From the NCBI GenBank assembly GCA_023267435.1, contig JAHFNH010000001.1, forward strand, positions 80,253 to 144,252: a stretch of DNA of 64,000 nt, read 5' to 3'. The notes beneath the pieces were generated by a model. That model searched no databases, was not told where the DNA came from, and saw only the letters and a program-made list of their open reading frames with translations. Source of the DNA: Candidatus Nomurabacteria bacterium (GTDB taxonomy: Bacteria > Patescibacteriota > Minisyncoccia > Phycocordibacterales > UBA9973). Shown here one piece after another: positions 1 through 64,000 of this stretch. Each line of letters begins with the position of its first letter. Position 1 is the first letter of the stretch. Both the position numbers and the translations under genes were made by a program.

Positions 1-2228
1 AAGACAAGAAAGAAGAAATAATAAAACTGGAAGAAGAACTTGAATATTTTTTTAATTTTATTCCAGATATGCTGTCTATCAGCTCGGCAGACGGATACTT
101 CAAAAAAGTAAACAAAGAATGGGAGCGAGTTTTAGGCTATACGGAAAAAGAATTGTTGGCGAAGCCATTCATAAATTTCATCCACCCAGATGATGTGCAA
201 CCAACACTTGATATTATCGCTAAACAAGCTGTTAAATCAAACGTCCTAAATTTTATAAATCGTTATCGTGCCAAAGATGGATCTTACAAATGGTTTGAAT
301 GGACATCGGCGCCCGCAAAACAAAATGGAACGATATATGCCGTGGCCCGTGATATCACTAGTCGCAAATTAATAGAAATAGAGATCGTTCAAAAGAATCG
401 CATGTTACGAATATTGAGTAACATAAATCAACTATTAATTCATGCTAAAGATGAATCTTCATTATTAACGGAAGCTTGTCGTATTATCAACGAAATTGCA
501 GAATATCGGATGTTGTGGATAGGTTTTAAAGAAAATGACAAGAAAAAATCAATCAAACCGGTCGCTGTTATCGGTTTCGAATCCGGCTTTATTGAGTCTA
601 TACATCCAACATGGGAAGATGATGAAAACGGACATATTCCGGCTGGTATAGCAATACGCACAGGAAAAATGTTCATCTCTCAAGATATTTCTTTAGAATC
701 CTTTCCGGGCCATTGGAAAAATATTGCTTTGGAACACGGATATAACTCCGTCATTTCTTTTCCATTAAAAAACGGCGATCAAACCTTTGGCAGCCTTACT
801 ATCTTTGGCGATAAGAAAAATCATTTTTCTGAAGATGAAATAAAAATTTTGGACGAATTAGCGAATGACTTGGCTTTCGGAATTATTTCTTTACGAACAA
901 TTTCTGAACGCAAAGCACTAGAAACTGAATTACTGAAAGCAAGTGCTGACAGATATAAAGCGCTTTTCCTATCTTCCCGTGATGCTATCATGACGCTTGA
1001 ACCGCCGTCTTGGAAATTCACTTCTGGCAATCCTGCAACTATTAAAATGTTTCAAGCAAAAAATGAAGGTGATTTTCTAAACCACGAACCTTGGATTTTG
1101 TCTCCAGAATTTCAGTTGGACGGAAGCCGTTCAGATGAAAAAGCAAAGGCTATGATAAACCACGCGATGGAAAAAGGAACAAATTTATTTGAATGGACAC
1201 ACAAAAGATTGAACGGCGAAGAATTTCCAGCGGAAGTTTTACTGTCAAAAGTTCAACAAAATGGGAATTCCTATCTTCATGCCGTTGTCAGAGATATAAC
1301 CGAACGTAAAAAAATGGAAGAAAAATTAAAAGAATATGCGGAAGAGAAATTCAAGGCTATTTTTGATAATACATTGGATGGAATTCTCATAGCAGATGTG
1401 AAGACGAAAAGCCTTTACCTCGCTAACCCTGCACTTTGCAAAATGGTCGGCTATTCTCTTGAAGAAATTCAAAAAATGAATATTGCAAATATTCACCCGA
1501 AGGAAAACTTACCATATGTCATGGATAAATTTGAAAAACAAGTACGAGAAGAAATTAAGATGGCAGAAAATATTCAAGTTAAAAAGAAGGATGGTGGTCT
1601 TATTTATTGCGATATTAGTGCATCCCCAATAACACTATATGGGAAGAAATACCTTTTGGGTATTTTTAGGGATATTTCTGAACGCAAAAAAATGGAAGAC
1701 AATCTTCTTAAAAGCGAAAAGCATTACAAAGAAGCTCAACGAATAGGGCGTGTGGGCAGCTGGGAGTGGAACATAGCAACCGATACCATCATTTGGTCTG
1801 AGGAGTATTACGAACTTGTCGGTTTTGATCCAAAAAAATCTCCGCCAAATTACGCAGAGCATTTAAAAGTTTACACTCTCGAGAGCCAAGCACGATTAGA
1901 TGCTGCCGTAAAACACCAAACTAAAACTGGCCAGCCATACGAAGTCGATTTAGAATTTGTTAACCCTAAAAGTCCAACTCGATGGATTACAGCCCGCAGT
2001 GAAACTGTGTATGACGATAAGGGAAAAATTATCGGATTACGCGGAACAGCGCAAGATATTTCTTTGCGCAAAAAGGAAGAAGAAGATTTAAGAAAAACAA
2101 AAGAAAAATTACAACAAGAAATCATTGAATTGGAGAGATTTCAATCACTCGCCGTGCATCGAGAGCTGAAGATGGTTGAATTGAAAAATAAAATTAAAGA
2201 GCTCGAAGAAAAACTATTCGTAAAATAA
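1..2228 (+). CDS. Multi-domain PAS/GAF sensor protein, 5'-partial. The reading frame is open to the window start and there is no kinase or other output domain.
   Basis: Four PAS/PAC-like blocks (e.g. RDITSRK, VVRDITERK, FRDISERK, AQDISLRK) and a GAF-like block, followed by a C-terminal coiled coil. The frame upstream of the first ATG at 69 has no stop codon back to position 3. Confidence 0.7.
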   Translation, partial: DKKEEIIKLEEELEYFFNFIPDMLSISSADGYFKKVNKEWERVLGYTEKELLAKPFINFIHPDDVQPTLDIIAKQAVKSNVLNFINRYRAKDGSYKWFEWTSAPAKQNGTIYAVARDITSRKLIEIEIVQKNRMLRILSNINQLLIHAKDESSLLTEACRIINEIAEYRMLWIGFKENDKKKSIKPVAVIGFESGFIESIHPTWEDDENGHIPAGIAIRTGKMFISQDISLESFPGHWKNIALEHGYNSVISFPLKNGDQTFGSLTIFGDKKNHFSEDEIKILDELANDLAFGIISLRTISERKALETELLKASADRYKALFLSSRDAIMTLEPPSWKFTSGNPATIKMFQAKNEGDFLNHEPWILSPEFQLDGSRSDEKAKAMINHAMEKGTNLFEWTHKRLNGEEFPAEVLLSKVQQNGNSYLHAVVRDITERKKMEEKLKEYAEEKFKAIFDNTLDGILIADVKTKSLYLANPALCKMVGYSLEEIQKMNIANIHPKENLPYVMDKFEKQVREEIKMAENIQVKKKDGGLIYCDISASPITLYGKKYLLGIFRDISERKKMEDNLLKSEKHYKEAQRIGRVGSWEWNIATDTIIWSEEYYELVGFDPKKSPPNYAEHLKVYTLESQARLDAAVKHQTKTGQPYEVDLEFVNPKSPTRWITARSETVYDDKGKIIGLRGTAQDISLRKKEEEDLRKTKEKLQQEIIELERFQSLAVHRELKMVELKNKIKELEEKLFVK

Positions 2229-2234
2229 ATTAAG

Positions 2235-2528
2235 TTATTTCACTGTCTTTTCTTCTCCCCAAATGCCATCTTTTTTATTGTAGATAAACACAATTCTTTT
2301 TTTAATATCAATTCCTATTGGCGCTGGTGCATCACCAGCCTTGAGCCAAACATTTTCATTGCTATCAGTAACTACTGTAACTTTGCCATCTTTAGAAAGA
2401 TTCTCGAAATCATAAATCAACGTCAAACTTTGCGAAGCAGGTTCCTTCCAACCGCTTTCAGTGAAGACAGTTTTCATTTCTTTTTTTGATTTTCTCTGCA
2501 AAATATCTACTAGTTCAAGTCCTGACAT
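2235..2528 (-). CDS. Hypothetical protein
   Basis: 97-aa ORF with no recognisable motif. Confidence 0.3.
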   Translation of the reverse strand: MSGLELVDILQRKSKKEMKTVFTESGWKEPASQSLTLIYDFENLSKDGKVTVVTDSNENVWLKAGDAPAPIGIDIKKRIVFIYNKKDGIWGEEKTVK

Positions 2529-2636
2529 AAAATTTATGTGTTATTAATTAATGCTGAAATTATATCATCAATCTGTGTCTATGTAAAAAATAAGTCTTTT
2601 GTGATATACTCTTTTTTACATAAGTTAAATTAATAT

Positions 2637-3053
2637 ATGAGATCTCTTTTATTTCATTGTAAAGATTTTGGTTCGGTAATAACTGGTCTTTCTACAAGAC
2701 CAGAGAATATTGTTCATGGAGATATTTTAGATGAAAAACAATCATCTCATGATTGCATTCTCGCTTTTGTCACAATTGAAAAAGGTGATACGATAGAAAA
2801 ATCATCAAAACTTACACAAGAAATACTTAAATTTTGTAAAGACACAAACCATAATAATGTTTTTCTTTGTCCTTTCGCTCATCTTTCAAATAATCTCGCT
2901 CCAGCAAAAGAAGCCATAATTGTTTTGGAAAAGATTGTTAGTGAATTAAAAAATTCTGATGTTCATCTGACTGAGGGACACTTTGGCTCAGACAAAGAGT
3001 TACTAATTCACCTCTTTGGTCATCCAGGTAATGCAAGATATCGAGAATTTTAA
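2637..3053 (+). CDS. Free-standing archaeal-type ThrRS editing domain-like protein (tRNA-Thr_ED / DTD-like fold)
   Basis: Blocks MRSLLFHCKDFG, ILAFVTIEKGD, NVFLCPFAHLSNNLA and GHPGNA resemble the archaeal ThrRS N-terminal editing domain as I recall it. At 138 aa the size also fits. Confidence 0.4.
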   Translation: MRSLLFHCKDFGSVITGLSTRPENIVHGDILDEKQSSHDCILAFVTIEKGDTIEKSSKLTQEILKFCKDTNHNNVFLCPFAHLSNNLAPAKEAIIVLEKIVSELKNSDVHLTEGHFGSDKELLIHLFGHPGNARYREF

Positions 3054-3666
3054 AAATTCTTATTCATCAAATTTTGATATAATTAAGCACATGACTTTTA
3101 CAAATTTAGCTATATTAATTTTTGCTTCAGCGTCATACTTAATAGGTTTTTGGGCAATTTTAAAAAAAGGGTATCGTCCAAATCTATTTACGCGTGTTGT
3201 TTTTCTTTGTTTGGCTTTAAATAATCTTGCCAGTGTTATTAAATTAGATAATCAATATTCTACCCTTGTACTCGCATGGGTTACATTTCTTGGTTCATTG
3301 TTAATATTTTTTGGATCAATTTTATTTAAAGGTGAACGCCTTTGGAGTAAAAACGAAACTGTTTCAACAGTTCTTTTAATAATCAGTTTCCTTTTTTGGA
3401 TTTTTACTGATATTCCTTTAATTAATCTCTCAATAGGGTTAATTACACATCTTTTAGGTTCTCTGCCGACAGTTGTTCGTGTGATCAAAAAACCAGAGAG
3501 TGAAAATATTCCATTTTGGCTACTCTTTGCAATCGCAAGTATTATTACATTACTTTCTACACATAGTGGAAATATAAAGGACTATTTGTTTGCAATTTAT
3601 TTCTGTATTTTTGATAGTGCAATGACTATTCTTGCATTTAGAAAATATTTAACTAAAAAAGCTTAG
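3016..3666 (+). CDS. Polytopic membrane protein. The true start may be an internal Met near 3091.
   Basis: About six hydrophobic segments. The 5' end overlaps the upstream ORF. Confidence 0.4.
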   Translation: MVIQVMQDIENFKNSYSSNFDIIKHMTFTNLAILIFASASYLIGFWAILKKGYRPNLFTRVVFLCLALNNLASVIKLDNQYSTLVLAWVTFLGSLLIFFGSILFKGERLWSKNETVSTVLLIISFLFWIFTDIPLINLSIGLITHLLGSLPTVVRVIKKPESENIPFWLLFAIASIITLLSTHSGNIKDYLFAIYFCIFDSAMTILAFRKYLTKKA

Positions 3667-3713
3667 TATTCAAAAAACTAATTCCAACTGTATTTTAAAT
3701 CAGCAGAAGATTT

Positions 3714-4511
3714 TTAAAATTTTAAAACTTCAAAAATATTTTTATCGTAATTCCATTGAACGGTAACATCATCTGATATATCCTTTTCATCGTTACTTAC
3801 CAGATTTACCATAAAAGAATCTTTATCTGTTGTTGAAATTTTATATCCATAAAAATTAGAAGTAACAGGAATTTCTGTGTCTTTGTTAATTTGATTAAAA
3901 AAACCTTTATCGTTTATTTCGTAAAATAAAATGTTTTTTCCGTCAATTTCCTTTACAACATAGATATTAGAAAATATATTTTTACCTATATCCACATAAG
4001 ATACATATATACTTCCAATAAGATCTTTCTCATCAAATAAATTATCTAACCAAACAGCTTCTCTCCCATCTATTATAATTTTAGGGTCTGGTTGCCAAAT
4101 AGACATAATAATCCTATCTTGTGCACATTTTATTAGTTCTGAATTTATTTCTTGTATAAATTTACCACCTTTCTTTATTCTCTTTTCCATTATAAATGGT
4201 CCATAGTTTGCTTGTATATAATTGTGATCCTCGATTACTTCCTGAAGCTTTTTTGCATCTAAATTATTAACAGAAATAGGTATTCCATTTACTTCATTTA
4301 TCTCAACTGCTTCCCACTCGCTTTCAGGAAATAATGATGAATTCACTTGTTCTAATAATCTTAAACATTCCGAAGGTTTGTTTGTGTAACCATCTTCTTT
4401 TACCCTAAGATGTTTATCTTGTAAGATAAAAACAAAAGTAATAATAAAAAGAATTAATACGAAAATCGAAGAAATTATCTTTCCAAGGTCTTTATTTGAA
4501 ATATTTTTCAT
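3714..4511 (-). CDS. N-terminally membrane-anchored hypothetical protein, candidate second immunity/accessory protein for the RHS toxin
   Basis: N-terminal TM (IISSIFVLILFIITFVFIL). Lies downstream and co-directional with the RHS gene. Confidence 0.4.
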   Translation of the reverse strand: MKNISNKDLGKIISSIFVLILFIITFVFILQDKHLRVKEDGYTNKPSECLRLLEQVNSSLFPESEWEAVEINEVNGIPISVNNLDAKKLQEVIEDHNYIQANYGPFIMEKRIKKGGKFIQEINSELIKCAQDRIIMSIWQPDPKIIIDGREAVWLDNLFDEKDLIGSIYVSYVDIGKNIFSNIYVVKEIDGKNILFYEINDKGFFNQINKDTEIPVTSNFYGYKISTTDKDSFMVNLVSNDEKDISDDVTVQWNYDKNIFEVLKF

Positions 4512-4971
4512 ATTCAGATTCTATGACTGTCATATCCACTTTTAGTGGATCTTTTTTTCCATCAAATAAAATCACTCCCCAATCATTCAAATTAATTTTT
4601 TCTCTATCTATTATAATTTTTTCTCCACTATCTTTTGTAAATTCTATATATCTTTTAATAGTAAAAATAGTTTTAATATTTTGTTTATTTAAAAAATTCC
4701 ATGCCAATTTCTGATAATACTGGGAATCAGCGACATATTCTTCGAGCCCTTTTCCATTTTCCTTGTTCATTTTATTAACCTCTGTTTCATTGGGTCCCAA
4801 AAACACTCCAACAATACCGTTTATCTGCAATGTATCATCTAAAGAACTTTGATTTTGAGTTTGATTATTTATAATATTGTTTTTTATATTTGTATTTAAT
4901 AAATAACCGAATAAGATTATTAATAAAATTGGTATAATTATTTTTATTATTTTTTTTGATTCAAGTTTCAT
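4492..4971 (-). CDS. N-terminally membrane-anchored hypothetical protein, candidate immunity protein
   Basis: Start MKLESKKIIKIIIPILLIILFGYLL lies 4 nt after the RHS stop (TAA-TAAT-ATG). Signal/TM anchor followed by a soluble domain. Confidence 0.45.
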   Translation of the reverse strand: MKLESKKIIKIIIPILLIILFGYLLNTNIKNNIINNQTQNQSSLDDTLQINGIVGVFLGPNETEVNKMNKENGKGLEEYVADSQYYQKLAWNFLNKQNIKTIFTIKRYIEFTKDSGEKIIIDREKINLNDWGVILFDGKKDPLKVDMTVIESEYEKYFK

Positions 4972-4975
4972 ATTA

Positions 4976-7900
4976 TTAATTTTGTAAAATATTAAATCTT
5001 CGTAAATATTCATTAGGATTATGTTGATAAAGGCCATTGTCTATATGAACACCATCTACTCTATTAAAATCACCACCCCATCGAAGTCCGGAGTCATTTC
5101 TAACATCTCCAACAAAACCTTGAACTGGGTTTGGTAAAGAATTAAAACCTGAATTTAAACACGAGCTACCACACATAATATCTTTGTTATTATTTTTATA
5201 TTGAATATTTACATCAACAGCAGTACCAACATAATGAGCTGAATTTTCAGTAACTTCACCTTGTTTATGGTAAACATCTCCTGGTATTGGATCTCCTTTA
5301 ATTCTAACTCCAGAACTTTCTATTTGTAATTTTACATCATTTTTACCAGCATATTGATTCAATCTATTGAGATCTTTAGTAAAATCCACAGGTACTTTAT
5401 TTGTTGAATTAAGAAAATTGTTTCCTTTATAATTCACTAATGTAGTGCCAGAATCAGAAGTTGAAGTTTTTTGCCCAGATAAAACAGTTTGAGTCGAACC
5501 CTTACTAAGGAAAGAGTTAATCGAATTCAAAAAAGATTTTATTGCTGAAAGAACTGCTATTTTTCCACTTGGATCTTTCATATTCACCGGATTGTCTCTA
5601 GCATAACTATAACTGTTTTGCTGTTGAGGATCAAGAAGAAGTTCCTGTGGCAATTGCCAAAACATCGAATCTTGACTGATGAATTGCCCAACACCAGCTT
5701 TATAATATCTGGCATTTAGATAATCCAATCCCGTATCGGTATCATAAACCTGCCCGATATATTGCCTCTGAGTATTATATGTTCCTGAAGAAATTCTTTG
5801 ACTGCCGAATGGGAAATAATCCAAAAGCTGAACGCTTGTGCCAGTGGTGTTTGAAACGACATTCGTCGAACCTAAATGATCCGTATGCACATAATACGGA
5901 GTCACCACACCACCGACTGTTTCAACAGTTGCGACAAGCTGATCACCAATATAAATACTTTTAGTTTTTTTAGTTCCGTCCGTATTGTAGAAATTATTTG
6001 GATAATAAGTATTTACACTTCCCTTTTGCATTCTCACGCGATTGCCGGCATTGTCGTATTGATAAACTAGTGTGATTGAATTTTGCACTGGCTGAGCAAT
6101 AGGAGATCTGGAATTCGACAAGTTCACATTCTTTGTCACTTGAACTAACTCATTTTTATAATTCCAAGTATTTATGATAGTTCCGTCAGTTAATAAATTT
6201 CCATTTTTATCATAGGTATTCGTCACGCTATTTATCGAGGTAGCAGCATGAGGGTTCGCATAATTTGTGCCGGTGTTACCCTGATAAAGGTAATTTCCAA
6301 CATCAGATTTATTTAAAATATTTCCAACTGCATTATAAGTGAAATTCTGAGTGTAAGGTGTCTGACCTGCCGGCACACCCGTGGCAAAAGCTACAACTAA
6401 ACGATTCAAGTCATCATAAGCATACACGACATTTTTCGTGGCACTAGTATTTGAAGTATCGATAATTTGAATAATATTATTATCCATATCATACGTGTAA
6501 ACAATATTCTGTAAACTTATTCCATTTCCATTTGTTGTAAACTTATTACTCAAACGATACATTTGTGATGCATTATAAGTATTTGTGGTAGTGGTACCAT
6601 TTGCATAATTAATCACTGCGACCTGATTCATTGGAGAATAATCAATATTAGAAATAACATTCGTGAACGAGCCAGCATTTTCTTTACGCTCGATTTGATT
6701 CAAAAGTCCGGCAGTGTTAAATGTATATCGCACTTGAGCATTATCCGGGTAAGTCATTATAGTTACATTTCCCTGCTCGTCGTATACATAAGAAGTTACA
6801 AAAATATTGCTATTTATCGTCTTGGTTTCGCTGGTAATATTTCCATTTGAGTCATAAGTATATGAAATATTGGCACCGGACGGCATCACAATTCCACAAA
6901 TTTTACTGATACCATTCGTGCAAGAATCATAGAAATAAGAAATTTCTGTGCCTGTCGCACCGGTATAATTTTCTGTCAGCATGCGGTTAAGAACATCAAA
7001 AGTATAATTTGTTGTTTTAGCTTCCGGACTAACAGATTGTGTCATATTCCCCGCATTATCATAAGCATATGTCCATATGCCGAAAGTCGTATCGCCAGGA
7101 GTGTGTAAATCTTCGGCTGTTAATCTGCGTCCAAGTCCATCATAAGTAAAGTTGCGAACATTACTCAATGCATCGGTAATATTTTTTACTTTGCCATTTA
7201 AATTCCAAGAATATGCCGTTGTGTAAGTCGAGCCTGAATTATGTTCATCTACTCGAATTAAATTTCCACGCGCGTCACTGTATGTATCTTTTATTTTTCC
7301 GCGCGGATCAGTCACGGATATTTTCCAGAGATTGTAAACATAACTTGTCGTTCCGACAGAATTTACTGAGTTCAACACACGACCCATTGGATCATATATA
7401 TATATTGTGTAGAGAGAAACATTTGTATTTGGAAAAGTTTTTACTAATCCAGTTCCAGTGTAAGGCAAAGATTGTTTTTGAATCATTCCGAGATTGTTAT
7501 AGACATAATCGCTCACGTTAAAATTGTTTGATGTTTCAGTTTCCTTTCTGTTTTGAATAATTCTTCCCAATCCATCGAAGTATTGATATGTGTCGACAGA
7601 ATTTGAGGCATTCAGATAATCTGTTTTATGAATAGAAACCGCACCGGCAATGTCTGTGTAAACATATGCTGTTTTTGTGACAAGAATTGAAGGTGTGATT
7701 AGGTCAGGAACTTTTTCCACAAGCACTCGGTCGAGTCCGTCATATTCTGTCTTGTAAACAAAACCATTTTGATCAGTTATTTGTTTTGGCTTACCGAGCG
7801 AATAATTATATAAATAATTCACAGAGTGGTTGAGCGCATCAGTGACAGTGGCGGGATATAAATGGTACGAATCATAAGAATAAGAAGTCACATGGCCATT

Positions 7901-10900
7901 CTCATCAGTCAACGAAACGACATTGCCATAAACTCCGTCATAAGATTTTTGCGTGTTTACAAAAGTTATGCCAGTCAGCCATTTTTCTATTTTGGTTTGA
8001 TTGCCCAGGCCGACAGAACCCAGCGCCAGTCTGTCGTAATAATTGCGAGTTTCATTCACTTTCGCCCCATTCTGGTCAAACACTGTATCATCATACGGCA
8101 AGCCAGTGACATTGTTGCCAGTGTTTGCAATATACAAAATATTTTCAATTGATTTATCAGAACCAATATCGGTAAATGAACCATCGGTATTTGCCGTCAC
8201 CTCTCCCCAACTAGTTTTTTGAATTAAATTTCCATAAACGTTGTCGTAAGAATATTCTTCAGCTGTGTCTCGGTGACTACTAGTGCCATCATAAGTCAGC
8301 GCAGTCGTGCTAGTAAGTTTTACAAATTTATTGCCATTGCCTAAATCATAATCATCCCATTTATTTACAACAACCGAATACAAGTTGGTAGAACTGTCAG
8401 TTTTCTCTATCCTGTATGGTTGTCCGATTTTCCATTCGTCATCATTATATTCTCCATGAGAAGAATCTGTGCCGATCCCAGTATGATAATACGTCGCAGT
8501 TGTATTTCCAGCCGGATCTGTTTCAATCACTTTATTAAAACCGGCAAATTTTCTGTCGGTACTGCCGTTGAAAAAATACGATCCTCCTTGATAACTATAT
8601 GTGGTCGTTCCAGTATTTCCGTTTCCATCATTAGTGGTGATTTGATATGTTGTTGGCAAATTAAGCGGTAGACTTGGATTCAAGAGGTTCCCATTTCCAT
8701 CTTTATAGTGATTGCTCATTTTATAAGTAACATTTGTTTGCCCGCCGGTTGGAAGCGTGATAGAGGCAAGCAAGTCTACCGGAAGGGTTGTTTTATTAAA
8801 AAACACATTATTAGTTATATGATTAGTAATACCATCAAAATAATTACCTTGATTTAGAATATCCGCCTGACCATCACCGTTTGCATCAAATAGCAGTCCG
8901 GGATTTAAATCAATATAGTCATTTATTCCCAAGTTAGCACCCGTATTCCAATTAATATCCCAAACCCAGCTATGTCCCTGGTTGATATACACCTTAAGAT
9001 TGGTACAACTTGCGCCACAAGCTCCACCAAGTTGATATGGGTAAAGAATATCAACCAAACCATCGCCATTGATATCTTGAAAAATTTCCCGATTAAAAAC
9101 ATTTCCATTTTGAGTACGAGTTAAAATAATAAAATCTGAAGGAAGAGTGTAACTGGAATCTAAAACCCAACCTGTACCTGTATTTAAATAAACTGACTGA
9201 AACATTCCAGAGGGTTGTGCGGGTGGCACTCCGTAAGTTGATTTGATTATGTCAGCCAAACCATCACCATTCACATCAGCAAACACTTGGTCATTCAAAA
9301 ATTCTGGACTTGCAAAAGTCTGACCTACAGAAGCATTATATGTGCTGAAGTTAGAGCCCGTATCCCATGCAATACTCGTCGTCACAGGTGATGGCCAGAC
9401 AGAAACATCTTTAATATAATCAGAAAAACCATCGCCGTTTAAGTCGGCAACAGCCTGCGGATAACTAAAAGGAGGATTCCAACTTGGGTTCGCAGTCCAG
9501 CCTGAACCATTATTAAGATATGAAGCTTGAGCTCCCCAAGATGAATAAGGGTCGTTACGAACCATATCGTTCAACCCGTCACCATTCACATCTATAACTT
9601 TCGTACTAGCATCTCCCCAACCGTTGTTGTCATGCCGAGCAATCCATATATCGGAAGGAACCGAACGAGAAGTGTCCAATTGCCAGTTGTCAGATGATGG
9701 ATGATATAAATATATTCCCTTTGCAGAATTATAATAATAATCAACATTATTCCATGCTTGAATTAAATCAGTGTAACCATCGCCGTTCACATCGGCTGGG
9801 ATGGTTCCATTATGCGTATCAATAGGGATATATGTTGAACTTTGATTTGAAGGAGTAAAGCCAGAAGTGCCTTGTGTATATGAAAAAGAAGTTGCAGGCA
9901 AAGTCGTCACAGTACCATTAGTGTCTTGACCGGACTCTATTATACTTGAGAGCAAAGAGCGATTGGTATTAGTGCCAGCTATATAATTGAAAACATATTT
10001 CGAAGTCCAAGTGCCATTAACTTTCACATCGATCTCATTGATTAAATAATTGGTGGTACTTGGGAATCCAGCCGCCGCCGACATCATCGCATCAGATCGT
10101 GAAGAACTTCTCAAAAAATCAATTTCAAAAATACCACTACTTGCGGAGTGATTGGAATACGTTATTGTTGCAGGATATATTTGACTGGAATTTTTGTAAT
10201 AAGTGTAAGATATGAAATTTCCATTCGTGTCTTGCACGCTCTCCAGCATCCATTTGTAAACATGAGAAAAATTATTCGGATCATCCTGCCTTGTATTTGT
10301 ATTCGTTCCAAAAGTATAAATCGTTCCTGTCTTATCTGTAACCGTCCACATATTGCTACTAAAACTATATTTCAAAAAATCTCCTTTTTCTATTTTAGAG
10401 GCATAAGTACCGCCAGAAACATTTACCAAGTCCCCTGACAAACTGGAAGAAAAATAATTATCTGTAAATAAAGTGTTGGTGCCTTTTTTATTCACTCTTT
10501 GAATGTAAGGAATATTCATTGACCAGCCATATCCGAAAACACTATCTTGAATTAAATTTTGACTGTTGTACTGAAGAGATAAATTCGGCTGCGTATTATT
10601 GCGACCAGGTGGAACGGCAATAGTATAACTGTAAACCAATGCCCCAGTCGAAGGATCTGTTTGGGCAATACTTTTTTTAACATTAGCATACTCGTTTGTT
10701 TGATTCATTGGGCTGACAGTGGGATTGGGACTTTTATTTTTTTCAACAGTAGGTGTTAGTGTGTCTTCACTGGAAATAGTTCCTCCACTTGGTGCATCTT
10801 TTTTTATTGCAGAAATATTGTCTGTCGCTGTCACTTTTGCATTTATATCTTTCGCTGATAAATCAGGTAGAGCAACATCAGTAGTGTTCGTATCTGAAAC

Positions 10901-11053
10901 ATTACTTGATGGCGCACTTTTAGTACCATCTGTTTTAACAGAAGCATCTTGCGCGAAAGTTATAGGCGTGAGAGAAATAAAAAAACCTAAAACAAGAAAG
11001 AAAACTACAGCTCTAACTAACACTAACGAACATAAAAATTTCTTTATATTCAT
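4976..11053 (-). CDS. Giant secreted SpvB/FG-GAP/RHS-repeat polymorphic toxin (Tc-toxin BC-like) with a C-terminal M15/LAS zinc-peptidase-like toxin domain
   Basis: N-terminal signal peptide and SpvB-like block PNLSLQYNSQ..GYGWSMNIPYIQR. Six DxNGDGxxD FG-GAP/VCBS motifs and many YD/RHS repeats (YTYDGLGRR, YAYDNAGNMT, YQYDNAGNRV). RHS core YYVHTDHLGSTN...YYKAGVGQFISQD and autoproteolysis-type motif NMKDPSGK. The tail has SAHYVGTAVD and LRWGGDF..DGVHID. Confidence 0.85.
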   Translation of the reverse strand: MNIKKFLCSLVLVRAVVFFLVLGFFISLTPITFAQDASVKTDGTKSAPSSNVSDTNTTDVALPDLSAKDINAKVTATDNISAIKKDAPSGGTISSEDTLTPTVEKNKSPNPTVSPMNQTNEYANVKKSIAQTDPSTGALVYSYTIAVPPGRNNTQPNLSLQYNSQNLIQDSVFGYGWSMNIPYIQRVNKKGTNTLFTDNYFSSSLSGDLVNVSGGTYASKIEKGDFLKYSFSSNMWTVTDKTGTIYTFGTNTNTRQDDPNNFSHVYKWMLESVQDTNGNFISYTYYKNSSQIYPATITYSNHSASSGIFEIDFLRSSSRSDAMMSAAAGFPSTTNYLINEIDVKVNGTWTSKYVFNYIAGTNTNRSLLSSIIESGQDTNGTVTTLPATSFSYTQGTSGFTPSNQSSTYIPIDTHNGTIPADVNGDGYTDLIQAWNNVDYYYNSAKGIYLYHPSSDNWQLDTSRSVPSDIWIARHDNNGWGDASTKVIDVNGDGLNDMVRNDPYSSWGAQASYLNNGSGWTANPSWNPPFSYPQAVADLNGDGFSDYIKDVSVWPSPVTTSIAWDTGSNFSTYNASVGQTFASPEFLNDQVFADVNGDGLADIIKSTYGVPPAQPSGMFQSVYLNTGTGWVLDSSYTLPSDFIILTRTQNGNVFNREIFQDINGDGLVDILYPYQLGGACGASCTNLKVYINQGHSWVWDINWNTGANLGINDYIDLNPGLLFDANGDGQADILNQGNYFDGITNHITNNVFFNKTTLPVDLLASITLPTGGQTNVTYKMSNHYKDGNGNLLNPSLPLNLPTTYQITTNDGNGNTGTTTYSYQGGSYFFNGSTDRKFAGFNKVIETDPAGNTTATYYHTGIGTDSSHGEYNDDEWKIGQPYRIEKTDSSTNLYSVVVNKWDDYDLGNGNKFVKLTSTTALTYDGTSSHRDTAEEYSYDNVYGNLIQKTSWGEVTANTDGSFTDIGSDKSIENILYIANTGNNVTGLPYDDTVFDQNGAKVNETRNYYDRLALGSVGLGNQTKIEKWLTGITFVNTQKSYDGVYGNVVSLTDENGHVTSYSYDSYHLYPATVTDALNHSVNYLYNYSLGKPKQITDQNGFVYKTEYDGLDRVLVEKVPDLITPSILVTKTAYVYTDIAGAVSIHKTDYLNASNSVDTYQYFDGLGRIIQNRKETETSNNFNVSDYVYNNLGMIQKQSLPYTGTGLVKTFPNTNVSLYTIYIYDPMGRVLNSVNSVGTTSYVYNLWKISVTDPRGKIKDTYSDARGNLIRVDEHNSGSTYTTAYSWNLNGKVKNITDALSNVRNFTYDGLGRRLTAEDLHTPGDTTFGIWTYAYDNAGNMTQSVSPEAKTTNYTFDVLNRMLTENYTGATGTEISYFYDSCTNGISKICGIVMPSGANISYTYDSNGNITSETKTINSNIFVTSYVYDEQGNVTIMTYPDNAQVRYTFNTAGLLNQIERKENAGSFTNVISNIDYSPMNQVAVINYANGTTTTNTYNASQMYRLSNKFTTNGNGISLQNIVYTYDMDNNIIQIIDTSNTSATKNVVYAYDDLNRLVVAFATGVPAGQTPYTQNFTYNAVGNILNKSDVGNYLYQGNTGTNYANPHAATSINSVTNTYDKNGNLLTDGTIINTWNYKNELVQVTKNVNLSNSRSPIAQPVQNSITLVYQYDNAGNRVRMQKGSVNTYYPNNFYNTDGTKKTKSIYIGDQLVATVETVGGVVTPYYVHTDHLGSTNVVSNTTGTSVQLLDYFPFGSQRISSGTYNTQRQYIGQVYDTDTGLDYLNARYYKAGVGQFISQDSMFWQLPQELLLDPQQQNSYSYARDNPVNMKDPSGKIAVLSAIKSFLNSINSFLSKGSTQTVLSGQKTSTSDSGTTLVNYKGNNFLNSTNKVPVDFTKDLNRLNQYAGKNDVKLQIESSGVRIKGDPIPGDVYHKQGEVTENSAHYVGTAVDVNIQYKNNNKDIMCGSSCLNSGFNSLPNPVQGFVGDVRNDSGLRWGGDFNRVDGVHIDNGLYQHNPNEYLRRFNILQN

Positions 11054-11125
11054 GCAATAAATTATTAGCTATAATAATGTTGTCTTTATTGTAAACAAAC
11101 AAAAAACAAAAAGGAAACATGGGGT

Positions 11126-11764
11126 GTGAATAAACACAAAATATGCCATAATAACTACATGAAAAGCATAGAATCAATTTGTATATTTGGAGACAGCACC
11201 GCTTGGGGAGCCTGGGATTTTGAAAAAGGCGGATGGGTCAATCGCCTATGGCTTCACGTCGGAAAAAGAAATGAGAACTATGTGAAAATTTATAATCAAA
11301 GCATTTCCGGCGGAACAACTGAAACAATCCTCGCTCGTTTTGAAAATGAAGCGAAAATTAGAAATGCTGATGCGATAATATTTCAAACTGGCGGAAATGA
11401 TGCAGCGTATGAACATACTCCTGGAAATTATTTAGTCCAACCAGAAAAATTCAAAGAGAATATAGAAGAGATAATCAAAAGAGCAAAAAATATTACAGAA
11501 AATATAATTTTCATGGATTTGAAAAACTGCGACGAACCAAAAACAACCCCTGTGTCATGGATTGATATATATTACACAAACGACAATATTAAAAAATACA
11601 GCGACATAATGAAAGAAGTTTGTGAGAAAAATAATGTTCCCTTCTTAGATATCGGATTATTAGAAAATTCTGATTTTGATGACGGTCTGCATCCCAACGC
11701 ATCCGGTCACGAGAAAATTTTTGAAAAAGTAAAAGAATTCTTAATTTCTAAAAAATGGATTTAA
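11126..11764 (+). CDS. SGNH/GDSL-family hydrolase (esterase/lipase)
   Basis: ICIFGDSTAWG (GDS block) and DGLHPN (DxxH block). The start may be the Met at 11159. Confidence 0.75.
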   Translation: MNKHKICHNNYMKSIESICIFGDSTAWGAWDFEKGGWVNRLWLHVGKRNENYVKIYNQSISGGTTETILARFENEAKIRNADAIIFQTGGNDAAYEHTPGNYLVQPEKFKENIEEIIKRAKNITENIIFMDLKNCDEPKTTPVSWIDIYYTNDNIKKYSDIMKEVCEKNNVPFLDIGLLENSDFDDGLHPNASGHEKIFEKVKEFLISKKWI

Positions 11765-11772
11765 AATAAAAA

Positions 11773-11805
11773 CACTCGCAAGGATAGTCCTTGCGAGTGT
11801 TTTTT
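11773..11805 (+). terminator. Rho-independent terminator hairpin
   Basis: cactcgcaagga-tagt-ccttgcgagtg followed by a T-run. Confidence 0.55.
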
Positions 11806-11817
11806 ATAGAATAAAAC

Positions 11818-12096
11818 TTATTTAGAATCTTCTTTGAAACACTTGTTCCAGAAGAAAGCCATAAACCAACCAAAAAGATAACCAACAATAAAAGTTACAA
11901 TAATGAGTCCAAGAGCTTTAAATAAATTAAAAGGCAATATTACCATCGGCATACTAATCATGTGTAAATCAAGAATAAAATTCATCAATGCTTGAGCTAC
12001 TCCTAAAGCAACTAAGATACTCCAAACTAAATGAAAAGAACCGATAAGCAAACCAAAAGTCAAAGCTGTTTTATTTTTATTTATTTGCATATTCAT
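11818..12096 (-). CDS. Small membrane protein
   Basis: Three hydrophobic segments, 92 aa. Confidence 0.35.
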   Translation of the reverse strand: MNMQINKNKTALTFGLLIGSFHLVWSILVALGVAQALMNFILDLHMISMPMVILPFNLFKALGLIIVTFIVGYLFGWFMAFFWNKCFKEDSK

Positions 12097-12170
12097 AAAT
12101 TAATTTTTAATTAAGCTTATAATAGTTAAATTATAACATAACAGAAATTACAAGGACCATCCCTGCTGAA

Positions 12171-12602
12171 CTAGTGATTGTAATAACCAATTATAAAAAC
12201 ACCAAATATTACAATAATTCCTCCCACAACAGTCGAAATAGTTATATTATTTCTAAATAAAAGATAACTAAAAAGAGCAATAAATACCGGATATGAAAGC
12301 TCAATAAGACTAGACAGCACGGCATTTTTTGCAACAATAGCAGAACCAATACTAAATTCCGCTATTACAAGAGTTACAATTCCACCTAGGACATAAAGAA
12401 GAGTTCTTTTAGATGAAATTATTTCAATAAAATCAGATTTAATTGAATTATTAAAATAAGCAATCAATAACGATATTAAAAATACAACAAAAGACGCAAT
12501 TGCCAAATAAGAATACAAAGATATTTTTTTATATATCTCTTCATTTAGAACATAACCTATTCCCCAAAACAATGACGCGCTAATCGCAAATAAAATCCAC
12601 AT
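12171..12602 (-). CDS. EamA/DMT-like small transporter
   Basis: Four hydrophobic helices with a WGIGYV-type EamA motif. Confidence 0.45.
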   Translation of the reverse strand: MWILFAISASLFWGIGYVLNEEIYKKISLYSYLAIASFVVFLISLLIAYFNNSIKSDFIEIISSKRTLLYVLGGIVTLVIAEFSIGSAIVAKNAVLSSLIELSYPVFIALFSYLLFRNNITISTVVGGIIVIFGVFIIGYYNH

Positions 12603-12617
12603 AAGAACATACTAACA

Positions 12618-14375
12618 TTAAACTTCTTCTGGTAAAAATCCTCCGGCTTGCATGTGCCACAAATTGGCATACTTTCCATTCTTTTTTAATAATTCCTCAT
12701 GCGTGCCGTCTTCAATAATCTTGCCATTTTCAAGAAAGATAATTCTATCCATGAATTGCAAAGTGGAAAGGCGGTGAGCTATTGCTATCACAGTTTTGTT
12801 TTGCATCAGAACTTTGAGTGCTGTTTGCACTTTTGCCTCACTGTCGCTATCGAGTGCGCTTGTGGCTTCATCGAGAATGAATAACGGACTGTTTTTTAGA
12901 ATTGCCCGAGCAATAGCAACTCTCTGTCTTTGCCCACCAGAAAGCTTCACTCCGCGCTCCCCGACAATGGTGTCATAACCTTTCGGCAATGTCTGAATAA
13001 ATTCATCTGCGTATGCCATTTTTGCCACTTCTATTATTTTTTCTCTCGGAACTTCCAGTGATCCATACTGAATATTTTCTGCGATGGTCGTATGGAAAAG
13101 AGAGGTATCTTGAGAAATAAAAGAAATATGTGAACGAAGAGATTCTTGAGTTATTTCCGAAATATCAAGGCTATTGATAATTATTTTTCCTTCTTGCGGA
13201 TCAAAAAATCTAAGCAGTAAATTTATCAAGGTTGTCTTCCCTACTCCGCTCAAGCCGACAATGCCAATCTTTTGTTTTGGTGGAATAATTAAAGAAAAAT
13301 GATCCAGAATATTTTTGTTTTCATTGTAAGTAAAACTGACATCCTGATAAATAACATCAACTGTGTCCCATTTGTTTACGATATGATTCTTGCCGTCATT
13401 CACGGAAGGTTCAACCAAAAGATCTTTAAGCACTTGGGAACATTCACTATAATTTCTAGTAAATTCTGAAAGGCTGTTTCCTGCATTGTAAACATAACTT
13501 ATTATCTTTAAACCGACGCCCGATATGAGCACCATCTCACCTATACTGATGAGTCCATGATTATATCCTCGAGCGGTTAGAATAATAAAAGCACATCCAA
13601 GCAAAACTGCCGAAACTCCCTGATACAGATAAACTAACACAAACCATTTACCCATGCTCAACTGTGAGTGATATTCTTTGTCGATTTGATTGTATATCCG
13701 CTGTTGATCAAAATCCCTGCTATACACTTTCACGGATGAAATATTAGTATAAATATCTACGAGTGCTCCGGTAGTGTTAGAACTGTCTTCCGCAAACATT
13801 TCTGCATATAAATTTATTTTTTTAATAAATGGACGAATTCCGACAATAAAGACAATCACCCACACAACAATCGCGAGACCAAGAGGTGGATACACGAGAG
13901 TCATTGTAACCATACTGATAACTACCAGCACGATGTTATCAATAAAATTATTCGTGACATTGTTTTTCATCGATTCAAGAGTATCTGCCGCGGTGCTTAT
14001 TTTGTGAGAAATTTGTCCAGCAAATCTATCGGCAAAATAACCAAAGGAAAGCTTCGAAGTATGAGCAAAAAGATATTTTTTAACATTTCGCCTAATACGA
14101 GAACTGACAGTGACTTCCAGCACATGGCCAATGCGATAAGAAAATTCATTGGTAAACAATGTAATAACAAGAAGTATTGTAAGTATTTTTACGTTGCCAT
14201 TGCCGGCATTTAAAGCATCAATAATCTTTCCTAAAAAATACGAAATGCCTATTGAGGTAAAAGTTCCTATGCCGTAAAACAAGCTGTTCAAAAGTATCCA
14301 TTTTATTTCTTTGGAATTAGTGGCTAGAAAAAACTTTAACGGATTATTATAATTTTCAGATTTTATTTTGTTCAT
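12618..14375 (-). CDS. ABC transporter permease/ATPase fusion (MsbA-like exporter)
   Basis: N-terminal 6-TM domain. Walker A GLSGVGKTT, signature LSGGQRQRVAIARA, Walker B ILDEATSALD. Confidence 0.85.
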   Translation of the reverse strand: MNKIKSENYNNPLKFFLATNSKEIKWILLNSLFYGIGTFTSIGISYFLGKIIDALNAGNGNVKILTILLVITLFTNEFSYRIGHVLEVTVSSRIRRNVKKYLFAHTSKLSFGYFADRFAGQISHKISTAADTLESMKNNVTNNFIDNIVLVVISMVTMTLVYPPLGLAIVVWVIVFIVGIRPFIKKINLYAEMFAEDSSNTTGALVDIYTNISSVKVYSRDFDQQRIYNQIDKEYHSQLSMGKWFVLVYLYQGVSAVLLGCAFIILTARGYNHGLISIGEMVLISGVGLKIISYVYNAGNSLSEFTRNYSECSQVLKDLLVEPSVNDGKNHIVNKWDTVDVIYQDVSFTYNENKNILDHFSLIIPPKQKIGIVGLSGVGKTTLINLLLRFFDPQEGKIIINSLDISEITQESLRSHISFISQDTSLFHTTIAENIQYGSLEVPREKIIEVAKMAYADEFIQTLPKGYDTIVGERGVKLSGGQRQRVAIARAILKNSPLFILDEATSALDSDSEAKVQTALKVLMQNKTVIAIAHRLSTLQFMDRIIFLENGKIIEDGTHEELLKKNGKYANLWHMQAGGFLPEEV

Positions 14376-15570
14376 TTTTTTTATTAAAATTAAAATAAAT
14401 TACGGCGAAAATAATGCTGATTACTGCTAATACAGAAAGAGTGATACGCATGCTTGATAAGTCTATCATGATACCTAAAACAATCGGTCCGGTGATTTCT
14501 GCTACTTGCGACACACCTTCAAATGCTCCGCTCAATGTGCCAATGTGTTCTTTCGGAACCGCAAGCGTTATTTCCCTATCAACTGATAGGCCTAACAATT
14601 GAAGACATGAACCAATCAAAAATACTAAAACCAACTGCGCTGGAAATATTGGAATAAAAGCAAGGAGAAATAAGAAAACTGTTAAAAATCCACATGTCCA
14701 AAATATTGTGTGTTTATATTTATCGGCAATTAAACCAAGAGGAGAACTAAATAAAGCCGGAAAAGCTGCAAAACCAGTTAGTAAAACAATTTGCCAAAGA
14801 CTTTGGTGTTGAGTAAAAGCATAAATAGGAATAAAAAACTCTCCGACTGTGGCTGTTATATCAATAAACAAATAAAATACTGCAAGCCAGCGTACGTTCC
14901 TGCCCCAAGAAATAATTGTTTTGAAAAAACTTCCATAAGAACCGAAAACTGAGAGACGAGCTTCTTTGGTAAGAGATGAAGCAGTCAGTCCATCCGGTAG
15001 TTTGCGCACGAAATAAATCGCAATGAGCGAAGTCGGAGCAATCATTAAAAATAAATAATGAATAGGAATATATCGTACAAGTATCGCACTAATGAAAATA
15101 GCCACGAGCCACCAGAAATTTGCCAATGAATCCATATATCCGAATGAAGTAGCAATATTTTCGGGCTTAGCGTGAGTGCGCACATAAGTAGCTCGTCCGA
15201 CACCATCGAGAGCATAAGCAACGCCGTTGATAATACGCGCACAAACAATGAAAGCAATAACCCCAAATACTCCAGCGGAAAAATAACTGATACTGATAAA
15301 TGGATACAACAATAATGAAACAATCAAAAGTTTCTTACTGGCGATATTGTCAGCGAGCCAAGACACCATTGGAAGTGAAAGCAAAAATACAACTCCATAA
15401 ATAGAACGCAATAAACCTGTCTCAGCATAAGTGTGAGCGAAAGAGAAAAGGAAAATAGGCAAAAATGCCTCAGCAAACCCCCAACCGAACCAGCGGATAG
15501 ATGTGGCGATAGATATAAGTCGCACTCCTTCTTCAATATTTGGATTAAAAAGTTTAAAAAATTTCTTCAT
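14356..15570 (-). CDS. MFS transporter
   Basis: About 12 TM segments, 404 aa. Confidence 0.7.
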   Translation of the reverse strand: MKKFFKLFNPNIEEGVRLISIATSIRWFGWGFAEAFLPIFLFSFAHTYAETGLLRSIYGVVFLLSLPMVSWLADNIASKKLLIVSLLLYPFISISYFSAGVFGVIAFIVCARIINGVAYALDGVGRATYVRTHAKPENIATSFGYMDSLANFWWLVAIFISAILVRYIPIHYLFLMIAPTSLIAIYFVRKLPDGLTASSLTKEARLSVFGSYGSFFKTIISWGRNVRWLAVFYLFIDITATVGEFFIPIYAFTQHQSLWQIVLLTGFAAFPALFSSPLGLIADKYKHTIFWTCGFLTVFLFLLAFIPIFPAQLVLVFLIGSCLQLLGLSVDREITLAVPKEHIGTLSGAFEGVSQVAEITGPIVLGIMIDLSSMRITLSVLAVISIIFAVIYFNFNKKNEQNKI

Positions 15571-15603
15571 ATAAATGATTACTCAACTTGGTCATTTTAG
15601 CAT

Positions 15604-15650
15604 ATTTGTGATATTGTTTGGTTAGAAATTCAATTGTTGTCTAACTAAAA
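15604..15650 (+). promoter_or_regulatory. Copy 1 of the shared promoter/operator module (TGTGATATTGTTTGGTTAGA..TCTAACT)
   Basis: -10-like TATTGT with a TTAGA-n13-TCTAA inverted repeat, 15 nt upstream of the ATG at 15661. Confidence 0.5.
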
Positions 15651-15660
15651 ACTTAATAAA

Positions 15661-16149
15661 ATGTTCACATACAAAGAAATCGAAAAATCCTGTAAACGAC
15701 TGGGAATCGATACAGAAAAAAGAGGTAAAAATCCTTTTGCTTTGGCTAAAACAATTTACGCCAAAGATAAATCCGCGAACCTAAAAGAGCTAGGGTTCCC
15801 TGAAAAGGAAAAGGTTCAAATTGAAAAAATTGGCAAACTGATTAATAATTTATTTTCCCAACTCACATTTCCACGTTCTTTTAATTTAACAACCGAAGAA
15901 GGTAAATTAGAAAAAGAGATGGATGATAAAATAAGTAAATTTTTACCAACCGCATGTCTTAGCCAAAAAGAGTGGCTTCAATCTGGAGCTCAAAAAGCTT
16001 CACTAAATGTTTCAGATTTTTCTTTGGATTCAGGTATTGTTTATGAACTAGATAAAGAAAAAGTTAAAGCTATGAAAGATATGCACGATAGTGGTCCACG
16101 ATATGTCCGTCTTAATAGAGGTGGTCACAATAGAAGATTTGGTGGATAA
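15661..16149 (+). CDS. Hypothetical protein
   Basis: 162 aa, preceded by a copy of the shared promoter module. Confidence 0.4.
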   Translation: MFTYKEIEKSCKRLGIDTEKRGKNPFALAKTIYAKDKSANLKELGFPEKEKVQIEKIGKLINNLFSQLTFPRSFNLTTEEGKLEKEMDDKISKFLPTACLSQKEWLQSGAQKASLNVSDFSLDSGIVYELDKEKVKAMKDMHDSGPRYVRLNRGGHNRRFGG

Positions 16150-16217
16150 ATTATTAATAAAAAAGACTGAAAAAATTCAGTCTTTTTATTTTACCTAAAC
16201 TCAAAACGAGATTTGCA

Positions 16218-16688
16218 CTATCTAAGCAATTTATACATATAGTATCTGGGATAATCTAATCCTTTTAATTCGGAAAATAATTTCATCCCTATTTTTTCAT
16301 AAAAAACTTTTGATTCCCCTGTGGCAAGCATAACGACTTTCTTCTTCCATCGTTTTTTAATTTCACAGAACAATCCTTTCATAAAAATTGTTCCCAGACC
16401 TTTCCCTTTATATTCCGGTTTTACCGCAAGGTATTCGATTGATACCACTGAAGAAGTGTATTCATCTTGCTTTATTCGCGCAGATGCAAACAATTTTCCA
16501 TCCTTATACAACCCATAGACAATACCTTTGTCTAAATCCGGAGAAACACTAAGACTGTTAGCAATAAATCCGAGCATTAATTTTTTATAATTTTTCTTAT
16601 TAGACGGACCTGATAAATAGGAAAGTTCAACAATTTCATCTATTGAAGTTGTTGGAGTTATGATTTTAACATCGAATTTTGTTTTCAT
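16218..16688 (-). CDS. GNAT family N-acetyltransferase
   Basis: Motif A-like VSIEYLAVKPEYKGKGLGT. Confidence 0.7.
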   Translation of the reverse strand: MKTKFDVKIITPTTSIDEIVELSYLSGPSNKKNYKKLMLGFIANSLSVSPDLDKGIVYGLYKDGKLFASARIKQDEYTSSVVSIEYLAVKPEYKGKGLGTIFMKGLFCEIKKRWKKKVVMLATGESKVFYEKIGMKLFSELKGLDYPRYYMYKLLR

Positions 16689-16754
16689 TTGTCTATATTT
16701 ATTTAGTTAGAACTATGTTTATTTCTAGTTTCAGACTATCAACAAACCATTTAC

Positions 16755-16836
16755 AAGTCAACATACTTGTGATATTGTTTGGTTAAATAAATTCCTGAAA
16801 AATAATCGAGCAATAGCTCATTAAAAACTTAAAACC
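16755..16836 (+). promoter_or_regulatory. Copy 2 of the shared promoter module, plus the 5'UTR block CGAGCAATAGCTCATTAAAAA
   Basis: AAGTCAAC-n6-GTGATATTGTTTGGTTA. The UTR block recurs at 32966. Confidence 0.45.
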
Positions 16837-17412
16837 ATGCTGATACTTAAAAAATTTCCTGAAATTAAGGATTGGGCACTGGATATAATGTCTAATACCC
16901 TACAATTTGAAACCGAACTTCCATATGAGTTGGGTCTAATCAAACAAACTTCGTTATTTGTTAAAAAAACAATTAGATTAAAAATTATAAGAAACCAATT
17001 TTATTGGGGAACTTTAGGTTACGACAATACAATAACCATTGTAGAGAGATTGGAAGGTTGGCAAAAGCTTCAAACAATTGGGCATGAAGTAGGACATGTT
17101 CTTGTTGATCATCACAACGACTTATACTGCTTGAAAGAACACCGTACAAAAGAATCTTTCCTGATTGATAAGGAAACGGGTAAAGAATTTATCGAAAATT
17201 GGCACGTTGAACTGGAGAAACAGGCGCAGGTATATTATCCTCCAACAGATTTTCGTTCCAGAGAAAATATAGTTGAAATATTATGCGATGAGATAGGAAT
17301 TTATTTTACTCAAAGAGTAAATAAGTTTAATAATCTTGAGTGTTATAGGGAAATTTGTCCTGACCAGCTACTTCTCTTTTCTGATGATGTTTTAAAAGCT
17401 CTTAAAAAATAA
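16837..17412 (+). CDS. HExxH motif protein, possible ImmA/IrrE-like zinc metallopeptidase
   Basis: IGHEVGHVLVDHH. 191 aa. No partner HTH gene seen. Confidence 0.35.
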   Translation: MLILKKFPEIKDWALDIMSNTLQFETELPYELGLIKQTSLFVKKTIRLKIIRNQFYWGTLGYDNTITIVERLEGWQKLQTIGHEVGHVLVDHHNDLYCLKEHRTKESFLIDKETGKEFIENWHVELEKQAQVYYPPTDFRSRENIVEILCDEIGIYFTQRVNKFNNLECYREICPDQLLLFSDDVLKALKK

Positions 17413-17485
17413 TTTAAGAGCTTTTTTATTTCCTTGCCCATTACAACATTCACAAAAATAAAAAAACCTGAATTTACTCAGGTTC

Positions 17486-17641
17486 TTAAATACGCAAATC
17501 AATTATTCCAAAAATTGCTAATAATAACACTGTAAAGGAAAAAACAGCTGAAATTATTGCAAAATAAAAGGAGCTGTTTAAAATAATTCGTTCAACTAAT
17601 GTTTGCTCGTATTCAGTATACTCATTTTTAAAAGTCTTCAT
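17486..17641 (-). CDS. Small (51 aa) single-TM protein, below the ORF-track threshold
   Basis: MKTFKNEYTEYEQTLVERIILNSSFYFAIISAVFSFTVLLLAIFGIIDLRI. A terminator hairpin (aacctgagtaaattcaggtt plus T-run) follows the stop on the minus strand. Confidence 0.3.
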   Translation of the reverse strand: MKTFKNEYTEYEQTLVERIILNSSFYFAIISAVFSFTVLLLAIFGIIDLRI

Positions 17642-17699
17642 TTTATTTAAGTTTTTAATTTTTAGAACTCCGTTTATTATCTATCCCTATACTACTATC

Positions 17700-17781
17700 A
17701 AATCTTTGACCTGTCAACGCATTTATGATATTGTTTGGTTAGAAATTTTGTTATTGTCTAACTCTCTAAATACCTTGAAAA
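17700..17781 (+). promoter_or_regulatory. Copy 3 of the shared promoter/operator module
   Basis: TTGACCTGTCAA palindrome, TGATATTGT, GGTTAGAAATTTTGTTATTGTCTAACT. Confidence 0.5.
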
Positions 17782-18195
17782 ATGAAAAATCTAACTATTT
17801 TATTAGACCCAGCATATACTCTTGACTGGCGCGTGCTATTTATTTTCATAATTTTTTTTATCATTGCAATGTTTCTTATAAAGAGAACAATAGACAAGTC
17901 GTCTAAAACAGTTATCATTGAACCTGACAAAACCCTTCAACTTCAGGAGCTTCTTCTTAAAAGAACTATCATTGTTTTAAGAACAGACAGGAAATTACCA
18001 ATTGTTCAATATATTGAAGATTACCAAGAAGGTCTTAACACGGGAATGTTTGCTAATACATTTTATCTTGATAATTACGGTGAAGATAAATTATTAGAAG
18101 GAAAAACGTACGACATCGAATCAACCGGCAAAGGACAAATTCGATCATTGCGACAAGTTTCAATGTTGATTTGCGAAGATTTTATTGTGCATTAG
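17782..18195 (+). CDS. Hypothetical N-terminal TM protein
   Basis: 137 aa with TM segment WRVLFIFIIFFIIAMFLI. Confidence 0.4.
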   Translation: MKNLTILLDPAYTLDWRVLFIFIIFFIIAMFLIKRTIDKSSKTVIIEPDKTLQLQELLLKRTIIVLRTDRKLPIVQYIEDYQEGLNTGMFANTFYLDNYGEDKLLEGKTYDIESTGKGQIRSLRQVSMLICEDFIVH

Positions 18196-18238
18196 TTAAA
18201 AAATCAAAAAACCAATCACTATATAGTGGTTGGTTTTT

Positions 18239-18454
18239 TTATTTTTCTATAAATCTAAACCTTGGAATTTGTTTTCCTTCAACTTCTACATTTTCTAAAA
18301 ACATTTTCAATGGTCTAACCCATAAATCATTTTCACCATACAAAGCGCGGTAAACAACCAACTCTTCTAGAGTTTCACTGTGTTTAGCCACACCAATGAC
18401 TTCATATTGTTTGCCTTTATAATGTTCGTATTTCCCTAATTTTATTTTAGGCAT
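18239..18454 (-). CDS. DUF1653-family small protein
   Basis: GKYEHYKGKQYEVIGVAKHSETLEELVVYRALYG...WVRPLKMF matches my recollection of the DUF1653 consensus. Confidence 0.55.
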   Translation of the reverse strand: MPKIKLGKYEHYKGKQYEVIGVAKHSETLEELVVYRALYGENDLWVRPLKMFLENVEVEGKQIPRFRFIEK

Positions 18455-18460
18455 AAATTT

Positions 18461-18988
18461 TTATTTTATTTGATCCACCTTTTTTAAAATTCCCACTCGT
18501 TTCAATATCCGCAAAGCACAATCTCTCACTTCTTTATGTTTGCTGGATGAAGCTGTGCATTCCTCTATAACGTAAGTGAAAAATCCAAGATCAAAAGATT
18601 CATAAGCCGTAGCTAAAACACAATCATCTGTATCACACCCGACAATATGAATTTCTTCAATTCCCTTTTCTTTTAAAATTGAAAGTATATTTGGGTTGCC
18701 TTTAAAAACCGACTTGGTTTCTTTTTCTACCTTTACGTAATTCTTGTCTTTTAAAAGCTCAGTGATTTCAGGCACAGTGTAAAAATTTTCGTCTTTAGGA
18801 CAAACCCAATCTGTCTGTTTATTCCAAAGAGAATTTTTCTCTGCATGAAAAAGAGATTCAATATAAAGATCATAAGGAACATTTTTTATAAGTTCCACAA
18901 TAGCAGGAATTACAAAACTACTATTTTCTTTAACAAATGCCGGTTGCACATCCACTATTATCAATGCTTTCTTTTTTATGTTTTCCAT
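18461..18988 (-). CDS. Isochorismatase-family cysteine hydrolase (nicotinamidase-like)
   Basis: ALIIVDVQPAF and IVGCDTDDCVLATA. Confidence 0.8.
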   Translation of the reverse strand: MENIKKKALIIVDVQPAFVKENSSFVIPAIVELIKNVPYDLYIESLFHAEKNSLWNKQTDWVCPKDENFYTVPEITELLKDKNYVKVEKETKSVFKGNPNILSILKEKGIEEIHIVGCDTDDCVLATAYESFDLGFFTYVIEECTASSSKHKEVRDCALRILKRVGILKKVDQIK

Positions 18989-19007
18989 TTTTATATTACT
19001 TCAAATT

Positions 19008-19454
19008 TCATAAATAAAGTTGAAATACCTTACACTCACCACCAGATTCGTCTTTTGTTATTCTACGCAATATCCATCCATTTCTTAAAAGGAATTCCTC
19101 AATTATGGCGTTATCTGTACAAGTTAGAACGATCTTTTCTTTTTGATTTTTAAGAAATTCAATGCGTTTTTCATATAAGGTTTTATAAATACCCTGTTTT
19201 CGATATTCTGGTAAAACAACAGCATCTGCAAGCCATGGTAAACCATTATCAATGTTATCTGGACTTGCAACTCTAGTAATACTTCCAAAACCCACCAGCT
19301 TATCTTTTTCAAAACAACCAATAATATAATCAGCTTTTTTAAGTTCACTCCATGCATCAACTGGATAATCCAAACCCCAAGAATATTCTTGAATCATTTG
19401 AGCGCATTCTTTAGCTTCTGGTTCTGTTGTAGATATTTCCCTGTAATTAAACAT
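19008..19454 (-). CDS. GNAT family acetyltransferase
   Basis: VVLPEYRKQGIYKTLYEKRIEF. Confidence 0.55.
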   Translation of the reverse strand: MFNYREISTTEPEAKECAQMIQEYSWGLDYPVDAWSELKKADYIIGCFEKDKLVGFGSITRVASPDNIDNGLPWLADAVVLPEYRKQGIYKTLYEKRIEFLKNQKEKIVLTCTDNAIIEEFLLRNGWILRRITKDESGGECKVFQLYL

Positions 19455-19459
19455 AATTT

Positions 19460-20734
19460 TTATTTAAACTCCTGAATTTTATTTGATACCAAAGTCACCA
19501 CTCCTTTATCAAACATTGTTGGGACAATATTTTCTGGTGATAAGTCGGTAACATAGTCTGCAAGTGCTTGTGCTATTGCACTGAACATTTCTATTTTAAA
19601 TTGTGGAATATTTGCTTCAAGCATTCCTTTGAAGGCTCCGGGAAAAACAAGAGAATTATTTATCTGATTTGGAAAATCACTACGACCAGTGGCTATAATA
19701 AATGCACCGGCAGATTTCGCAACATCCGGCATTATTTCTGGAGTTGGGTTTGCGAGTCCGAAAATGACCGGCTTCTCTGCCATTGTCTTCACCATCTCTT
19801 GCGTCAGCACTCCGGGTTTTGATAAACCAATAAAAATATTTGCGCCTTTCACAGCATCGGCAAGACTTCCCTCTTTTGCATCTGCGACACTGCCATTTAA
19901 CAATTCTATTTTTTCTGGAGTTAAATCAGCTCTATCTTTATGAATGATTCCTTTACTGTCACAAAAAATAATATTTTTTACTCCGTACACTAAAAGAAGT
20001 CTCGCAGTCGCGACGCCGGCGGCACCAATACCACTGATCACCACTTTTACTTCTTCTTTTGATAAGTTTAGAAGTTTCAAAGAATTAATCACTGCTGAAA
20101 GAGTCACAGTCGCGGCACCCCATTGATCATCATGCATGACTGGAATATTTAATTCTTTGCGTAAACGAGATTCTATTTCAAAACATCTAGGAGCAGAAAT
20201 ATCTTCTAAATTAATTCCCCCGAAAACTGGCGCTATTTGCTTCACAGCTTTGATGATTTCTTCAGTATCTTGAGTGTCTAGGCAGATTGGAAAAGCATCC
20301 ACACCCGCGAATTCTTTAAATATTGCTGCTTTTCCTTCCATGACAGGTATCGCTGCCAAAGCACCAAGGTTTCCAAGCCCTAAAATAGCGGAACCGTCGG
20401 AAACAATAGCGACAGTATTTCTTTTTAATGTGTATTCGCGAGCTAAAGATGGGTCACGAGCGATTTCTCTAGAGACTTCAGCTACCCCGGGGCTATAAGC
20501 CAAAGAAAGAGCCTCTCGAGAATCGAGTTTTACCTTGCTAATTGTCTCTAATTTTCCACGAAATTCTTTGTGTAATTCCAGTGATTTTTTGTATATGTCA
20601 TTATTCATTTTTTCATTATACTCCCAATCTAAATTTGTGTAAAAATTGTCCCGATAAGGCATTACAGAGCTTCGTAAAATGAAGATGGCTTTGACAAAAG
20701 AGTTGACGAATTTTATTTTATCTAAAAATTTCAC
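19460..20734 (-). CDS. maeB: NAD(P)-dependent malic enzyme (short form)
   Basis: LSLAYSPGVAEVSREI, VAIVSDGSAILGLGNLG, PVMEGKAAIFKEFAGVDAFPICLD. Confidence 0.85.
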   Translation of the reverse strand: MKFLDKIKFVNSFVKAIFILRSSVMPYRDNFYTNLDWEYNEKMNNDIYKKSLELHKEFRGKLETISKVKLDSREALSLAYSPGVAEVSREIARDPSLAREYTLKRNTVAIVSDGSAILGLGNLGALAAIPVMEGKAAIFKEFAGVDAFPICLDTQDTEEIIKAVKQIAPVFGGINLEDISAPRCFEIESRLRKELNIPVMHDDQWGAATVTLSAVINSLKLLNLSKEEVKVVISGIGAAGVATARLLLVYGVKNIIFCDSKGIIHKDRADLTPEKIELLNGSVADAKEGSLADAVKGANIFIGLSKPGVLTQEMVKTMAEKPVIFGLANPTPEIMPDVAKSAGAFIIATGRSDFPNQINNSLVFPGAFKGMLEANIPQFKIEMFSAIAQALADYVTDLSPENIVPTMFDKGVVTLVSNKIQEFK

Positions 20735-20843
20735 AAGGCTACTTTTCTAAAGTATAATTAACCAACTGTCGCAAAAAAAATATGAGACAGTTATAAAAAT
20801 TTTTTTAGTTTTCTTAAAATTTATTAATAATATTTTCAATAAC

Positions 20844-23147
20844 ATGGATAAAGAAAAAAAAGGCGCAATTACCAAAAAAAATACCAAGAAATACAAACAA
20901 TTGGATCAAATCCAGAAACGTGATGGCATGATTGTGCCTTTTGATGAGACTCGCATTACCCATGCGATCATGAAAGCTATGAGCATGTCTGACGAAGGCA
21001 GTGAAGCTGATGCGGAGATGGTTATGGATGACGTAGTAGACGCTCTTTTGGCTCTAAAAAAGGAACAAGGAGGTAAAAACTTCGTTCCCCAAGTAGAAAC
21101 CATCCAAGATCTTATTGAAAATAAATTAATTGCCTCAAATTTCGCTAAAACAGCCAAGCATTTCATTCTTTATCGAACAGAACGCACCACTTTGCGCCAG
21201 AAAATAGGTTTTGTTCCAGAAAAAGTCAAAGAACTTGTCACTGAAAGTAAAAAATATTTTAGAAACCCATTAGCTGAATTCGTTTACTACCGATCTTATG
21301 CTCGATGGATCCCTGAAGAAGGACGTCGAGAGACTTGGATCGAGACAGTCGATCGTTATATCGACTTCATGCGTGAAAATATGGGTTCCAAAATAACCGA
21401 AACTGAGTACAAAGAAGTTCGCGAAGCAATACTTAGACAAGAAGCTATGCCTTCAATGCGTTTATTGCAATTCGCGGGTAAAGCAGCCAACAGAACAAAC
21501 GTCTGCGCTTATAACTGTTCATTCATCTCTCCAAAATCTTTCCAAGACTTCGCTGAAATAATGTATATCTCTATGTGCGGTACTGGTGCCGGCTGGTCTG
21601 TCGAAAGTGAAAATATCCAAGCTCTTCCTCAAATCAAAAAACAAACTGGTAAAAAACTTCCTGACTACGTTATTCCTGACAGTAAAGAAGGTTGGGCAGA
21701 TGCTTTCAGCTTCGCATTGAAAACATGGTTCGAAGGTAATGATGTTGTTTTTGATTACTCTCTGATTCGTCCAGCTGGTGCAAGATTAAAAACAATGGGA
21801 GGCAAAAGTTCTGGACCAGAACCGCTTCGTTCATTAATCGACTTTTCTCGTGAGAGAATTATTCGAAAGCAAGGCAGACACTTAACCAACCTAGATGCGC
21901 ACGACATCATCTGCAAGATCGGTGAATGTGTCGTCGCTGGAGGTGTCCGACGCAGTGCGATGATTTCTCTTTCTGATTTAGATGACGATGCTATTCGTGA
22001 TTCTAAAAAAGGAGCTTTTTATGTAAATGAAGGACAAAGAATGCTCGCAAACAATTCTGCTGTTTATAATTCCAAACCATCCACTCAAGAATTTTTGGAT
22101 GAATGGACTGCTCTTGTAAAAAGTGGCAGTGGAGAAAGAGGTATTTTCAACCGTGGTGGACTCGCAAAAACATTACCTAAACGTCGACTAGCTCAATTTA
22201 AAGATGGCCAGTATCCATCTTGGGGAACAAACCCATGTGGAGAAATTATTCTGCAATCAAAACAATTCTGTAACTTGAGTGAAGTTGTCGCCCGAGCCGA
22301 CGATACCGAGGAAACTCTTTTGAAAAAAGTTCGTATTGCGACAATTATCGGAACGTATCAATCATCCCTTACTTATTTCCCTTACCTTTCCAAGGAATGG
22401 AAAAAGAACTGTGAGAAAGAAAGACTACTCGGAGTATCAATCACAGGGCAATGGGATTCTGGCTTGGTTCGAGAAGCAAAAATACTTGAGAAATTAAAAA
22501 ATACATCTATTGAAGTAAATAAAAAATACGCCAAGCGTTTCGGAATCGGACAATCAACCTGTATCACCTGCGTGAAGCCATCTGGAACAGTCTCTCAGAC
22601 TGTTGATTGTGCATCTGGCATGCATCCTCGCCATGCTCCGTACTATATTCGCCGCGTTCGTATTTCTGCTACCGATACTCTTTTTAAAATGTTGAAAGAT
22701 CAAGGCATGCCTTTTTATCCAGAAGTAGGACAGACAGTAGAAAATGCTTCGACCTATGTTTTAGAATTCCCTGTCAAAGCTCCTGAAGGTGCAATCTGCA
22801 AAGATGACATCAGCGCATTGCGACAACTCGAACACTGGAAGGTTGTTAAACAGCATTACACTGAACACAATCCTTCTGTGACTATCTCTGTCGGAGAAGA
22901 TGAATGGATCACTGTTGCCAACTGGGTTTATGAAAATTGGGATCTTGTCGGAGGACTTTCTTTCCTTCCCCGTTCCAACCATGTCTACCAGCTCGCTCCT
23001 TATGAAGCTATCACTAAAGAAAAATATGAAGAGATGCTCATGAAAGTAGATTGTCTCGATTTCTCTAAGATCGTCACTTACGAAACTGTCGACGAAACAG
23101 AATTGAAAAAAGAACTTGCTTGCGTCGGTGGTGTGTGTGAAATTTAA
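20844..23147 (+). CDS. nrdJ: Ribonucleotide reductase, probably class II adenosylcobalamin-dependent (NrdJ-like), with an N-terminal ATP-cone
   Basis: ATP-cone MIVPFDETRITHAIMKAM, active-site region NPCGEII, C-terminal redox pair CVGGVCEI. No nrdB is present and a PduO-type adenosyltransferase lies next door. Confidence 0.65.
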   Translation: MDKEKKGAITKKNTKKYKQLDQIQKRDGMIVPFDETRITHAIMKAMSMSDEGSEADAEMVMDDVVDALLALKKEQGGKNFVPQVETIQDLIENKLIASNFAKTAKHFILYRTERTTLRQKIGFVPEKVKELVTESKKYFRNPLAEFVYYRSYARWIPEEGRRETWIETVDRYIDFMRENMGSKITETEYKEVREAILRQEAMPSMRLLQFAGKAANRTNVCAYNCSFISPKSFQDFAEIMYISMCGTGAGWSVESENIQALPQIKKQTGKKLPDYVIPDSKEGWADAFSFALKTWFEGNDVVFDYSLIRPAGARLKTMGGKSSGPEPLRSLIDFSRERIIRKQGRHLTNLDAHDIICKIGECVVAGGVRRSAMISLSDLDDDAIRDSKKGAFYVNEGQRMLANNSAVYNSKPSTQEFLDEWTALVKSGSGERGIFNRGGLAKTLPKRRLAQFKDGQYPSWGTNPCGEIILQSKQFCNLSEVVARADDTEETLLKKVRIATIIGTYQSSLTYFPYLSKEWKKNCEKERLLGVSITGQWDSGLVREAKILEKLKNTSIEVNKKYAKRFGIGQSTCITCVKPSGTVSQTVDCASGMHPRHAPYYIRRVRISATDTLFKMLKDQGMPFYPEVGQTVENASTYVLEFPVKAPEGAICKDDISALRQLEHWKVVKQHYTEHNPSVTISVGEDEWITVANWVYENWDLVGGLSFLPRSNHVYQLAPYEAITKEKYEEMLMKVDCLDFSKIVTYETVDETELKKELACVGGVCEI

Positions 23148-23170
23148 TAGATATAATCTATAAAATAAAA

Positions 23171-23728
23171 ATGCTATACACTAGAAAAGGAGATGATGGC
23201 ACAACTAAAACATTCGGATGTGATCAAAGAATTTCTAAAAGTGGGGCTATAGCTGAAGCACTAGGATCTCTCGATGAAATAAATTCTTTTCTGGGACTCG
23301 TAAAAATAAAAGCAAATAAAATTTCCTTTGTCTTGCCAACAGGGGAAATTTTGCTTCCAGAAACAATAAACCAAATCCAGCAAGACCTTTTTATTATTCA
23401 AGCCGAGCTGGCTGGCGCAGAAAAAACTATTTCAGAAGAGAAAGTAAAATGGCTGGAAGATATAATAAATGGCATAGAAAAAATACTTCCTCCGATTAAA
23501 ACATTTTTTGTCTCCGGTGGCACTGAACTCGCAACATTATCAGACATCGCTCGCACTATCACCCGCCGAGCTGAAAGACGAGTCGTCGGTGTATCAGAAG
23601 AAAAAATTCAACCTGTCAGCAAAAACACTCTCGCCTATTTAAATCGCCTATCAAGTATTCTCTATGCCTTTGCTCGTGTTTCAAATCACATAGCTGGTAT
23701 TGTAGAAGAATCACCAAAATATTCTTAA
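23171..23728 (+). CDS. PduO-type ATP:cob(I)alamin adenosyltransferase
   Basis: MLYTRKGDDGTT N-terminal signature of the Cob_adeno_trans family. Confidence 0.8.
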   Translation: MLYTRKGDDGTTKTFGCDQRISKSGAIAEALGSLDEINSFLGLVKIKANKISFVLPTGEILLPETINQIQQDLFIIQAELAGAEKTISEEKVKWLEDIINGIEKILPPIKTFFVSGGTELATLSDIARTITRRAERRVVGVSEEKIQPVSKNTLAYLNRLSSILYAFARVSNHIAGIVEESPKYS

Positions 23729-23799
23729 GAATAGAAATTTGATTGAAATTGAAGTTTTTTGTCGCATTTACAATGCAGTTATTGTATAATTTATAATAT

Positions 23800-24252
23800 A
23801 TGAAGATCGAATGGCAGGCACCAGAGTATGAAGATAAAAAGAGAAGCATTGATTGGTTTTGGGCGCTCGGCATCATCGTCGTTGCAGGCTCTATAACCTC
23901 GATTATTTTTGGTGATTATTTTTTTGCCATACTTCTAATCTTGGGTGGATTAATGCTTGGATTTTTCGCAACCCAAAAACCTGGAATGGTCACCTATGAA
24001 ATGACTGAAAAGGGAATAAAAATAAATACGGAATTTTATCCTTTCAAAAATATGAAATCTTTCTGGATTCAGATGGAGCCAAAGTTTATTCTCTTTATAA
24101 AAATAGACCGTTTCTTTATGCCAATTATTTCCATGCCAATAGAAATGGATAAAGCTGAAGAAATAAATAAATTAATGATAGAAAATAACATTCCCGAGGA
24201 AGAAATGAAACCACATATGTCTGAAAACATAATGGACAATCTGGGATTCTAA
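23800..24252 (+). CDS. Hypothetical membrane protein
   Basis: Two TM segments, 150 aa. Confidence 0.4.
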   Translation: MKIEWQAPEYEDKKRSIDWFWALGIIVVAGSITSIIFGDYFFAILLILGGLMLGFFATQKPGMVTYEMTEKGIKINTEFYPFKNMKSFWIQMEPKFILFIKIDRFFMPIISMPIEMDKAEEINKLMIENNIPEEEMKPHMSENIMDNLGF

Positions 24253-24308
24253 ATTTTAGCCTAACTTGGACTTTTTTCAAAAAACTGCTAATGTGTAATT
24301 GTTCGAAT

Positions 24309-24380
24309 GCCCTCATAGTTTAATGGATAGAATGCGAGCTTGCGGAGTTTGCGATCCAGGTTCGATTCCTGGTGAGGGCA
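24309..24380 (+). tRNA. tRNA-Arg, anticodon GCG (manual fold)
   Basis: Acceptor GCCCTCA/TGAGGGC, anticodon stem CGAGC/GTTTG with loop TTGCGGA, T-arm CCAGG-TTCGATT-CCTGG. CCA is not encoded. Confidence 0.75.
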
Positions 24381-24428
24381 CATGTTATAATGGCTTTATT
24401 ATAAAAGTAATTTTAAATACTAATTTTT

Positions 24429-24899
24429 ATGCAAAACAATTCATATAAGAAAAAGCCTCTTTGGCAATGGATAGTGATTTATGTAGTAATTGCCGCAATT
24501 TTATACGGTTTAGTATATTATTTCTTTTTTATGAAAAAAAATACTTATACTCAAACAAACACGCAAGTATACCAGCAAACACAATCAGAAAATAATTCCA
24601 ATTCTCCAACCACCTCAATAAACACACCAAACAACACATCTATATTAAACAATACCTATATACTAATTAAAAATTTTAAATTTTCTCCTAATACAGTCAC
24701 TATTCATAAAGGTGATTCTGTAACCTGGACAAACGATGACTCTATGTCTCACACTGTCACAGGAGACACGAGTGGTCCTGCCAGCTCCGCTATCAGTAGT
24801 GGAAGTGCGTATAGTTATACTTTCACAAAGACAGGCACTTTCCCCTATCATTGCTCAATACACCCCTCAATGAAAGCGACAATTGTCGTAACTGAATAA
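24429..24899 (+). CDS. Membrane-anchored cupredoxin (plastocyanin/amicyanin-like blue copper protein)
   Basis: N-terminal TM and low-complexity linker. Type-1 Cu ligand motif YHCSIHPSMKATIVV. Confidence 0.7.
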   Translation: MQNNSYKKKPLWQWIVIYVVIAAILYGLVYYFFFMKKNTYTQTNTQVYQQTQSENNSNSPTTSINTPNNTSILNNTYILIKNFKFSPNTVTIHKGDSVTWTNDDSMSHTVTGDTSGPASSAISSGSAYSYTFTKTGTFPYHCSIHPSMKATIVVTE

Positions 24900-24900
24900 A

Positions 24901-25620
24901 ATGGAAGAAACTTTTCCAATGCGTATAAATAAATACTTGGCGTGGAAAAAGATTTCCACTCGCCGAGGTGCCGACAAGCTTATTGAAGATAAGCAGGTTT
25001 TTATTAATGGCAAACTAGCTGCTCTGGGCAGTAAAGTAAAAGAAACCGATAAAGTAGAAGTAAAAGGAAATAAGAATCAAAAAACTTATGTTTATTATGC
25101 TTACAATAAACCAATCGACGTCATAACTCATTCCCCTCAGAACGGTGAAGAAGATATTAAAGAAAATATAAGGGGCACCGGTCTGCCAGATGATGTCTTT
25201 CCTATTGGTAGACTCGACAAAGCTTCACATGGATTAATGATCCTGACGAATGACGGCAGAATTACGGATCAATTATTGAATCCAAAATATGTTCACGAAA
25301 AAGAATACGTTGTAAAAACTTCCAATAAACTCCGCTCCAACTTCAAACAAAAAATGGAAGCCGGAGTAAATATCGAAGGATACACTACCAAACCTTGTAA
25401 AGTTACAATCATAAATGATTTCACTTTTAGAATAACTCTAACCGAAGGCAAGAAACATCAAATCCGCAGAATGTGTTCGGCTCTCTTTCAAGAAGTCGCA
25501 GACCTAAAACGCGTTAGGTTTATGAATATCAAACTTGGCACCCTAAAACCAAAAGCATTTAGAAAAATCGAAGGTGAAGAACTAAAATCTTTCTTAGATC
25601 CAATACTAAAACAAAATTAA
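24901..25620 (+). CDS. Pseudouridine synthase, RsuA/RluB family
   Basis: S4-like N-terminus and catalytic GRLDKASHGLMILTNDG. Confidence 0.8.
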   Translation: MEETFPMRINKYLAWKKISTRRGADKLIEDKQVFINGKLAALGSKVKETDKVEVKGNKNQKTYVYYAYNKPIDVITHSPQNGEEDIKENIRGTGLPDDVFPIGRLDKASHGLMILTNDGRITDQLLNPKYVHEKEYVVKTSNKLRSNFKQKMEAGVNIEGYTTKPCKVTIINDFTFRITLTEGKKHQIRRMCSALFQEVADLKRVRFMNIKLGTLKPKAFRKIEGEELKSFLDPILKQN

Positions 25621-25684
25621 AAATAAAAAAGACCTACTAATATATTTATATATCAATAGGTCCGTTATTTTTTAATAAAAAAAT

Positions 25685-26110
25685 TTATTCAAGAAGAAGA
25701 AGCCAATTTGTAGGAAATTCGAGTTCTATCAAAGAGACAAGCGTATGAAATGTGATTGTTTTTTCAATCTCATGACACCATAATTCATGGTGTTGATACT
25801 CAAATCTTTCTTTCCATTCTTTTTTTGACTTAGCAGTTCCTACAATAGCCGAAGATGGAGCATAAGATAATCCAATTATTGATTCTCTTAAATCGAACAA
25901 ATCTTTTTTCATATTAAAAAATATATACCCCATAGGCTTTTTATTGATAGCAACGAACACGGTTACACTATTGCGAGTTTTCCTGTACTGAAGAAGGAGT
26001 TTGTAAGGTCCAAATTCAATTTCAGAAGTAACAATGGGCGTATAATAAATTTGCTTATTGTTAGGCTCAGACTCTTGTCTGTTTTCTAACCAAATAATTT
26101 TTTTATTCAT
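25685..26110 (-). CDS. Hypothetical protein
   Basis: 141 aa, no motif. Confidence 0.35.
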   Translation of the reverse strand: MNKKIIWLENRQESEPNNKQIYYTPIVTSEIEFGPYKLLLQYRKTRNSVTVFVAINKKPMGYIFFNMKKDLFDLRESIIGLSYAPSSAIVGTAKSKKEWKERFEYQHHELWCHEIEKTITFHTLVSLIELEFPTNWLLLLE

Positions 26111-26193
26111 TTTTTTGTTTTTAAAGAAGGGTTTTAATTTTGCGTTTATTTGTCATAACAATAGCAATTATTTTTTAGTTTGTCAACACTGGT

Positions 26194-27681
26194 CTATTTC
26201 TCCAAATCCAATACTTCATCAATTCTAATTTGTTTTACGAATTCGGGGACGTGAGAGACAAGGATCATCGCGCCTTGGTACTTATCTAATGCTTCAGCTA
26301 TTATCGGTAAATGACGGAAATTTATATGGTTGGTCGGCTCGTCTAAAATAAGTAGTCCTGGCTTTTGGAGGACAAGACGAGCAAAGGCTACAAGCCCCTT
26401 CTGCCCTTCAGACAGACTACCGATGCGAGTACGGATAAATTCTCCGGTTATTAAAAATCCCGCAGCTATCGAGCGCATTCTTTCTTCATCTAATTTTTCT
26501 CCACCTTCGAGCATCGCGCTCGCGAGAGATTGATACACAGTGTCATCGAAATTAAGAGTAGAAAAATCTTGTCGGTAATAACCAATTCTGATTCCCTCTT
26601 TCACTGTCTCACCTTCGGATTTACCGGAAGCTAATTTTTCTAGTAATGTGCTTTTACCGATACCATTCGGACCAGTTAAAAGTAAATGCTGATTTTTCTT
26701 CAAAGAAATATATGCCTTCTTTTTTATTATTTTATGTTTCTTTGGATCTGCGATAGAAAAAGAATTAATACTAAATATCTCACCGATCATGTCCGGCTGG
26801 GAAGGAATAGTAAAAGGTCGGATAGTTCTGTCTTCCTTGCGGACTTCCACAATATCTTCTTCGAGTTCTTCCGCCTTCTCACGCATGCGTCGTGCTACCA
26901 AGCGAAGCCGTCCTCCTTTATGCGCGAAGACATTCGCCTGATCTTTCTTGGCTTGGATTTCTTTTGCGAGCTGAGCATTCTTCATATTCTCTTTTTCTAC
27001 TCGCGCAGTAATATCTTTAACCACATTGAAATAGTTACCGACATACTGCTCGATCTTACGAGTATAAACATCAAGATAAAGAACTCCTTCCGTAAAAGCA
27101 TTCAAAAATTCTGCATCGTGAGAAATAACCAAAACTGTTTTTTTGTAATCTACTAGGAATTTAGTTAAGTGCGCAATGCCAGCTTTATCTAAGTTGTTTG
27201 TCGGCTCATCGAGCAAAAGCAAATCTGGATCTTGAATAAGAGCCGAAGCTAAAAGCAAACGTGCCTGCTGACCGCCGGAGAAAGTTTTAATTATTTTGTC
27301 GTGTACTTTTTCATGCCCTTTCAAATTTACCACTTCCAAAATATCATCTATCCTAACATCTATATCATAAACTTTTGCTGATGATTTATTTTGAAAACAT
27401 TTTTCGAAAAATTCTCTTACTGTCAGATCGAGTTCAGCACGCGGAATAACCTGTCGAGCTGAAGCGATTGTTAAACCTTTCACAATATTTATGATTCCAG
27501 ATTCTGGTTTATTTATACCTGAGATAAGCCCGAAGATGGTACTCTTACCGGCGCCGTTCTGGCCCATCAAAGTAAACTTCGCGCCACGGCGAATAGAAAA
27601 ACTAACCTCTTCTAAAATAGGTTTGTTTATACCGAACTCGAACGAGACATCGTCGAATCTGACTATAGTTTCCTGAGACAT
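26194..27681 (-). CDS. ABC-F family ATPase (two tandem ABC domains, EttA/Uup-like)
   Basis: Two Walker A motifs (GQNGAGKST, GPNGIGKST) and two signature motifs (LSGGQQARL, LSEGQKG). Confidence 0.85.
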   Translation of the reverse strand: MSQETIVRFDDVSFEFGINKPILEEVSFSIRRGAKFTLMGQNGAGKSTIFGLISGINKPESGIINIVKGLTIASARQVIPRAELDLTVREFFEKCFQNKSSAKVYDIDVRIDDILEVVNLKGHEKVHDKIIKTFSGGQQARLLLASALIQDPDLLLLDEPTNNLDKAGIAHLTKFLVDYKKTVLVISHDAEFLNAFTEGVLYLDVYTRKIEQYVGNYFNVVKDITARVEKENMKNAQLAKEIQAKKDQANVFAHKGGRLRLVARRMREKAEELEEDIVEVRKEDRTIRPFTIPSQPDMIGEIFSINSFSIADPKKHKIIKKKAYISLKKNQHLLLTGPNGIGKSTLLEKLASGKSEGETVKEGIRIGYYRQDFSTLNFDDTVYQSLASAMLEGGEKLDEERMRSIAAGFLITGEFIRTRIGSLSEGQKGLVAFARLVLQKPGLLILDEPTNHINFRHLPIIAEALDKYQGAMILVSHVPEFVKQIRIDEVLDLEK

Positions 27682-27860
27682 TGTTATAGACTATACTATT
27701 TAGCCTGAAATTGAAAGCTTTATCAAAAAATCTTTGACAAATATCTTGTTATGTACTACACTTGATAAGCAAAATAGGTCGTAACCCTAAAGGGTTCTAT
27801 GGGAGTCGATTTCTCGAAAAATACTTATCTTTGTAATTTAACACTTAACAAAAAAATTCA

Positions 27861-28058
27861 ATGACTGGTACAATCAAAAGATTAACCGATAAGGGATTTG
27901 GATTCATCACAGCAGAAGGACTAGCGAAAGATTTATTCTTTCACAGTAATTCTCTTGTAGGCGTAAGCTTCGATGAATTGCACGAAGGCGACGCTGTTTC
28001 CTTCGAAACAGAAGAATCTCCAAAAGGTTTGAATGCTGTGAACGTTCAACGCGCATAA
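27861..28058 (+). CDS. cspA: Cold-shock protein CspA family
   Basis: GTIKRLTDKGFGFITAEG and DLFFHSNSL RNP motifs. Confidence 0.9.
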   Translation: MTGTIKRLTDKGFGFITAEGLAKDLFFHSNSLVGVSFDELHEGDAVSFETEESPKGLNAVNVQRA

Positions 28059-28073
28059 TATTCAAAAACAAAA

Positions 28074-28100
28074 AACACCCCATCACTGGGGTGTTTTTTG
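28074..28100 (+). terminator. Rho-independent terminator after cspA
   Basis: aacacccca-tcac-tggggtgtt followed by T6. Confidence 0.6.
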
Positions 28101-28107
28101 TTTTAGT

Positions 28108-28371
28108 TTATTTATCTTGCGCCCAATCTTTTAATTCTTGATAATTCGCTTCTCCGCAAATCCATTTGCCTGATTTTGTATTATAAAAAAATGGCACGCC
28201 TCCACAAAATTCTTTGTCTATCTCCTCGAGTCTTTTTGCATTTTCTTCATTATGCCAAACCTCCAAAGCATCAACTTTTATTCCTTCTTCTTTTTCTAAT
28301 TTTTCAACGAGATTATGCATATCCACACAATGCGGACATTCTTCTCCATAAAATTCTAATAAGTGACTCAT
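28108..28371 (-). CDS. Thioredoxin-fold protein (glutaredoxin-like, CPHC active site)
   Basis: YGEECPHCVDM. Confidence 0.55.
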   Translation of the reverse strand: MSHLLEFYGEECPHCVDMHNLVEKLEKEEGIKVDALEVWHNEENAKRLEEIDKEFCGGVPFFYNTKSGKWICGEANYQELKDWAQDK

Positions 28372-28386
28372 AACTTTATTATATAA

Positions 28387-28418
28387 TAAAAAATCCTAAT
28401 TTAAAATTAGGATTTTTT
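28387..28418 (-). terminator. Rho-independent terminator downstream of rpsT
   Basis: aaaatcctaattt-taaa-attaggatttttt. Confidence 0.55.
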
Positions 28419-28424
28419 AAGAAA

Positions 28425-28676
28425 TTATTTTACTAATCTAGTTAAACGAGATTTCTTTCGAGCAGCTGTGTTTTTCTTGATAGCACCCTTTTGAGCGGCT
28501 TTGTCGATAGCTTTGTAAGCTTCTGAAAGCATTTTTTGTGCTCCAGACTTGTCTGTCTTTGAGATTTTATCAATTTTCTTGATAACTTCTTTCATTGTTC
28601 GCTTTCGGCGGTCATTAAAAGCCTTCTTGCGAAGAGAACCGCGGATCGCTTTTTTAGCTGATTGTGTTATAGGCAT
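28425..28676 (-). CDS. rpsT: 30S ribosomal protein S20
   Basis: MPITQSAKKAIRGSLRKKAFNDRRK. The start was moved to the internal Met, which gives a typical 83-aa length. Confidence 0.8.
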   Translation of the reverse strand: MPITQSAKKAIRGSLRKKAFNDRRKRTMKEVIKKIDKISKTDKSGAQKMLSEAYKAIDKAAQKGAIKKNTAARKKSRLTRLVK

Positions 28677-28760
28677 AGATAGACAATACCAAAAATGCTT
28701 AAAAAACGCAACCCGCATCTTCGGCGGACATGCTTGCTTGGTATATGATATGATAAATAT

Positions 28761-29324
28761 ATGATTGGTAGTATAAAAGGAAAAATAATCTTAAAAACAG
28801 ACAAATTTCTAATAATAGAAACGAACGGAGTCGGATATAAAATAAGTGTCTCACCCGACATGTTATTGATGACTTTTAAAACAGGCGAGGAAATTTCCCT
28901 CTGGACTCACCTGCACATACGCGAAGATGCAATGGATCTTTATGGATTCAGAGACAGAAAAGAATTGGAGTTTTTTGAAATGCTTATTAGTGTTTCAGGT
29001 ATTGGACCAAGAAGCGGACTCACTATATTAGGTATAGCTCCAATTGAAACATTAAGAAAAGCGATCAGTACAAGCGACACTTCCTACCTCACAAAAATTT
29101 CTGGCATCGGACGAAAGACAGCTGAAAAAATAGTTATCGAATTGCGCGACAAAATGGGCGAAGATATTTCCGATACTTCCCTACAAGGAGAACTCGACGC
29201 ACTCGAAGCGTTAAAGGCATTGGGCTACTCTCAGTCCGAAGCACGTGAAGCATTAAAGAAAACTAAATCAGAAGACACTAATACAAAAATAAAAGAAGCG
29301 TTAAAAATTCTTGGAGGAAGATAA
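28761..29324 (+). CDS. ruvA: Holliday junction DNA helicase RuvA
   Basis: MIGSIKGKII..ETNGVGYKISV, HhH region GIGPRSGLTILG, C-terminal domain. Confidence 0.85.
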   Translation: MIGSIKGKIILKTDKFLIIETNGVGYKISVSPDMLLMTFKTGEEISLWTHLHIREDAMDLYGFRDRKELEFFEMLISVSGIGPRSGLTILGIAPIETLRKAISTSDTSYLTKISGIGRKTAEKIVIELRDKMGEDISDTSLQGELDALEALKALGYSQSEAREALKKTKSEDTNTKIKEALKILGGR

Positions 29325-30179
29325 TTATTTTCCAAAGAAATAATTTGTAATTCCTTTGGTGGTCAGACCAGCCATCGTTTTATAAGCTTGATGACGCGTG
29401 GAACTTTTGCGAAACATTTTTTCATAAATATAACCATATTCAACAAGAACTGAACTAGTATCAGGATTCAAGGTATCATTTGCCCCGAGGGCAATAAGTT
29501 TCTGATCCGGAACCATTCCACCTATTTCCTCTGGTAAAGTGCTTGATTGGTATTTTTTATGAAGCTGCGAAAAAATACTACCCGCTAATTTGGAGCTTTC
29601 TTTAGAATTAGCAAGTTGTCCGTCTGGCATATAAATAGTGAAACCTTTATATTCCCCTATTTTCCATTTTGTTGGGCGCGGATAATCATTGAAATGAAAA
29701 TGTATCACAGCATCCATTTTGTTTTCATCTACCCATTTATTTATTCCATACAATACGATAGACGTGTCTTTCGTTACTGAATTATGTATTACTGTTTCTT
29801 TTTGAACAAAACTACCAGTGGCAACTTTAGCCTGCATTTCTTGTTTAGCATTCTGCCTGAAAGAAATAATATCTTCTTTATGTTGTGAAAAATAATCGGC
29901 AAATTCTTTCGTGTAACCCGAACTGTCGCGAGTAATGTAAACCTCGAATCTTTTGTCTTTTTTTAGAAGATTATAAACCTGTGTAGCTAAAACTAGAGTC
30001 ATATTAGCCTCTTTTATATTTCCATATTGCGCTCCCCAAACTTCGTTGTCGTGACCTGGTACAAGCAATATTCTAATAGGTTCCACGGGTTTTGAAGTTG
30101 ATTTTGAAACAGGTGAAACTGCCTGTGTAAAAAATACAGGAATTAAAAAAGCTATCAGTATGAATAATATTTTCTTCAT
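29325..30179 (-). CDS. N-acetylmuramoyl-L-alanine amidase (Amidase_3-like) with N-terminal signal/TM
   Basis: ILLVPGHDNEVWGAQ, EVYITRD, MDAVIHFHFND and SSVLVEYGYI follow the Amidase_3 block pattern. Start taken at MKKILFILIAF. Confidence 0.55.
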   Translation of the reverse strand: MKKILFILIAFLIPVFFTQAVSPVSKSTSKPVEPIRILLVPGHDNEVWGAQYGNIKEANMTLVLATQVYNLLKKDKRFEVYITRDSSGYTKEFADYFSQHKEDIISFRQNAKQEMQAKVATGSFVQKETVIHNSVTKDTSIVLYGINKWVDENKMDAVIHFHFNDYPRPTKWKIGEYKGFTIYMPDGQLANSKESSKLAGSIFSQLHKKYQSSTLPEEIGGMVPDQKLIALGANDTLNPDTSSVLVEYGYIYEKMFRKSSTRHQAYKTMAGLTTKGITNYFFGK

Positions 30180-30196
30180 TGTAGTACAATAATACC

Positions 30197-31105
30197 ATGC
30201 CTGAGCTACCAGAAGTAGAGACGACAACCAGAGGCCTTCGCAAAGAAGTTGTCGGCCTTAAAATAAAAGACGTTTGGACGGATTTAAACACCAAAGACAA
30301 ACGTCAACATGATGCGGTTGCCAACCCGAAATATTTCACTATTTTTAAAAAAGAAGTTTTAGATAAAAAAATTATATCTGTCGAGAGGCAGGCTAAAAAT
30401 ATTTTAATAAATCTGACAGGAAACAAGACAATTTTAATCCATTTAAAAATGACTGGACACCTGCTTTATGGAAAGTATAAATATATCCTAAAAGAAAACA
30501 AATGGATTCCGGATGAAACCGGACCATTGCAAGACCCTTACAATAGATTTATACATTTTGTCTTTACCCTATCCGACAAAAAGTTTTTAGCTTTTTCAGA
30601 TGCGCGCAAATTCGGAAAAATAACTTTACTTGATACAAAAACAGCGCACGACTCAAGACACTTAAAAGATTTAGGGCCAGATCCACTGGCGAAAGATTTT
30701 AATTTAGAAAAATTCAAAGAAAGACTTTCGAAAAAGCAAAATGGAAAAATAAAAACAGTTTTAGTAGACCAAAGCGTGCTCTCCGGCATAGGAAATATTT
30801 ATTCTGACGAAATCCTTTGGTATGCTGGCATTCATCCGGAAAGAAAAGTACAAGATATAAAAGAAAATGAATTTAAAAAAATGTTTCAAGCAACAAAAGA
30901 AACTTTAACCAAAGGCATAAATTTCGGAGGAGATTCAATGTCGGACTACCGCAATATTTATGGCCTGCCTGGTAAATTTCAGCTTCATCACGAAGCGTAC
31001 CGACGGACTGGGGAAAAGTGTCGAAGGAAAGGTTGCAAAGGTGTTATAATGAGAAAAGTTATCAATAACCGGAGTGCACATTTTTGCTCCATTCATCAAA
31101 TTTAA
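30197..31105 (+). CDS. mutM: Formamidopyrimidine-DNA glycosylase
   Basis: MPELPEVETTTRGL N-terminus and C-terminal zinc finger CRRKGCKG..CSIHQ. Confidence 0.85.
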   Translation: MPELPEVETTTRGLRKEVVGLKIKDVWTDLNTKDKRQHDAVANPKYFTIFKKEVLDKKIISVERQAKNILINLTGNKTILIHLKMTGHLLYGKYKYILKENKWIPDETGPLQDPYNRFIHFVFTLSDKKFLAFSDARKFGKITLLDTKTAHDSRHLKDLGPDPLAKDFNLEKFKERLSKKQNGKIKTVLVDQSVLSGIGNIYSDEILWYAGIHPERKVQDIKENEFKKMFQATKETLTKGINFGGDSMSDYRNIYGLPGKFQLHHEAYRRTGEKCRRKGCKGVIMRKVINNRSAHFCSIHQI

Positions 31106-31108
31106 ATT

Positions 31109-31267
31109 ATGGCTTGGGATCACTTAAAATGGCTTATCTTTGTACTAATTGGACTTTGGTTCGTCTGGTTCTTTTCTGGCGGACCGCAGAGATTTGAAAA
31201 TAGTCAAAAACCTTTCATTAAACCACCTTCTCCAATAGACACAGGAGAATTTTACGGACCTAAATAA
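31109..31267 (+). CDS. Small (52 aa) single-TM protein, below the ORF-track threshold
   Basis: MAWDHLKWLIFVLIGLWFVWFFSGGPQRF... begins 3 nt after the mutM stop. Confidence 0.3.
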   Translation: MAWDHLKWLIFVLIGLWFVWFFSGGPQRFENSQKPFIKPPSPIDTGEFYGPK

Positions 31268-31374
31268 TATTCAGGATTTGTGATTTAGAAAACATTGCGC
31301 AGCGCGACGGCGCGAGCATAGCAAATTTTCAGCAGAAAATTATGTGTGTTTTATAAAATACAAATTCTGAATAT

Positions 31375-31896
31375 TTAAACACCTAAAATCCTAAACAATG
31401 CAATTCCTAAAGAAACAGAAACATTTAGTGATTCTTTCTTCCCTTTCATTGGTATCTCGGCAACAATGTCGCACTTCTTTAAAACATTTTTTGGTATTCC
31501 GGTAACTTCTGTGCCGACAATAAAGGCATTCCCTCCTCCTCGGCGGGCAGGTTTCTTATTTATTTTTACTTTTTTGTAATCAATAGAATTTTCTGCCTGC
31601 TCGATGGCAATAATTAAAAAACCTTCTCGTTTTAATTTCGTAATAAGTGGGAAAATCATTTTCTTTTGTTCCCAAGGTACGAATTCTTCCGCGCCCAAGG
31701 CAGACTTGGCTATATCTGTGCGCTTTCTACCGAAACGATCAAAGGGTGCGGGTGTATATCCAGTCAAATAAATCTTGGAAATACCAGCCGCGTCCGCTGT
31801 GCGGAACATAGCTCCCACGTTCTCGGTACTTCGAATATCATTTAATATTAAAACGTTTTCTGTGTATTTTTTACTAATGGGTTGATTTTTAGACAT
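31375..31896 (-). CDS. SpoU/TrmH-family RNA 2'-O-methyltransferase
   Basis: NVGAMFRTADAAGISKIYLTGYTP and VGTEVTGIPKNVLKKCDIVAEIPM. Confidence 0.75.
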   Translation of the reverse strand: MSKNQPISKKYTENVLILNDIRSTENVGAMFRTADAAGISKIYLTGYTPAPFDRFGRKRTDIAKSALGAEEFVPWEQKKMIFPLITKLKREGFLIIAIEQAENSIDYKKVKINKKPARRGGGNAFIVGTEVTGIPKNVLKKCDIVAEIPMKGKKESLNVSVSLGIALFRILGV

Positions 31897-31957
31897 ATTT
31901 CTTATACTATCATATACATGTCTGAAGGTCAGGCACTTTGTTTGAAAATATGTATTT

Positions 31958-32030
31958 GCGCCCGTAGCTCAGTCGGTAGAGCAGCTCCCTTTTAAGGAGA
32001 CGGTCGTTGGTTCGATTCCAACCGGGCGCA
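31958..32030 (+). tRNA. tRNA-Lys, anticodon UUU
   Basis: GCGCCCG acceptor, D-arm GCTCAGTCGGTAGAGC, anticodon loop CTTTTAA, T-arm GGTTCGATTCCAACC. Followed by a compound hairpin. Confidence 0.85.
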
Positions 32031-32095
32031 CAAAACGAGAATTTAACAAAAGCACCCTGCGGTGCTTTTGTTCGTTTTGTGCGAGCCACAGTCAT
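32020..32095 (+). terminator. Compound hairpin/terminator overlapping the tRNA-Lys 3' end
   Basis: Outer stem gcacaaaacga/tcgttttgtgc, inner stem aaaagcacc-ctgc-ggtgctttt. Confidence 0.5.
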
Positions 32096-32231
32096 ATTTT
32101 TTCAGCAGAAAAAATAGACGAGGCAGGGTTGTGAAAATTTTCTTTTGACGAAAAGAAAATTATTCCTGACCACAAAAAGATTCTTCCGAGCGACGGCGAG
32201 AAAATATTTGTGACCACAAAATATTTTGAGA

Positions 32232-32262
32232 AATAAAAAACCCCTTGAATTTCAAGGGGTTA
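32232..32262 (-). terminator. Terminator for the minus-strand gene 32275..32856
   Basis: ccccttgaa-ttt-caagggg with a T-run on the minus strand. Confidence 0.5.
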
Positions 32263-32274
32263 AATTAAGTACAA

Positions 32275-32856
32275 TCATGAACCAACATAACATATTTCTT
32301 TTCCAATAGGATGTCGTACACATCTTACAATATGTACACGAGATATTACGTCTTTTGAAAAACCGTTCATTTCCAAAAGTGTTTTCAAAGATTTTTTAGG
32401 AGTAAAAGATATGTCATTTACTTTAACAATGTCTGTTCTTTCTTTCCAATCTACTTCGTGCATCCAATCATAGAAACAATTTCTTACATAATGCTTATAA
32501 GCAAAATAACTTCTTGTGTCATCTCGTTCTCCTGCTTTGTATGGATTAAGAAGAACATTTTCAAGCAAATACATATCACCAGGTTTATAATCATCAAGAC
32601 GTTCTATTTTCCCCTGATATGTAAGTTCAATTTCACGAGTATTATCGTAATTACTCAAAACATCTTTCATGAGTTCCATAAAACTTATATTTCTTAAAAA
32701 AGATTGTTTCTTCTCTAGATCAATCCCGAGTAAAATAAAATAATAAGAAAGTGGTTCTTCGCTAGATGGAATGTGTAATACTTTTACATTTAAAGAATCA
32801 GAAAATAAATCTGTTCTCTCCTTAAGTTGATCTAGAATATTTTTTTCTATATTCAT
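32275..32856 (-). CDS. Hypothetical protein
   Basis: 193 aa, no motif. Confidence 0.4.
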   Translation of the reverse strand: MNIEKNILDQLKERTDLFSDSLNVKVLHIPSSEEPLSYYFILLGIDLEKKQSFLRNISFMELMKDVLSNYDNTREIELTYQGKIERLDDYKPGDMYLLENVLLNPYKAGERDDTRSYFAYKHYVRNCFYDWMHEVDWKERTDIVKVNDISFTPKKSLKTLLEMNGFSKDVISRVHIVRCVRHPIGKEICYVGS

Positions 32857-32904
32857 TTTTCTATAGTATTTGATTGTTTAAGGACTCTGTTTATTTCCTC
32901 AACA

Positions 32905-33001
32905 CAATATCACAAAAACATTGACGAGTCAATAAATATTTGGTATTGTCTGGTTAGACATTTCTGATAACTAACCGAGCCTAGCTCATTAAAAAATAAA
33001 A
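32905..33001 (+). promoter_or_regulatory. Copy 4 of the shared promoter/operator module (TTGACGAGTCAA, TATTGT, GGTTAGACATTTCTGATAACTAACC)
   Basis: 40 of 41 nt identical to the copy at 34432 (ATCACAAAAACATTGACGAGTCAATaAATNTTTGGTA). Confidence 0.55.
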
Positions 33002-33979
33002 ATGGAAACAAAACCTAAACTTAAATTGTATGAGAAATTAACCTCAGCGTTATATTTCTTGCATTATGATGTAACTTCACAGGTTCTTTCTTTTTTCATA
33101 CATAAGTCTTGTGTAGAAAATTTAGAAAAACTAGCTGAAGGTAATAATCTTCTTGAGATTTATAAAAATAAGTATTTTCCTGAACAAACCTCTTACACAA
33201 GTTACCTTAAAACTGTTCATGGTTTTAATGATTGTGGTAAGGTTGAGGGAATATTTGGTAATTTCTTAAAAATTTCTTTTAAACTTTTACCCCTTTACAC
33301 TTTTACTGAAGAAATATGTTCGGAATGTAAAGGAACTGGCAAGCACAATGTTTTTGATTTGAATTGTAATCAATGTCATGGAACAAAAAAAGAATTAGTT
33401 TTCAATAGAGAACCATTACTTGCAATAACCAATACAATTTCTTTATTACTTGCTCTCTTAGATTGTTATATAGCAATCTACGAATCAGATTCGTCTTTTG
33501 AAGAAAAATACACTGAGTCACTATATGTAATACGAACAATTACAGAACGTGACATGAATGGTCATGCAATGGGCGGATCTATGAGTGGTTTTTTTAAAAA
33601 AGCTATTGAGGATTATTTTAATCACAGTGTTTCTGCCGGCAAATCTTATAAATCTATTAGTGGAGAGTCTGTTTGTTGTGAACAAGTTGAAAAAGATATG
33701 GAACAAACATACAAAATGTTAATGGCTAATCCTTTCGCAACTAAATCAGATTTACATTCAATAACAGCTCTTGTAAGAGATGGGGGTTTCTTTTACCTAG
33801 AAACTAATGGGACTAATGGATGTAACTTTTATACATCCAATCAGGGAATGAATACATATTGGTATAAAGGAAAAGATAAAGGTTTACCAATTTCTTGTCA
33901 CAATGTTGATGGTCCTTTACAACAAATCATATTACTGATTGGTTTAGCAAGATTAAGTGAAGATATTATTTTGTCCTAA
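33002..33979 (+). CDS. Hypothetical protein with a DnaJ-type CxxCxGxG zinc-finger pair
   Basis: CSECKGTGK and CNQCHGTKK. Confidence 0.4.
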   Translation: METKPKLKLYEKLTSALYFLHYDVTSQVLSFFIHKSCVENLEKLAEGNNLLEIYKNKYFPEQTSYTSYLKTVHGFNDCGKVEGIFGNFLKISFKLLPLYTFTEEICSECKGTGKHNVFDLNCNQCHGTKKELVFNREPLLAITNTISLLLALLDCYIAIYESDSSFEEKYTESLYVIRTITERDMNGHAMGGSMSGFFKKAIEDYFNHSVSAGKSYKSISGESVCCEQVEKDMEQTYKMLMANPFATKSDLHSITALVRDGGFFYLETNGTNGCNFYTSNQGMNTYWYKGKDKGLPISCHNVDGPLQQIILLIGLARLSEDIILS

Positions 33980-34078
33980 TTTTTAAAGCACTACTTATTG
34001 TAGTGCTTTTTATTTCCCCCCTACATCGCCTTAAAGAAATTAAAACAAAAAAAGAAGTATTTCTACTTCTTTTAATTC

Positions 34079-34384
34079 TTAACTTGTAACTTTTGCCAAA
34101 ACTTCCATTAAAGTATCAAAACTGTAATTTAGACAAACTTCCATATCCTTTATACAATCTTTTTCTTCAGCAGGATTATTAAGAAATTCTTCTTTAAAGT
34201 ACTTTTTTGATGCATAGTTTTTTTCTGTGCCTACAGAATTTCTAATTTCTTTGCAAAAATTTTTGTAAAGTTTTGGTCCAAGTACCTGTGCGATTTCTGT
34301 ATTTATAGAAACAGAATGTATTAATTTTCTATTATAATGAAAATGTATCTTTCCAGCGAGTTTAAAAGCTTCTTTAGTTAACAT
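34079..34384 (-). CDS. Hypothetical protein
   Basis: 101 aa. Terminator aagaagta-tttc-tacttctt downstream. Confidence 0.35.
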   Translation of the reverse strand: MLTKEAFKLAGKIHFHYNRKLIHSVSINTEIAQVLGPKLYKNFCKEIRNSVGTEKNYASKKYFKEEFLNNPAEEKDCIKDMEVCLNYSFDTLMEVLAKVTS

Positions 34385-34429
34385 GTTTTTATTTTTTAGA
34401 GTTAAACAACAATTATATTTTCAAATAAA

Positions 34430-34524
34430 CCATATCACAAAAACATTGACGAGTCAATGAATGTTTGGTAATGTAACAACAGAACATCGCTATTTAAAAT
34501 AAAATCTCACTAAAAATAAAACAA
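34430..34524 (+). promoter_or_regulatory. Copy 5 of the shared promoter module plus a conserved 5'UTR (..TCTCACTAAAA..)
   Basis: ATCACAAAAACATTGACGAGTCAATGAATGTTTGGTAATGT. Confidence 0.55.
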
Positions 34525-34872
34525 ATGAAAAATAAGTATATTTGGTTAGTTGTCCACAAATGGGGCAAAAACCTAGAAAAAATAACCGGTAGTTTAGTTC
34601 TTACAGAGACTACCGACATTTCAGAATTAAAGAAGGTCTATTCAAGTGGAAATGCCCCTACTGCATATATGGAAGGCGATAAAACATTTGTAAAACTTCT
34701 AAATGAAAAAAGAGAATTAAACAAAAAGGGAGATATTCTTTTCAATGAAAACATACTGGAACTAGATTCACTAAATATCTTGTCTGAAGCTCTTGTAAAA
34801 TTTTTGAATCCAAAAAAGGAATGGGTATTAGTACACCAAAAAACAATTGTTCTAAGAAAAAACAAAAAATAG
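34525..34872 (+). CDS. Hypothetical protein
   Basis: 115 aa. Terminator aaacgttgcat-aaaa-tgcaacgtttt follows at 34884..34912. Confidence 0.4.
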   Translation: MKNKYIWLVVHKWGKNLEKITGSLVLTETTDISELKKVYSSGNAPTAYMEGDKTFVKLLNEKRELNKKGDILFNENILELDSLNILSEALVKFLNPKKEWVLVHQKTIVLRKNKK

Positions 34873-34929
34873 AACTTTATCAAAAAACGTTGCATAAAAT
34901 GCAACGTTTTTTATTTTTTATTTCGGTGT

Positions 34930-35454
34930 TTACCTCATCACCTCTCCAACAGCTTCATCTTCAAGATCTTTATCCGCATCTGCTTTAGTGATGTGTATGC
35001 GTCCGTCGATATGATTTGGCGGAGCGTAGACTGTATATATTTTCAGTGAACTCGTGCCTGTATTTATAAAATTATGTTTTGTACCCGGTGGCACCACGAC
35101 GACATCCCCTGCGCTGATAGGACTTTCCTTTCCATCTAAAACTGCTTTACCGACACCACTTAAAAAGAACAAGGTCTGTTCGGTGTATTTATGCGTTTCT
35201 TCGCCGACTTCCCCACCTGGCGGAATATCCATGACGACGAGCTGGCTTCTCGTGCCGGTAAAAAGAACTTTTCTAAAATATGTATTTTTCTCTACTTCAT
35301 TCACTATGTTTGTTGTATAAGGCATATGAGCTTTGCTACTTATTAATAATAATTCACTATTTTGTTTATTTTGATAAAAGTAAATTGTTCCAACTAAGGC
35401 AGCAATCAAAACCAGTACAACTAAAATCAAATGCCATTTTTTAAGTTTTTCCAT
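34930..35454 (-). CDS. Membrane-anchored cupin-domain protein
   Basis: N-terminal TM. Cupin_2-like GEETHKY..FFLSG.G......ISAGDVVVVPPGTKHNF. Confidence 0.65.
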   Translation of the reverse strand: MEKLKKWHLILVVLVLIAALVGTIYFYQNKQNSELLLISSKAHMPYTTNIVNEVEKNTYFRKVLFTGTRSQLVVMDIPPGGEVGEETHKYTEQTLFFLSGVGKAVLDGKESPISAGDVVVVPPGTKHNFINTGTSSLKIYTVYAPPNHIDGRIHITKADADKDLEDEAVGEVMR

Positions 35455-35499
35455 AATATGTTTATTATAACACTATCACCTAAAGTTTGGTGATATAAC

Positions 35500-35610
35500 T
35501 TTTACAAAAACATTGACGGGTCAACAAATCTTTGGTAAAGTAACAAAAAGATTGCGTTGTTTGAAAAATTAACAAATTCACTGAATATTCTCACTAAAAC
35601 AATAAATAAA
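35500..35610 (+). promoter_or_regulatory. Copy 6 of the shared promoter module plus 5'UTR
   Basis: TTACAAAAACATTGACGGGTCAACAAATCTTTGGTAAAGT. UTR homologous to copy 5. Confidence 0.55.
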
Positions 35611-36015
35611 ATGAAAAAGAAAATTGAAATTTGGAAAAGACAAAGAATTATATTCTTGATCTTGGGTATTATTATCACAGTAGTATCACTGTATTTTTTA
35701 CTCAAAAGTGAAACTGGATTGCCCTTATATCCTATTTCAGGAATGATTTTAGGGGCTATTATTGCTTTTGGCTGTGCTGTACATCTTGTCTTAGGATATC
35801 CTGTCCTACAACGAAAAGGCTTCAATACCAACCAGGAAATAAAAACATTGTCTTTGTTTAAAAAAGAGGAAATAGGAGGAGTAACTTTGTATGTTTATGA
35901 AATAGAAATCAAAATCCTCAATAAGGAAGAAACTTTCTTGCTTGAAGATACTGTTTGTTTAAAAATCGGTGATTCATATATACTGACAGTAGATAAAAAA
36001 TGGGCTCAAAAATAA
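35611..36015 (+). CDS. Hypothetical membrane protein. The start is taken at MKKKIEIWKRQ rather than the ORF-track start at 35557.
   Basis: Two TM segments. Terminator ccttgca-gaaa-tgcaggg plus T-run follows at 36023..36046. Confidence 0.4.
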   Translation: MKKKIEIWKRQRIIFLILGIIITVVSLYFLLKSETGLPLYPISGMILGAIIAFGCAVHLVLGYPVLQRKGFNTNQEIKTLSLFKKEEIGGVTLYVYEIEIKILNKEETFLLEDTVCLKIGDSYILTVDKKWAQK

Positions 36016-36052
36016 AAAATGTCCTTGCAGAAATGCAGGGATTTTTTATTTC

Positions 36053-36700
36053 CTAAAAAGCCTTTAGTAAAAACTGCTCAAAAGCAGATTCGTCGTCCAA
36101 GCCAGCCTTGCGAGACTCTGGTAAAAGATATGATATTTTTGAAGCAAAGTTTTTTAACTCTTCTTCTTTGAATTTTCTGAAGTTCTTTTTCAAAATCATG
36201 TCTTTTGCTTTCCAAAAAAGAATACCAATAAGCTCTTCCATTCCTACCCCTTTATCCATCGCTTGTCTGAAATAAATCCAAAGATTTAATTTGTCTCTGT
36301 CTTCAAAAGCATACGCCAAAAGAAAACTATTAAACTTCTCTTTTTTCTCTTTTGGTAATTCAAAAATATTTAATTCAGCTCGAGCCTTCTTGAAAGCGTC
36401 TAGTACCGGCTTATTTAACTTACCTTCTAAAAAGATAAAGGAGTTACCAGATTTTTCCATAAATTCTAATTTTTCCAAAACTAAATCTAAGGTTTCTTCT
36501 CGTTCAAAAATATTTGTATACACCACCGCACACTTAGTAAAAAAAAGTCCCGCACCAGAATAAAAGCTCTCCATCTGCATCGGATTGAAATCGTTTTTGC
36601 CAATAAAAAAAGTCTCTATGCCTTTTGGCAGAGACTTTAAAAATTTCTCATAAGAAGCATGCTTGGTCTTAGCATCATCACCAGCAAAAAGATAAATCAT
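36053..36700 (-). CDS. Possible short DNA polymerase III delta subunit (HolA-like)
   Basis: N-terminus IYLFAGDDAKTKHASYEKFLKSLP resembles the HolA N-terminus. Weak. Confidence 0.35.
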   Translation of the reverse strand: MIYLFAGDDAKTKHASYEKFLKSLPKGIETFFIGKNDFNPMQMESFYSGAGLFFTKCAVVYTNIFEREETLDLVLEKLEFMEKSGNSFIFLEGKLNKPVLDAFKKARAELNIFELPKEKKEKFNSFLLAYAFEDRDKLNLWIYFRQAMDKGVGMEELIGILFWKAKDMILKKNFRKFKEEELKNFASKISYLLPESRKAGLDDESAFEQFLLKAF

Positions 36701-36703
36701 AAA

Positions 36704-37231
36704 TTAGAATCGGACTGATTTTTTATATTCTAGGTACGGAGCGCCGTATTTATCAGCTAGCATAACTTCTTCCATTTTAGTAAAAATTAGTTTCGTAACT
36801 AGAAAAGAAAGCACAGTAAATAAAATTATAAAAGTGGCATTCATCACAAGTCCAAAACCTAACATCAAAAGGAAAAGGCCTAAGTGAGTCGGAATTCTAG
36901 TAAAACAATAAGGACCGCTGCAAAAAGATTCCTTAGTTAATGTTTCTTTCTTTAAATTTCTAGAAGTTGTCTGAGCCCAAAAAATCAAACAAGTAGACAA
37001 AACAATAATCACAGCACCGACAGGCACTAAAGTGGACTGTTCAAATAACTTTCGTGGAAAAAGAAAATCAAAAAATATGCCGAACAAAAGTGCTAAGAAA
37101 TAAATAGTATATGATTGCGCAAGTATCGTGTGAACACTTGTTTTTTGGGCAACTTTCGCACCCATTGAGTGTCCCTCTGCTTCTTCTTGTTTAGTTGAAT
37201 GCATACGAGTCCTATTATACCATACAAACAA
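36704..37231 (-). CDS. ICMT/PEMT-family membrane methyltransferase-like protein
   Basis: Multi-TM with C-terminal EEVMLADKYGAPYLEYKKSV matching the EExxLxxxFGxxYxxYxxxV family motif. Confidence 0.5.
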   Translation of the reverse strand: MFVWYNRTRMHSTKQEEAEGHSMGAKVAQKTSVHTILAQSYTIYFLALLFGIFFDFLFPRKLFEQSTLVPVGAVIIVLSTCLIFWAQTTSRNLKKETLTKESFCSGPYCFTRIPTHLGLFLLMLGFGLVMNATFIILFTVLSFLVTKLIFTKMEEVMLADKYGAPYLEYKKSVRF

Positions 37232-37242
37232 GGCAAAGTGAA

Positions 37243-39666
37243 CTATTTAACTTCCCCAAAGTTATCCCCAGCTCCAGAATGCACTTCCAGAGGAACGTCA
37301 GTTTTAAAATGCAAATATGACCTTGATAATACTGATTCCATTGCGTTTAATATGATTTTTTCAGCTTTAACCAGAACATTTTCTTCTATCTCATACACAA
37401 GCTCATCGTGGATTTGCAGAACTAGATGCACTTTATCCAATAAACCAGCTTCTTTTAAGTCTTCATAACTATAACGAATAGCTAATTTAATGAGATCGGC
37501 AGCAGTCCCCTGCAGAGGCGCATTAGTCGCAGTGCGTTCTGCCATCTTTTGTAAAAAAGGAATTCTGGATTTAATATTTGGAAAATATCTTTTTCTGCCA
37601 AACAAAGTCTCAGTGTATGCATTTTTTGTCGCGATAGACTTCACTTCTTCTAGATAATCCCGCACGCCAGAAAATTGATTGAAATAATTATCATAAAACT
37701 TCTGAGCCTCGGCAAGTGTGCTATTTAAATTTTTCCTTAAACTAGTAACGCCCATGCCGTAAATAATACCGAAGTTTATCACCTTCGCTCGGCGACGCAT
37801 TTCATGATCAACTTTTTCTATTGGCACACCAAACACAAACGAAGCGACACCCGCATGAATATCTTTTTTCTCACGAAAAATCTGTGTCATTTTTTTATCA
37901 CCTGAAAGAATCGCTGCAACACGAAGCTCAATCTGACTATAATCAAAAGCTGCGAGCTTGTATCCTTTTTGTGCAACAAATCCTCCGCGAATTCTCCTGC
38001 CGAGCTCTGATTTGATCGGTAAGTTTTGTAAGTTTGGATCCTGAGAAGAAAATCTTCCAGTTGTCGTGCCGTTCTGCAAAAACTTTGCGTGAAGCCTGTT
38101 GTCTTCAGTAGTCATTTTCGGAATCACATCAATGTAAGTCGAAAGAAGTTTTTGCAATTCTCGATAAGCCATTATTTCTTTTATAATTGGGTTATCTTCT
38201 TCCAGTTCTTCTAGAACAGAAATCTTCGTAGAGAAAGATCCGCTCGCGCCTTTTTTCTTATTTGTCTTTATTCCCATTTTTTCAAATAGCACTTCGGCTA
38301 ATTGTTTCGGGGAGTTTATATTAAATTCTGTGCCCGCCATTTCATATATTTTTTTTGTTAACTTATCTAATTCAACATGATATTCAGCTGAGAGTTTTTC
38401 AAAATATTTTTTATCTACCAATATTCCATGATCCTGCATTTCTTTCACTATCGGCATTATGGGTTTTTCAACCTCTTCAAAAACAAGTGAAAGTTTTTCA
38501 TCGTGCAGTTTCTTAAAAATATATTCATGCGCCTCTTTAAAAGAGCTCGTCTTGGCATAAAACAAAATATCATCCAATGACGGATTGGTCATATCAGAAT
38601 TGATCAACCATAGAGCAATAGAAGCTTCTTGGAGCTGTTCTGGGTCTACATTCTCATTATTCTCCGGTAAAGGATTCTTAGAGTCGTGGGTCCCCTGTCC
38701 TAGGTCTCCGAGGGCGAAGGCTCCGGAATCCTTTACCGGAGAATTATTAACATTAAAAAAACTTCTCAATCTTGCCAGTAAACTCCTAAATTCAAATTCA
38801 GAAAACATAACTTCTACTTTTTTCAAATCTGCTGATTCCCAAAAAGTTTTTTCTGGAAGTTTAAAATCTACCGGAGCGTCAGTTCGAATCTTGGCTAACA
38901 CTTTTGAAAACTCCGCTTCTTCTTCATTGTTTTTTATTAGTTCAATAATTCTCGGTTTGATGCCGGCTTTAATAAAAGCTTCTGGTTCCTTTTTAATTTT
39001 TTTATAAATTTCTTCAATGCTTCCAAAGTTTACAATCAAATCAGTCGCAGTCTTTTCACCAATGCCTTTGATGCCGATAATATTGTCAGAAGTATCACCG
39101 CGCAGACCTTTGTAATCCGGCAAAAGTTTCGGCTCAAAACCAAACCTCTCTTTCATTTTTTCTTCGTCGTATAGGATAGTGTCATTAATTCCTTTCTTTA
39201 AAGTAAACACCTGCACTTTTTTACCGTCGACAAGTTGCATTGTATCCATATCACCGGATGCAATAATTATATTTATACTTTTATCATTTTTTAATTTTTC
39301 AACAATCGTTCCCAATACATCGTCTGCTTCGAAACCCGGCGCATCGTAAATAGGAATATTAAAAGCTTCGAAAATATTACGGGAACTTTTTAACTGTGAA
39401 ACTAATCCTTCATCTGTTTTCGCTCGGCCGGCTTTGTATGCATCGTAAGCTTCATGTCGAAAAGTTTTTTGTGGCAAATCATAACAAGCCACAATATAAT
39501 CCGGCTTCAAGTCAGTAATTATTTTCATCAACATTGTCGACAATCCATAAAGTGCACCAGTCGGTTCACCCTTGGAAGACATAAACTCTGGCAAAGCATG
39601 ATATGCACGATGAATTATCGCATGAGAATCGAGCAACACTAATGTTTTAGGTTTTATACTTGCCAT
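37243..39666 (-). CDS. polA: DNA polymerase I
   Basis: 5'-3' exonuclease N-terminus (LVLLDSHAIIHRAYHA). Polymerase motifs DYSQIELR and QIHDELVYE. Confidence 0.9.
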   Translation of the reverse strand: MASIKPKTLVLLDSHAIIHRAYHALPEFMSSKGEPTGALYGLSTMLMKIITDLKPDYIVACYDLPQKTFRHEAYDAYKAGRAKTDEGLVSQLKSSRNIFEAFNIPIYDAPGFEADDVLGTIVEKLKNDKSINIIIASGDMDTMQLVDGKKVQVFTLKKGINDTILYDEEKMKERFGFEPKLLPDYKGLRGDTSDNIIGIKGIGEKTATDLIVNFGSIEEIYKKIKKEPEAFIKAGIKPRIIELIKNNEEEAEFSKVLAKIRTDAPVDFKLPEKTFWESADLKKVEVMFSEFEFRSLLARLRSFFNVNNSPVKDSGAFALGDLGQGTHDSKNPLPENNENVDPEQLQEASIALWLINSDMTNPSLDDILFYAKTSSFKEAHEYIFKKLHDEKLSLVFEEVEKPIMPIVKEMQDHGILVDKKYFEKLSAEYHVELDKLTKKIYEMAGTEFNINSPKQLAEVLFEKMGIKTNKKKGASGSFSTKISVLEELEEDNPIIKEIMAYRELQKLLSTYIDVIPKMTTEDNRLHAKFLQNGTTTGRFSSQDPNLQNLPIKSELGRRIRGGFVAQKGYKLAAFDYSQIELRVAAILSGDKKMTQIFREKKDIHAGVASFVFGVPIEKVDHEMRRRAKVINFGIIYGMGVTSLRKNLNSTLAEAQKFYDNYFNQFSGVRDYLEEVKSIATKNAYTETLFGRKRYFPNIKSRIPFLQKMAERTATNAPLQGTAADLIKLAIRYSYEDLKEAGLLDKVHLVLQIHDELVYEIEENVLVKAEKIILNAMESVLSRSYLHFKTDVPLEVHSGAGDNFGEVK

Positions 39667-39738
39667 AAAATTGATTATACTCCCAATTTCTTAGATTGTA
39701 ATCAATCTGTAGAAATTGCAGTCCCTTTAGGGGGCATT

Positions 39739-40191
39739 TTATATATGCTTTATTTTAAAGCTTCGATGCCCTTCTTTGGTGTGTTTAATTGAAATTTTGT
39801 GATGCTTTTTCGGCATAGCTTTTTTAACATTCTCTGGCCATTCGATAAAAACCAAATGTTCCGGATTTGAAATAATTTCTTTCCAGCCTAAATTTAAAAG
39901 TTCTTGTGCATTTTTTAATCTGTAAGCATCTAGGTGAAACATGTTTTTAAAAATTTTATGTTTCAAAGAGTAGCGCTTCATAATCACAAAAGTCGGACTG
40001 TTTACTTTTCTTTTTATTTTTAAAATCTTTGAAATAGCTTGGGTAAACGTCGTCTTGCCCGTGCCTAAATCCCCAGACAAACCAACTACACACGCAGATT
40101 TTGAAACCTTAGATCCTAAAATTTTTTCCAGAAATTCCTTCGCTATTTTTTCTGTCTCTTTTTGACTTTTTGAAACTATTTTATTTATCAT
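39739..40191 (-). CDS. tsaE: tRNA t6A biosynthesis ATPase TsaE (YjeE)
   Basis: VGLSGDLGTGKTTFTQ P-loop. Start chosen at the internal Met (MINKIV) so that it does not overlap the upstream terminator at 40211..40250. Confidence 0.7.
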   Translation of the reverse strand: MINKIVSKSQKETEKIAKEFLEKILGSKVSKSACVVGLSGDLGTGKTTFTQAISKILKIKRKVNSPTFVIMKRYSLKHKIFKNMFHLDAYRLKNAQELLNLGWKEIISNPEHLVFIEWPENVKKAMPKKHHKISIKHTKEGHRSFKIKHI

Positions 40192-40210
40192 ATATTTTAA
40201 TTTTAACACA

Positions 40211-40250
40211 AAAAAAATAGCCCCAGAATTTTCTAGGGCTATTTCGATCA
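40211..40250 (-). terminator. Rho-independent terminator for the gene 40259..41239
   Basis: Minus strand atagccctag-aaaattc-tggggctat followed by T8. Confidence 0.55.
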
Positions 40251-40258
40251 ATTTATCA

Positions 40259-41239
40259 CTATCTTCCTCTACCAGGATTACAAGGTGCTGGTCTGTCACA
40301 ATGAGGTGCTTTAAATGTTCCACTGCCTACTGTGTAAGGGCCGTAACCTCTATACATCATAGGATCATGATTCCATCCAGAGTGTAAAATTAAAATTCTG
40401 GGTTGAAAGTGGTTAAATCTATAAACATCTTCATTAACAGTTCCGCTTCCTGCAAAATAACCGCCGTGAGGTTTAGATTCTGATTTAGGTTCTGGTTCAG
40501 ACTGTTTGATTTTAGACGCATAGTCCGGCAAAGTATTTGGAAAATAAACTGTGTCATTCCGGACATAAAATTTATTAATGGTTGTGTCGGTGTGAATAGT
40601 CACAGAAGAACTTCTTATAGTGTCAGGCTTTGCAAAGTTAGGCTTAACAGCAACAGGTTTGATTGCCGGAATAGAATCTTCCGGAATAGAAGTATTTTTC
40701 ACAGGAACAAATTTCGGATTACGGTGATCAATTAAAGTATTGCAACAACGTCTGGCAATGATCGATCTTTTTGGAAACGGATTTCCATTTTTATCAGTCC
40801 ATCCTAAATATTTAGTTACATCTAAAATAAGAACTGGTTCATCACCGAGAACTTTTCCAATACGAACTTTATAAGAAGGACGTTCTAAATAAATAACAGT
40901 ACGATCTTTGGTAATGTAAGCCACTGATACTTCTCCTGTTGACCAATTATCACAACCTATTTCAGTTGCATTTTTTAAAAGGAAAACCATGTAACCTAAA
41001 GTAATTTTTCCATCAGGGATAAATACATTCCAACCATCTTGGTCGGCAGTACCCTGAAGATCAGACAAAACTGCATTTGGTATTGCCATACCTCTTGTTG
41101 TATTAGTAACAGTGTCAATTATTTCTTTTTTAGAATATCCGCAGTCCTTGTGTTGTGCGGCAAATGGAAGCTTTCCGCTTTGAGCGAAGCAACCAATCCC
41201 CACACACAGTGTGAGTAGAAGTGATATTATTTTTTTCAT
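40259..41239 (-). CDS. Secreted/lipoprotein-like hypothetical protein
   Basis: Signal peptide MKKIISLLLTLCVGIGC, Cys-containing, Pro/Lys-rich C-terminal half. Confidence 0.45.
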   Translation of the reverse strand: MKKIISLLLTLCVGIGCFAQSGKLPFAAQHKDCGYSKKEIIDTVTNTTRGMAIPNAVLSDLQGTADQDGWNVFIPDGKITLGYMVFLLKNATEIGCDNWSTGEVSVAYITKDRTVIYLERPSYKVRIGKVLGDEPVLILDVTKYLGWTDKNGNPFPKRSIIARRCCNTLIDHRNPKFVPVKNTSIPEDSIPAIKPVAVKPNFAKPDTIRSSSVTIHTDTTINKFYVRNDTVYFPNTLPDYASKIKQSEPEPKSESKPHGGYFAGSGTVNEDVYRFNHFQPRILILHSGWNHDPMMYRGYGPYTVGSGTFKAPHCDRPAPCNPGRGR

Positions 41240-41392
41240 ATGTCAAAGAGTTTTAGAGTTTATATTATATGATTTTCTGTATATTCTGTTCTGCACCAAG
41301 TATATCACCTTTTGATATAAAAGTCAACCCCTACCCTATATACCTATATAGCAAAGAATCCTTTGTTTTAAAGACAAAATGAGGTATGATTC

Positions 41393-43096
41393 TTGGTAAT
41401 GGCATTATTTGATGAAGAAAAACAAAATAAACAGCTGGATGACTTGCACAAGCAAGAAGAAGAACAGTTGGTGGCAGTTTTAGCCGAATCAAAATATGGA
41501 TTGCCTTATGTGGATTTATCCCGTATTGGCGTAGACAATGAAGCACTCCGAGCTATAGACGAACAAGGTGCGCGTGAAATGAAAGTCGCACCCTTTAAAC
41601 TTTCCGGAAAAAATATTTTTATAGCCGTCCGCGCGCCCTCAGAAGAACTTTTAGGAAGTTTGAAAGAAGACATGGAAAGAAAAGATTTAATTCCTACTTT
41701 TTACATGGCGTCATTAGCCAGCTTAAATAAAGTTTGGGACAGATATAAGGAAATTTCACTAGCTGAAAGCTCAAAAATCGGAGGAATAGATATTTCCGGA
41801 GAAATTTTAGCAGAGACGGCAAAAGACATACAGAAAATGCAGGATATTGAAAAACTAATAACCGAAGCATTAGAAGGAAAACAAATCCATAAAATATCTC
41901 ACATTCTTGAAATAATACTCGCGGGTGCTATCGCAATCAAAGCTTCTGACATACACATCGAACCAGAAGAAGACCGCGGAAGACTCCGACTCAGGCTCGA
42001 TGGTGTTCTCCAAGATGTAATGTTTTTCGGAATGGATATCTATCACCTTCTCAACTCTCGTATTAAACTTCTTTCTGGAATGAAGCTGACTTCAAAAATA
42101 GCACAAGACGGACGCTTTAGTATTATGGAAAAAAACGAAGAAATAAGTATTCGTACTTCGCTTATTCCAGGTTCATACGGTGAATCAATCGTTATGCGTA
42201 TCTTGGATCCGAAATCCATTCAGCATGAATTAGAAGAAATGGGAATTGAACCATTCCTTTTTTCAATAATTCAGCAAGAAATAGCCAAGCCAAACGGTTT
42301 GATCTTGGTGACTGGTCCGACTGGTTCCGGAAAAACGACGACTCTTTATGCCTTTCTGCGCAAGATATATTCTTCGGAAATAAAGATAATCACCATTGAA
42401 GATCCTGTCGAATATCATTTAGCCGGTATAACTCAGACCCAAACAGATTCAAAAAAGGGATACACTTTCTTAGAAGGTTTACGCTCAGCTCTTCGCCAGG
42501 ACCCAGACGTGGTGATGGTCGGAGAAATCCGCGACGCGGAAACAGCCAAGATCGCAGTGGAATCTGCTTTGACGGGTCACTTGGTTTTCTCAACACTTCA
42601 CACCAACAATGCCGCTGGTGTTATTCCCCGTCTGATCGACCTTGAAGTTAATCCAAAAATAATGGTCTCAGCTTTATCTCTCTCAATAGCTCAGCGTCTC
42701 GTGCGTAAATTGTGCGAATTTTGCAAAAAAGAAAAAACTCCCACTGAAATGGAAGCTAAGAGTTTAAAACTTGTATTGGATAGTATAAAAGAAGAAGGAA
42801 AAGATTTATCGAAATATAATATAGATCCAAATGCGACATTTAAAATATTTGTAGCTGTCGGTTGTGAAAAATGTAACATGACAGGTTACCACGGCAGAGT
42901 TGGTATCTTTGAAGCTATTAAAACAGACGAAGCAATCGAAAAAATAATTCCATTAAATCCCAGCGAGCGCGAAATAAAAAAAGTTGCGCGAACACAAGGA
43001 ATACTTTCTATGCGCCAAGACGGCGTAGTGAAAATCTTAAATGGTGTTACTTCAATAGAAGAAGTGCAAAGTGTTGTTGATTTGAACGAAGAATAA
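41393..43096 (+). CDS. pilB: Type IV pilus/type II secretion assembly ATPase (PilB/GspE family)
   Basis: GSPII_E N-domain, Walker A GPTGSGKTTT, Asp/His boxes, tetracysteine CEKCNMTGYHGRVG. Confidence 0.85.
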   Translation: MVMALFDEEKQNKQLDDLHKQEEEQLVAVLAESKYGLPYVDLSRIGVDNEALRAIDEQGAREMKVAPFKLSGKNIFIAVRAPSEELLGSLKEDMERKDLIPTFYMASLASLNKVWDRYKEISLAESSKIGGIDISGEILAETAKDIQKMQDIEKLITEALEGKQIHKISHILEIILAGAIAIKASDIHIEPEEDRGRLRLRLDGVLQDVMFFGMDIYHLLNSRIKLLSGMKLTSKIAQDGRFSIMEKNEEISIRTSLIPGSYGESIVMRILDPKSIQHELEEMGIEPFLFSIIQQEIAKPNGLILVTGPTGSGKTTTLYAFLRKIYSSEIKIITIEDPVEYHLAGITQTQTDSKKGYTFLEGLRSALRQDPDVVMVGEIRDAETAKIAVESALTGHLVFSTLHTNNAAGVIPRLIDLEVNPKIMVSALSLSIAQRLVRKLCEFCKKEKTPTEMEAKSLKLVLDSIKEEGKDLSKYNIDPNATFKIFVAVGCEKCNMTGYHGRVGIFEAIKTDEAIEKIIPLNPSEREIKKVARTQGILSMRQDGVVKILNGVTSIEEVQSVVDLNEE

Positions 43097-43425
43097 AAAC
43101 TCAAAGATTTATAATTTATGTTTTTGAAAAATTGGCAATAAAAAAAGCACTAATCTCTAAACAATCCTTTCAAAGCTAAGCTTCGAAAGTAACAACTTCT
43201 TGAAGGATGGCCCCCGCGAACTAATAAAAGTGCCGAAACGTCCTACGCAAAATTGTATAACCGATGGCTGATTGCTTAGAGATTAATGCCTTCTTAAAAA
43301 GTAAACATCAAACTCACAAAAACTATTATACTATATTCAAAACCAAGTAAATGTTACAATGTGGATATAACAGTGGATACTGTGTTAACAATGTAACGAT
43401 TAGAGTATAGCATACTACTAAACCA

Positions 43426-44436
43426 ATGTCAAGTGAAAAAGATAAAGAAATAAAGGATATCCCTGAAGAATCTTACCTAGACAAGACCTTGCGTCCTTCA
43501 CGCTGGGAGGATTATATTGGCCAAAAACATATAAAAGACAACGTAAAAATACTTTTAAGGGCAGCTCTAGAACGTGGTCACACTCCTGAACATCTACTTT
43601 TTTATGGACCTCCAGGCTTAGGAAAAACTACACTGGCGCACCTTATAGCGAAAGAAACCGGCCGACAAATGAAGATAACTTCTGGTCCTGCCATTGAAAA
43701 AGTTGGGGATTTGGCTTCTATTTTAACCAACCTTGCCCCTGGGGATATTATCTTTATCGATGAAATTCACCGCTTAAATAAAATGGTGGAAGAAGTTCTT
43801 TATCCAGCCATGGAATCCGGTGTGCTTGATATCATCATCGGAAAGGGTCCATCAGCTCGCACTATTCAGCTTGATCTACCACCCTTCACACTTATCGCAG
43901 CTACCACCCGTGTAGCCATGGTGTCTTCCCCTCTTCGTTCACGTTTCTCTGGAGGAGTATTTAGGTTGGAATTTTATACAAATGAAGAGATCGCAGAAAT
44001 CATCCGACGCTCCAGTAAACTTTTAGAAACAGAACTTGAAGAAGAAGCTTTAGCGGAAATAGCAAAAAGAAGTAGATTCACACCCCGTACTGCGAATTAC
44101 TTTTTAAAAAGAGCCCGCGATTATGCTCAAGTAAATAAAAAAAGTTTAGATAAAGAAACAGTCAAAAGAGCTTTAGACATGCTTTCGATCGACGAGATCG
44201 GACTCAATGCTTCAGATAGAAAATTCTTGGAAGTGTTAATTGAAAAATTTAATGGTGGACCAGTCGGCTTGAAAACAATCGCAGCCGCACTCTCCGAAGA
44301 AGAAGCTACTGTCGAAGAAGTTATCGAACCATATCTAATCCAACTCGGACTTATCGAACGCACACCTAAAGGCAGAACTGCCAATAAAAAAGCTTACGAA
44401 CATATGGGTTTTGATTTTATCGACAAACAGGATTAA
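43426..44436 (+). CDS. ruvB: Holliday junction helicase RuvB
   Basis: GPPGLGKTTLAHLIA and DEIHRL. Confidence 0.9.
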   Translation: MSSEKDKEIKDIPEESYLDKTLRPSRWEDYIGQKHIKDNVKILLRAALERGHTPEHLLFYGPPGLGKTTLAHLIAKETGRQMKITSGPAIEKVGDLASILTNLAPGDIIFIDEIHRLNKMVEEVLYPAMESGVLDIIIGKGPSARTIQLDLPPFTLIAATTRVAMVSSPLRSRFSGGVFRLEFYTNEEIAEIIRRSSKLLETELEEEALAEIAKRSRFTPRTANYFLKRARDYAQVNKKSLDKETVKRALDMLSIDEIGLNASDRKFLEVLIEKFNGGPVGLKTIAAALSEEEATVEEVIEPYLIQLGLIERTPKGRTANKKAYEHMGFDFIDKQD

Positions 44437-44479
44437 ATTAAAATTATATTAGAGTTAGTTTTTATAATTTCAAATATTT

Positions 44480-45016
44480 ATGAGTCATTCACAATGGGAA
44501 AAGAAAAAACTAAAAAAAGCAGCCAACGGCAAAGATACACATAAAATCTTTACAAAGATGGTGCGTTTAATAATGTCTGAAGCAAAAAAATGTAATGGAG
44601 ACCGAAACTCTGACGGACTCAAAGCGGCCATAGTAAAAGCAAAAGGAGTGAGCCTTCCGTCTGATAATATTGATCGAGCGATAAAAAAAGCGAGTGAACC
44701 ATCTCTACAAATGGACAATATTACCTATGAAGCTTACGGTCCAGGCGGAGTTGGAATTATCATCGAAACACTAACAGACAGTAAAAACAGAACAGCTCAA
44801 AACATAAAACATATTCTTTCTGAGAAAGGTTCTAGTTTGGCTGGTATCGGTTCAGTCGTCTGGGCTTTTCAAAAAGAAATCTCACCTGAAGGAGTCGTCT
44901 GGAAACCGACTACCACCGTCTCACCTTCTCTAGAAGAACTGGAACTTCTGGAAAAGTTAATAGACAACTTAGAAGAAAATGATGATGTGCAAGAAGTGTA
45001 TACTAATGCGGAATAA
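44480..45016 (+). CDS. yebC: YebC/PmpR-family regulator (shortened form)
   Basis: MSHSQWEKKKLKKAANGKDTHKIFTKMVRLI corresponds to the canonical HSKWANIKHRK..FTKL N-terminus. Confidence 0.75.
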   Translation: MSHSQWEKKKLKKAANGKDTHKIFTKMVRLIMSEAKKCNGDRNSDGLKAAIVKAKGVSLPSDNIDRAIKKASEPSLQMDNITYEAYGPGGVGIIIETLTDSKNRTAQNIKHILSEKGSSLAGIGSVVWAFQKEISPEGVVWKPTTTVSPSLEELELLEKLIDNLEENDDVQEVYTNAE

Positions 45017-45031
45017 TGTTAAAATTCTCTT

Positions 45032-45508
45032 ATGCGTATTTTAGGAATTGATCCAGGATTTGAGAGACTCGGCGTCGCAGTGCTTGAGAAAAATAAAGGT
45101 GATAAAAAAGAGAAAGTGCTTTTTTCGGAATGCTTCAAAACTTCCGCTAGTTTAGAATTTTCAAAAAGACTTCTTTTAATCGGAAAAGAAGTTCGAAGAG
45201 TAATAAAAGAATATAAGCCGGAAGTTTTATCTATCGAGACTTTATTTTTAACTACCAACCATAAAACAGTTATGTATGTCGCCGAAGCGCGCGGAGTCGT
45301 CATTTATGAATCCGTTGATGCGGGCCTAAAAATATTCGAAGCTTCCCCACCCCAAATTAAAATAGCCACCACTGGATACGGAAAAGCAGATAAAGACCAG
45401 GTAATGAAGATGGTTAAAATACTCGTTGATATAGACAAATCAAAACATTCAGACGATGAATTAGATGCTATTGCTATAGCTCTCACAGCTTTCGCGCATA
45501 TTAGATAA
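45032..45508 (+). CDS. ruvC: Holliday junction resolvase RuvC
   Basis: MRILGIDPGFERLGVAV. Confidence 0.85.
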   Translation: MRILGIDPGFERLGVAVLEKNKGDKKEKVLFSECFKTSASLEFSKRLLLIGKEVRRVIKEYKPEVLSIETLFLTTNHKTVMYVAEARGVVIYESVDAGLKIFEASPPQIKIATTGYGKADKDQVMKMVKILVDIDKSKHSDDELDAIAIALTAFAHIR

Positions 45509-45633
45509 AAACTTATCCACAGCTTTATTTTTTGAGTATTGCCAAAGTTTTTGATATTTGGTACAAAATATAAATCTAAAAAATAGTTTGTTTATTAATA
45601 GGTCGGTTTTAAAAATTTAAAAAATAAAAAAAG

Positions 45634-45783
45634 ATGGACGACGAAGAATCAATAGAAGAAAAGAGTTTCAGAACCAGTGATCTTGATGATGAAACCTTTA
45701 GTGATGATATAGATCCACTAGAGCCATTAGAAGGAGTTACTGATTTTGGTCTGGACGAAGAAGAAACAGAAAAAGATATGTAA
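45634..45783 (+). CDS. Small acidic protein (49 aa), below the ORF-track threshold
   Basis: MDDEESIEEKSFRTSDLDDETFSDDIDPLEPLEGVTDFGLDEEETEKDM, immediately followed by a strong terminator. Confidence 0.3.
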   Translation: MDDEESIEEKSFRTSDLDDETFSDDIDPLEPLEGVTDFGLDEEETEKDM

Positions 45784-45787
45784 TTAA

Positions 45788-45822
45788 AAAAATCCCCCGA
45801 CTCAGGTCGGGGGATTTTTGTT
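45788..45822. terminator. Bidirectional rho-independent terminator (small acidic ORF on +, tyrS on -)
   Basis: aaatcccccgac-tcag-gtcgggggattt flanked by A/T runs. Confidence 0.6.
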
Positions 45823-47022
45823 TTATATTATCTTTATAAATCTTCTCTTACCTATCTTGTACACTCCGGGAATCGCCATTATTTTAAAATCAGTAATTTT
45901 CTCTTCACTATGTTCAATTAATCTTTTAACTGCACCTTCATCAACAAGCCTGCGCCATTCACTCTTTGATGCTACGATTTTATTTTCAAATAAAACATCC
46001 ACCATTAATTCTCCTGTTTTATGTTTTACTTCTTCTATATCATCTGGAATTTCTTTTTTTTGAAAAGTATTAACGAAATTTTCTTGGGCTTCTTTTGCTT
46101 TTTTCTCTCCGTGATAAATTTTTACAATTTCTTCAGCTAGTTTCATTTTAAAATCTTTTGGATTTACACCATCTTGCATTTGTTTTTCAAAATCTTTTAT
46201 TTGTTCCAAGGAAACATCAGTACAGAGTTCAAAGCCTTTCAGAATTAAAGAATCGGTCCAGCTCATAACTTTACCAAACATTTCATTTGGCTTATCTTCA
46301 AAAGAAACCATATTGCCTTCTGTCTTGCCCATCTTTTTTCCAGAATTATCTTCTAGAAGTTTCATGGCTACGACAGATTTGTCTTTTTTTAATATTTCAG
46401 AAACTAACTCTCTTCCCATTAACATATTAAATGTTTGATCATTTCCACCCACCTCAACATCAACATTCATCGCGACACTGTCATAGCCTTGCATCAATGG
46501 ATACATAAACTCATGAATAAAGATTGGCTTGCCTTCTTGATTTCTACGGGCAAACATATCTCGTTTTAACATCTGATCGACTGTAACTCTTGAGGCAAGA
46601 TTTAAAACATCTTCAAAATTCATTTTCGCAAGCCATTTAGAATTAAATTTAAATTGCGCTTTATTTACACCAGTAAATTTTAAAAATTTTGAAGCTTGTT
46701 TTTTATATTTTTTTAAATTTCCCAGAACTTCTTTTTTTGTGAGCTGTTTTCGTGCTGCCATTTTATCAGTCGGGTCTCCAATCATTGCTGTAAAATCTCC
46801 CATCAATAAAATAACTTCATGACCTAAATCTTGAAATTGCTTTAATTTCATTAAGGGAATAGCGTGACCCATATGCAGAGTCGGACCAGTCGGATCTATT
46901 CCTAAATAAACTTTAAGCTTCTTACCTGAAAGAAGCTTTTGTTCCAAAGTCTCTTTGACGAAGATATTTTCAACTCCTCTCTCGAGTACGTTTTGAATTT
47001 TTTCATCCTTGCTTATTTTCAT
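45823..47022 (-). CDS. tyrS: Tyrosyl-tRNA synthetase
   Basis: HIGH-type LHMGHA, KMSKS-type KMGKT, C-terminal S4-like domain, about 400 aa. Confidence 0.8.
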   Translation of the reverse strand: MKISKDEKIQNVLERGVENIFVKETLEQKLLSGKKLKVYLGIDPTGPTLHMGHAIPLMKLKQFQDLGHEVILLMGDFTAMIGDPTDKMAARKQLTKKEVLGNLKKYKKQASKFLKFTGVNKAQFKFNSKWLAKMNFEDVLNLASRVTVDQMLKRDMFARRNQEGKPIFIHEFMYPLMQGYDSVAMNVDVEVGGNDQTFNMLMGRELVSEILKKDKSVVAMKLLEDNSGKKMGKTEGNMVSFEDKPNEMFGKVMSWTDSLILKGFELCTDVSLEQIKDFEKQMQDGVNPKDFKMKLAEEIVKIYHGEKKAKEAQENFVNTFQKKEIPDDIEEVKHKTGELMVDVLFENKIVASKSEWRRLVDEGAVKRLIEHSEEKITDFKIMAIPGVYKIGKRRFIKII

Positions 47023-47061
47023 ATAATGGATTATAACATGTTTTCTGCTATGATTAATATC

Positions 47062-49578
47062 ATGAAGAAAATATTAAAAAATAAGCATTTAATGAAGAAC
47101 TTGGCATTATTTTTCGCTGGGGGTTTCATTATTTTGACCGGTGCATTGATTATCTTTATTTCTACCATCAGAATCCCTGATTTTCATTCTTTTGAAGATA
47201 GAAAAGTTATAAATTCTACTAAAATATACGATCACACTGGAGAAATTCTTTTGTACGATATTCACCAAGATGTGAAAAGAACAAATATACCATTCGAACA
47301 AATGGGTTCCAATATAAAAAATGCTACTGTCGCGATTGAAGATTCTGAATTTTATACTCATGGTGGAATACGAGTTACTTCCATTATCCGAGCGCTTCTT
47401 TCAAAATTATTTCATGTTGGAATAGGAGGCGGAGGTTCGACAATAACCCAACAGTTGGTAAAAAATACTCTTCTAACACAAAAAGTTAGCTATATTCGAA
47501 AAATCAAAGAATGGGTTTTGGCGATCAAAATAGATCGATCTATGCCTAAAGAAAAAATATTGGAATATTATTTAAATGAAATTCCTTATGGTGGAAATAT
47601 TTATGGAATAGAAGCAGCTAGTAAAACTTATTTCAATAAAGACGCTCAAGATCTGACATTAGCAGAATCAGCGTATCTAGCTTCTATCCCCCAATCTCCA
47701 ACCACACTTTCTCCTTATGGAAAAAATAAAGACAAACTAGAGAATCGAAAAAATTTAGTATTGTCTAGAATGAAAGATCTTAAATTCATCACAGTAGATG
47801 AATACAATAAAGCAAAAAGTGAAGTTGTGACTTTTCAACCACAAGCAACTGGTGGTATTAAAGCTCCTCATTTCATATTTTTTATAAAAGATTATTTAGA
47901 AAATAAATACGGCGCAGATATGGTGGAACAAGGTGGCTTAAAAGTGACCACCACTCTAAATTATGACTTACAACAAAAAGCAGAACAAATCGTAAAAGAA
48001 GGAGCTCTTCAAAATGAAAAAGATTGGAATGGTAGCAATGCTGGATTGGTAGCGATCGACCCTAAAACAGGACAAATTTTAACCATGGTCGGCTCACGAG
48101 ATTATTTCGATAAAAATATCGATGGAAATTTTAATATCGCGACAGCCACCCGACAGCCAGGTTCCTCTTTCAAGCCTTTTATTTACGCTACAGCCTTCAA
48201 CAAAGGCTTTACACCTAACTCTGTGCTCTTTGACTTACCAACAGAGTTTCAAACTACCTGTGACGCTTATGGCAAAGCATTACCAGGACATAATCAAAAA
48301 GATTGTTACAAACCAGATGACTATGATGGAAAATTCCGTGGACCGATGACCTTGCGTGATGCACTTGGACAATCAATCAACATTCCGGCTGTAAAACTAT
48401 TTTATCTAGTGGGACTGAAAGACGCATTAAAAACTGCCGAAGATATGGGCATCAGTACTCTTGGTGACTCAAGTCGTTATGGACTGACTTTGGTTATCGG
48501 AGGCGGAGAAGTAGAACTCTTAGATATAACTTCTGCTTATGGAGTTTTTGCTAATGAAGGTATTCGAAACCCAGCGACAGGAATTTTAAAAGTTGAAGAT
48601 TCAACTGGAAAAATTTTAGAAGAATTTACCCCAAACCCTCGAGAGGTTTTGCCAAAAAATACTGCTTTAACTATTTCTGATGTCTTGTCTGACAACACTG
48701 CACGCACGCCGACTTTCGGAGCGCATTCTGTATTACAAATCCCTGGCAAAGATGTCGCAGTGAAAACAGGAACCACTAACAGCAACAAAGACGCGTGGAC
48801 TGTCGGCTACACACCATCAATCGCCGTCGGTGTCTGGGCTGGAAACAATGACAATAAGCCAATGAAAAAAGGAGGTTCCGCCGTCGCAGGGCCTATTTGG
48901 AATAAATTCTTAATCGAAGCTATGAAAATATTACCAGATGAAAAATTTGAAAAACCAAACTTAGAAACAGATCCTCATGTGGTGAAACCAGTAATTCGTG
49001 GATTCTGGCAAGGAAATGAAAATTTCTTTATTGATAAAATTTCTGGAAAATTGGCGACTGCTAATACTCCTAAGGAAACAAAAGTAGAAAAAGTAATAAC
49101 GAACGTGCATTCAATTCTTTACTGGGTGGATAAAAAAGATATCATGGGTCCACCTCCAACCGACCCAACTAATGATTCTCAATTTAGTCATTGGGAAATT
49201 CCAGTGCAAAATTGGTGGGCAAAAAATAGTGCTAATTATCCAAAGATAACTTTGGCTGATAAACCAACTGCCTTAGACGATGCGCATACTGACGCCAATA
49301 AACCTGTCGTGGCAATCACAATACCAGACACAACCACTACCTACCCTGCTAATCAAAAAATAACATTGGGACTTTCCAGTACTGGACATTTCCCATTGCA
49401 AAAAATAGATATCTTTATTAATGATGTTTATTTAGGAACTTCTAAAACACCAATTAATTTCTCTTTCACTCCATCCGAACTCGACAACCTAAAAGAAACA
49501 AATGAAATAAAAATTATCTCCTACGACACTGCGTATAACAGCAGTGAAACTACTTCTACTTTTAATGTAAGTCAATAA
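47062..49578 (+). CDS. Class A penicillin-binding protein (glycosyltransferase plus transpeptidase, PBP1A-like)
   Basis: GT51 motifs EDSEFYTHGGI and GGSTITQQL. TPase SxxK in ATRQPGSSFKP, and KTGT. The start is moved to MKKILKNK so that it does not overlap tyrS. Confidence 0.85.
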   Translation: MKKILKNKHLMKNLALFFAGGFIILTGALIIFISTIRIPDFHSFEDRKVINSTKIYDHTGEILLYDIHQDVKRTNIPFEQMGSNIKNATVAIEDSEFYTHGGIRVTSIIRALLSKLFHVGIGGGGSTITQQLVKNTLLTQKVSYIRKIKEWVLAIKIDRSMPKEKILEYYLNEIPYGGNIYGIEAASKTYFNKDAQDLTLAESAYLASIPQSPTTLSPYGKNKDKLENRKNLVLSRMKDLKFITVDEYNKAKSEVVTFQPQATGGIKAPHFIFFIKDYLENKYGADMVEQGGLKVTTTLNYDLQQKAEQIVKEGALQNEKDWNGSNAGLVAIDPKTGQILTMVGSRDYFDKNIDGNFNIATATRQPGSSFKPFIYATAFNKGFTPNSVLFDLPTEFQTTCDAYGKALPGHNQKDCYKPDDYDGKFRGPMTLRDALGQSINIPAVKLFYLVGLKDALKTAEDMGISTLGDSSRYGLTLVIGGGEVELLDITSAYGVFANEGIRNPATGILKVEDSTGKILEEFTPNPREVLPKNTALTISDVLSDNTARTPTFGAHSVLQIPGKDVAVKTGTTNSNKDAWTVGYTPSIAVGVWAGNNDNKPMKKGGSAVAGPIWNKFLIEAMKILPDEKFEKPNLETDPHVVKPVIRGFWQGNENFFIDKISGKLATANTPKETKVEKVITNVHSILYWVDKKDIMGPPPTDPTNDSQFSHWEIPVQNWWAKNSANYPKITLADKPTALDDAHTDANKPVVAITIPDTTTTYPANQKITLGLSSTGHFPLQKIDIFINDVYLGTSKTPINFSFTPSELDNLKETNEIKIISYDTAYNSSETTSTFNVSQ

Positions 49579-49651
49579 AAAAGACCCTTCAAAACTTTTT
49601 AAGTTTCAAAGGGTCAAAGATTCAAAGTATCTAAAACAAAAGTGAAAAATT

Positions 49652-50293
49652 TCAGTTGCGGAAGAAGGACCTACCGCCAGCATCCCACTCACCCACAGGA
49701 TCGAAGTCATACACGTCCACGTGCCAACCGTCATCACGCAGGCGCACGTGCACCTTGCAAAGGCCGCCTTTCTTATTTCTAACCCAGAAAAGATTTGCTT
49801 GGCCATTATCTTTAAGAAGTTTTTCTCCTTTAACAATATGGCGTTCACAAATTTGTTTTATATGGGCGAAATCAACTTCTTTATAAATACCACCGGTTTT
49901 TGCATCACCAACAATATTTTCTTCTTTAATGTCTTCGGTGAATTCATAACTCGCCAACTCTACTTCTGGAGAATTTTTTACTTCACTGTCAAACCAGTTG
50001 AAAATATCACCATCAACATAACCAAAGATTCCACCTTTATCTTTGGTTTTGAAAAAATCTTTAATGTTGAAAGAAGCAGTAGCTTCTAAAGAAACACTAG
50101 AGACAACTTTTTTCAATCTTCCAAATAAGGTTTGTGCTTCGCCCAAGAATTTTTGCAAAGCGCCTTCATTCATGTTCACAAGTTTTTTGAGAGCCTTGCG
50201 AAGTAATTCACTCTTGTCGGCCTTATGGCCAATGTCTGCGATAAGTCTCCAACCACTTTCGATCGAAACTTTTTCGGTGTTGTTTGTTTTCAT
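49652..50293 (-). CDS. Hypothetical protein
   Basis: 213 aa, no motif. A hairpin follows at 49584..49620. Confidence 0.4.
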   Translation of the reverse strand: MKTNNTEKVSIESGWRLIADIGHKADKSELLRKALKKLVNMNEGALQKFLGEAQTLFGRLKKVVSSVSLEATASFNIKDFFKTKDKGGIFGYVDGDIFNWFDSEVKNSPEVELASYEFTEDIKEENIVGDAKTGGIYKEVDFAHIKQICERHIVKGEKLLKDNGQANLFWVRNKKGGLCKVHVRLRDDGWHVDVYDFDPVGEWDAGGRSFFRN

Positions 50294-50471
50294 TTTGCAC
50301 CAAGTATTTAATTATTAAATAACAAATTTGAGTTTCTTTGGGTAAGGCAGACTCATAATCCCTATTTACATATTATATACCCTTTTAAGCAAAAAGTCAA
50401 GGTTAATAAATCTTTATTTATAAGGTTATTTTACACACACGAAAGCAATTCCTCCGTATGCTATATGTTTA

Positions 50472-50729
50472 TTATCTAAAACCCTGCGGAGATTTTTTGC
50501 CCAACAATTCTTCTAGTTTATTAAAGATTTTTTCTTTCTTTAACAGAATCTCGTTTTTGTAGACTGGTTTGATATTTAAATATATCGTGCCGTTTTTTAT
50601 GGTTATATCTTCAGATTTTATTTGCACTCCGATTGCTTCCGAAATAACACTGCGAATCGTATCTTTTTGTGCCTCACCTAAGGACAGAAGATTTTGAAAC
50701 TTTAAAAGTAAATCTTTAATCTCAATCAT
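50472..50729 (-). CDS. DUF721 (DciA/RemB-like) small protein
   Basis: IKNGTIYLNIKPVYKNEILLKKEKIFNKLEEL fits the DUF721 pattern (DGTLyv.v.s..w.qEL......I..kLN). Located next to dnaN/dnaA. Confidence 0.45.
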   Translation of the reverse strand: MIEIKDLLLKFQNLLSLGEAQKDTIRSVISEAIGVQIKSEDITIKNGTIYLNIKPVYKNEILLKKEKIFNKLEELLGKKSPQGFR

Positions 50730-50761
50730 ACATTTTACCCTGAGGCCTTGCCTAAGGCATT

Positions 50762-51859
50762 TTAACGATTCATCGGCATTATAAGGTAAAGGAATGAAGG
50801 ATCAGAAACTCCAGAAACAACTATCGGACTGGAAGCTTGATTAAATTTAATAGAAACGCTATCGGTGGTGATTGATTGAAAACAATCCAGGAAATATTTG
50901 TAATTAAAACCAAGTTCTACTTCTTCTCCAGTCAGTGCGGCGTCGAGTAAAGTTTTATTCTCTCCCACGTCGTTGTTTTGGGACGACAATTCAAAAATTT
51001 TCTCTTTTGGTCTGATACTCAAGTTCACTTGATTAAACTTGTCTGAGAAGATATTTGAGAGCTTAAGGGCATTCAGCAAATCTTGCTTCAACACCACTGC
51101 TTCAGTCTTTGATTCTTTAGGAAGGATCTGTCGATAATCAGGAAAAACTCCATCAATCACTCGAGAAGTTAAATAAGTATTATTAGAAGAAAATGAAATT
51201 TGATTTTTATTAAAACAAACCTTTATTTCACCAGAAATTTCTCCGAAAACTCTTAATATTTCAGGAACATTTTTAAAAGGAATAAGAATGCCTGGAATTT
51301 CTTCTAAATTTTTAATTTTTACTTTCTTTTCGGCGAGACGGAAAGAATCTGTTGAAACAAAAACTAAATTATCTTCATTGGAATATATATAAACACTGGA
51401 TATTTCAGGCTTTATATCGGAAACAGAGGAGCTATAATAAACAGATTTTATGCCGTCGATTAATTTTTTAGCGTCTATTTCAAATTCCTTACCAGAAACT
51501 AGTGGGATAGTTGGAAAATCATCATGCAGCTGACCTTTTAATTTAATCTTACTTTTCTTTGTTTTAATAATTATATTTCCTTCTTCTCCTTGAATAGAAA
51601 CATTTTCATTTTGAATAACATTTGAAAAAATACCGGATAATACTGATCCATGAATAGCAGCTACGCCTTCCTCTTCTATTTTCGCTGGGATTTCTATTTC
51701 AATACCGAGGCTTAAATTCGTCGCACGAAGTTTTAAAGACTTACCTGTTGCTGTAAAAAGAATTGAACTTAAAACAGGCAGAGTTAAATTCTTTCCAGTT
51801 ATTCTTTCAACTTGATTAATTGCATTTTTTATTTTTTCTATTTCGCATTCTAGTCTCAT
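50762..51859 (-). CDS. dnaN: DNA polymerase III beta sliding clamp
   Basis: 365 aa with three-domain clamp features. Immediately downstream of dnaA. Confidence 0.85.
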   Translation of the reverse strand: MRLECEIEKIKNAINQVERITGKNLTLPVLSSILFTATGKSLKLRATNLSLGIEIEIPAKIEEEGVAAIHGSVLSGIFSNVIQNENVSIQGEEGNIIIKTKKSKIKLKGQLHDDFPTIPLVSGKEFEIDAKKLIDGIKSVYYSSSVSDIKPEISSVYIYSNEDNLVFVSTDSFRLAEKKVKIKNLEEIPGILIPFKNVPEILRVFGEISGEIKVCFNKNQISFSSNNTYLTSRVIDGVFPDYRQILPKESKTEAVVLKQDLLNALKLSNIFSDKFNQVNLSIRPKEKIFELSSQNNDVGENKTLLDAALTGEEVELGFNYKYFLDCFQSITTDSVSIKFNQASSPIVVSGVSDPSFLYLIMPMNR

Positions 51860-52128
51860 ATGTTTATATCTTATATATTTAATTTATTAATACTATTAGT
51901 AGTGTTGATAAGTGTATAAGTATATTAAATGTTTATTTATATAATTATTTTTAATATTTTATTTTTACTTTATCCTGATAACTTTTTAACTTATTAACAT
52001 ACTTATTTAACATCTATTTTTATTACAATATTTATTCTTTATTTTTCCTTAACTTATTATCTACTTATAATTTTTTTATTAACAGTTTTATTTTATTTAT
52101 TATTTGTTTTTCACCTACTTATCAACAA
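51860..52128. promoter_or_regulatory. Putative oriC (AT-rich DUE flanked by inverted DnaA-box variants)
   Basis: TGTTGATAA at 51902..51910 and its reverse complement TTATCAACA at 52119..52127 bracket a roughly 200-nt spacer of over 80% AT. A third TGTTGATAA lies at 53541..53549 upstream of dnaA. Confidence 0.5.
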
Positions 52129-53472
52129 CTATTTAAACATAACTCGTATTTGTTCCAACTCTTGTACTAATTGCTGATCATTTTTTAAATCTTCTTTTAT
52201 CTTTAAATAAGAATGAATAACAGTCGTATGATCTTTTCCTCCTAATTTTTGCCCAATCAAAGGATATGAAACATTAAAATCTTCTCGAAGAATATACATC
52301 ACCACTTGTCGCGCTTTTACTATTTCTTTTCTTCTAGTTTTTTCATAAACTGATGCTTCTTCTAAGTTGTAATGGTTGGTAACTATCTTAACCACATCTT
52401 TTATGGCGACATTTTTCTTGGGTCGAATATTATTTTTAAGTAGATTTTTAACTTCTGGTAGTGTTAAAGGCCTATTTTTAAGGCGATATTGGCAAACAAT
52501 CGTATTAAGACTACCTTCAAGTTCTCTGATATTTCCTTGAATAGCTGAGGAAATATATTCCAAAATATCTTGATCTAAACCAATACCAAGCTCTCTTAAT
52601 TTAACTTTTAAAATTGCCAAACGAGACTCGTACTCTGGTTCAGAGACATCTACTATCATTCCTGCCGCAAAACGCGACTTGAGACGGTCTGCGAGCTCTG
52701 GGATGTGGTTTGGGTGCTTATCGGAAGAAAATATAATCTGCTTGTTACTTTCATAAAAAGTATTGAATGTATGAAAGAGTTCTTCTTGAATTTTTTCCAT
52801 CTTGCCGATGAATTGAATATCATCGATGATTAGAAGATCATACTTGCGATACTTTTCTTTAAAAGAATTTGCTTTGTTTCCTTGGAGAGAGTTAATAAAA
52901 TCAGTCGCAAATTTTTCCAATGTCATGTAATGCGCTTTTTTATTTGGATATTTTTCTTTAATAGAGTTTCCAACAGCCTGAATCAAGTGTGTCTTACCGA
53001 GTCCAGTGCTTCCATAAACAAAAAATGGATTATATTTTGTTCCTGGGTTTTCAATAATCGCCTGGGATGCGGCATAAGCGAGCTCATTGAAAGTACCGAC
53101 AATAAAAGAATCAAAGCGATAGCGTGGGTTTAAATTGTCTTCAGGGCTGATATATAAATCTTTTAGAGGTAATTCTTTGTTTATTTGAACTTCGTTTGTT
53201 TTAGGTGATTCTTGTCTGTCAGGTTCTATTTTAGTTATTACATATTCTACTGCACGCATTGTCTCATAACCGTCGGCGATGGTTTTTGAAATAAGTTTAT
53301 GGTATTTGGTTTTTAACCAATCGCGCACGAATTCATTTGGCACGGCGACATAAATAACACCTTCTTCTTCTTTTAATATAGATGTATTTTTAAACCAAGT
53401 GCTGAAGTTTGCCTTTGAAACGCCAGCTTCAATCTCCACTAAACAATTCTTCCAAAGTTGTTTTATATCCAT
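52129..53472 (-). CDS. dnaA: Chromosomal replication initiator DnaA
   Basis: AAA+ GSTGLGKTHL, Walker B LLIIDDIQF, C-terminal DNA-binding helix-turn-helix. Confidence 0.9.
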   Translation of the reverse strand: MDIKQLWKNCLVEIEAGVSKANFSTWFKNTSILKEEEGVIYVAVPNEFVRDWLKTKYHKLISKTIADGYETMRAVEYVITKIEPDRQESPKTNEVQINKELPLKDLYISPEDNLNPRYRFDSFIVGTFNELAYAASQAIIENPGTKYNPFFVYGSTGLGKTHLIQAVGNSIKEKYPNKKAHYMTLEKFATDFINSLQGNKANSFKEKYRKYDLLIIDDIQFIGKMEKIQEELFHTFNTFYESNKQIIFSSDKHPNHIPELADRLKSRFAAGMIVDVSEPEYESRLAILKVKLRELGIGLDQDILEYISSAIQGNIRELEGSLNTIVCQYRLKNRPLTLPEVKNLLKNNIRPKKNVAIKDVVKIVTNHYNLEEASVYEKTRRKEIVKARQVVMYILREDFNVSYPLIGQKLGGKDHTTVIHSYLKIKEDLKNDQQLVQELEQIRVMFK

Positions 53473-53603
53473 TGCTTCACATTATACTACCCCGTAAAGT
53501 TTAGGGAACTTCCAAAAACTTATTAACTATGTTTATAAACTGTTGATAAGTCTAAAACTTTTTATAAGTTGATTTATTTAAAATAATATTATAGAATGCC
53601 TTT

Positions 53604-53741
53604 ATGTCACAGACGTACCAACCCAACAAGAGAAAAAGAGCTAAATCTCATGGTTTTTTAGTTAGATCCAAGATCAAGACTGGCCAGAAGGTTCTTTTAC
53701 GCAGAAGAAGAAAAGGACGCGCACAGCTTTCCACTGTTTAA
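53604..53741 (+). CDS. rpmH: 50S ribosomal protein L34
   Basis: [45 protein letters not shown]. This ORF is not in the supplied track. Confidence 0.85.
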
Positions 53742-53747
53742 TTTTTT

Positions 53748-54068
53748 ATGCTTCCTAAAAAGAATAGAGCCGACAGAAAGGCAGTTGAGAAAATCTTCAA
53801 GGAAGGTAAGTTTATTAATTCTCAAAATTTAACGCTCAAATTTATAAAAAGTGATTCTGCTGTTCCGCAGATTTCCTTTATTGTGCCTAAAAGCGTTGCT
53901 AAGCTGGCTGTTAAAAGAAATTATTTAAGGCGATTAGGATATTCTGTCCTAGAAAAACACCTAAAAGAACTGCCACCCATTACAGGCGCGTTTGTTTTTA
54001 AAAAGTATCAAGATGATATTTCAATACTAGAAAATGAAATTAAAAACATTTTTAATAAACTTAATTAA
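53748..54068 (+). CDS. rnpA: RNase P protein component
   Basis: Follows rpmH. Basic N-terminus MLPKKNRADRK. Confidence 0.8.
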   Translation: MLPKKNRADRKAVEKIFKEGKFINSQNLTLKFIKSDSAVPQISFIVPKSVAKLAVKRNYLRRLGYSVLEKHLKELPPITGAFVFKKYQDDISILENEIKNIFNKLN

Positions 54069-54249
54069 TATTTACCAAAAATACATAGGTCCCATTAAAA
54101 GGCCCAGTTGTGTGTTTTATCCTACTTGTTCAGAATATACCAAAAAAGCTATAGAAAAATATGGTGGTTTAAAAGGTATATATTTAGCTTTTCGACGCAT
54201 TTTGCGTTGTCACCCTTGGCAAAAAAACAGGATTGATCCTGTGAAATAG
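54034..54249 (+). CDS. yidD: Membrane protein insertion efficiency factor YidD
   Basis: YQKYIGPIKRPSCVFYPTCSEY. Confidence 0.8.
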   Translation: MKLKTFLINLINIYQKYIGPIKRPSCVFYPTCSEYTKKAIEKYGGLKGIYLAFRRILRCHPWQKNRIDPVK

Positions 54250-54366
54250 TTTTAGCCCAGCCCTAAAGGTTTTCGCCTGCGGGCACTGGCTTCGTTTTGT
54301 CCGCCAGAAAATTTTTAGGGCTGGGCTTTCCTTTGCATTTCCTGGCTTTTCGTATAGAATGGGAGG

Positions 54367-55095
54367 ATGCATTACCTTTGGGACACTATTTTATATAAGC
54401 CTTTTGTAAATATCTTAGCGCTTTTGGTTTCATTTATACCTGGAGGAGACGTTGGGTTTGCGGTTATTATCCTTACTTTACTTGTTAAAACAGCTCTCAT
54501 TCCCCTTTCCCAGCGTTCTATTGAAAGTCAGGCTAAAATGAAACTCTTGGAGCCTGAAATGAAGAAAATAAAGACCGGTGGCGCTACTAAAGAAGAACAA
54601 GCCAAGCAAACAATGGAGCTTTATAAAAAATATAAAACAAACCCTTTTTCCGGGTGTCTCTTGGTTTTAATTCAAATACCGATAATTTTAGCTCTTTATT
54701 ACGCTTTTTATAAAGGTATAAAATTTGACGGAGGCCTGCTTTACTCATTTGTTCATATTCCAGCAAAAATAAATATGGTTTTCATTGGATTGGTAGATCT
54801 GGGGCAAAAAAGCTTAGTGCTAGCTATACTCGCTGGTGTCTCTCAATTCTTACAAGCACACTATATGCCAAAATCTTTACCATCTTCTTCATCTGACAAA
54901 AGTTCTTTCCAGGAAAGTTTCGCTCAAAGTATGCAGATGCAGATGAAATATTTTCTTCCGATTCTAATTGTTTTCATTGCTTACAGAATTTCTGGAGTAG
55001 TTGCATTATATTGGATTACCAGTAATATGTTTACTGTGGTTCAGCAGATTTATGCCAGTAAAAAGAAAGGTCATTTAGAATTAATGATTCAATAA
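54367..55095 (+). CDS. yidC: YidC/Oxa1-family membrane insertase (short form)
   Basis: Five TM segments. PLSQRSIESQAKMKLLEPEMKKI and YWITSNMFTVVQQ. Confidence 0.8.
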   Translation: MHYLWDTILYKPFVNILALLVSFIPGGDVGFAVIILTLLVKTALIPLSQRSIESQAKMKLLEPEMKKIKTGGATKEEQAKQTMELYKKYKTNPFSGCLLVLIQIPIILALYYAFYKGIKFDGGLLYSFVHIPAKINMVFIGLVDLGQKSLVLAILAGVSQFLQAHYMPKSLPSSSSDKSSFQESFAQSMQMQMKYFLPILIVFIAYRISGVVALYWITSNMFTVVQQIYASKKKGHLELMIQ

Positions 55096-55110
55096 TAAAA
55101 ACATAAAAAT

Positions 55111-55593
55111 ATGAACAAAACAGAAATACAAAATTTAATTAAAGAATTGATCGAAAATATGAATGTTTCCGTGAAGGAAATTACAGTCTCCCAAGAAGAT
55201 GGTTCCAATACTGTTTGGTACTCAGTGAGTGTTTCTGAACCGCATCTTTTTACTTCACGAGAAGGTGAAGCTCTTTCTTCTTTGAATCATTTGGTCAGGA
55301 GAATTATTGAATCTAAGACGCTAGTAGAGGCAGGAGTGGAAAGTGTGAACACACCTATTTTAATTGATATTGGGGATTTTCAGAAAAAGAGAGTGGATAA
55401 TATTAAAGCAGTTGCTCATATGATGGCTGAACGCGCTAGGTATTTCAAATCAAATATAGAGATAGATCCAATGTCTGCTTTTGATCGACGTATTGTGCAT
55501 GATTTTCTATCAAGTTCTACAGATCTAAAAACAGAATCCACTGGTTTCGGTCCTTCTCGCCGAGTGGTTATAAAATATATTGGAGGAATATAA
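55111..55593 (+). CDS. jag: Jag/KhpB RNA-binding protein (KH plus R3H)
   Basis: R3H-like FDRRIVHDFL. Its position after yidC is canonical. Confidence 0.7.
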   Translation: MNKTEIQNLIKELIENMNVSVKEITVSQEDGSNTVWYSVSVSEPHLFTSREGEALSSLNHLVRRIIESKTLVEAGVESVNTPILIDIGDFQKKRVDNIKAVAHMMAERARYFKSNIEIDPMSAFDRRIVHDFLSSSTDLKTESTGFGPSRRVVIKYIGGI

Positions 55594-55600
55594 AAATTTT

Positions 55601-57448
55601 TTATTTATCTTGGGCGACACATTGATCGTATAAACTCTTTCTTAGAGGAGCTTCTTTTTGTGTAAATGCATCATTGCCATTACAGCTTCCGGATGTATAC
55701 ATTCTAAAAGTTCCTTCTATACTTCCGCATAGTTTATAGACTTTAGTCATATATTCTGATGCTACTAAAATATCTGTTGTATTATTATTTAATAAGTCTT
55801 TTGGAAAAATGGTGGTTGTGTTGGGTACAGTTGTAACTGTAATACCTTTATTATAATTAGCTCCTTTAGTTGAACCACTTGGGAAAAATGTAACACCAAA
55901 AAGTCCGACTGAATGAGAAAATCTCCAGTCTAAACCAAGATCATTCGCACTTGAGTTTAATTGATCGTTGTTTAGGAAAGAATGGTCCGTAATTTTTGGA
56001 TCAGTGCTATTTCCTGCTGGAAAACTTGTGCCATCGAATTTTTTACCTGACGCAATAAAATCTTTTCTAGATGGAACACCTGCAGATGGAACATTTTCAT
56101 CATGGCCAATGAGCCCTGTGACACCTCTAGATTCTCTTTGAATTGCCACTTGCAATAGACAGTGTGGAATATTGTATTCTTGTTTTACTGCGATAGTTTT
56201 TATTTGATCATAAAAGCTTGTTCTTTGGAAAGCTGTATCTGTTCCTTGTGTTTGAGAGAGGTTGTAATTATTTCCAGATGAATCAAATACCACTGACGCA
56301 TCATTTATCCCACTCAAACTCACATCTAGTAGTTGAGGATTAATAGTATTCAATAAAACATAAGAACCAAGTGCAATCAAAAGTCCAAAGATAGCATTAC
56401 CAATCCTTTTTCTACCTTCTTCTTTAGAAGTCATTAATTCACTAGTCACATACTCTATTCCACCTATTACTATCATTACAAAAGATAATACAGCACATAA
56501 TCCGATGAATATTCGAATCATTGTATTAAAATACTTACCAAAAACATTACCTTGAGTAGAATCAATGATTGTTATAGTATTTCCTCCTCCTGTTCCCTCA
56601 CCTGCCTTTGTTGGTAGTGGAGCAAGGAGTTGATATGTAGTGTCTGAATTGGGTGGAGGTAGAGTAACGGGTGTTATTTCAACTTGTACTTTTTTAGGGC
56701 TGAAGGTTTTAACAGTAGTGCTACAAACTTTATCAAAAGTATTTTCAGCACAGGCTGTATAGTAATACATTGTGCCTTCCACCATATTCTGCCCCTTATA
56801 TTTTTCTATAGAATTTTTGAAATCTATAGAAGCTTGGTTGTAATTTTCATCTCCATATAAACTATTTAGAGTCTTATGTGTTGTTTCAGCATCTAAATTA
56901 GCACTACTCAATCCATATTTAAACCACACAGTCACAGGATTCTTATTATTCTGCACCGTTCCTACCAACGTAGCACCTAAACCAGTTAGATTAATTATAT
57001 CTTTTGTATATACAGTCGGTGGTCTGCTTTCACTGATGACATGAGTTCCACCACCACTCGTATCAAAATCATCTTGAAACAATCGAACAACTTTATTATC
57101 GGGATACACACCTTCTATTCTATAAGTAAATAAATGCATGGATGCGGTGTATGGAAAAAGGTTTGTTGAATATGCAAAAGTAAGAGGCGCTGTACTTGCT
57201 GGGTCATATGATATATCAAGTTGTTTTGAAAATAATGCTGTTGTGTGATCTTTCTGATATATATATAGATAATAATAAACTGGTACTGGTTCTGTTAAAG
57301 AATCAATAACAACATGACCATTAACAGAGAAGGTTGTTCCCGTTATATCTGTTTTGTCGACTATTACATGCGCAGCCGCCTTAGCCTGAGATGCAATAAA
57401 AAAAGCAGAGATGATGAGCGTTAAGAATATGTATTTTAGGGTTTTCAT
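55601..57448 (-). CDS. Secreted single-TM cell-wall hydrolase paralog A, with a C-terminal lysozyme/SLT-like domain (T4SS-associated, VirB1/CwlT-like)
   Basis: Signal peptide and internal TM (IRIFIGLCAVLSFVMIVIGGI). C-terminal VAIQRES... and ..EYMTKVYKLCG..RMYTSGS resemble SLT blocks. The central 758 bp is identical to paralog B. Confidence 0.5.
   Translation of the reverse strand: MKTLKYIFLTLIISAFFIASQAKAAAHVIVDKTDITGTTFSVNGHVVIDSLTEPVPVYYYLYIYQKDHTTALFSKQLDISYDPASTAPLTFAYSTNLFPYTASMHLFTYRIEGVYPDNKVVRLFQDDFDTSGGGTHVISESRPPTVYTKDIINLTGLGATLVGTVQNNKNPVTVWFKYGLSSANLDAETTHKTLNSLYGDENYNQASIDFKNSIEKYKGQNMVEGTMYYYTACAENTFDKVCSTTVKTFSPKKVQVEITPVTLPPPNSDTTYQLLAPLPTKAGEGTGGGNTITIIDSTQGNVFGKYFNTMIRIFIGLCAVLSFVMIVIGGIEYVTSELMTSKEEGRKRIGNAIFGLLIALGSYVLLNTINPQLLDVSLSGINDASVVFDSSGNNYNLSQTQGTDTAFQRTSFYDQIKTIAVKQEYNIPHCLLQVAIQRESRGVTGLIGHDENVPSAGVPSRKDFIASGKKFDGTSFPAGNSTDPKITDHSFLNNDQLNSSANDLGLDWRFSHSVGLFGVTFFPSGSTKGANYNKGITVTTVPNTTTIFPKDLLNNNTTDILVASEYMTKVYKLCGSIEGTFRMYTSGSCNGNDAFTQKEAPLRKSLYDQCVAQDK
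56295..57052. repeat. 758-bp perfect direct repeat, copy 1
   Basis: Base-for-base identical to 59448..60205 on visual alignment. Coding in both copies. Confidence 0.8.
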
Positions 57449-57485
57449 CTTTCTTGCTATGTACTTTTTTAAAACACAAATAGAA

Positions 57486-58844
57486 CTATTTTAAATTCAA
57501 CTTCCAAAGATAAGAATCTTTTTTGTTTACAAAAAATAAATAATTTTCACCATCATCCAAAGCAAGTTTAGTACCGTCCATATCTTCCCCGCCTACTACT
57601 GCAGCTGGATCAGAAATCATTGTTGCATTATTATTTGTCGCCTCTATTTTCCAAAGTTCATCTGAGAACGAAACTTGTCCTTGATACCAATCATCTGGAT
57701 ATTGTCCCTGGTCAACAAATTTTGGTACGGAACAATATACAATATCGCTATTTTTACCCCAAACGCATTTTTCTGGAAGAGTTTTTAAACCAAGAAGGCT
57801 AGAACTTTTAGTATCTACATTGTAAATATAAAGAGATAAGTTGTTGTTGTTATAAAGGATTAATTTCCCATTTGGACTGGTGAGGGTAGTGAGTCCGTTT
57901 ATACCACCGAGAATTTTATTAAAATCTTTTTTATCTGGGTTGATCGCATACATATAACCGGGAACATTAGCAGAAGGTTTAGTGGTAAGAGTGATCATTT
58001 TGTCGTTTGGCCATTGAGACAACCATTCTGTGAAAGGAGAATTAAATATTTGGGATTTTTTGTCACCCAATGAACCGGAAGTTATGCCTACTGTGCCATC
58101 TCCAACTTTAAAGAGATAGAATATTTTTGAAGCATCTGGAGAAACGCTCAAGTCTGAAATATTTTCCGGCAAGAAAGATCCTTTTATTTCAGTATCTGTC
58201 GTAGTGTCTCCGCCTAATATCTGTTTTGGCAAGCTACCAATAAAAGTTTCTATTGTTTTGTCGTCTGTTTTTAAATAGCGCATTACCACAGACTCTCCTT
58301 TAGCTCCAAAAAATGCTTCATGCACTATTGGAATAACTGTTGTGGTGAAATTACGCTCGTCTATTTTATCGGCAAGTGTTTGGTAAATATTTCCTGTTGC
58401 TCTGTCTACATATCTGACAGCCGGTATAAATTCAGTTGGAGGTGGTGTTGGTTTTACCGGAGCCGTTTTTCCTTTTTTGGTTGTTGTAGTAGTGGTTGCA
58501 GTATCAGGCGCGGCGGTGACAGTTATTGATGCTTCTTTAAATCTTTCTTGCATAAATACTCCAAAGCCTGCGATCGGCATAGTTGAAACCTTAACCATAT
58601 TTGCCTTAGATGCTTCTATTATTGGTGCTTTTTCAAATCCTGAAATATTGGCTGGGGCTGTCGGTTCAGCTGTTTTTGGAGCTGTACTTTTTAGAAATGG
58701 AAAAAATTGAGAGACAAAATTTATCCCCTGTGTGCCTGTTGTTGGGGCTGGTGTACTACTTTTGAAAAAATAGGAAAATCCAAAACTAATGGCTAGTATA
58801 GCTACAATGATAATTATTAAAAGTGTTAAATTTCTTTTTGTCAT
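57486..58844 (-). CDS. Membrane-anchored protein with a Thr/Pro-rich linker and a beta-propeller-like (TolB/PD40-like) domain
   Basis: N-terminal TM, TATTTTTKKGKTAPVKPTPPPT linker, repeated S.DG.K/L.Y.. strands. Confidence 0.4.
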   Translation of the reverse strand: MTKRNLTLLIIIIVAILAISFGFSYFFKSSTPAPTTGTQGINFVSQFFPFLKSTAPKTAEPTAPANISGFEKAPIIEASKANMVKVSTMPIAGFGVFMQERFKEASITVTAAPDTATTTTTTKKGKTAPVKPTPPPTEFIPAVRYVDRATGNIYQTLADKIDERNFTTTVIPIVHEAFFGAKGESVVMRYLKTDDKTIETFIGSLPKQILGGDTTTDTEIKGSFLPENISDLSVSPDASKIFYLFKVGDGTVGITSGSLGDKKSQIFNSPFTEWLSQWPNDKMITLTTKPSANVPGYMYAINPDKKDFNKILGGINGLTTLTSPNGKLILYNNNNLSLYIYNVDTKSSSLLGLKTLPEKCVWGKNSDIVYCSVPKFVDQGQYPDDWYQGQVSFSDELWKIEATNNNATMISDPAAVVGGEDMDGTKLALDDGENYLFFVNKKDSYLWKLNLK

Positions 58845-58852
58845 ATTTTTTT

Positions 58853-60601
58853 TTAAATTCTCTTAAAATGGTTTATTATTTTTCCATATTTACTAATGAT
58901 ATTAAAAATAGTGAATGCTTGTCCAGAGCTTCTGCCGTTGTGAGCTGCTGTTGATTCAGCAGCTTTTCCACCTCCAATATAAACAAAAGCATGACCTACA
59001 GATGTTCCAGGTGTGCCTGTGGTCCAACCAACAACATCTCCTGGTTTAAGTGCTTGTCCATTTAAAACAGTTTCACCATTTGCTTCAGTTTGCGTTGTGA
59101 TTGTTTCTAATCCTGTGCCTGTGCTGAATGCCATACCAGAACTTCCTCCAGGAGGATTTAATCCGGCGCATTCCAAAACATAATCAACAAAACCAGTGCA
59201 ATCAAGACATATTGTGCCAGTCGGACAAAAACTACTGCAGGCTATATTATTATCACACATTTTTGTGTCTGAAGGGTAAGGAGCTGGACCGCCCTTGCCG
59301 CCAAAACGATAAGTCACCTTGCCGTTTAGACTATTTACAATCTCAGCTATTCTAGCTGATCCACCAGCTTTGGGACAAACGATTCCTGTCGGAGGAGTAA
59401 AATTTAATGACACAGGCGAATTCGTGAATCCACCACTGTTAGTTATCGACGCATCATTTATCCCACTCAAACTCACATCTAGTAGTTGAGGATTAATAGT
59501 ATTCAATAAAACATAAGAACCAAGTGCAATCAAAAGTCCAAAGATAGCATTACCAATCCTTTTTCTACCTTCTTCTTTAGAAGTCATTAATTCACTAGTC
59601 ACATACTCTATTCCACCTATTACTATCATTACAAAAGATAATACAGCACATAATCCGATGAATATTCGAATCATTGTATTAAAATACTTACCAAAAACAT
59701 TACCTTGAGTAGAATCAATGATTGTTATAGTATTTCCTCCTCCTGTTCCCTCACCTGCCTTTGTTGGTAGTGGAGCAAGGAGTTGATATGTAGTGTCTGA
59801 ATTGGGTGGAGGTAGAGTAACGGGTGTTATTTCAACTTGTACTTTTTTAGGGCTGAAGGTTTTAACAGTAGTGCTACAAACTTTATCAAAAGTATTTTCA
59901 GCACAGGCTGTATAGTAATACATTGTGCCTTCCACCATATTCTGCCCCTTATATTTTTCTATAGAATTTTTGAAATCTATAGAAGCTTGGTTGTAATTTT
60001 CATCTCCATATAAACTATTTAGAGTCTTATGTGTTGTTTCAGCATCTAAATTAGCACTACTCAATCCATATTTAAACCACACAGTCACAGGATTCTTATT
60101 ATTCTGCACCGTTCCTACCAACGTAGCACCTAAACCAGTTAGATTAATTATATCTTTTGTATATACAGTCGGTGGTCTGCTTTCACTGATGACATGAGTT
60201 CCACCTGTGACACTTGTATCAAAATTATTACCCGGAGAGTTTAAGAAAACAGGAGGCGGAGTGTTGTTGTAGTAAACCCCTATTATTTTATAAGTAAATA
60301 AATGTTTTGTTGAAGTAAACTGGCTTATGTTTATTGAGTAATGAAACGTAAGAGTTTGAGGATCAATAGTAATCGGACTGCTTTGTATTAATGGTGCTGA
60401 TTTTCCTTGTTCATACAGAAAAAAAAAGTAATTCATTGGCATTTGCTGTATTGGGAAAGCCATAACCTTACCATCTATTGCTATAGTTGTGCCAGTTATG
60501 TCTTGTTTAGTTATGTCTATAGCGATTGTGGCTTTAGCCGGAGATGCAATAAAAAAAGCAGAGATGATGAGCGTTAAGAATATGTATTTTAGGTTTTTCA
60601 T
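58853..60601 (-). CDS. Secreted single-TM cell-wall hydrolase paralog B with a C-terminal NlpC/P60 endopeptidase domain
   Basis: LDCTGFVDYVLECAG (Cys nucleophile block) and GDVVGWTTG..GHAFVYIGG (His block). Shares the identical middle region and a near-identical signal peptide with paralog A. Confidence 0.6.
   Translation of the reverse strand: MKNLKYIFLTLIISAFFIASPAKATIAIDITKQDITGTTIAIDGKVMAFPIQQMPMNYFFFLYEQGKSAPLIQSSPITIDPQTLTFHYSINISQFTSTKHLFTYKIIGVYYNNTPPPVFLNSPGNNFDTSVTGGTHVISESRPPTVYTKDIINLTGLGATLVGTVQNNKNPVTVWFKYGLSSANLDAETTHKTLNSLYGDENYNQASIDFKNSIEKYKGQNMVEGTMYYYTACAENTFDKVCSTTVKTFSPKKVQVEITPVTLPPPNSDTTYQLLAPLPTKAGEGTGGGNTITIIDSTQGNVFGKYFNTMIRIFIGLCAVLSFVMIVIGGIEYVTSELMTSKEEGRKRIGNAIFGLLIALGSYVLLNTINPQLLDVSLSGINDASITNSGGFTNSPVSLNFTPPTGIVCPKAGGSARIAEIVNSLNGKVTYRFGGKGGPAPYPSDTKMCDNNIACSSFCPTGTICLDCTGFVDYVLECAGLNPPGGSSGMAFSTGTGLETITTQTEANGETVLNGQALKPGDVVGWTTGTPGTSVGHAFVYIGGGKAAESTAAHNGRSSGQAFTIFNIISKYGKIINHFKRI
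59448..60205. repeat. 758-bp perfect direct repeat, copy 2
   Basis: See copy 1. The offset is 3153 bp. Confidence 0.8.
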
Positions 60602-60602
60602 A

Positions 60603-61589
60603 CTAGAAATTCATATTGATTTCTTTCTCTAAACTCTGAAAAAGAGTTTGGATATTTTTGACAGAGATATTTATTTTAGCTGATCCGGATTTTCCACTTT
60701 CTGGTTTGATTGATAGGATATTTTTTGGATCTGGTGTTTGGAGTGGTGCTCCGTTTAAGGACCAGTCAAAAACAAGATTGTCTGAAGTTATATCTTTGGG
60801 TGAAAAGAAATATGGTTCGGCGACAAGTATCTCACCATTTGGATTTATTGTGAAAAAATTACCTAATGAATTTTCCCATTTTGTGCCGAGAGACAAGTCT
60901 TTTTCATAAAATATTATTTTTGGAATTGAAGTGCGTAGATTTATACTACCGGAAACACTTGTGTTGCCAGTGATATCTGATATAGCTACTTCAATGTTAT
61001 TACTCTTTTCTAAGTAGTTATTTTTGAAAATAAAATAACTCTTTCCCCATCCGGAAGAATTAGGCTGGCCATTCCCGTCTTTAGTCCAGGTATAAGACAG
61101 ATTACTGGCACTTGATTTTCCAATTGAAGTCATTAAGTTTGGCATTGCTACTACTTTGAAAGTTCCCTGGCTTGGAACCAATGCTTTTCCTTTGTAAAAA
61201 GGTGGAACATATGAATCTGGAGCTTCCCATAACATATCTACTTCTGTGGGTGTTATGGTTATTGTTTTTACAATATTTTGTCCATCCAATGTATTCATTC
61301 TCACACTCAAAACTGAAGATGAGCCCACATCACCTGTATTGAAAGAAAAAGTTTTTTTACCGATTCCTGAAAGGGTTTCTTTGTTGTTCATTGACCAAGA
61401 AATATTTGCTTTATCTAGATTAACTGCGAAGCTACTCAAGGTGGCATTTACGCTTTGATTGGGAGCTGGATAGGTCGGATTTATGGTTAAAGCGACATCG
61501 GTATTCTGCACTTGCGCAAAAGCTGTTCCATAAAAAGCACCGAATAAAATTACTGTAACGATTATTGATTTTTTAATCAAATTTATCAT
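60603..61589 (-). CDS. Secreted beta-rich hypothetical protein (T4SS cluster)
   Basis: Signal peptide IIVTVILFGAFYGTAFA. 328 aa. Confidence 0.4.
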   Translation of the reverse strand: MINLIKKSIIVTVILFGAFYGTAFAQVQNTDVALTINPTYPAPNQSVNATLSSFAVNLDKANISWSMNNKETLSGIGKKTFSFNTGDVGSSSVLSVRMNTLDGQNIVKTITITPTEVDMLWEAPDSYVPPFYKGKALVPSQGTFKVVAMPNLMTSIGKSSASNLSYTWTKDGNGQPNSSGWGKSYFIFKNNYLEKSNNIEVAISDITGNTSVSGSINLRTSIPKIIFYEKDLSLGTKWENSLGNFFTINPNGEILVAEPYFFSPKDITSDNLVFDWSLNGAPLQTPDPKNILSIKPESGKSGSAKINISVKNIQTLFQSLEKEINMNF

Positions 61590-61629
61590 AAGGTTACTTA
61601 TATTGTAACATTTTATAATTTTTTTATCC

Positions 61630-63471
61630 TTAGTGGGATATTTCTTTTTCTGCTTCCAAGTCTTGCTTAGCTTTTTTGATAGATAGGATTTGAGAAGGGT
61701 CGGAAGTAATGATCTGGTCTTCGGTATATGAGGAGATTATTTTAATCGCCACATGCTTTAAACCCGCAAAGAAGATACCTTCTCCTACTCCAGATTCTAG
61801 AAGTAGGTATTTTTCTTCGTCTGTCAGGTTGAATGTCTTTTGCAAGACATCGATAGTAGATGGAGATTGTTTTAAGAGAAGTTGAATAGAAGAGTTGGTA
61901 ACGATCGGTACGCCGTAGGGGGACTTCATAAAGTCAGCCGCGTCTTGAGTGATCGTCGAAAGTCCAAGATAATATTTTCTACCTCTTTTAGCAATAGAAT
62001 AAAGGAATGAAGCGGTGTCTTCTGATTTCATCATCCACCATGCCTCATCCACGACCAATAAGCGCTTTTTTAAATTTTTACGCACAGCATTCCAGATATA
62101 GTGTGTGACGATATACATCGCGATCGGCTTCAATTCATCTTCCATGTCGCGTACAGAAAACACAACGAACTTTTTATTGATATCAACATTCGAAGGTTTG
62201 TTTAAGAATGTAGACCAAGAACCTCGAGTGTATTTTATAAGTCTTTGCACCACTGAATCACTTCCGTCCATTCCAGAAAGAACCATTTCAAAATCTGAAA
62301 GAAGTGGAGGTTCGATATTTGAGAAGTCTGAGTCTGGTGTGATGTCTTTTATGGCGTAAGTTTCTGAAATAGCGCGGTCCACCATTGAATCTTCTTCAGG
62401 AGTTAGCCCACCCAACATCAATCGGAAAAGCCCGACGAGGTTGATGATATTTGAACGAAGAACATCCTCAGCAGTTTCGTCTTCACGCGGTATCGGCAAG
62501 TCAAAAGGATTGATATGGTGATCTGAAGAAAGAGAAATATTAAAATATCTTCCGCCGACAGCTTCAGCGAGGTACTCGTATTCCCTTTCCGGATCGATCA
62601 CAATGACATCTATGTCAAACATCAAAGATCTTAGGATTTCCAATTTTGTCGCATAAGATTTTCCTGAACCAGACTTTGCGAAAGTTACAGAGTTATAATT
62701 TTCAAGCGAGAAACGATCAAAGATAACCAAACTAGAATTGTGTCTGTTTACGCCATAAAGTATTCCTTTGTCTGAAGTTAAGTCGAAAGAAACGAATGGA
62801 AAAATACTGGAAAGCGGTTCGGAATTTAATTTCTGGTGGACCGACAAGATATCATTTCCGATCGGAATAACGCTTTTAAATCCATCGTCCTGCTGGAAAA
62901 GAGCCGGCTTAATATAAATAAGTTTTGATTCCAGCATTGATTTGATTTCATTTTCAACTTTAAAGAGCTCTAATTCGTTGTCGGCATAAACTGTAATATA
63001 AACTCCAACATCAAACATTTTTTCCTGTGCTTGCATCAAATTATCGCGAAGACCCTCCAAATCTTGAAAGGCTGTGTCGAGCATTGGGTCGCGCACCATA
63101 CCTTTCGATTCTCGAGCAGAAATCTGACTTTGCACTTCTGCTACTTTTTTCTGGAATTGCCTCAAAGCGAGCGAAGTATCTATCGGATGGATAAAAATAG
63201 AAACATCAAATATTTTATCCAAATTTATGATGGGTGAAAACCAATTGTCTGTCAGAAATCTCGGATAAGATATTATAAAAAATGTTCGAGCAATTTTATC
63301 TCCTAAATTTATAGATTTAGGCTCTATTTTTAAGGCTGACGGCGCGATGACATCTTGGAGTTCTAGGGTCGCTGACTCGTAAATTTCTTCAGGAAGAACA
63401 GCTAAAACAGAAGCACTAGCGGTGCTTTCTGAAGTTTTCTTTTTTCCGAATAATGTATCAAAAAAAGCCAT
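61630..63471 (-). CDS. VirB4-family type IV secretion/conjugation ATPase (Gram-positive TcpF/PrgJ/ConE-like)
   Basis: Walker A AKSGSGKSYATK and Walker B with the family-typical LLVVDEAWWMM. 613 aa. Confidence 0.65.
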   Translation of the reverse strand: MAFFDTLFGKKKTSESTASASVLAVLPEEIYESATLELQDVIAPSALKIEPKSINLGDKIARTFFIISYPRFLTDNWFSPIINLDKIFDVSIFIHPIDTSLALRQFQKKVAEVQSQISARESKGMVRDPMLDTAFQDLEGLRDNLMQAQEKMFDVGVYITVYADNELELFKVENEIKSMLESKLIYIKPALFQQDDGFKSVIPIGNDILSVHQKLNSEPLSSIFPFVSFDLTSDKGILYGVNRHNSSLVIFDRFSLENYNSVTFAKSGSGKSYATKLEILRSLMFDIDVIVIDPEREYEYLAEAVGGRYFNISLSSDHHINPFDLPIPREDETAEDVLRSNIINLVGLFRLMLGGLTPEEDSMVDRAISETYAIKDITPDSDFSNIEPPLLSDFEMVLSGMDGSDSVVQRLIKYTRGSWSTFLNKPSNVDINKKFVVFSVRDMEDELKPIAMYIVTHYIWNAVRKNLKKRLLVVDEAWWMMKSEDTASFLYSIAKRGRKYYLGLSTITQDAADFMKSPYGVPIVTNSSIQLLLKQSPSTIDVLQKTFNLTDEEKYLLLESGVGEGIFFAGLKHVAIKIISSYTEDQIITSDPSQILSIKKAKQDLEAEKEISH

Positions 63472-63522
63472 TCTTATTAGTTTATTATAACTTAAAAATC
63501 AAAAAGCTGAAAGCTAAAATCA

Positions 63523-63927
63523 TTAGTTAGTTTTTTCCAGCTCTATTTTACCCTCTATTTCTCCGGGGTTGAACACTTTATAGAAGACTTCCACGACTTC
63601 TTCTGTTCCCAATTGGACGGATTTTATACCGCAACGGGAAAGCCCTTGCTGGATGACACTGACTCTCTGCTCCAACTGAGATCTTTTTTCTTCAAAATCA
63701 GTCTGTTCTGCAGCTTTTATTTCCTCTCTGCTTCTTTTTGAAAAAAATCCTTTAAATATCCCCGAGTCTGTTTTAAAAGATACGGGAGTGTAAGGCACGA
63801 CCACAAAAAAACTTTTAGTCATTATACTGACTGATTCAGTGAAGTTTTTAATAAAGTCTATATACTCTCTTGTTTGAAGTTTGAGTAAGGGTTCTGTCTG
63901 CACTTTCATTCTGTTTTCTAAAAGCAA
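63523..63927 (-). CDS. Hypothetical protein upstream of the VirB4-like gene
   Basis: 134 aa. The operon on the minus strand presumably continues beyond the window end. Confidence 0.35.
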   Translation of the reverse strand: MLLENRMKVQTEPLLKLQTREYIDFIKNFTESVSIMTKSFFVVVPYTPVSFKTDSGIFKGFFSKRSREEIKAAEQTDFEEKRSQLEQRVSVIQQGLSRCGIKSVQLGTEEVVEVFYKVFNPGEIEGKIELEKTN

Positions 63928-64000
63928 AAGATAAGGCCTGATGTCGAGCTTTCTGGATTGGACGGATATTTGAATAGAAAAATCTATAGTATTTAAAAAT

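Follow-up and report, generated by a model that had tools for sequence, protein, structure and literature searches.

The locus raises the question of how two neighbouring genes of an ultrasmall Patescibacteria member, a Candidatus Nomurabacteria bacterium, A and B, whose products end in different enzymes, came to hold one perfectly identical segment in their middle. In the window (the whole 64,000-nt stretch of DNA analysed here), base-by-base comparison at an offset of 3153 finds a single exact run of 758 nt, 56295-57052 = 59448-60205, with 0 mismatches and 0 gaps, which bears out the perfect direct repeats about 3.15 kb apart described by a sequence-only reading of this DNA. The two copies, direct repeats spaced 3,153 nt apart and 100% identical, cannot be a chance match, and no further long repeats lie within the 64-kb window. 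Their boundaries are sharp and in frame: ungapped identity drops to 12-36% in the flanks on both sides, and the tract stops where the homology does, 14 residues past the NTINPxL motif that closes a pilin module. A shorter repeat at the 5' ends of the genes, again at an offset of 3153, takes in the start codon and signal peptide; 68 of its 71 nt are identical, with an exact run of 53 nt inside it, much as the same reading had said of some 70 nt of near-identical signal-peptide DNA. That reading had also given the extents of both open reading frames correctly.

55601..57448, minus strand: gene A, 615 aa, lying between M and jag; signal peptide, N-domain, FN3-like domain, T4SS-pilin module and SLT-type lytic transglycosylase
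58853..60601, minus strand: gene B, 582 aa, in the slot between g328 and M; signal peptide, N-domain, FN3-like domain, T4SS-pilin module and NlpC/P60 endopeptidase
56295..57052, minus strand: 758-nt repeat, gene A copy (codons 133-385), an exact match to 59448-60205
59448..60205, minus strand: 758-nt repeat, gene B copy (codons 133-385: FN3-like domain, VirB2-like pilin module and first linker residues)
57378..57448, minus strand: 71-nt signal-peptide repeat, gene A copy
60531..60601, minus strand: 71-nt signal-peptide repeat, gene B copy
57053..57376, minus strand: orphan N-domain of A (aa 25-132)
60206..60529, minus strand: orphan N-domain of B (aa 25-132)
56654..57052 in A (identical B copy 59807-60205), minus strand: FN3-like beta-sandwich, aa 133-265, from a weak match to Pfam Pur_ac_phosph_N
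56295..56653 in A (identical B copy 59448-59806), minus strand: VirB2-like 'T4SS pilin' module, aa 266-385, tblastn coordinates
55604..56293, minus strand: C-terminal domain of A, SLT/GH23-fold lytic transglycosylase with an insertion; a QRES motif carries the invariant Glu
58856..59446, minus strand: C-terminal domain of B, NlpC/P60 cysteine peptidase (LDCTGF Cys, GHAFVY His), from Pfam and motifs in the translation

The proteins encoded by A and B

Both genes are complete open reading frames with start codon, signal peptide and catalytic domain, and B is identical to P0001. Aligned along their length they form a mosaic: the signal peptides agree at 59 of 60 nt, the N-domains at ~55% of nucleotides and the 758-nt segment at every position, and beyond it homology is absent. 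The earlier reading was right that the genes diverge after the signal peptide, though the divergent stretch spans 108 codons (aa 25-132) and not the roughly 130 that it gave. Over this stretch pS is 0.67, dS ~1.7 and dN/dS ~0.34, and in an exhaustive HMMER search of 1.84 billion representatives the sole homologue of the N-domain of A at E<=1e-3 was that of B (39% identity, E 3.9e-9).

Within the identical tract the membrane helix noted previously belongs to a two-helix VirB2-like pilin module, and the part once taken for a propeller-like domain is FN3-like instead: it matches the FN3-type family Pur_ac_phosph_N weakly in Pfam (E 0.048), as do three syntenic homologues at E<=1e-3. The pilin module has a YxLLAPLP motif, two hydrophobic helices, a charged loop and an NTINPQLL motif; read from the translation, the helix-loop-helix that follows the signal peptide, MIRIFIGLCAVLSFVMIVIGGI - EYVTSELMTSKEEGRKR - IGNAIFGLLIALGSYVLL, has the VirB2-like form. 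Pfam PF18895 scores A at 16.4 bits (E 0.0095), below its cut-off of 26.6, and does not list B; among 84 syntenic homologues, 69 match it at E<=1e-3, several of them above the cut-off (33.9 in L001, 35.0 in L010), and some match TrbC/VirB2 (PF04956) in addition. To these homologues the A/B module is 40-59% identical. In proteins of 582 and 615 aa, the module is flanked by large domains to either side.

The C-terminal catalytic domains differ, as had been proposed, and can now be named. That of B matches PF00877 (NLPC_P60) at 30.2 bits against a cut-off of 23, with the catalytic Cys and His present. That of A has no direct match to PF01464 or any other Pfam family and no significant PDB sequence-profile match; it is tied to SLT transitively, through P0017, P0019, P0022 and P0025, which are 33-47% identical to it and themselves match SLT at E 1e-6 to 2e-9, and it has the features of a goose-lysozyme/SLT fold, the catalytic Glu lying within an E-S motif. 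The two enzymes would thus cleave complementary bonds, in the glycan strand and the peptide stem, from one identical membrane and T4SS-docking module. Their target is presumably a wall, be it the cell's own or that of a host.

An origin-proximal secretion locus

Exact look-ups matched no contig encoding A or B but did so for M, VirB4, jag and g328, neighbours present in one copy, and it is from these that the context of the locus was taken.

55111..55593, plus strand: jag (R3H), convergent with A
57486..58844, minus strand: gene M, 452 aa, conserved T4SS-locus protein between the repeats
60603..61589, minus strand: g328, conserved secreted protein upstream of B
61630..63471, minus strand: VirB4-like ATPase, CD1110 family, monoderm conjugation type (NCBIfam NF045971 and Pfam P-loop_TraG)
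63523..64000, minus strand: TraC-like (PF26593) T4SS gene, 3' part, cut by the window end (ENA gene table and ORF)

The VirB4-like ATPase scores 371 bits against NF045971 (cut-off 325), a PrgI/VirB3-like gene is seen further upstream in the ENA contig, and beyond jag lie yidC, rnpA and dnaA, the origin region, with dnaA ~2 kb past A. A CD1110-type VirB4 with PrgI- and TraC-like neighbours near dnaA identifies the locus as a Patescibacterial MPF-FATA-like T4SS. Tight gene spacing suggests a single operon; a promoter and terminator scan gave results at chance level. Gene M, a propeller gene in the earlier reading, has no Pfam, NCBIfam or significant PDB sequence match.

The order g134-VirB4-g328-pilin gene-M / jag-yidC-rnpA-dnaA is kept in ~70 species, nearly all with one pilin gene, and M follows the pilin gene in ~70 of 80 related loci. 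In relatives jag adjoins M directly, and here it lies 7 nt downstream of A. Since ~70 related species have a single pilin gene between g328 and M, A is the extra copy: B occupies the ancestral slot, and A was added between M and jag.

What the slot encodes varies among species. Past NTINPxL, a motif that is nearly invariant (T368, N370, P371 and L373 in A3), homologues carry NlpC/P60, VanY, YkuD, M15_4, SLT_2, SLT or 3D domains. These C-terminal domains are swapped among close relatives, and the enzyme type differs even where the VirB4 of each species shares 89-93% identity with that of the window. Pilin-SLT-like and pilin-NlpC/P60 fusions are both widespread as native fusions, which fits the homogenisation of two pre-existing genes.

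Three other metagenome-assembled genomes (MAGs) carry several copies, and in these the pilin modules are 81-100% identical within the genome, whereas the closest match from a different genome reaches 40-59%, with the caveat that all three come from one project's SPAdes-style co-assemblies and are technically not fully independent. L072 has an 820-nt repeat of 100% identity that makes the whole 5' part identical while the C-terminal domains differ; L075 has a 395-nt repeat of 100% identity, in the pilin-M-pilin order seen here, with N-regions ~55% identical; L078 has three pilin modules, 81-100% identical in amino acids. In a metagenome scan M had no match from a conspecific strain (best match 72% aa), and hence there were no genomes to show co-variation of A and B.

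Origin of the identical tract

We consider it probable that A and B are functional pilin-hydrolase paralogs, the products of an old duplication, in which the 758-nt segment was recently gene-converted; the recent conversion or recombination proposed from the sequence alone is, as conversion, the likeliest course given the contrast in age, the synteny and the recurrence in three MAGs. The N-domains are saturated at synonymous sites, so the duplication must be old, and N-domains this diverged (39% aa, pS 0.67) beside 0 differences in 758 nt point to recent gene conversion. As B supplies the only homologue of the N-domain of A, the two would descend from a shared lineage-specific ancestor and not from import out of any sampled donor. 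In such a scheme the ancestral pilin-hydrolase gene of the origin-proximal type IV secretion locus of Paceibacteria/Nomurabacteria would have duplicated long ago to give A and B; intragenomic, non-reciprocal homologous recombination would recently have overwritten the 758 nt of FN3-like domain plus pilin, and the signal-peptide segment was probably treated in the same way at an earlier time. The outcome would be an endopeptidase and a lytic transglycosylase, both extracytoplasmic, mounted on an identical pilin module, and selection may have favoured keeping the modules identical. Conversion itself is the mechanism that we infer, and a very recent in-frame segmental replacement is formally inseparable from it. 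A diversity-generating retroelement as the source of the N-domain divergence was rejected on account of indels, substitutions of every type and synonymous saturation.

It is unlikely that the arrangement reflects instead a recent partial duplication with module shuffling, in which a copy of the 5' part of B joined up with an incoming hydrolase cassette, one N-domain being replaced later through recombination with foreign DNA. The identical 820-nt 5' part and differing C-terminal domains of L072 are what would be expected soon after such an event, C-terminal domains at this slot are indeed exchanged among close relatives, and the signal-peptide and FN3 flanks could have anchored a replacement of the N-domain. 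However, the N-domain of A has no external donor, its sole detectable homologue being that of B; a widespread family of fusions has the pilin-SLT-like junction of A as its native one, a point against a new fusion; and the extent of the tract varies by genome (395, 758 and 820 nt), in keeping with repeated conversion. Very unlikely, in our estimate, is an assembly artefact, whereby one locus, or two strain alleles of a single pilin-hydrolase slot, would have been laid out as tandem genes. The earlier reading had raised this possibility, and the source contig is indeed metagenome-assembled, the exact repeat is longer than typical reads and inserts, the ENA contigs are fragmented at it, and the strong polymorphism of the slot between related species makes allele mixtures plausible. 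All four junctions nevertheless recur in the Logan and ENA assemblies, which makes an assembly-made duplication improbable: Logan contig L101 confirms the 30 nt 56295-56324 adjoining the C-terminal domain of A, and contigs L100 (which stops at 57411) and L102 each end 30 nt inside the exact run of the signal peptide, in copies A and B, respectively. The exact 100% identity could be partly true by construction, as a consensus effect, since a short-read assembler walks the repeat node twice; the ENA contigs break within the 758-nt repeat at about positions 480 and 618, so a few real differences may have been merged, a hint of hidden heterogeneity. Validation through independent public assemblies makes the locus a worked example for long exact repeats in MAGs.

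The sequence-only reading also suggested that the repeats could act as a switch. Programmed or frequent recombination between them would delete the C-terminal domain of B, M and the N-domain of A, leaving a hybrid of the N-domain of B, pilin and SLT domain and so switching phase or enzyme. RecA acts well on direct repeats of this length and the hybrid would stay in frame, but the deletion would take with it M, conserved here in ~70 of 80 related species, and no site-specific recombinase is among the nearby listed ORFs. Hybrid proteins are also absent from a collection of 15 billion proteins, which is weak evidence as partial genes are not stored there: the two recombinant hybrids and nine predicted partial products were all absent by exact look-up, even the partials known from L100 and L101, so that the look-up is uninformative. 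We regard such switching as very unlikely; the claim is unsupported, as it would cost the locus a conserved gene.

Implications and comparison with known systems

In Paceibacteria, then, peptidoglycan enzymes form one protein with a VirB2-like 'pilin', the enzyme type varies, and extra copies are identical in the pilin module only. This offers a testable handle, in that the pilin module would be the part that matches the machine and the C-terminal domain an adaptable payload. A bolder and doubtful reading makes the slot a polymorphic 'warhead' locus, with a constant VirB2-like scaffold up to NTINPxL and swappable wall-cleaving domains that the epibiont would turn on the envelope of its host. 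Were it true, the tandem identical-scaffold copies seen here and in L072 and L075 would represent cassette acquisition followed by homogenisation, which would keep new enzymes compatible with a fast-evolving resident secretion machine; the orphan N-domain, with identical DNA on its two sides, would serve as another exchangeable module for specificity; and the whole would parallel, in a T4SS, the C-terminal displacement of CdiA/Rhs, but with no immunity genes.

The Patescibacterial origin-proximal T4SS is known to carry arrays of VirB2-like pilins, with VirB1-type hydrolases associated with virB4 in Paceibacteria, and the published arrays are highly divergent, with a mean of 25% and a maximum of 54% aa identity (Quinonero-Coronel et al. 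2025, PMC12102498; Wang et al. 2023, PMC10633639). The present locus resembles it in its CD1110/MPF-FATA-like VirB4, PrgI, TraC-like and PF18895 pilin genes near dnaA/dnaN/rnpA. Unlike those arrays, A and B have pilin modules whose DNA shows 100% identity; the pairs of L072 and L075 also reach 100%, and the modules of L078 81-100%, which qualifies the published view that pilin arrays are always highly divergent. Pilin-hydrolase fusion, C-terminal polymorphism at a fixed slot and gene conversion are unmentioned in PMC12102498 and the other Patescibacterial T4SS literature searched. In the single species tested, the Patescibacterial T4SS is needed for epibiotic growth.

Monoderm conjugation systems have VirB1-like two-domain hydrolases, such as PrgK of pCF10, TraG of pIP501 and CwlT of ICEBs1. 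These are membrane-anchored, T4SS-encoded and combine SLT/muramidase with CHAP/NlpC-P60 activities; A and B together match both, but here each activity has a paralog of its own, the anchoring is by a VirB2-like hairpin that comes after the orphan and FN3-like domains, and the slot of relatives holds YkuD, VanY, M15, SLT_2 or 3D. With the bacteria-killing T4SS effectors of Xanthomonas (X-Tfe) the locus shares the link of a T4SS to peptidoglycan hydrolases that possibly act on the wall of another cell; the X-Tfe are soluble, with a VirD4-binding XVIPCD signal and immunity proteins, none of which is seen at the A/B locus.

As in CdiA-CT and Rhs proteins, the N-terminal delivery part is constant, a conserved motif (NTINPxL in this case) marks it off, and the enzyme at the C-terminus varies, and, as with orphan modules, a second copy with an identical stretch of the constant part permits recombination. 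Unlike those systems there is no cognate immunity gene, B being followed by M and A by jag with no small variable ORF; A and B are each a full gene with its signal peptide, in contrast to orphan modules; and the C-terminal domains, as cell-wall enzymes, might just as well help to assemble the cell's own machinery. Bacterial paralogs in concerted evolution by gene conversion include tufA/tufB and pilE/pilS, and like these A and B hold an identical, sharp-edged tract within diverged paralogs on one chromosome. They differ in lacking promoterless, truncated silent cassettes of the kind that serve pilE/pilS antigenic variation, in that the converted part is a conserved module, not a variable one, and in that a variable N-domain lies between identical DNA on either side (71 nt and 758 nt).

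Two paralogs with an identical central segment

Compared base by base with itself at an offset of 3,153 nt, the window shows a single exact run of 758 nt (56295-57052 = 59448-60205), on both flanks of which ungapped identity is no higher than between unrelated sequences. The sequence-only reading had described perfectly identical direct repeats 3.15 kb apart, and these are confirmed, as is its ~70 nt of near-identical signal-peptide DNA: at that offset, 57378-57448 and 60531-60601 form a second repeat, identical at 68 of 71 nt, with a 53-nt exact run inside. The 64-kb window holds no further long repeats. Two conserved families of ~60-nt intergenic repeats (15587-15646, 16748-16807 and 17704-17763; 32912-32974, 34437-34499 and 35504-35566) have TTGAC...(17 nt)...TATTGT/TAATGT-like boxes and probably act as common promoter or operator elements, and a 2,025-aa ORF (4976-11053, - strand) is by far the window's largest. 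The genes concerned are:

55601-57448, - strand: gene A, an ORF of 615 aa with one 758-nt copy and an SLT-type lytic transglycosylase C-terminal domain
57486-58844, between A and B: gene M, 452 aa
58853-60601, - strand: gene B, an ORF of 582 aa with the other 758-nt copy and an NlpC/P60 C-terminal domain

The tract runs from codon 133, where its first base lies in A and B alike, to codon 385; both edges are sharp and in frame, and its 3' end, 14 residues past NTINPQLL, is the point where A/B homology stops. The shared domain is not propeller-like, as had been supposed, but consists of an FN3-like segment (weak Pur_ac_phosph_N match, E 0.048; three relatives also match this family at E<=1e-3) and a VirB2-like two-helix pilin module, for which the Pfam T4SS_pilin match is weak in A and is found in 69/84 syntenic homologues. 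The NlpC/P60 domain of B scores 30.2 bits against a cut-off of 23 and has both the Cys and the His motifs. A is missing as its own match in the homology search, probably because its cluster at 90% identity in the protein collection is represented by P0122, a 118-aa ENA fragment from a 501-nt contig.

The locus and its polymorphic slot

VirB4, g328, B, M and A lie on one strand, convergent with jag (R3H), yidC and rnpA, then dnaA and dnaN. VirB4 is a CD1110-family conjugal ATPase (NCBIfam, 371 bits against a cut-off of 325), with PrgI and a TraC-like gene directly upstream, and the locus is the origin-proximal Patescibacterial T4SS of Quinonero-Coronel et al. 2025 (PMC12102498). A search via VirB4 gave Paceibacteria/Nomurabacteria MAGs as the nearest genomes (<=93% aa identity). 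Across 80 species-level loci, wherever the DNA reaches far enough, the genes keep the order g134-VirB4-g328-pilin gene-M / jag-yidC-rnpA-dnaA-dnaN, and nearly all have one pilin gene between g328 and M, with M adjoining jag; B thus occupies the ancestral slot and A, between M and jag, is extra. M and g328 (60603-61589) are themselves kept in ~70 related T4SS loci. Neither matches a Pfam or NCBIfam family above threshold, g328 having weak sub-threshold Pfam matches alone, and M has no sequence match in the PDB; it comprises a hydrophobic N-terminal segment, a Thr/Pro-rich linker and a ~330-aa domain with invariant Cys, Trp and Tyr positions.

The pilin-gene slot is strongly polymorphic among relatives in its C-terminal domains. 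The ten nearest, with VirB4 proteins that each share 89-93% identity with that of the window, carry YkuD, M15_4, NlpC/P60, SLT_2 or unrecognised domains there, and 84 proteins yield NlpC/P60 (14), VanY (10), YkuD (5), M15_4 (3), SLT_2 (2), SLT (1) and 3D (1), all preceded by a nearly invariant NTINPxL motif. Pilin genes with differing C-terminal domains include L001:7688-8890, L006:12844-14256 and L011:12882-13979.

Assembly, probable gene conversion and the suggested deletion

An assembly artefact, raised as a possibility in the sequence-only reading, is unlikely. A 242,381-bp NCBI contig is the source of records for B, M, VirB4, g328, jag, yidC and dnaA, most of which are also recorded in Logan and ENA assemblies. 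The single run SRR14366756 gives three Logan contigs, each 100% identical to the window, which together with three contigs of ENA assembly ERZ27297709 reproduce the window's junctions:

Logan, 54287-56324: yidC, jag, A C-terminal domain, 30 nt of the repeat
Logan, 57411-59477: 30 nt of the signal-peptide run, M-A spacer, M, B C-terminal domain, 30 nt of the repeat
Logan, 60564-62002: VirB4 3' end, g328, first 38 nt of B
ENA, 104-kb: ends 292 aa into B
ENA, 3,021-nt: last 244 aa of B, M, first 293 aa of A
ENA, 4,795-nt: dnaA through jag, last 277 aa of A

Every Logan contig ends exactly k-1 = 30 nt within an exact repeat, which is where a k=31 graph should break if the repeats are true. M, not g328, precedes the A N-domain and jag, not M, follows the A C-terminal domain; these junctions would be absent were A merely an allele of the pilin slot, and the window's layout is the sole linear path using all segments. 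The ENA contigs do not break at the repeat edges: two of them stop at repeat position ~480 and two begin at ~618, a hint of heterogeneity in the reads; copy-specific or strain-level variants could have been merged in the 242-kb contig.

The N-domains (aa 25-132) provide the contrast in age. Their alignment needs indels, the same residue is found in 38/103 codons, and synonymous sites are close to saturated (pS 0.67, dS about 1.7, dN/dS about 0.34), whereas the adjoining 758 nt contain zero A/B differences, although the exactness of this identity may in part arise by construction, since an assembler that walks a repeat node twice emits identical copies. Searched exhaustively with HMMER, 1.84 billion representatives contain a single homologue of the A N-domain, that of B (39% identity, E 3.9e-9). 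Both N-domains therefore trace back to an ancestor specific to the lineage and have long been separate. Fast divergence following recent duplication would not account for the saturated synonymous sites, and there is no support for import from a sampled donor. Most simply, an old duplication yielded A and B and a recent gene conversion later overwrote the FN3-plus-pilin segment, the signal-peptide tract (3 mismatches/71 nt) reflecting an earlier or separate event. Recent gene conversion, originally proposed for these mosaic paralogs alongside recombination, is the most likely reading. These orphan, lineage-specific N-domains (57053-57376 in A, 60206-60529 in B) lie between stretches of identical DNA of 71 nt and 758 nt, and with such flanks A and B could exchange them.

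The suggested deletion switch is possible but unsupported: repeat-repeat recombination would yield an in-frame hybrid of the B N-domain, pilin module and SLT domain, but it would also lose M, kept in essentially all relatives, and the absence of such hybrids from the protein collection is weak evidence against it.

Recurrence, function and comparison with known systems

Gene conversion between paralogs would not be confined to this genome. When all fetched loci were compared with themselves, every one with more than one pilin-module gene showed this kind of within-genome similarity:

L072: tandem pair, 820 nt at 100% identity, C-terminal domains unknown and NlpC/P60
L075: pilin-3D, M, pilin-NlpC/P60, laid out as in the window; 395 nt at 100% identity, N-regions ~55% identical
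L078: three modules, 81-100% aa identity

In L078, one protein (13885-15306) has two tandem pilin modules (338 nt, 94% identity) ahead of its C-terminal domain, and a third pilin gene, its tail rich in Ser and Thr, is next. The best matches of these modules in other genomes are 40-59% aa, so that the paralogs group by genome, a signature of concerted evolution, in three loci that are all MAGs of one co-assembly project. By contrast, published Patescibacterial pilin arrays are divergent (mean 25%, maximum 54% identity; PMC12102498). Module identity may be selected, as the module must fit a fast-evolving machine, or the module may be the sole segment similar enough for recombination.

The signal peptide, two helices and positively charged loop predict that the N-terminal domains and C-terminal enzyme of A and B face outward. 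The PrgK/TraG/CwlT-type VirB1 hydrolases of monoderm T4SSs combine glycan-strand and stem-peptide cleavage; A and B, as putative glycan-strand and stem-peptide enzymes on one identical anchor, would reproduce both activities. They may make way for the secretion machine through the cell's own wall or act against that of a host. Patescibacterial lytic transglycosylases have been proposed to attack the host envelope, and the high turnover of C-terminal domains among close relatives favours, but does not prove, an interaction-driven role.

The locus type, pilin arrays and virB4-linked VirB1 homologues of Paceibacteria are already published; in the searchable literature we found neither a pilin module fused to polymorphic wall enzymes at a fixed slot, nor near-identical pilin modules of paralogs, nor the orphan N-domain. 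The feature is real and well explained, and relates to two known kinds, paralog gene conversion and Patescibacterial T4SS pilin genes. Because they lack immunity genes, A and B are not classed as polymorphic toxins, although they resemble them in having a constant part, a demarcation motif, a variable C-terminal domain and a second copy with common constant sequence.
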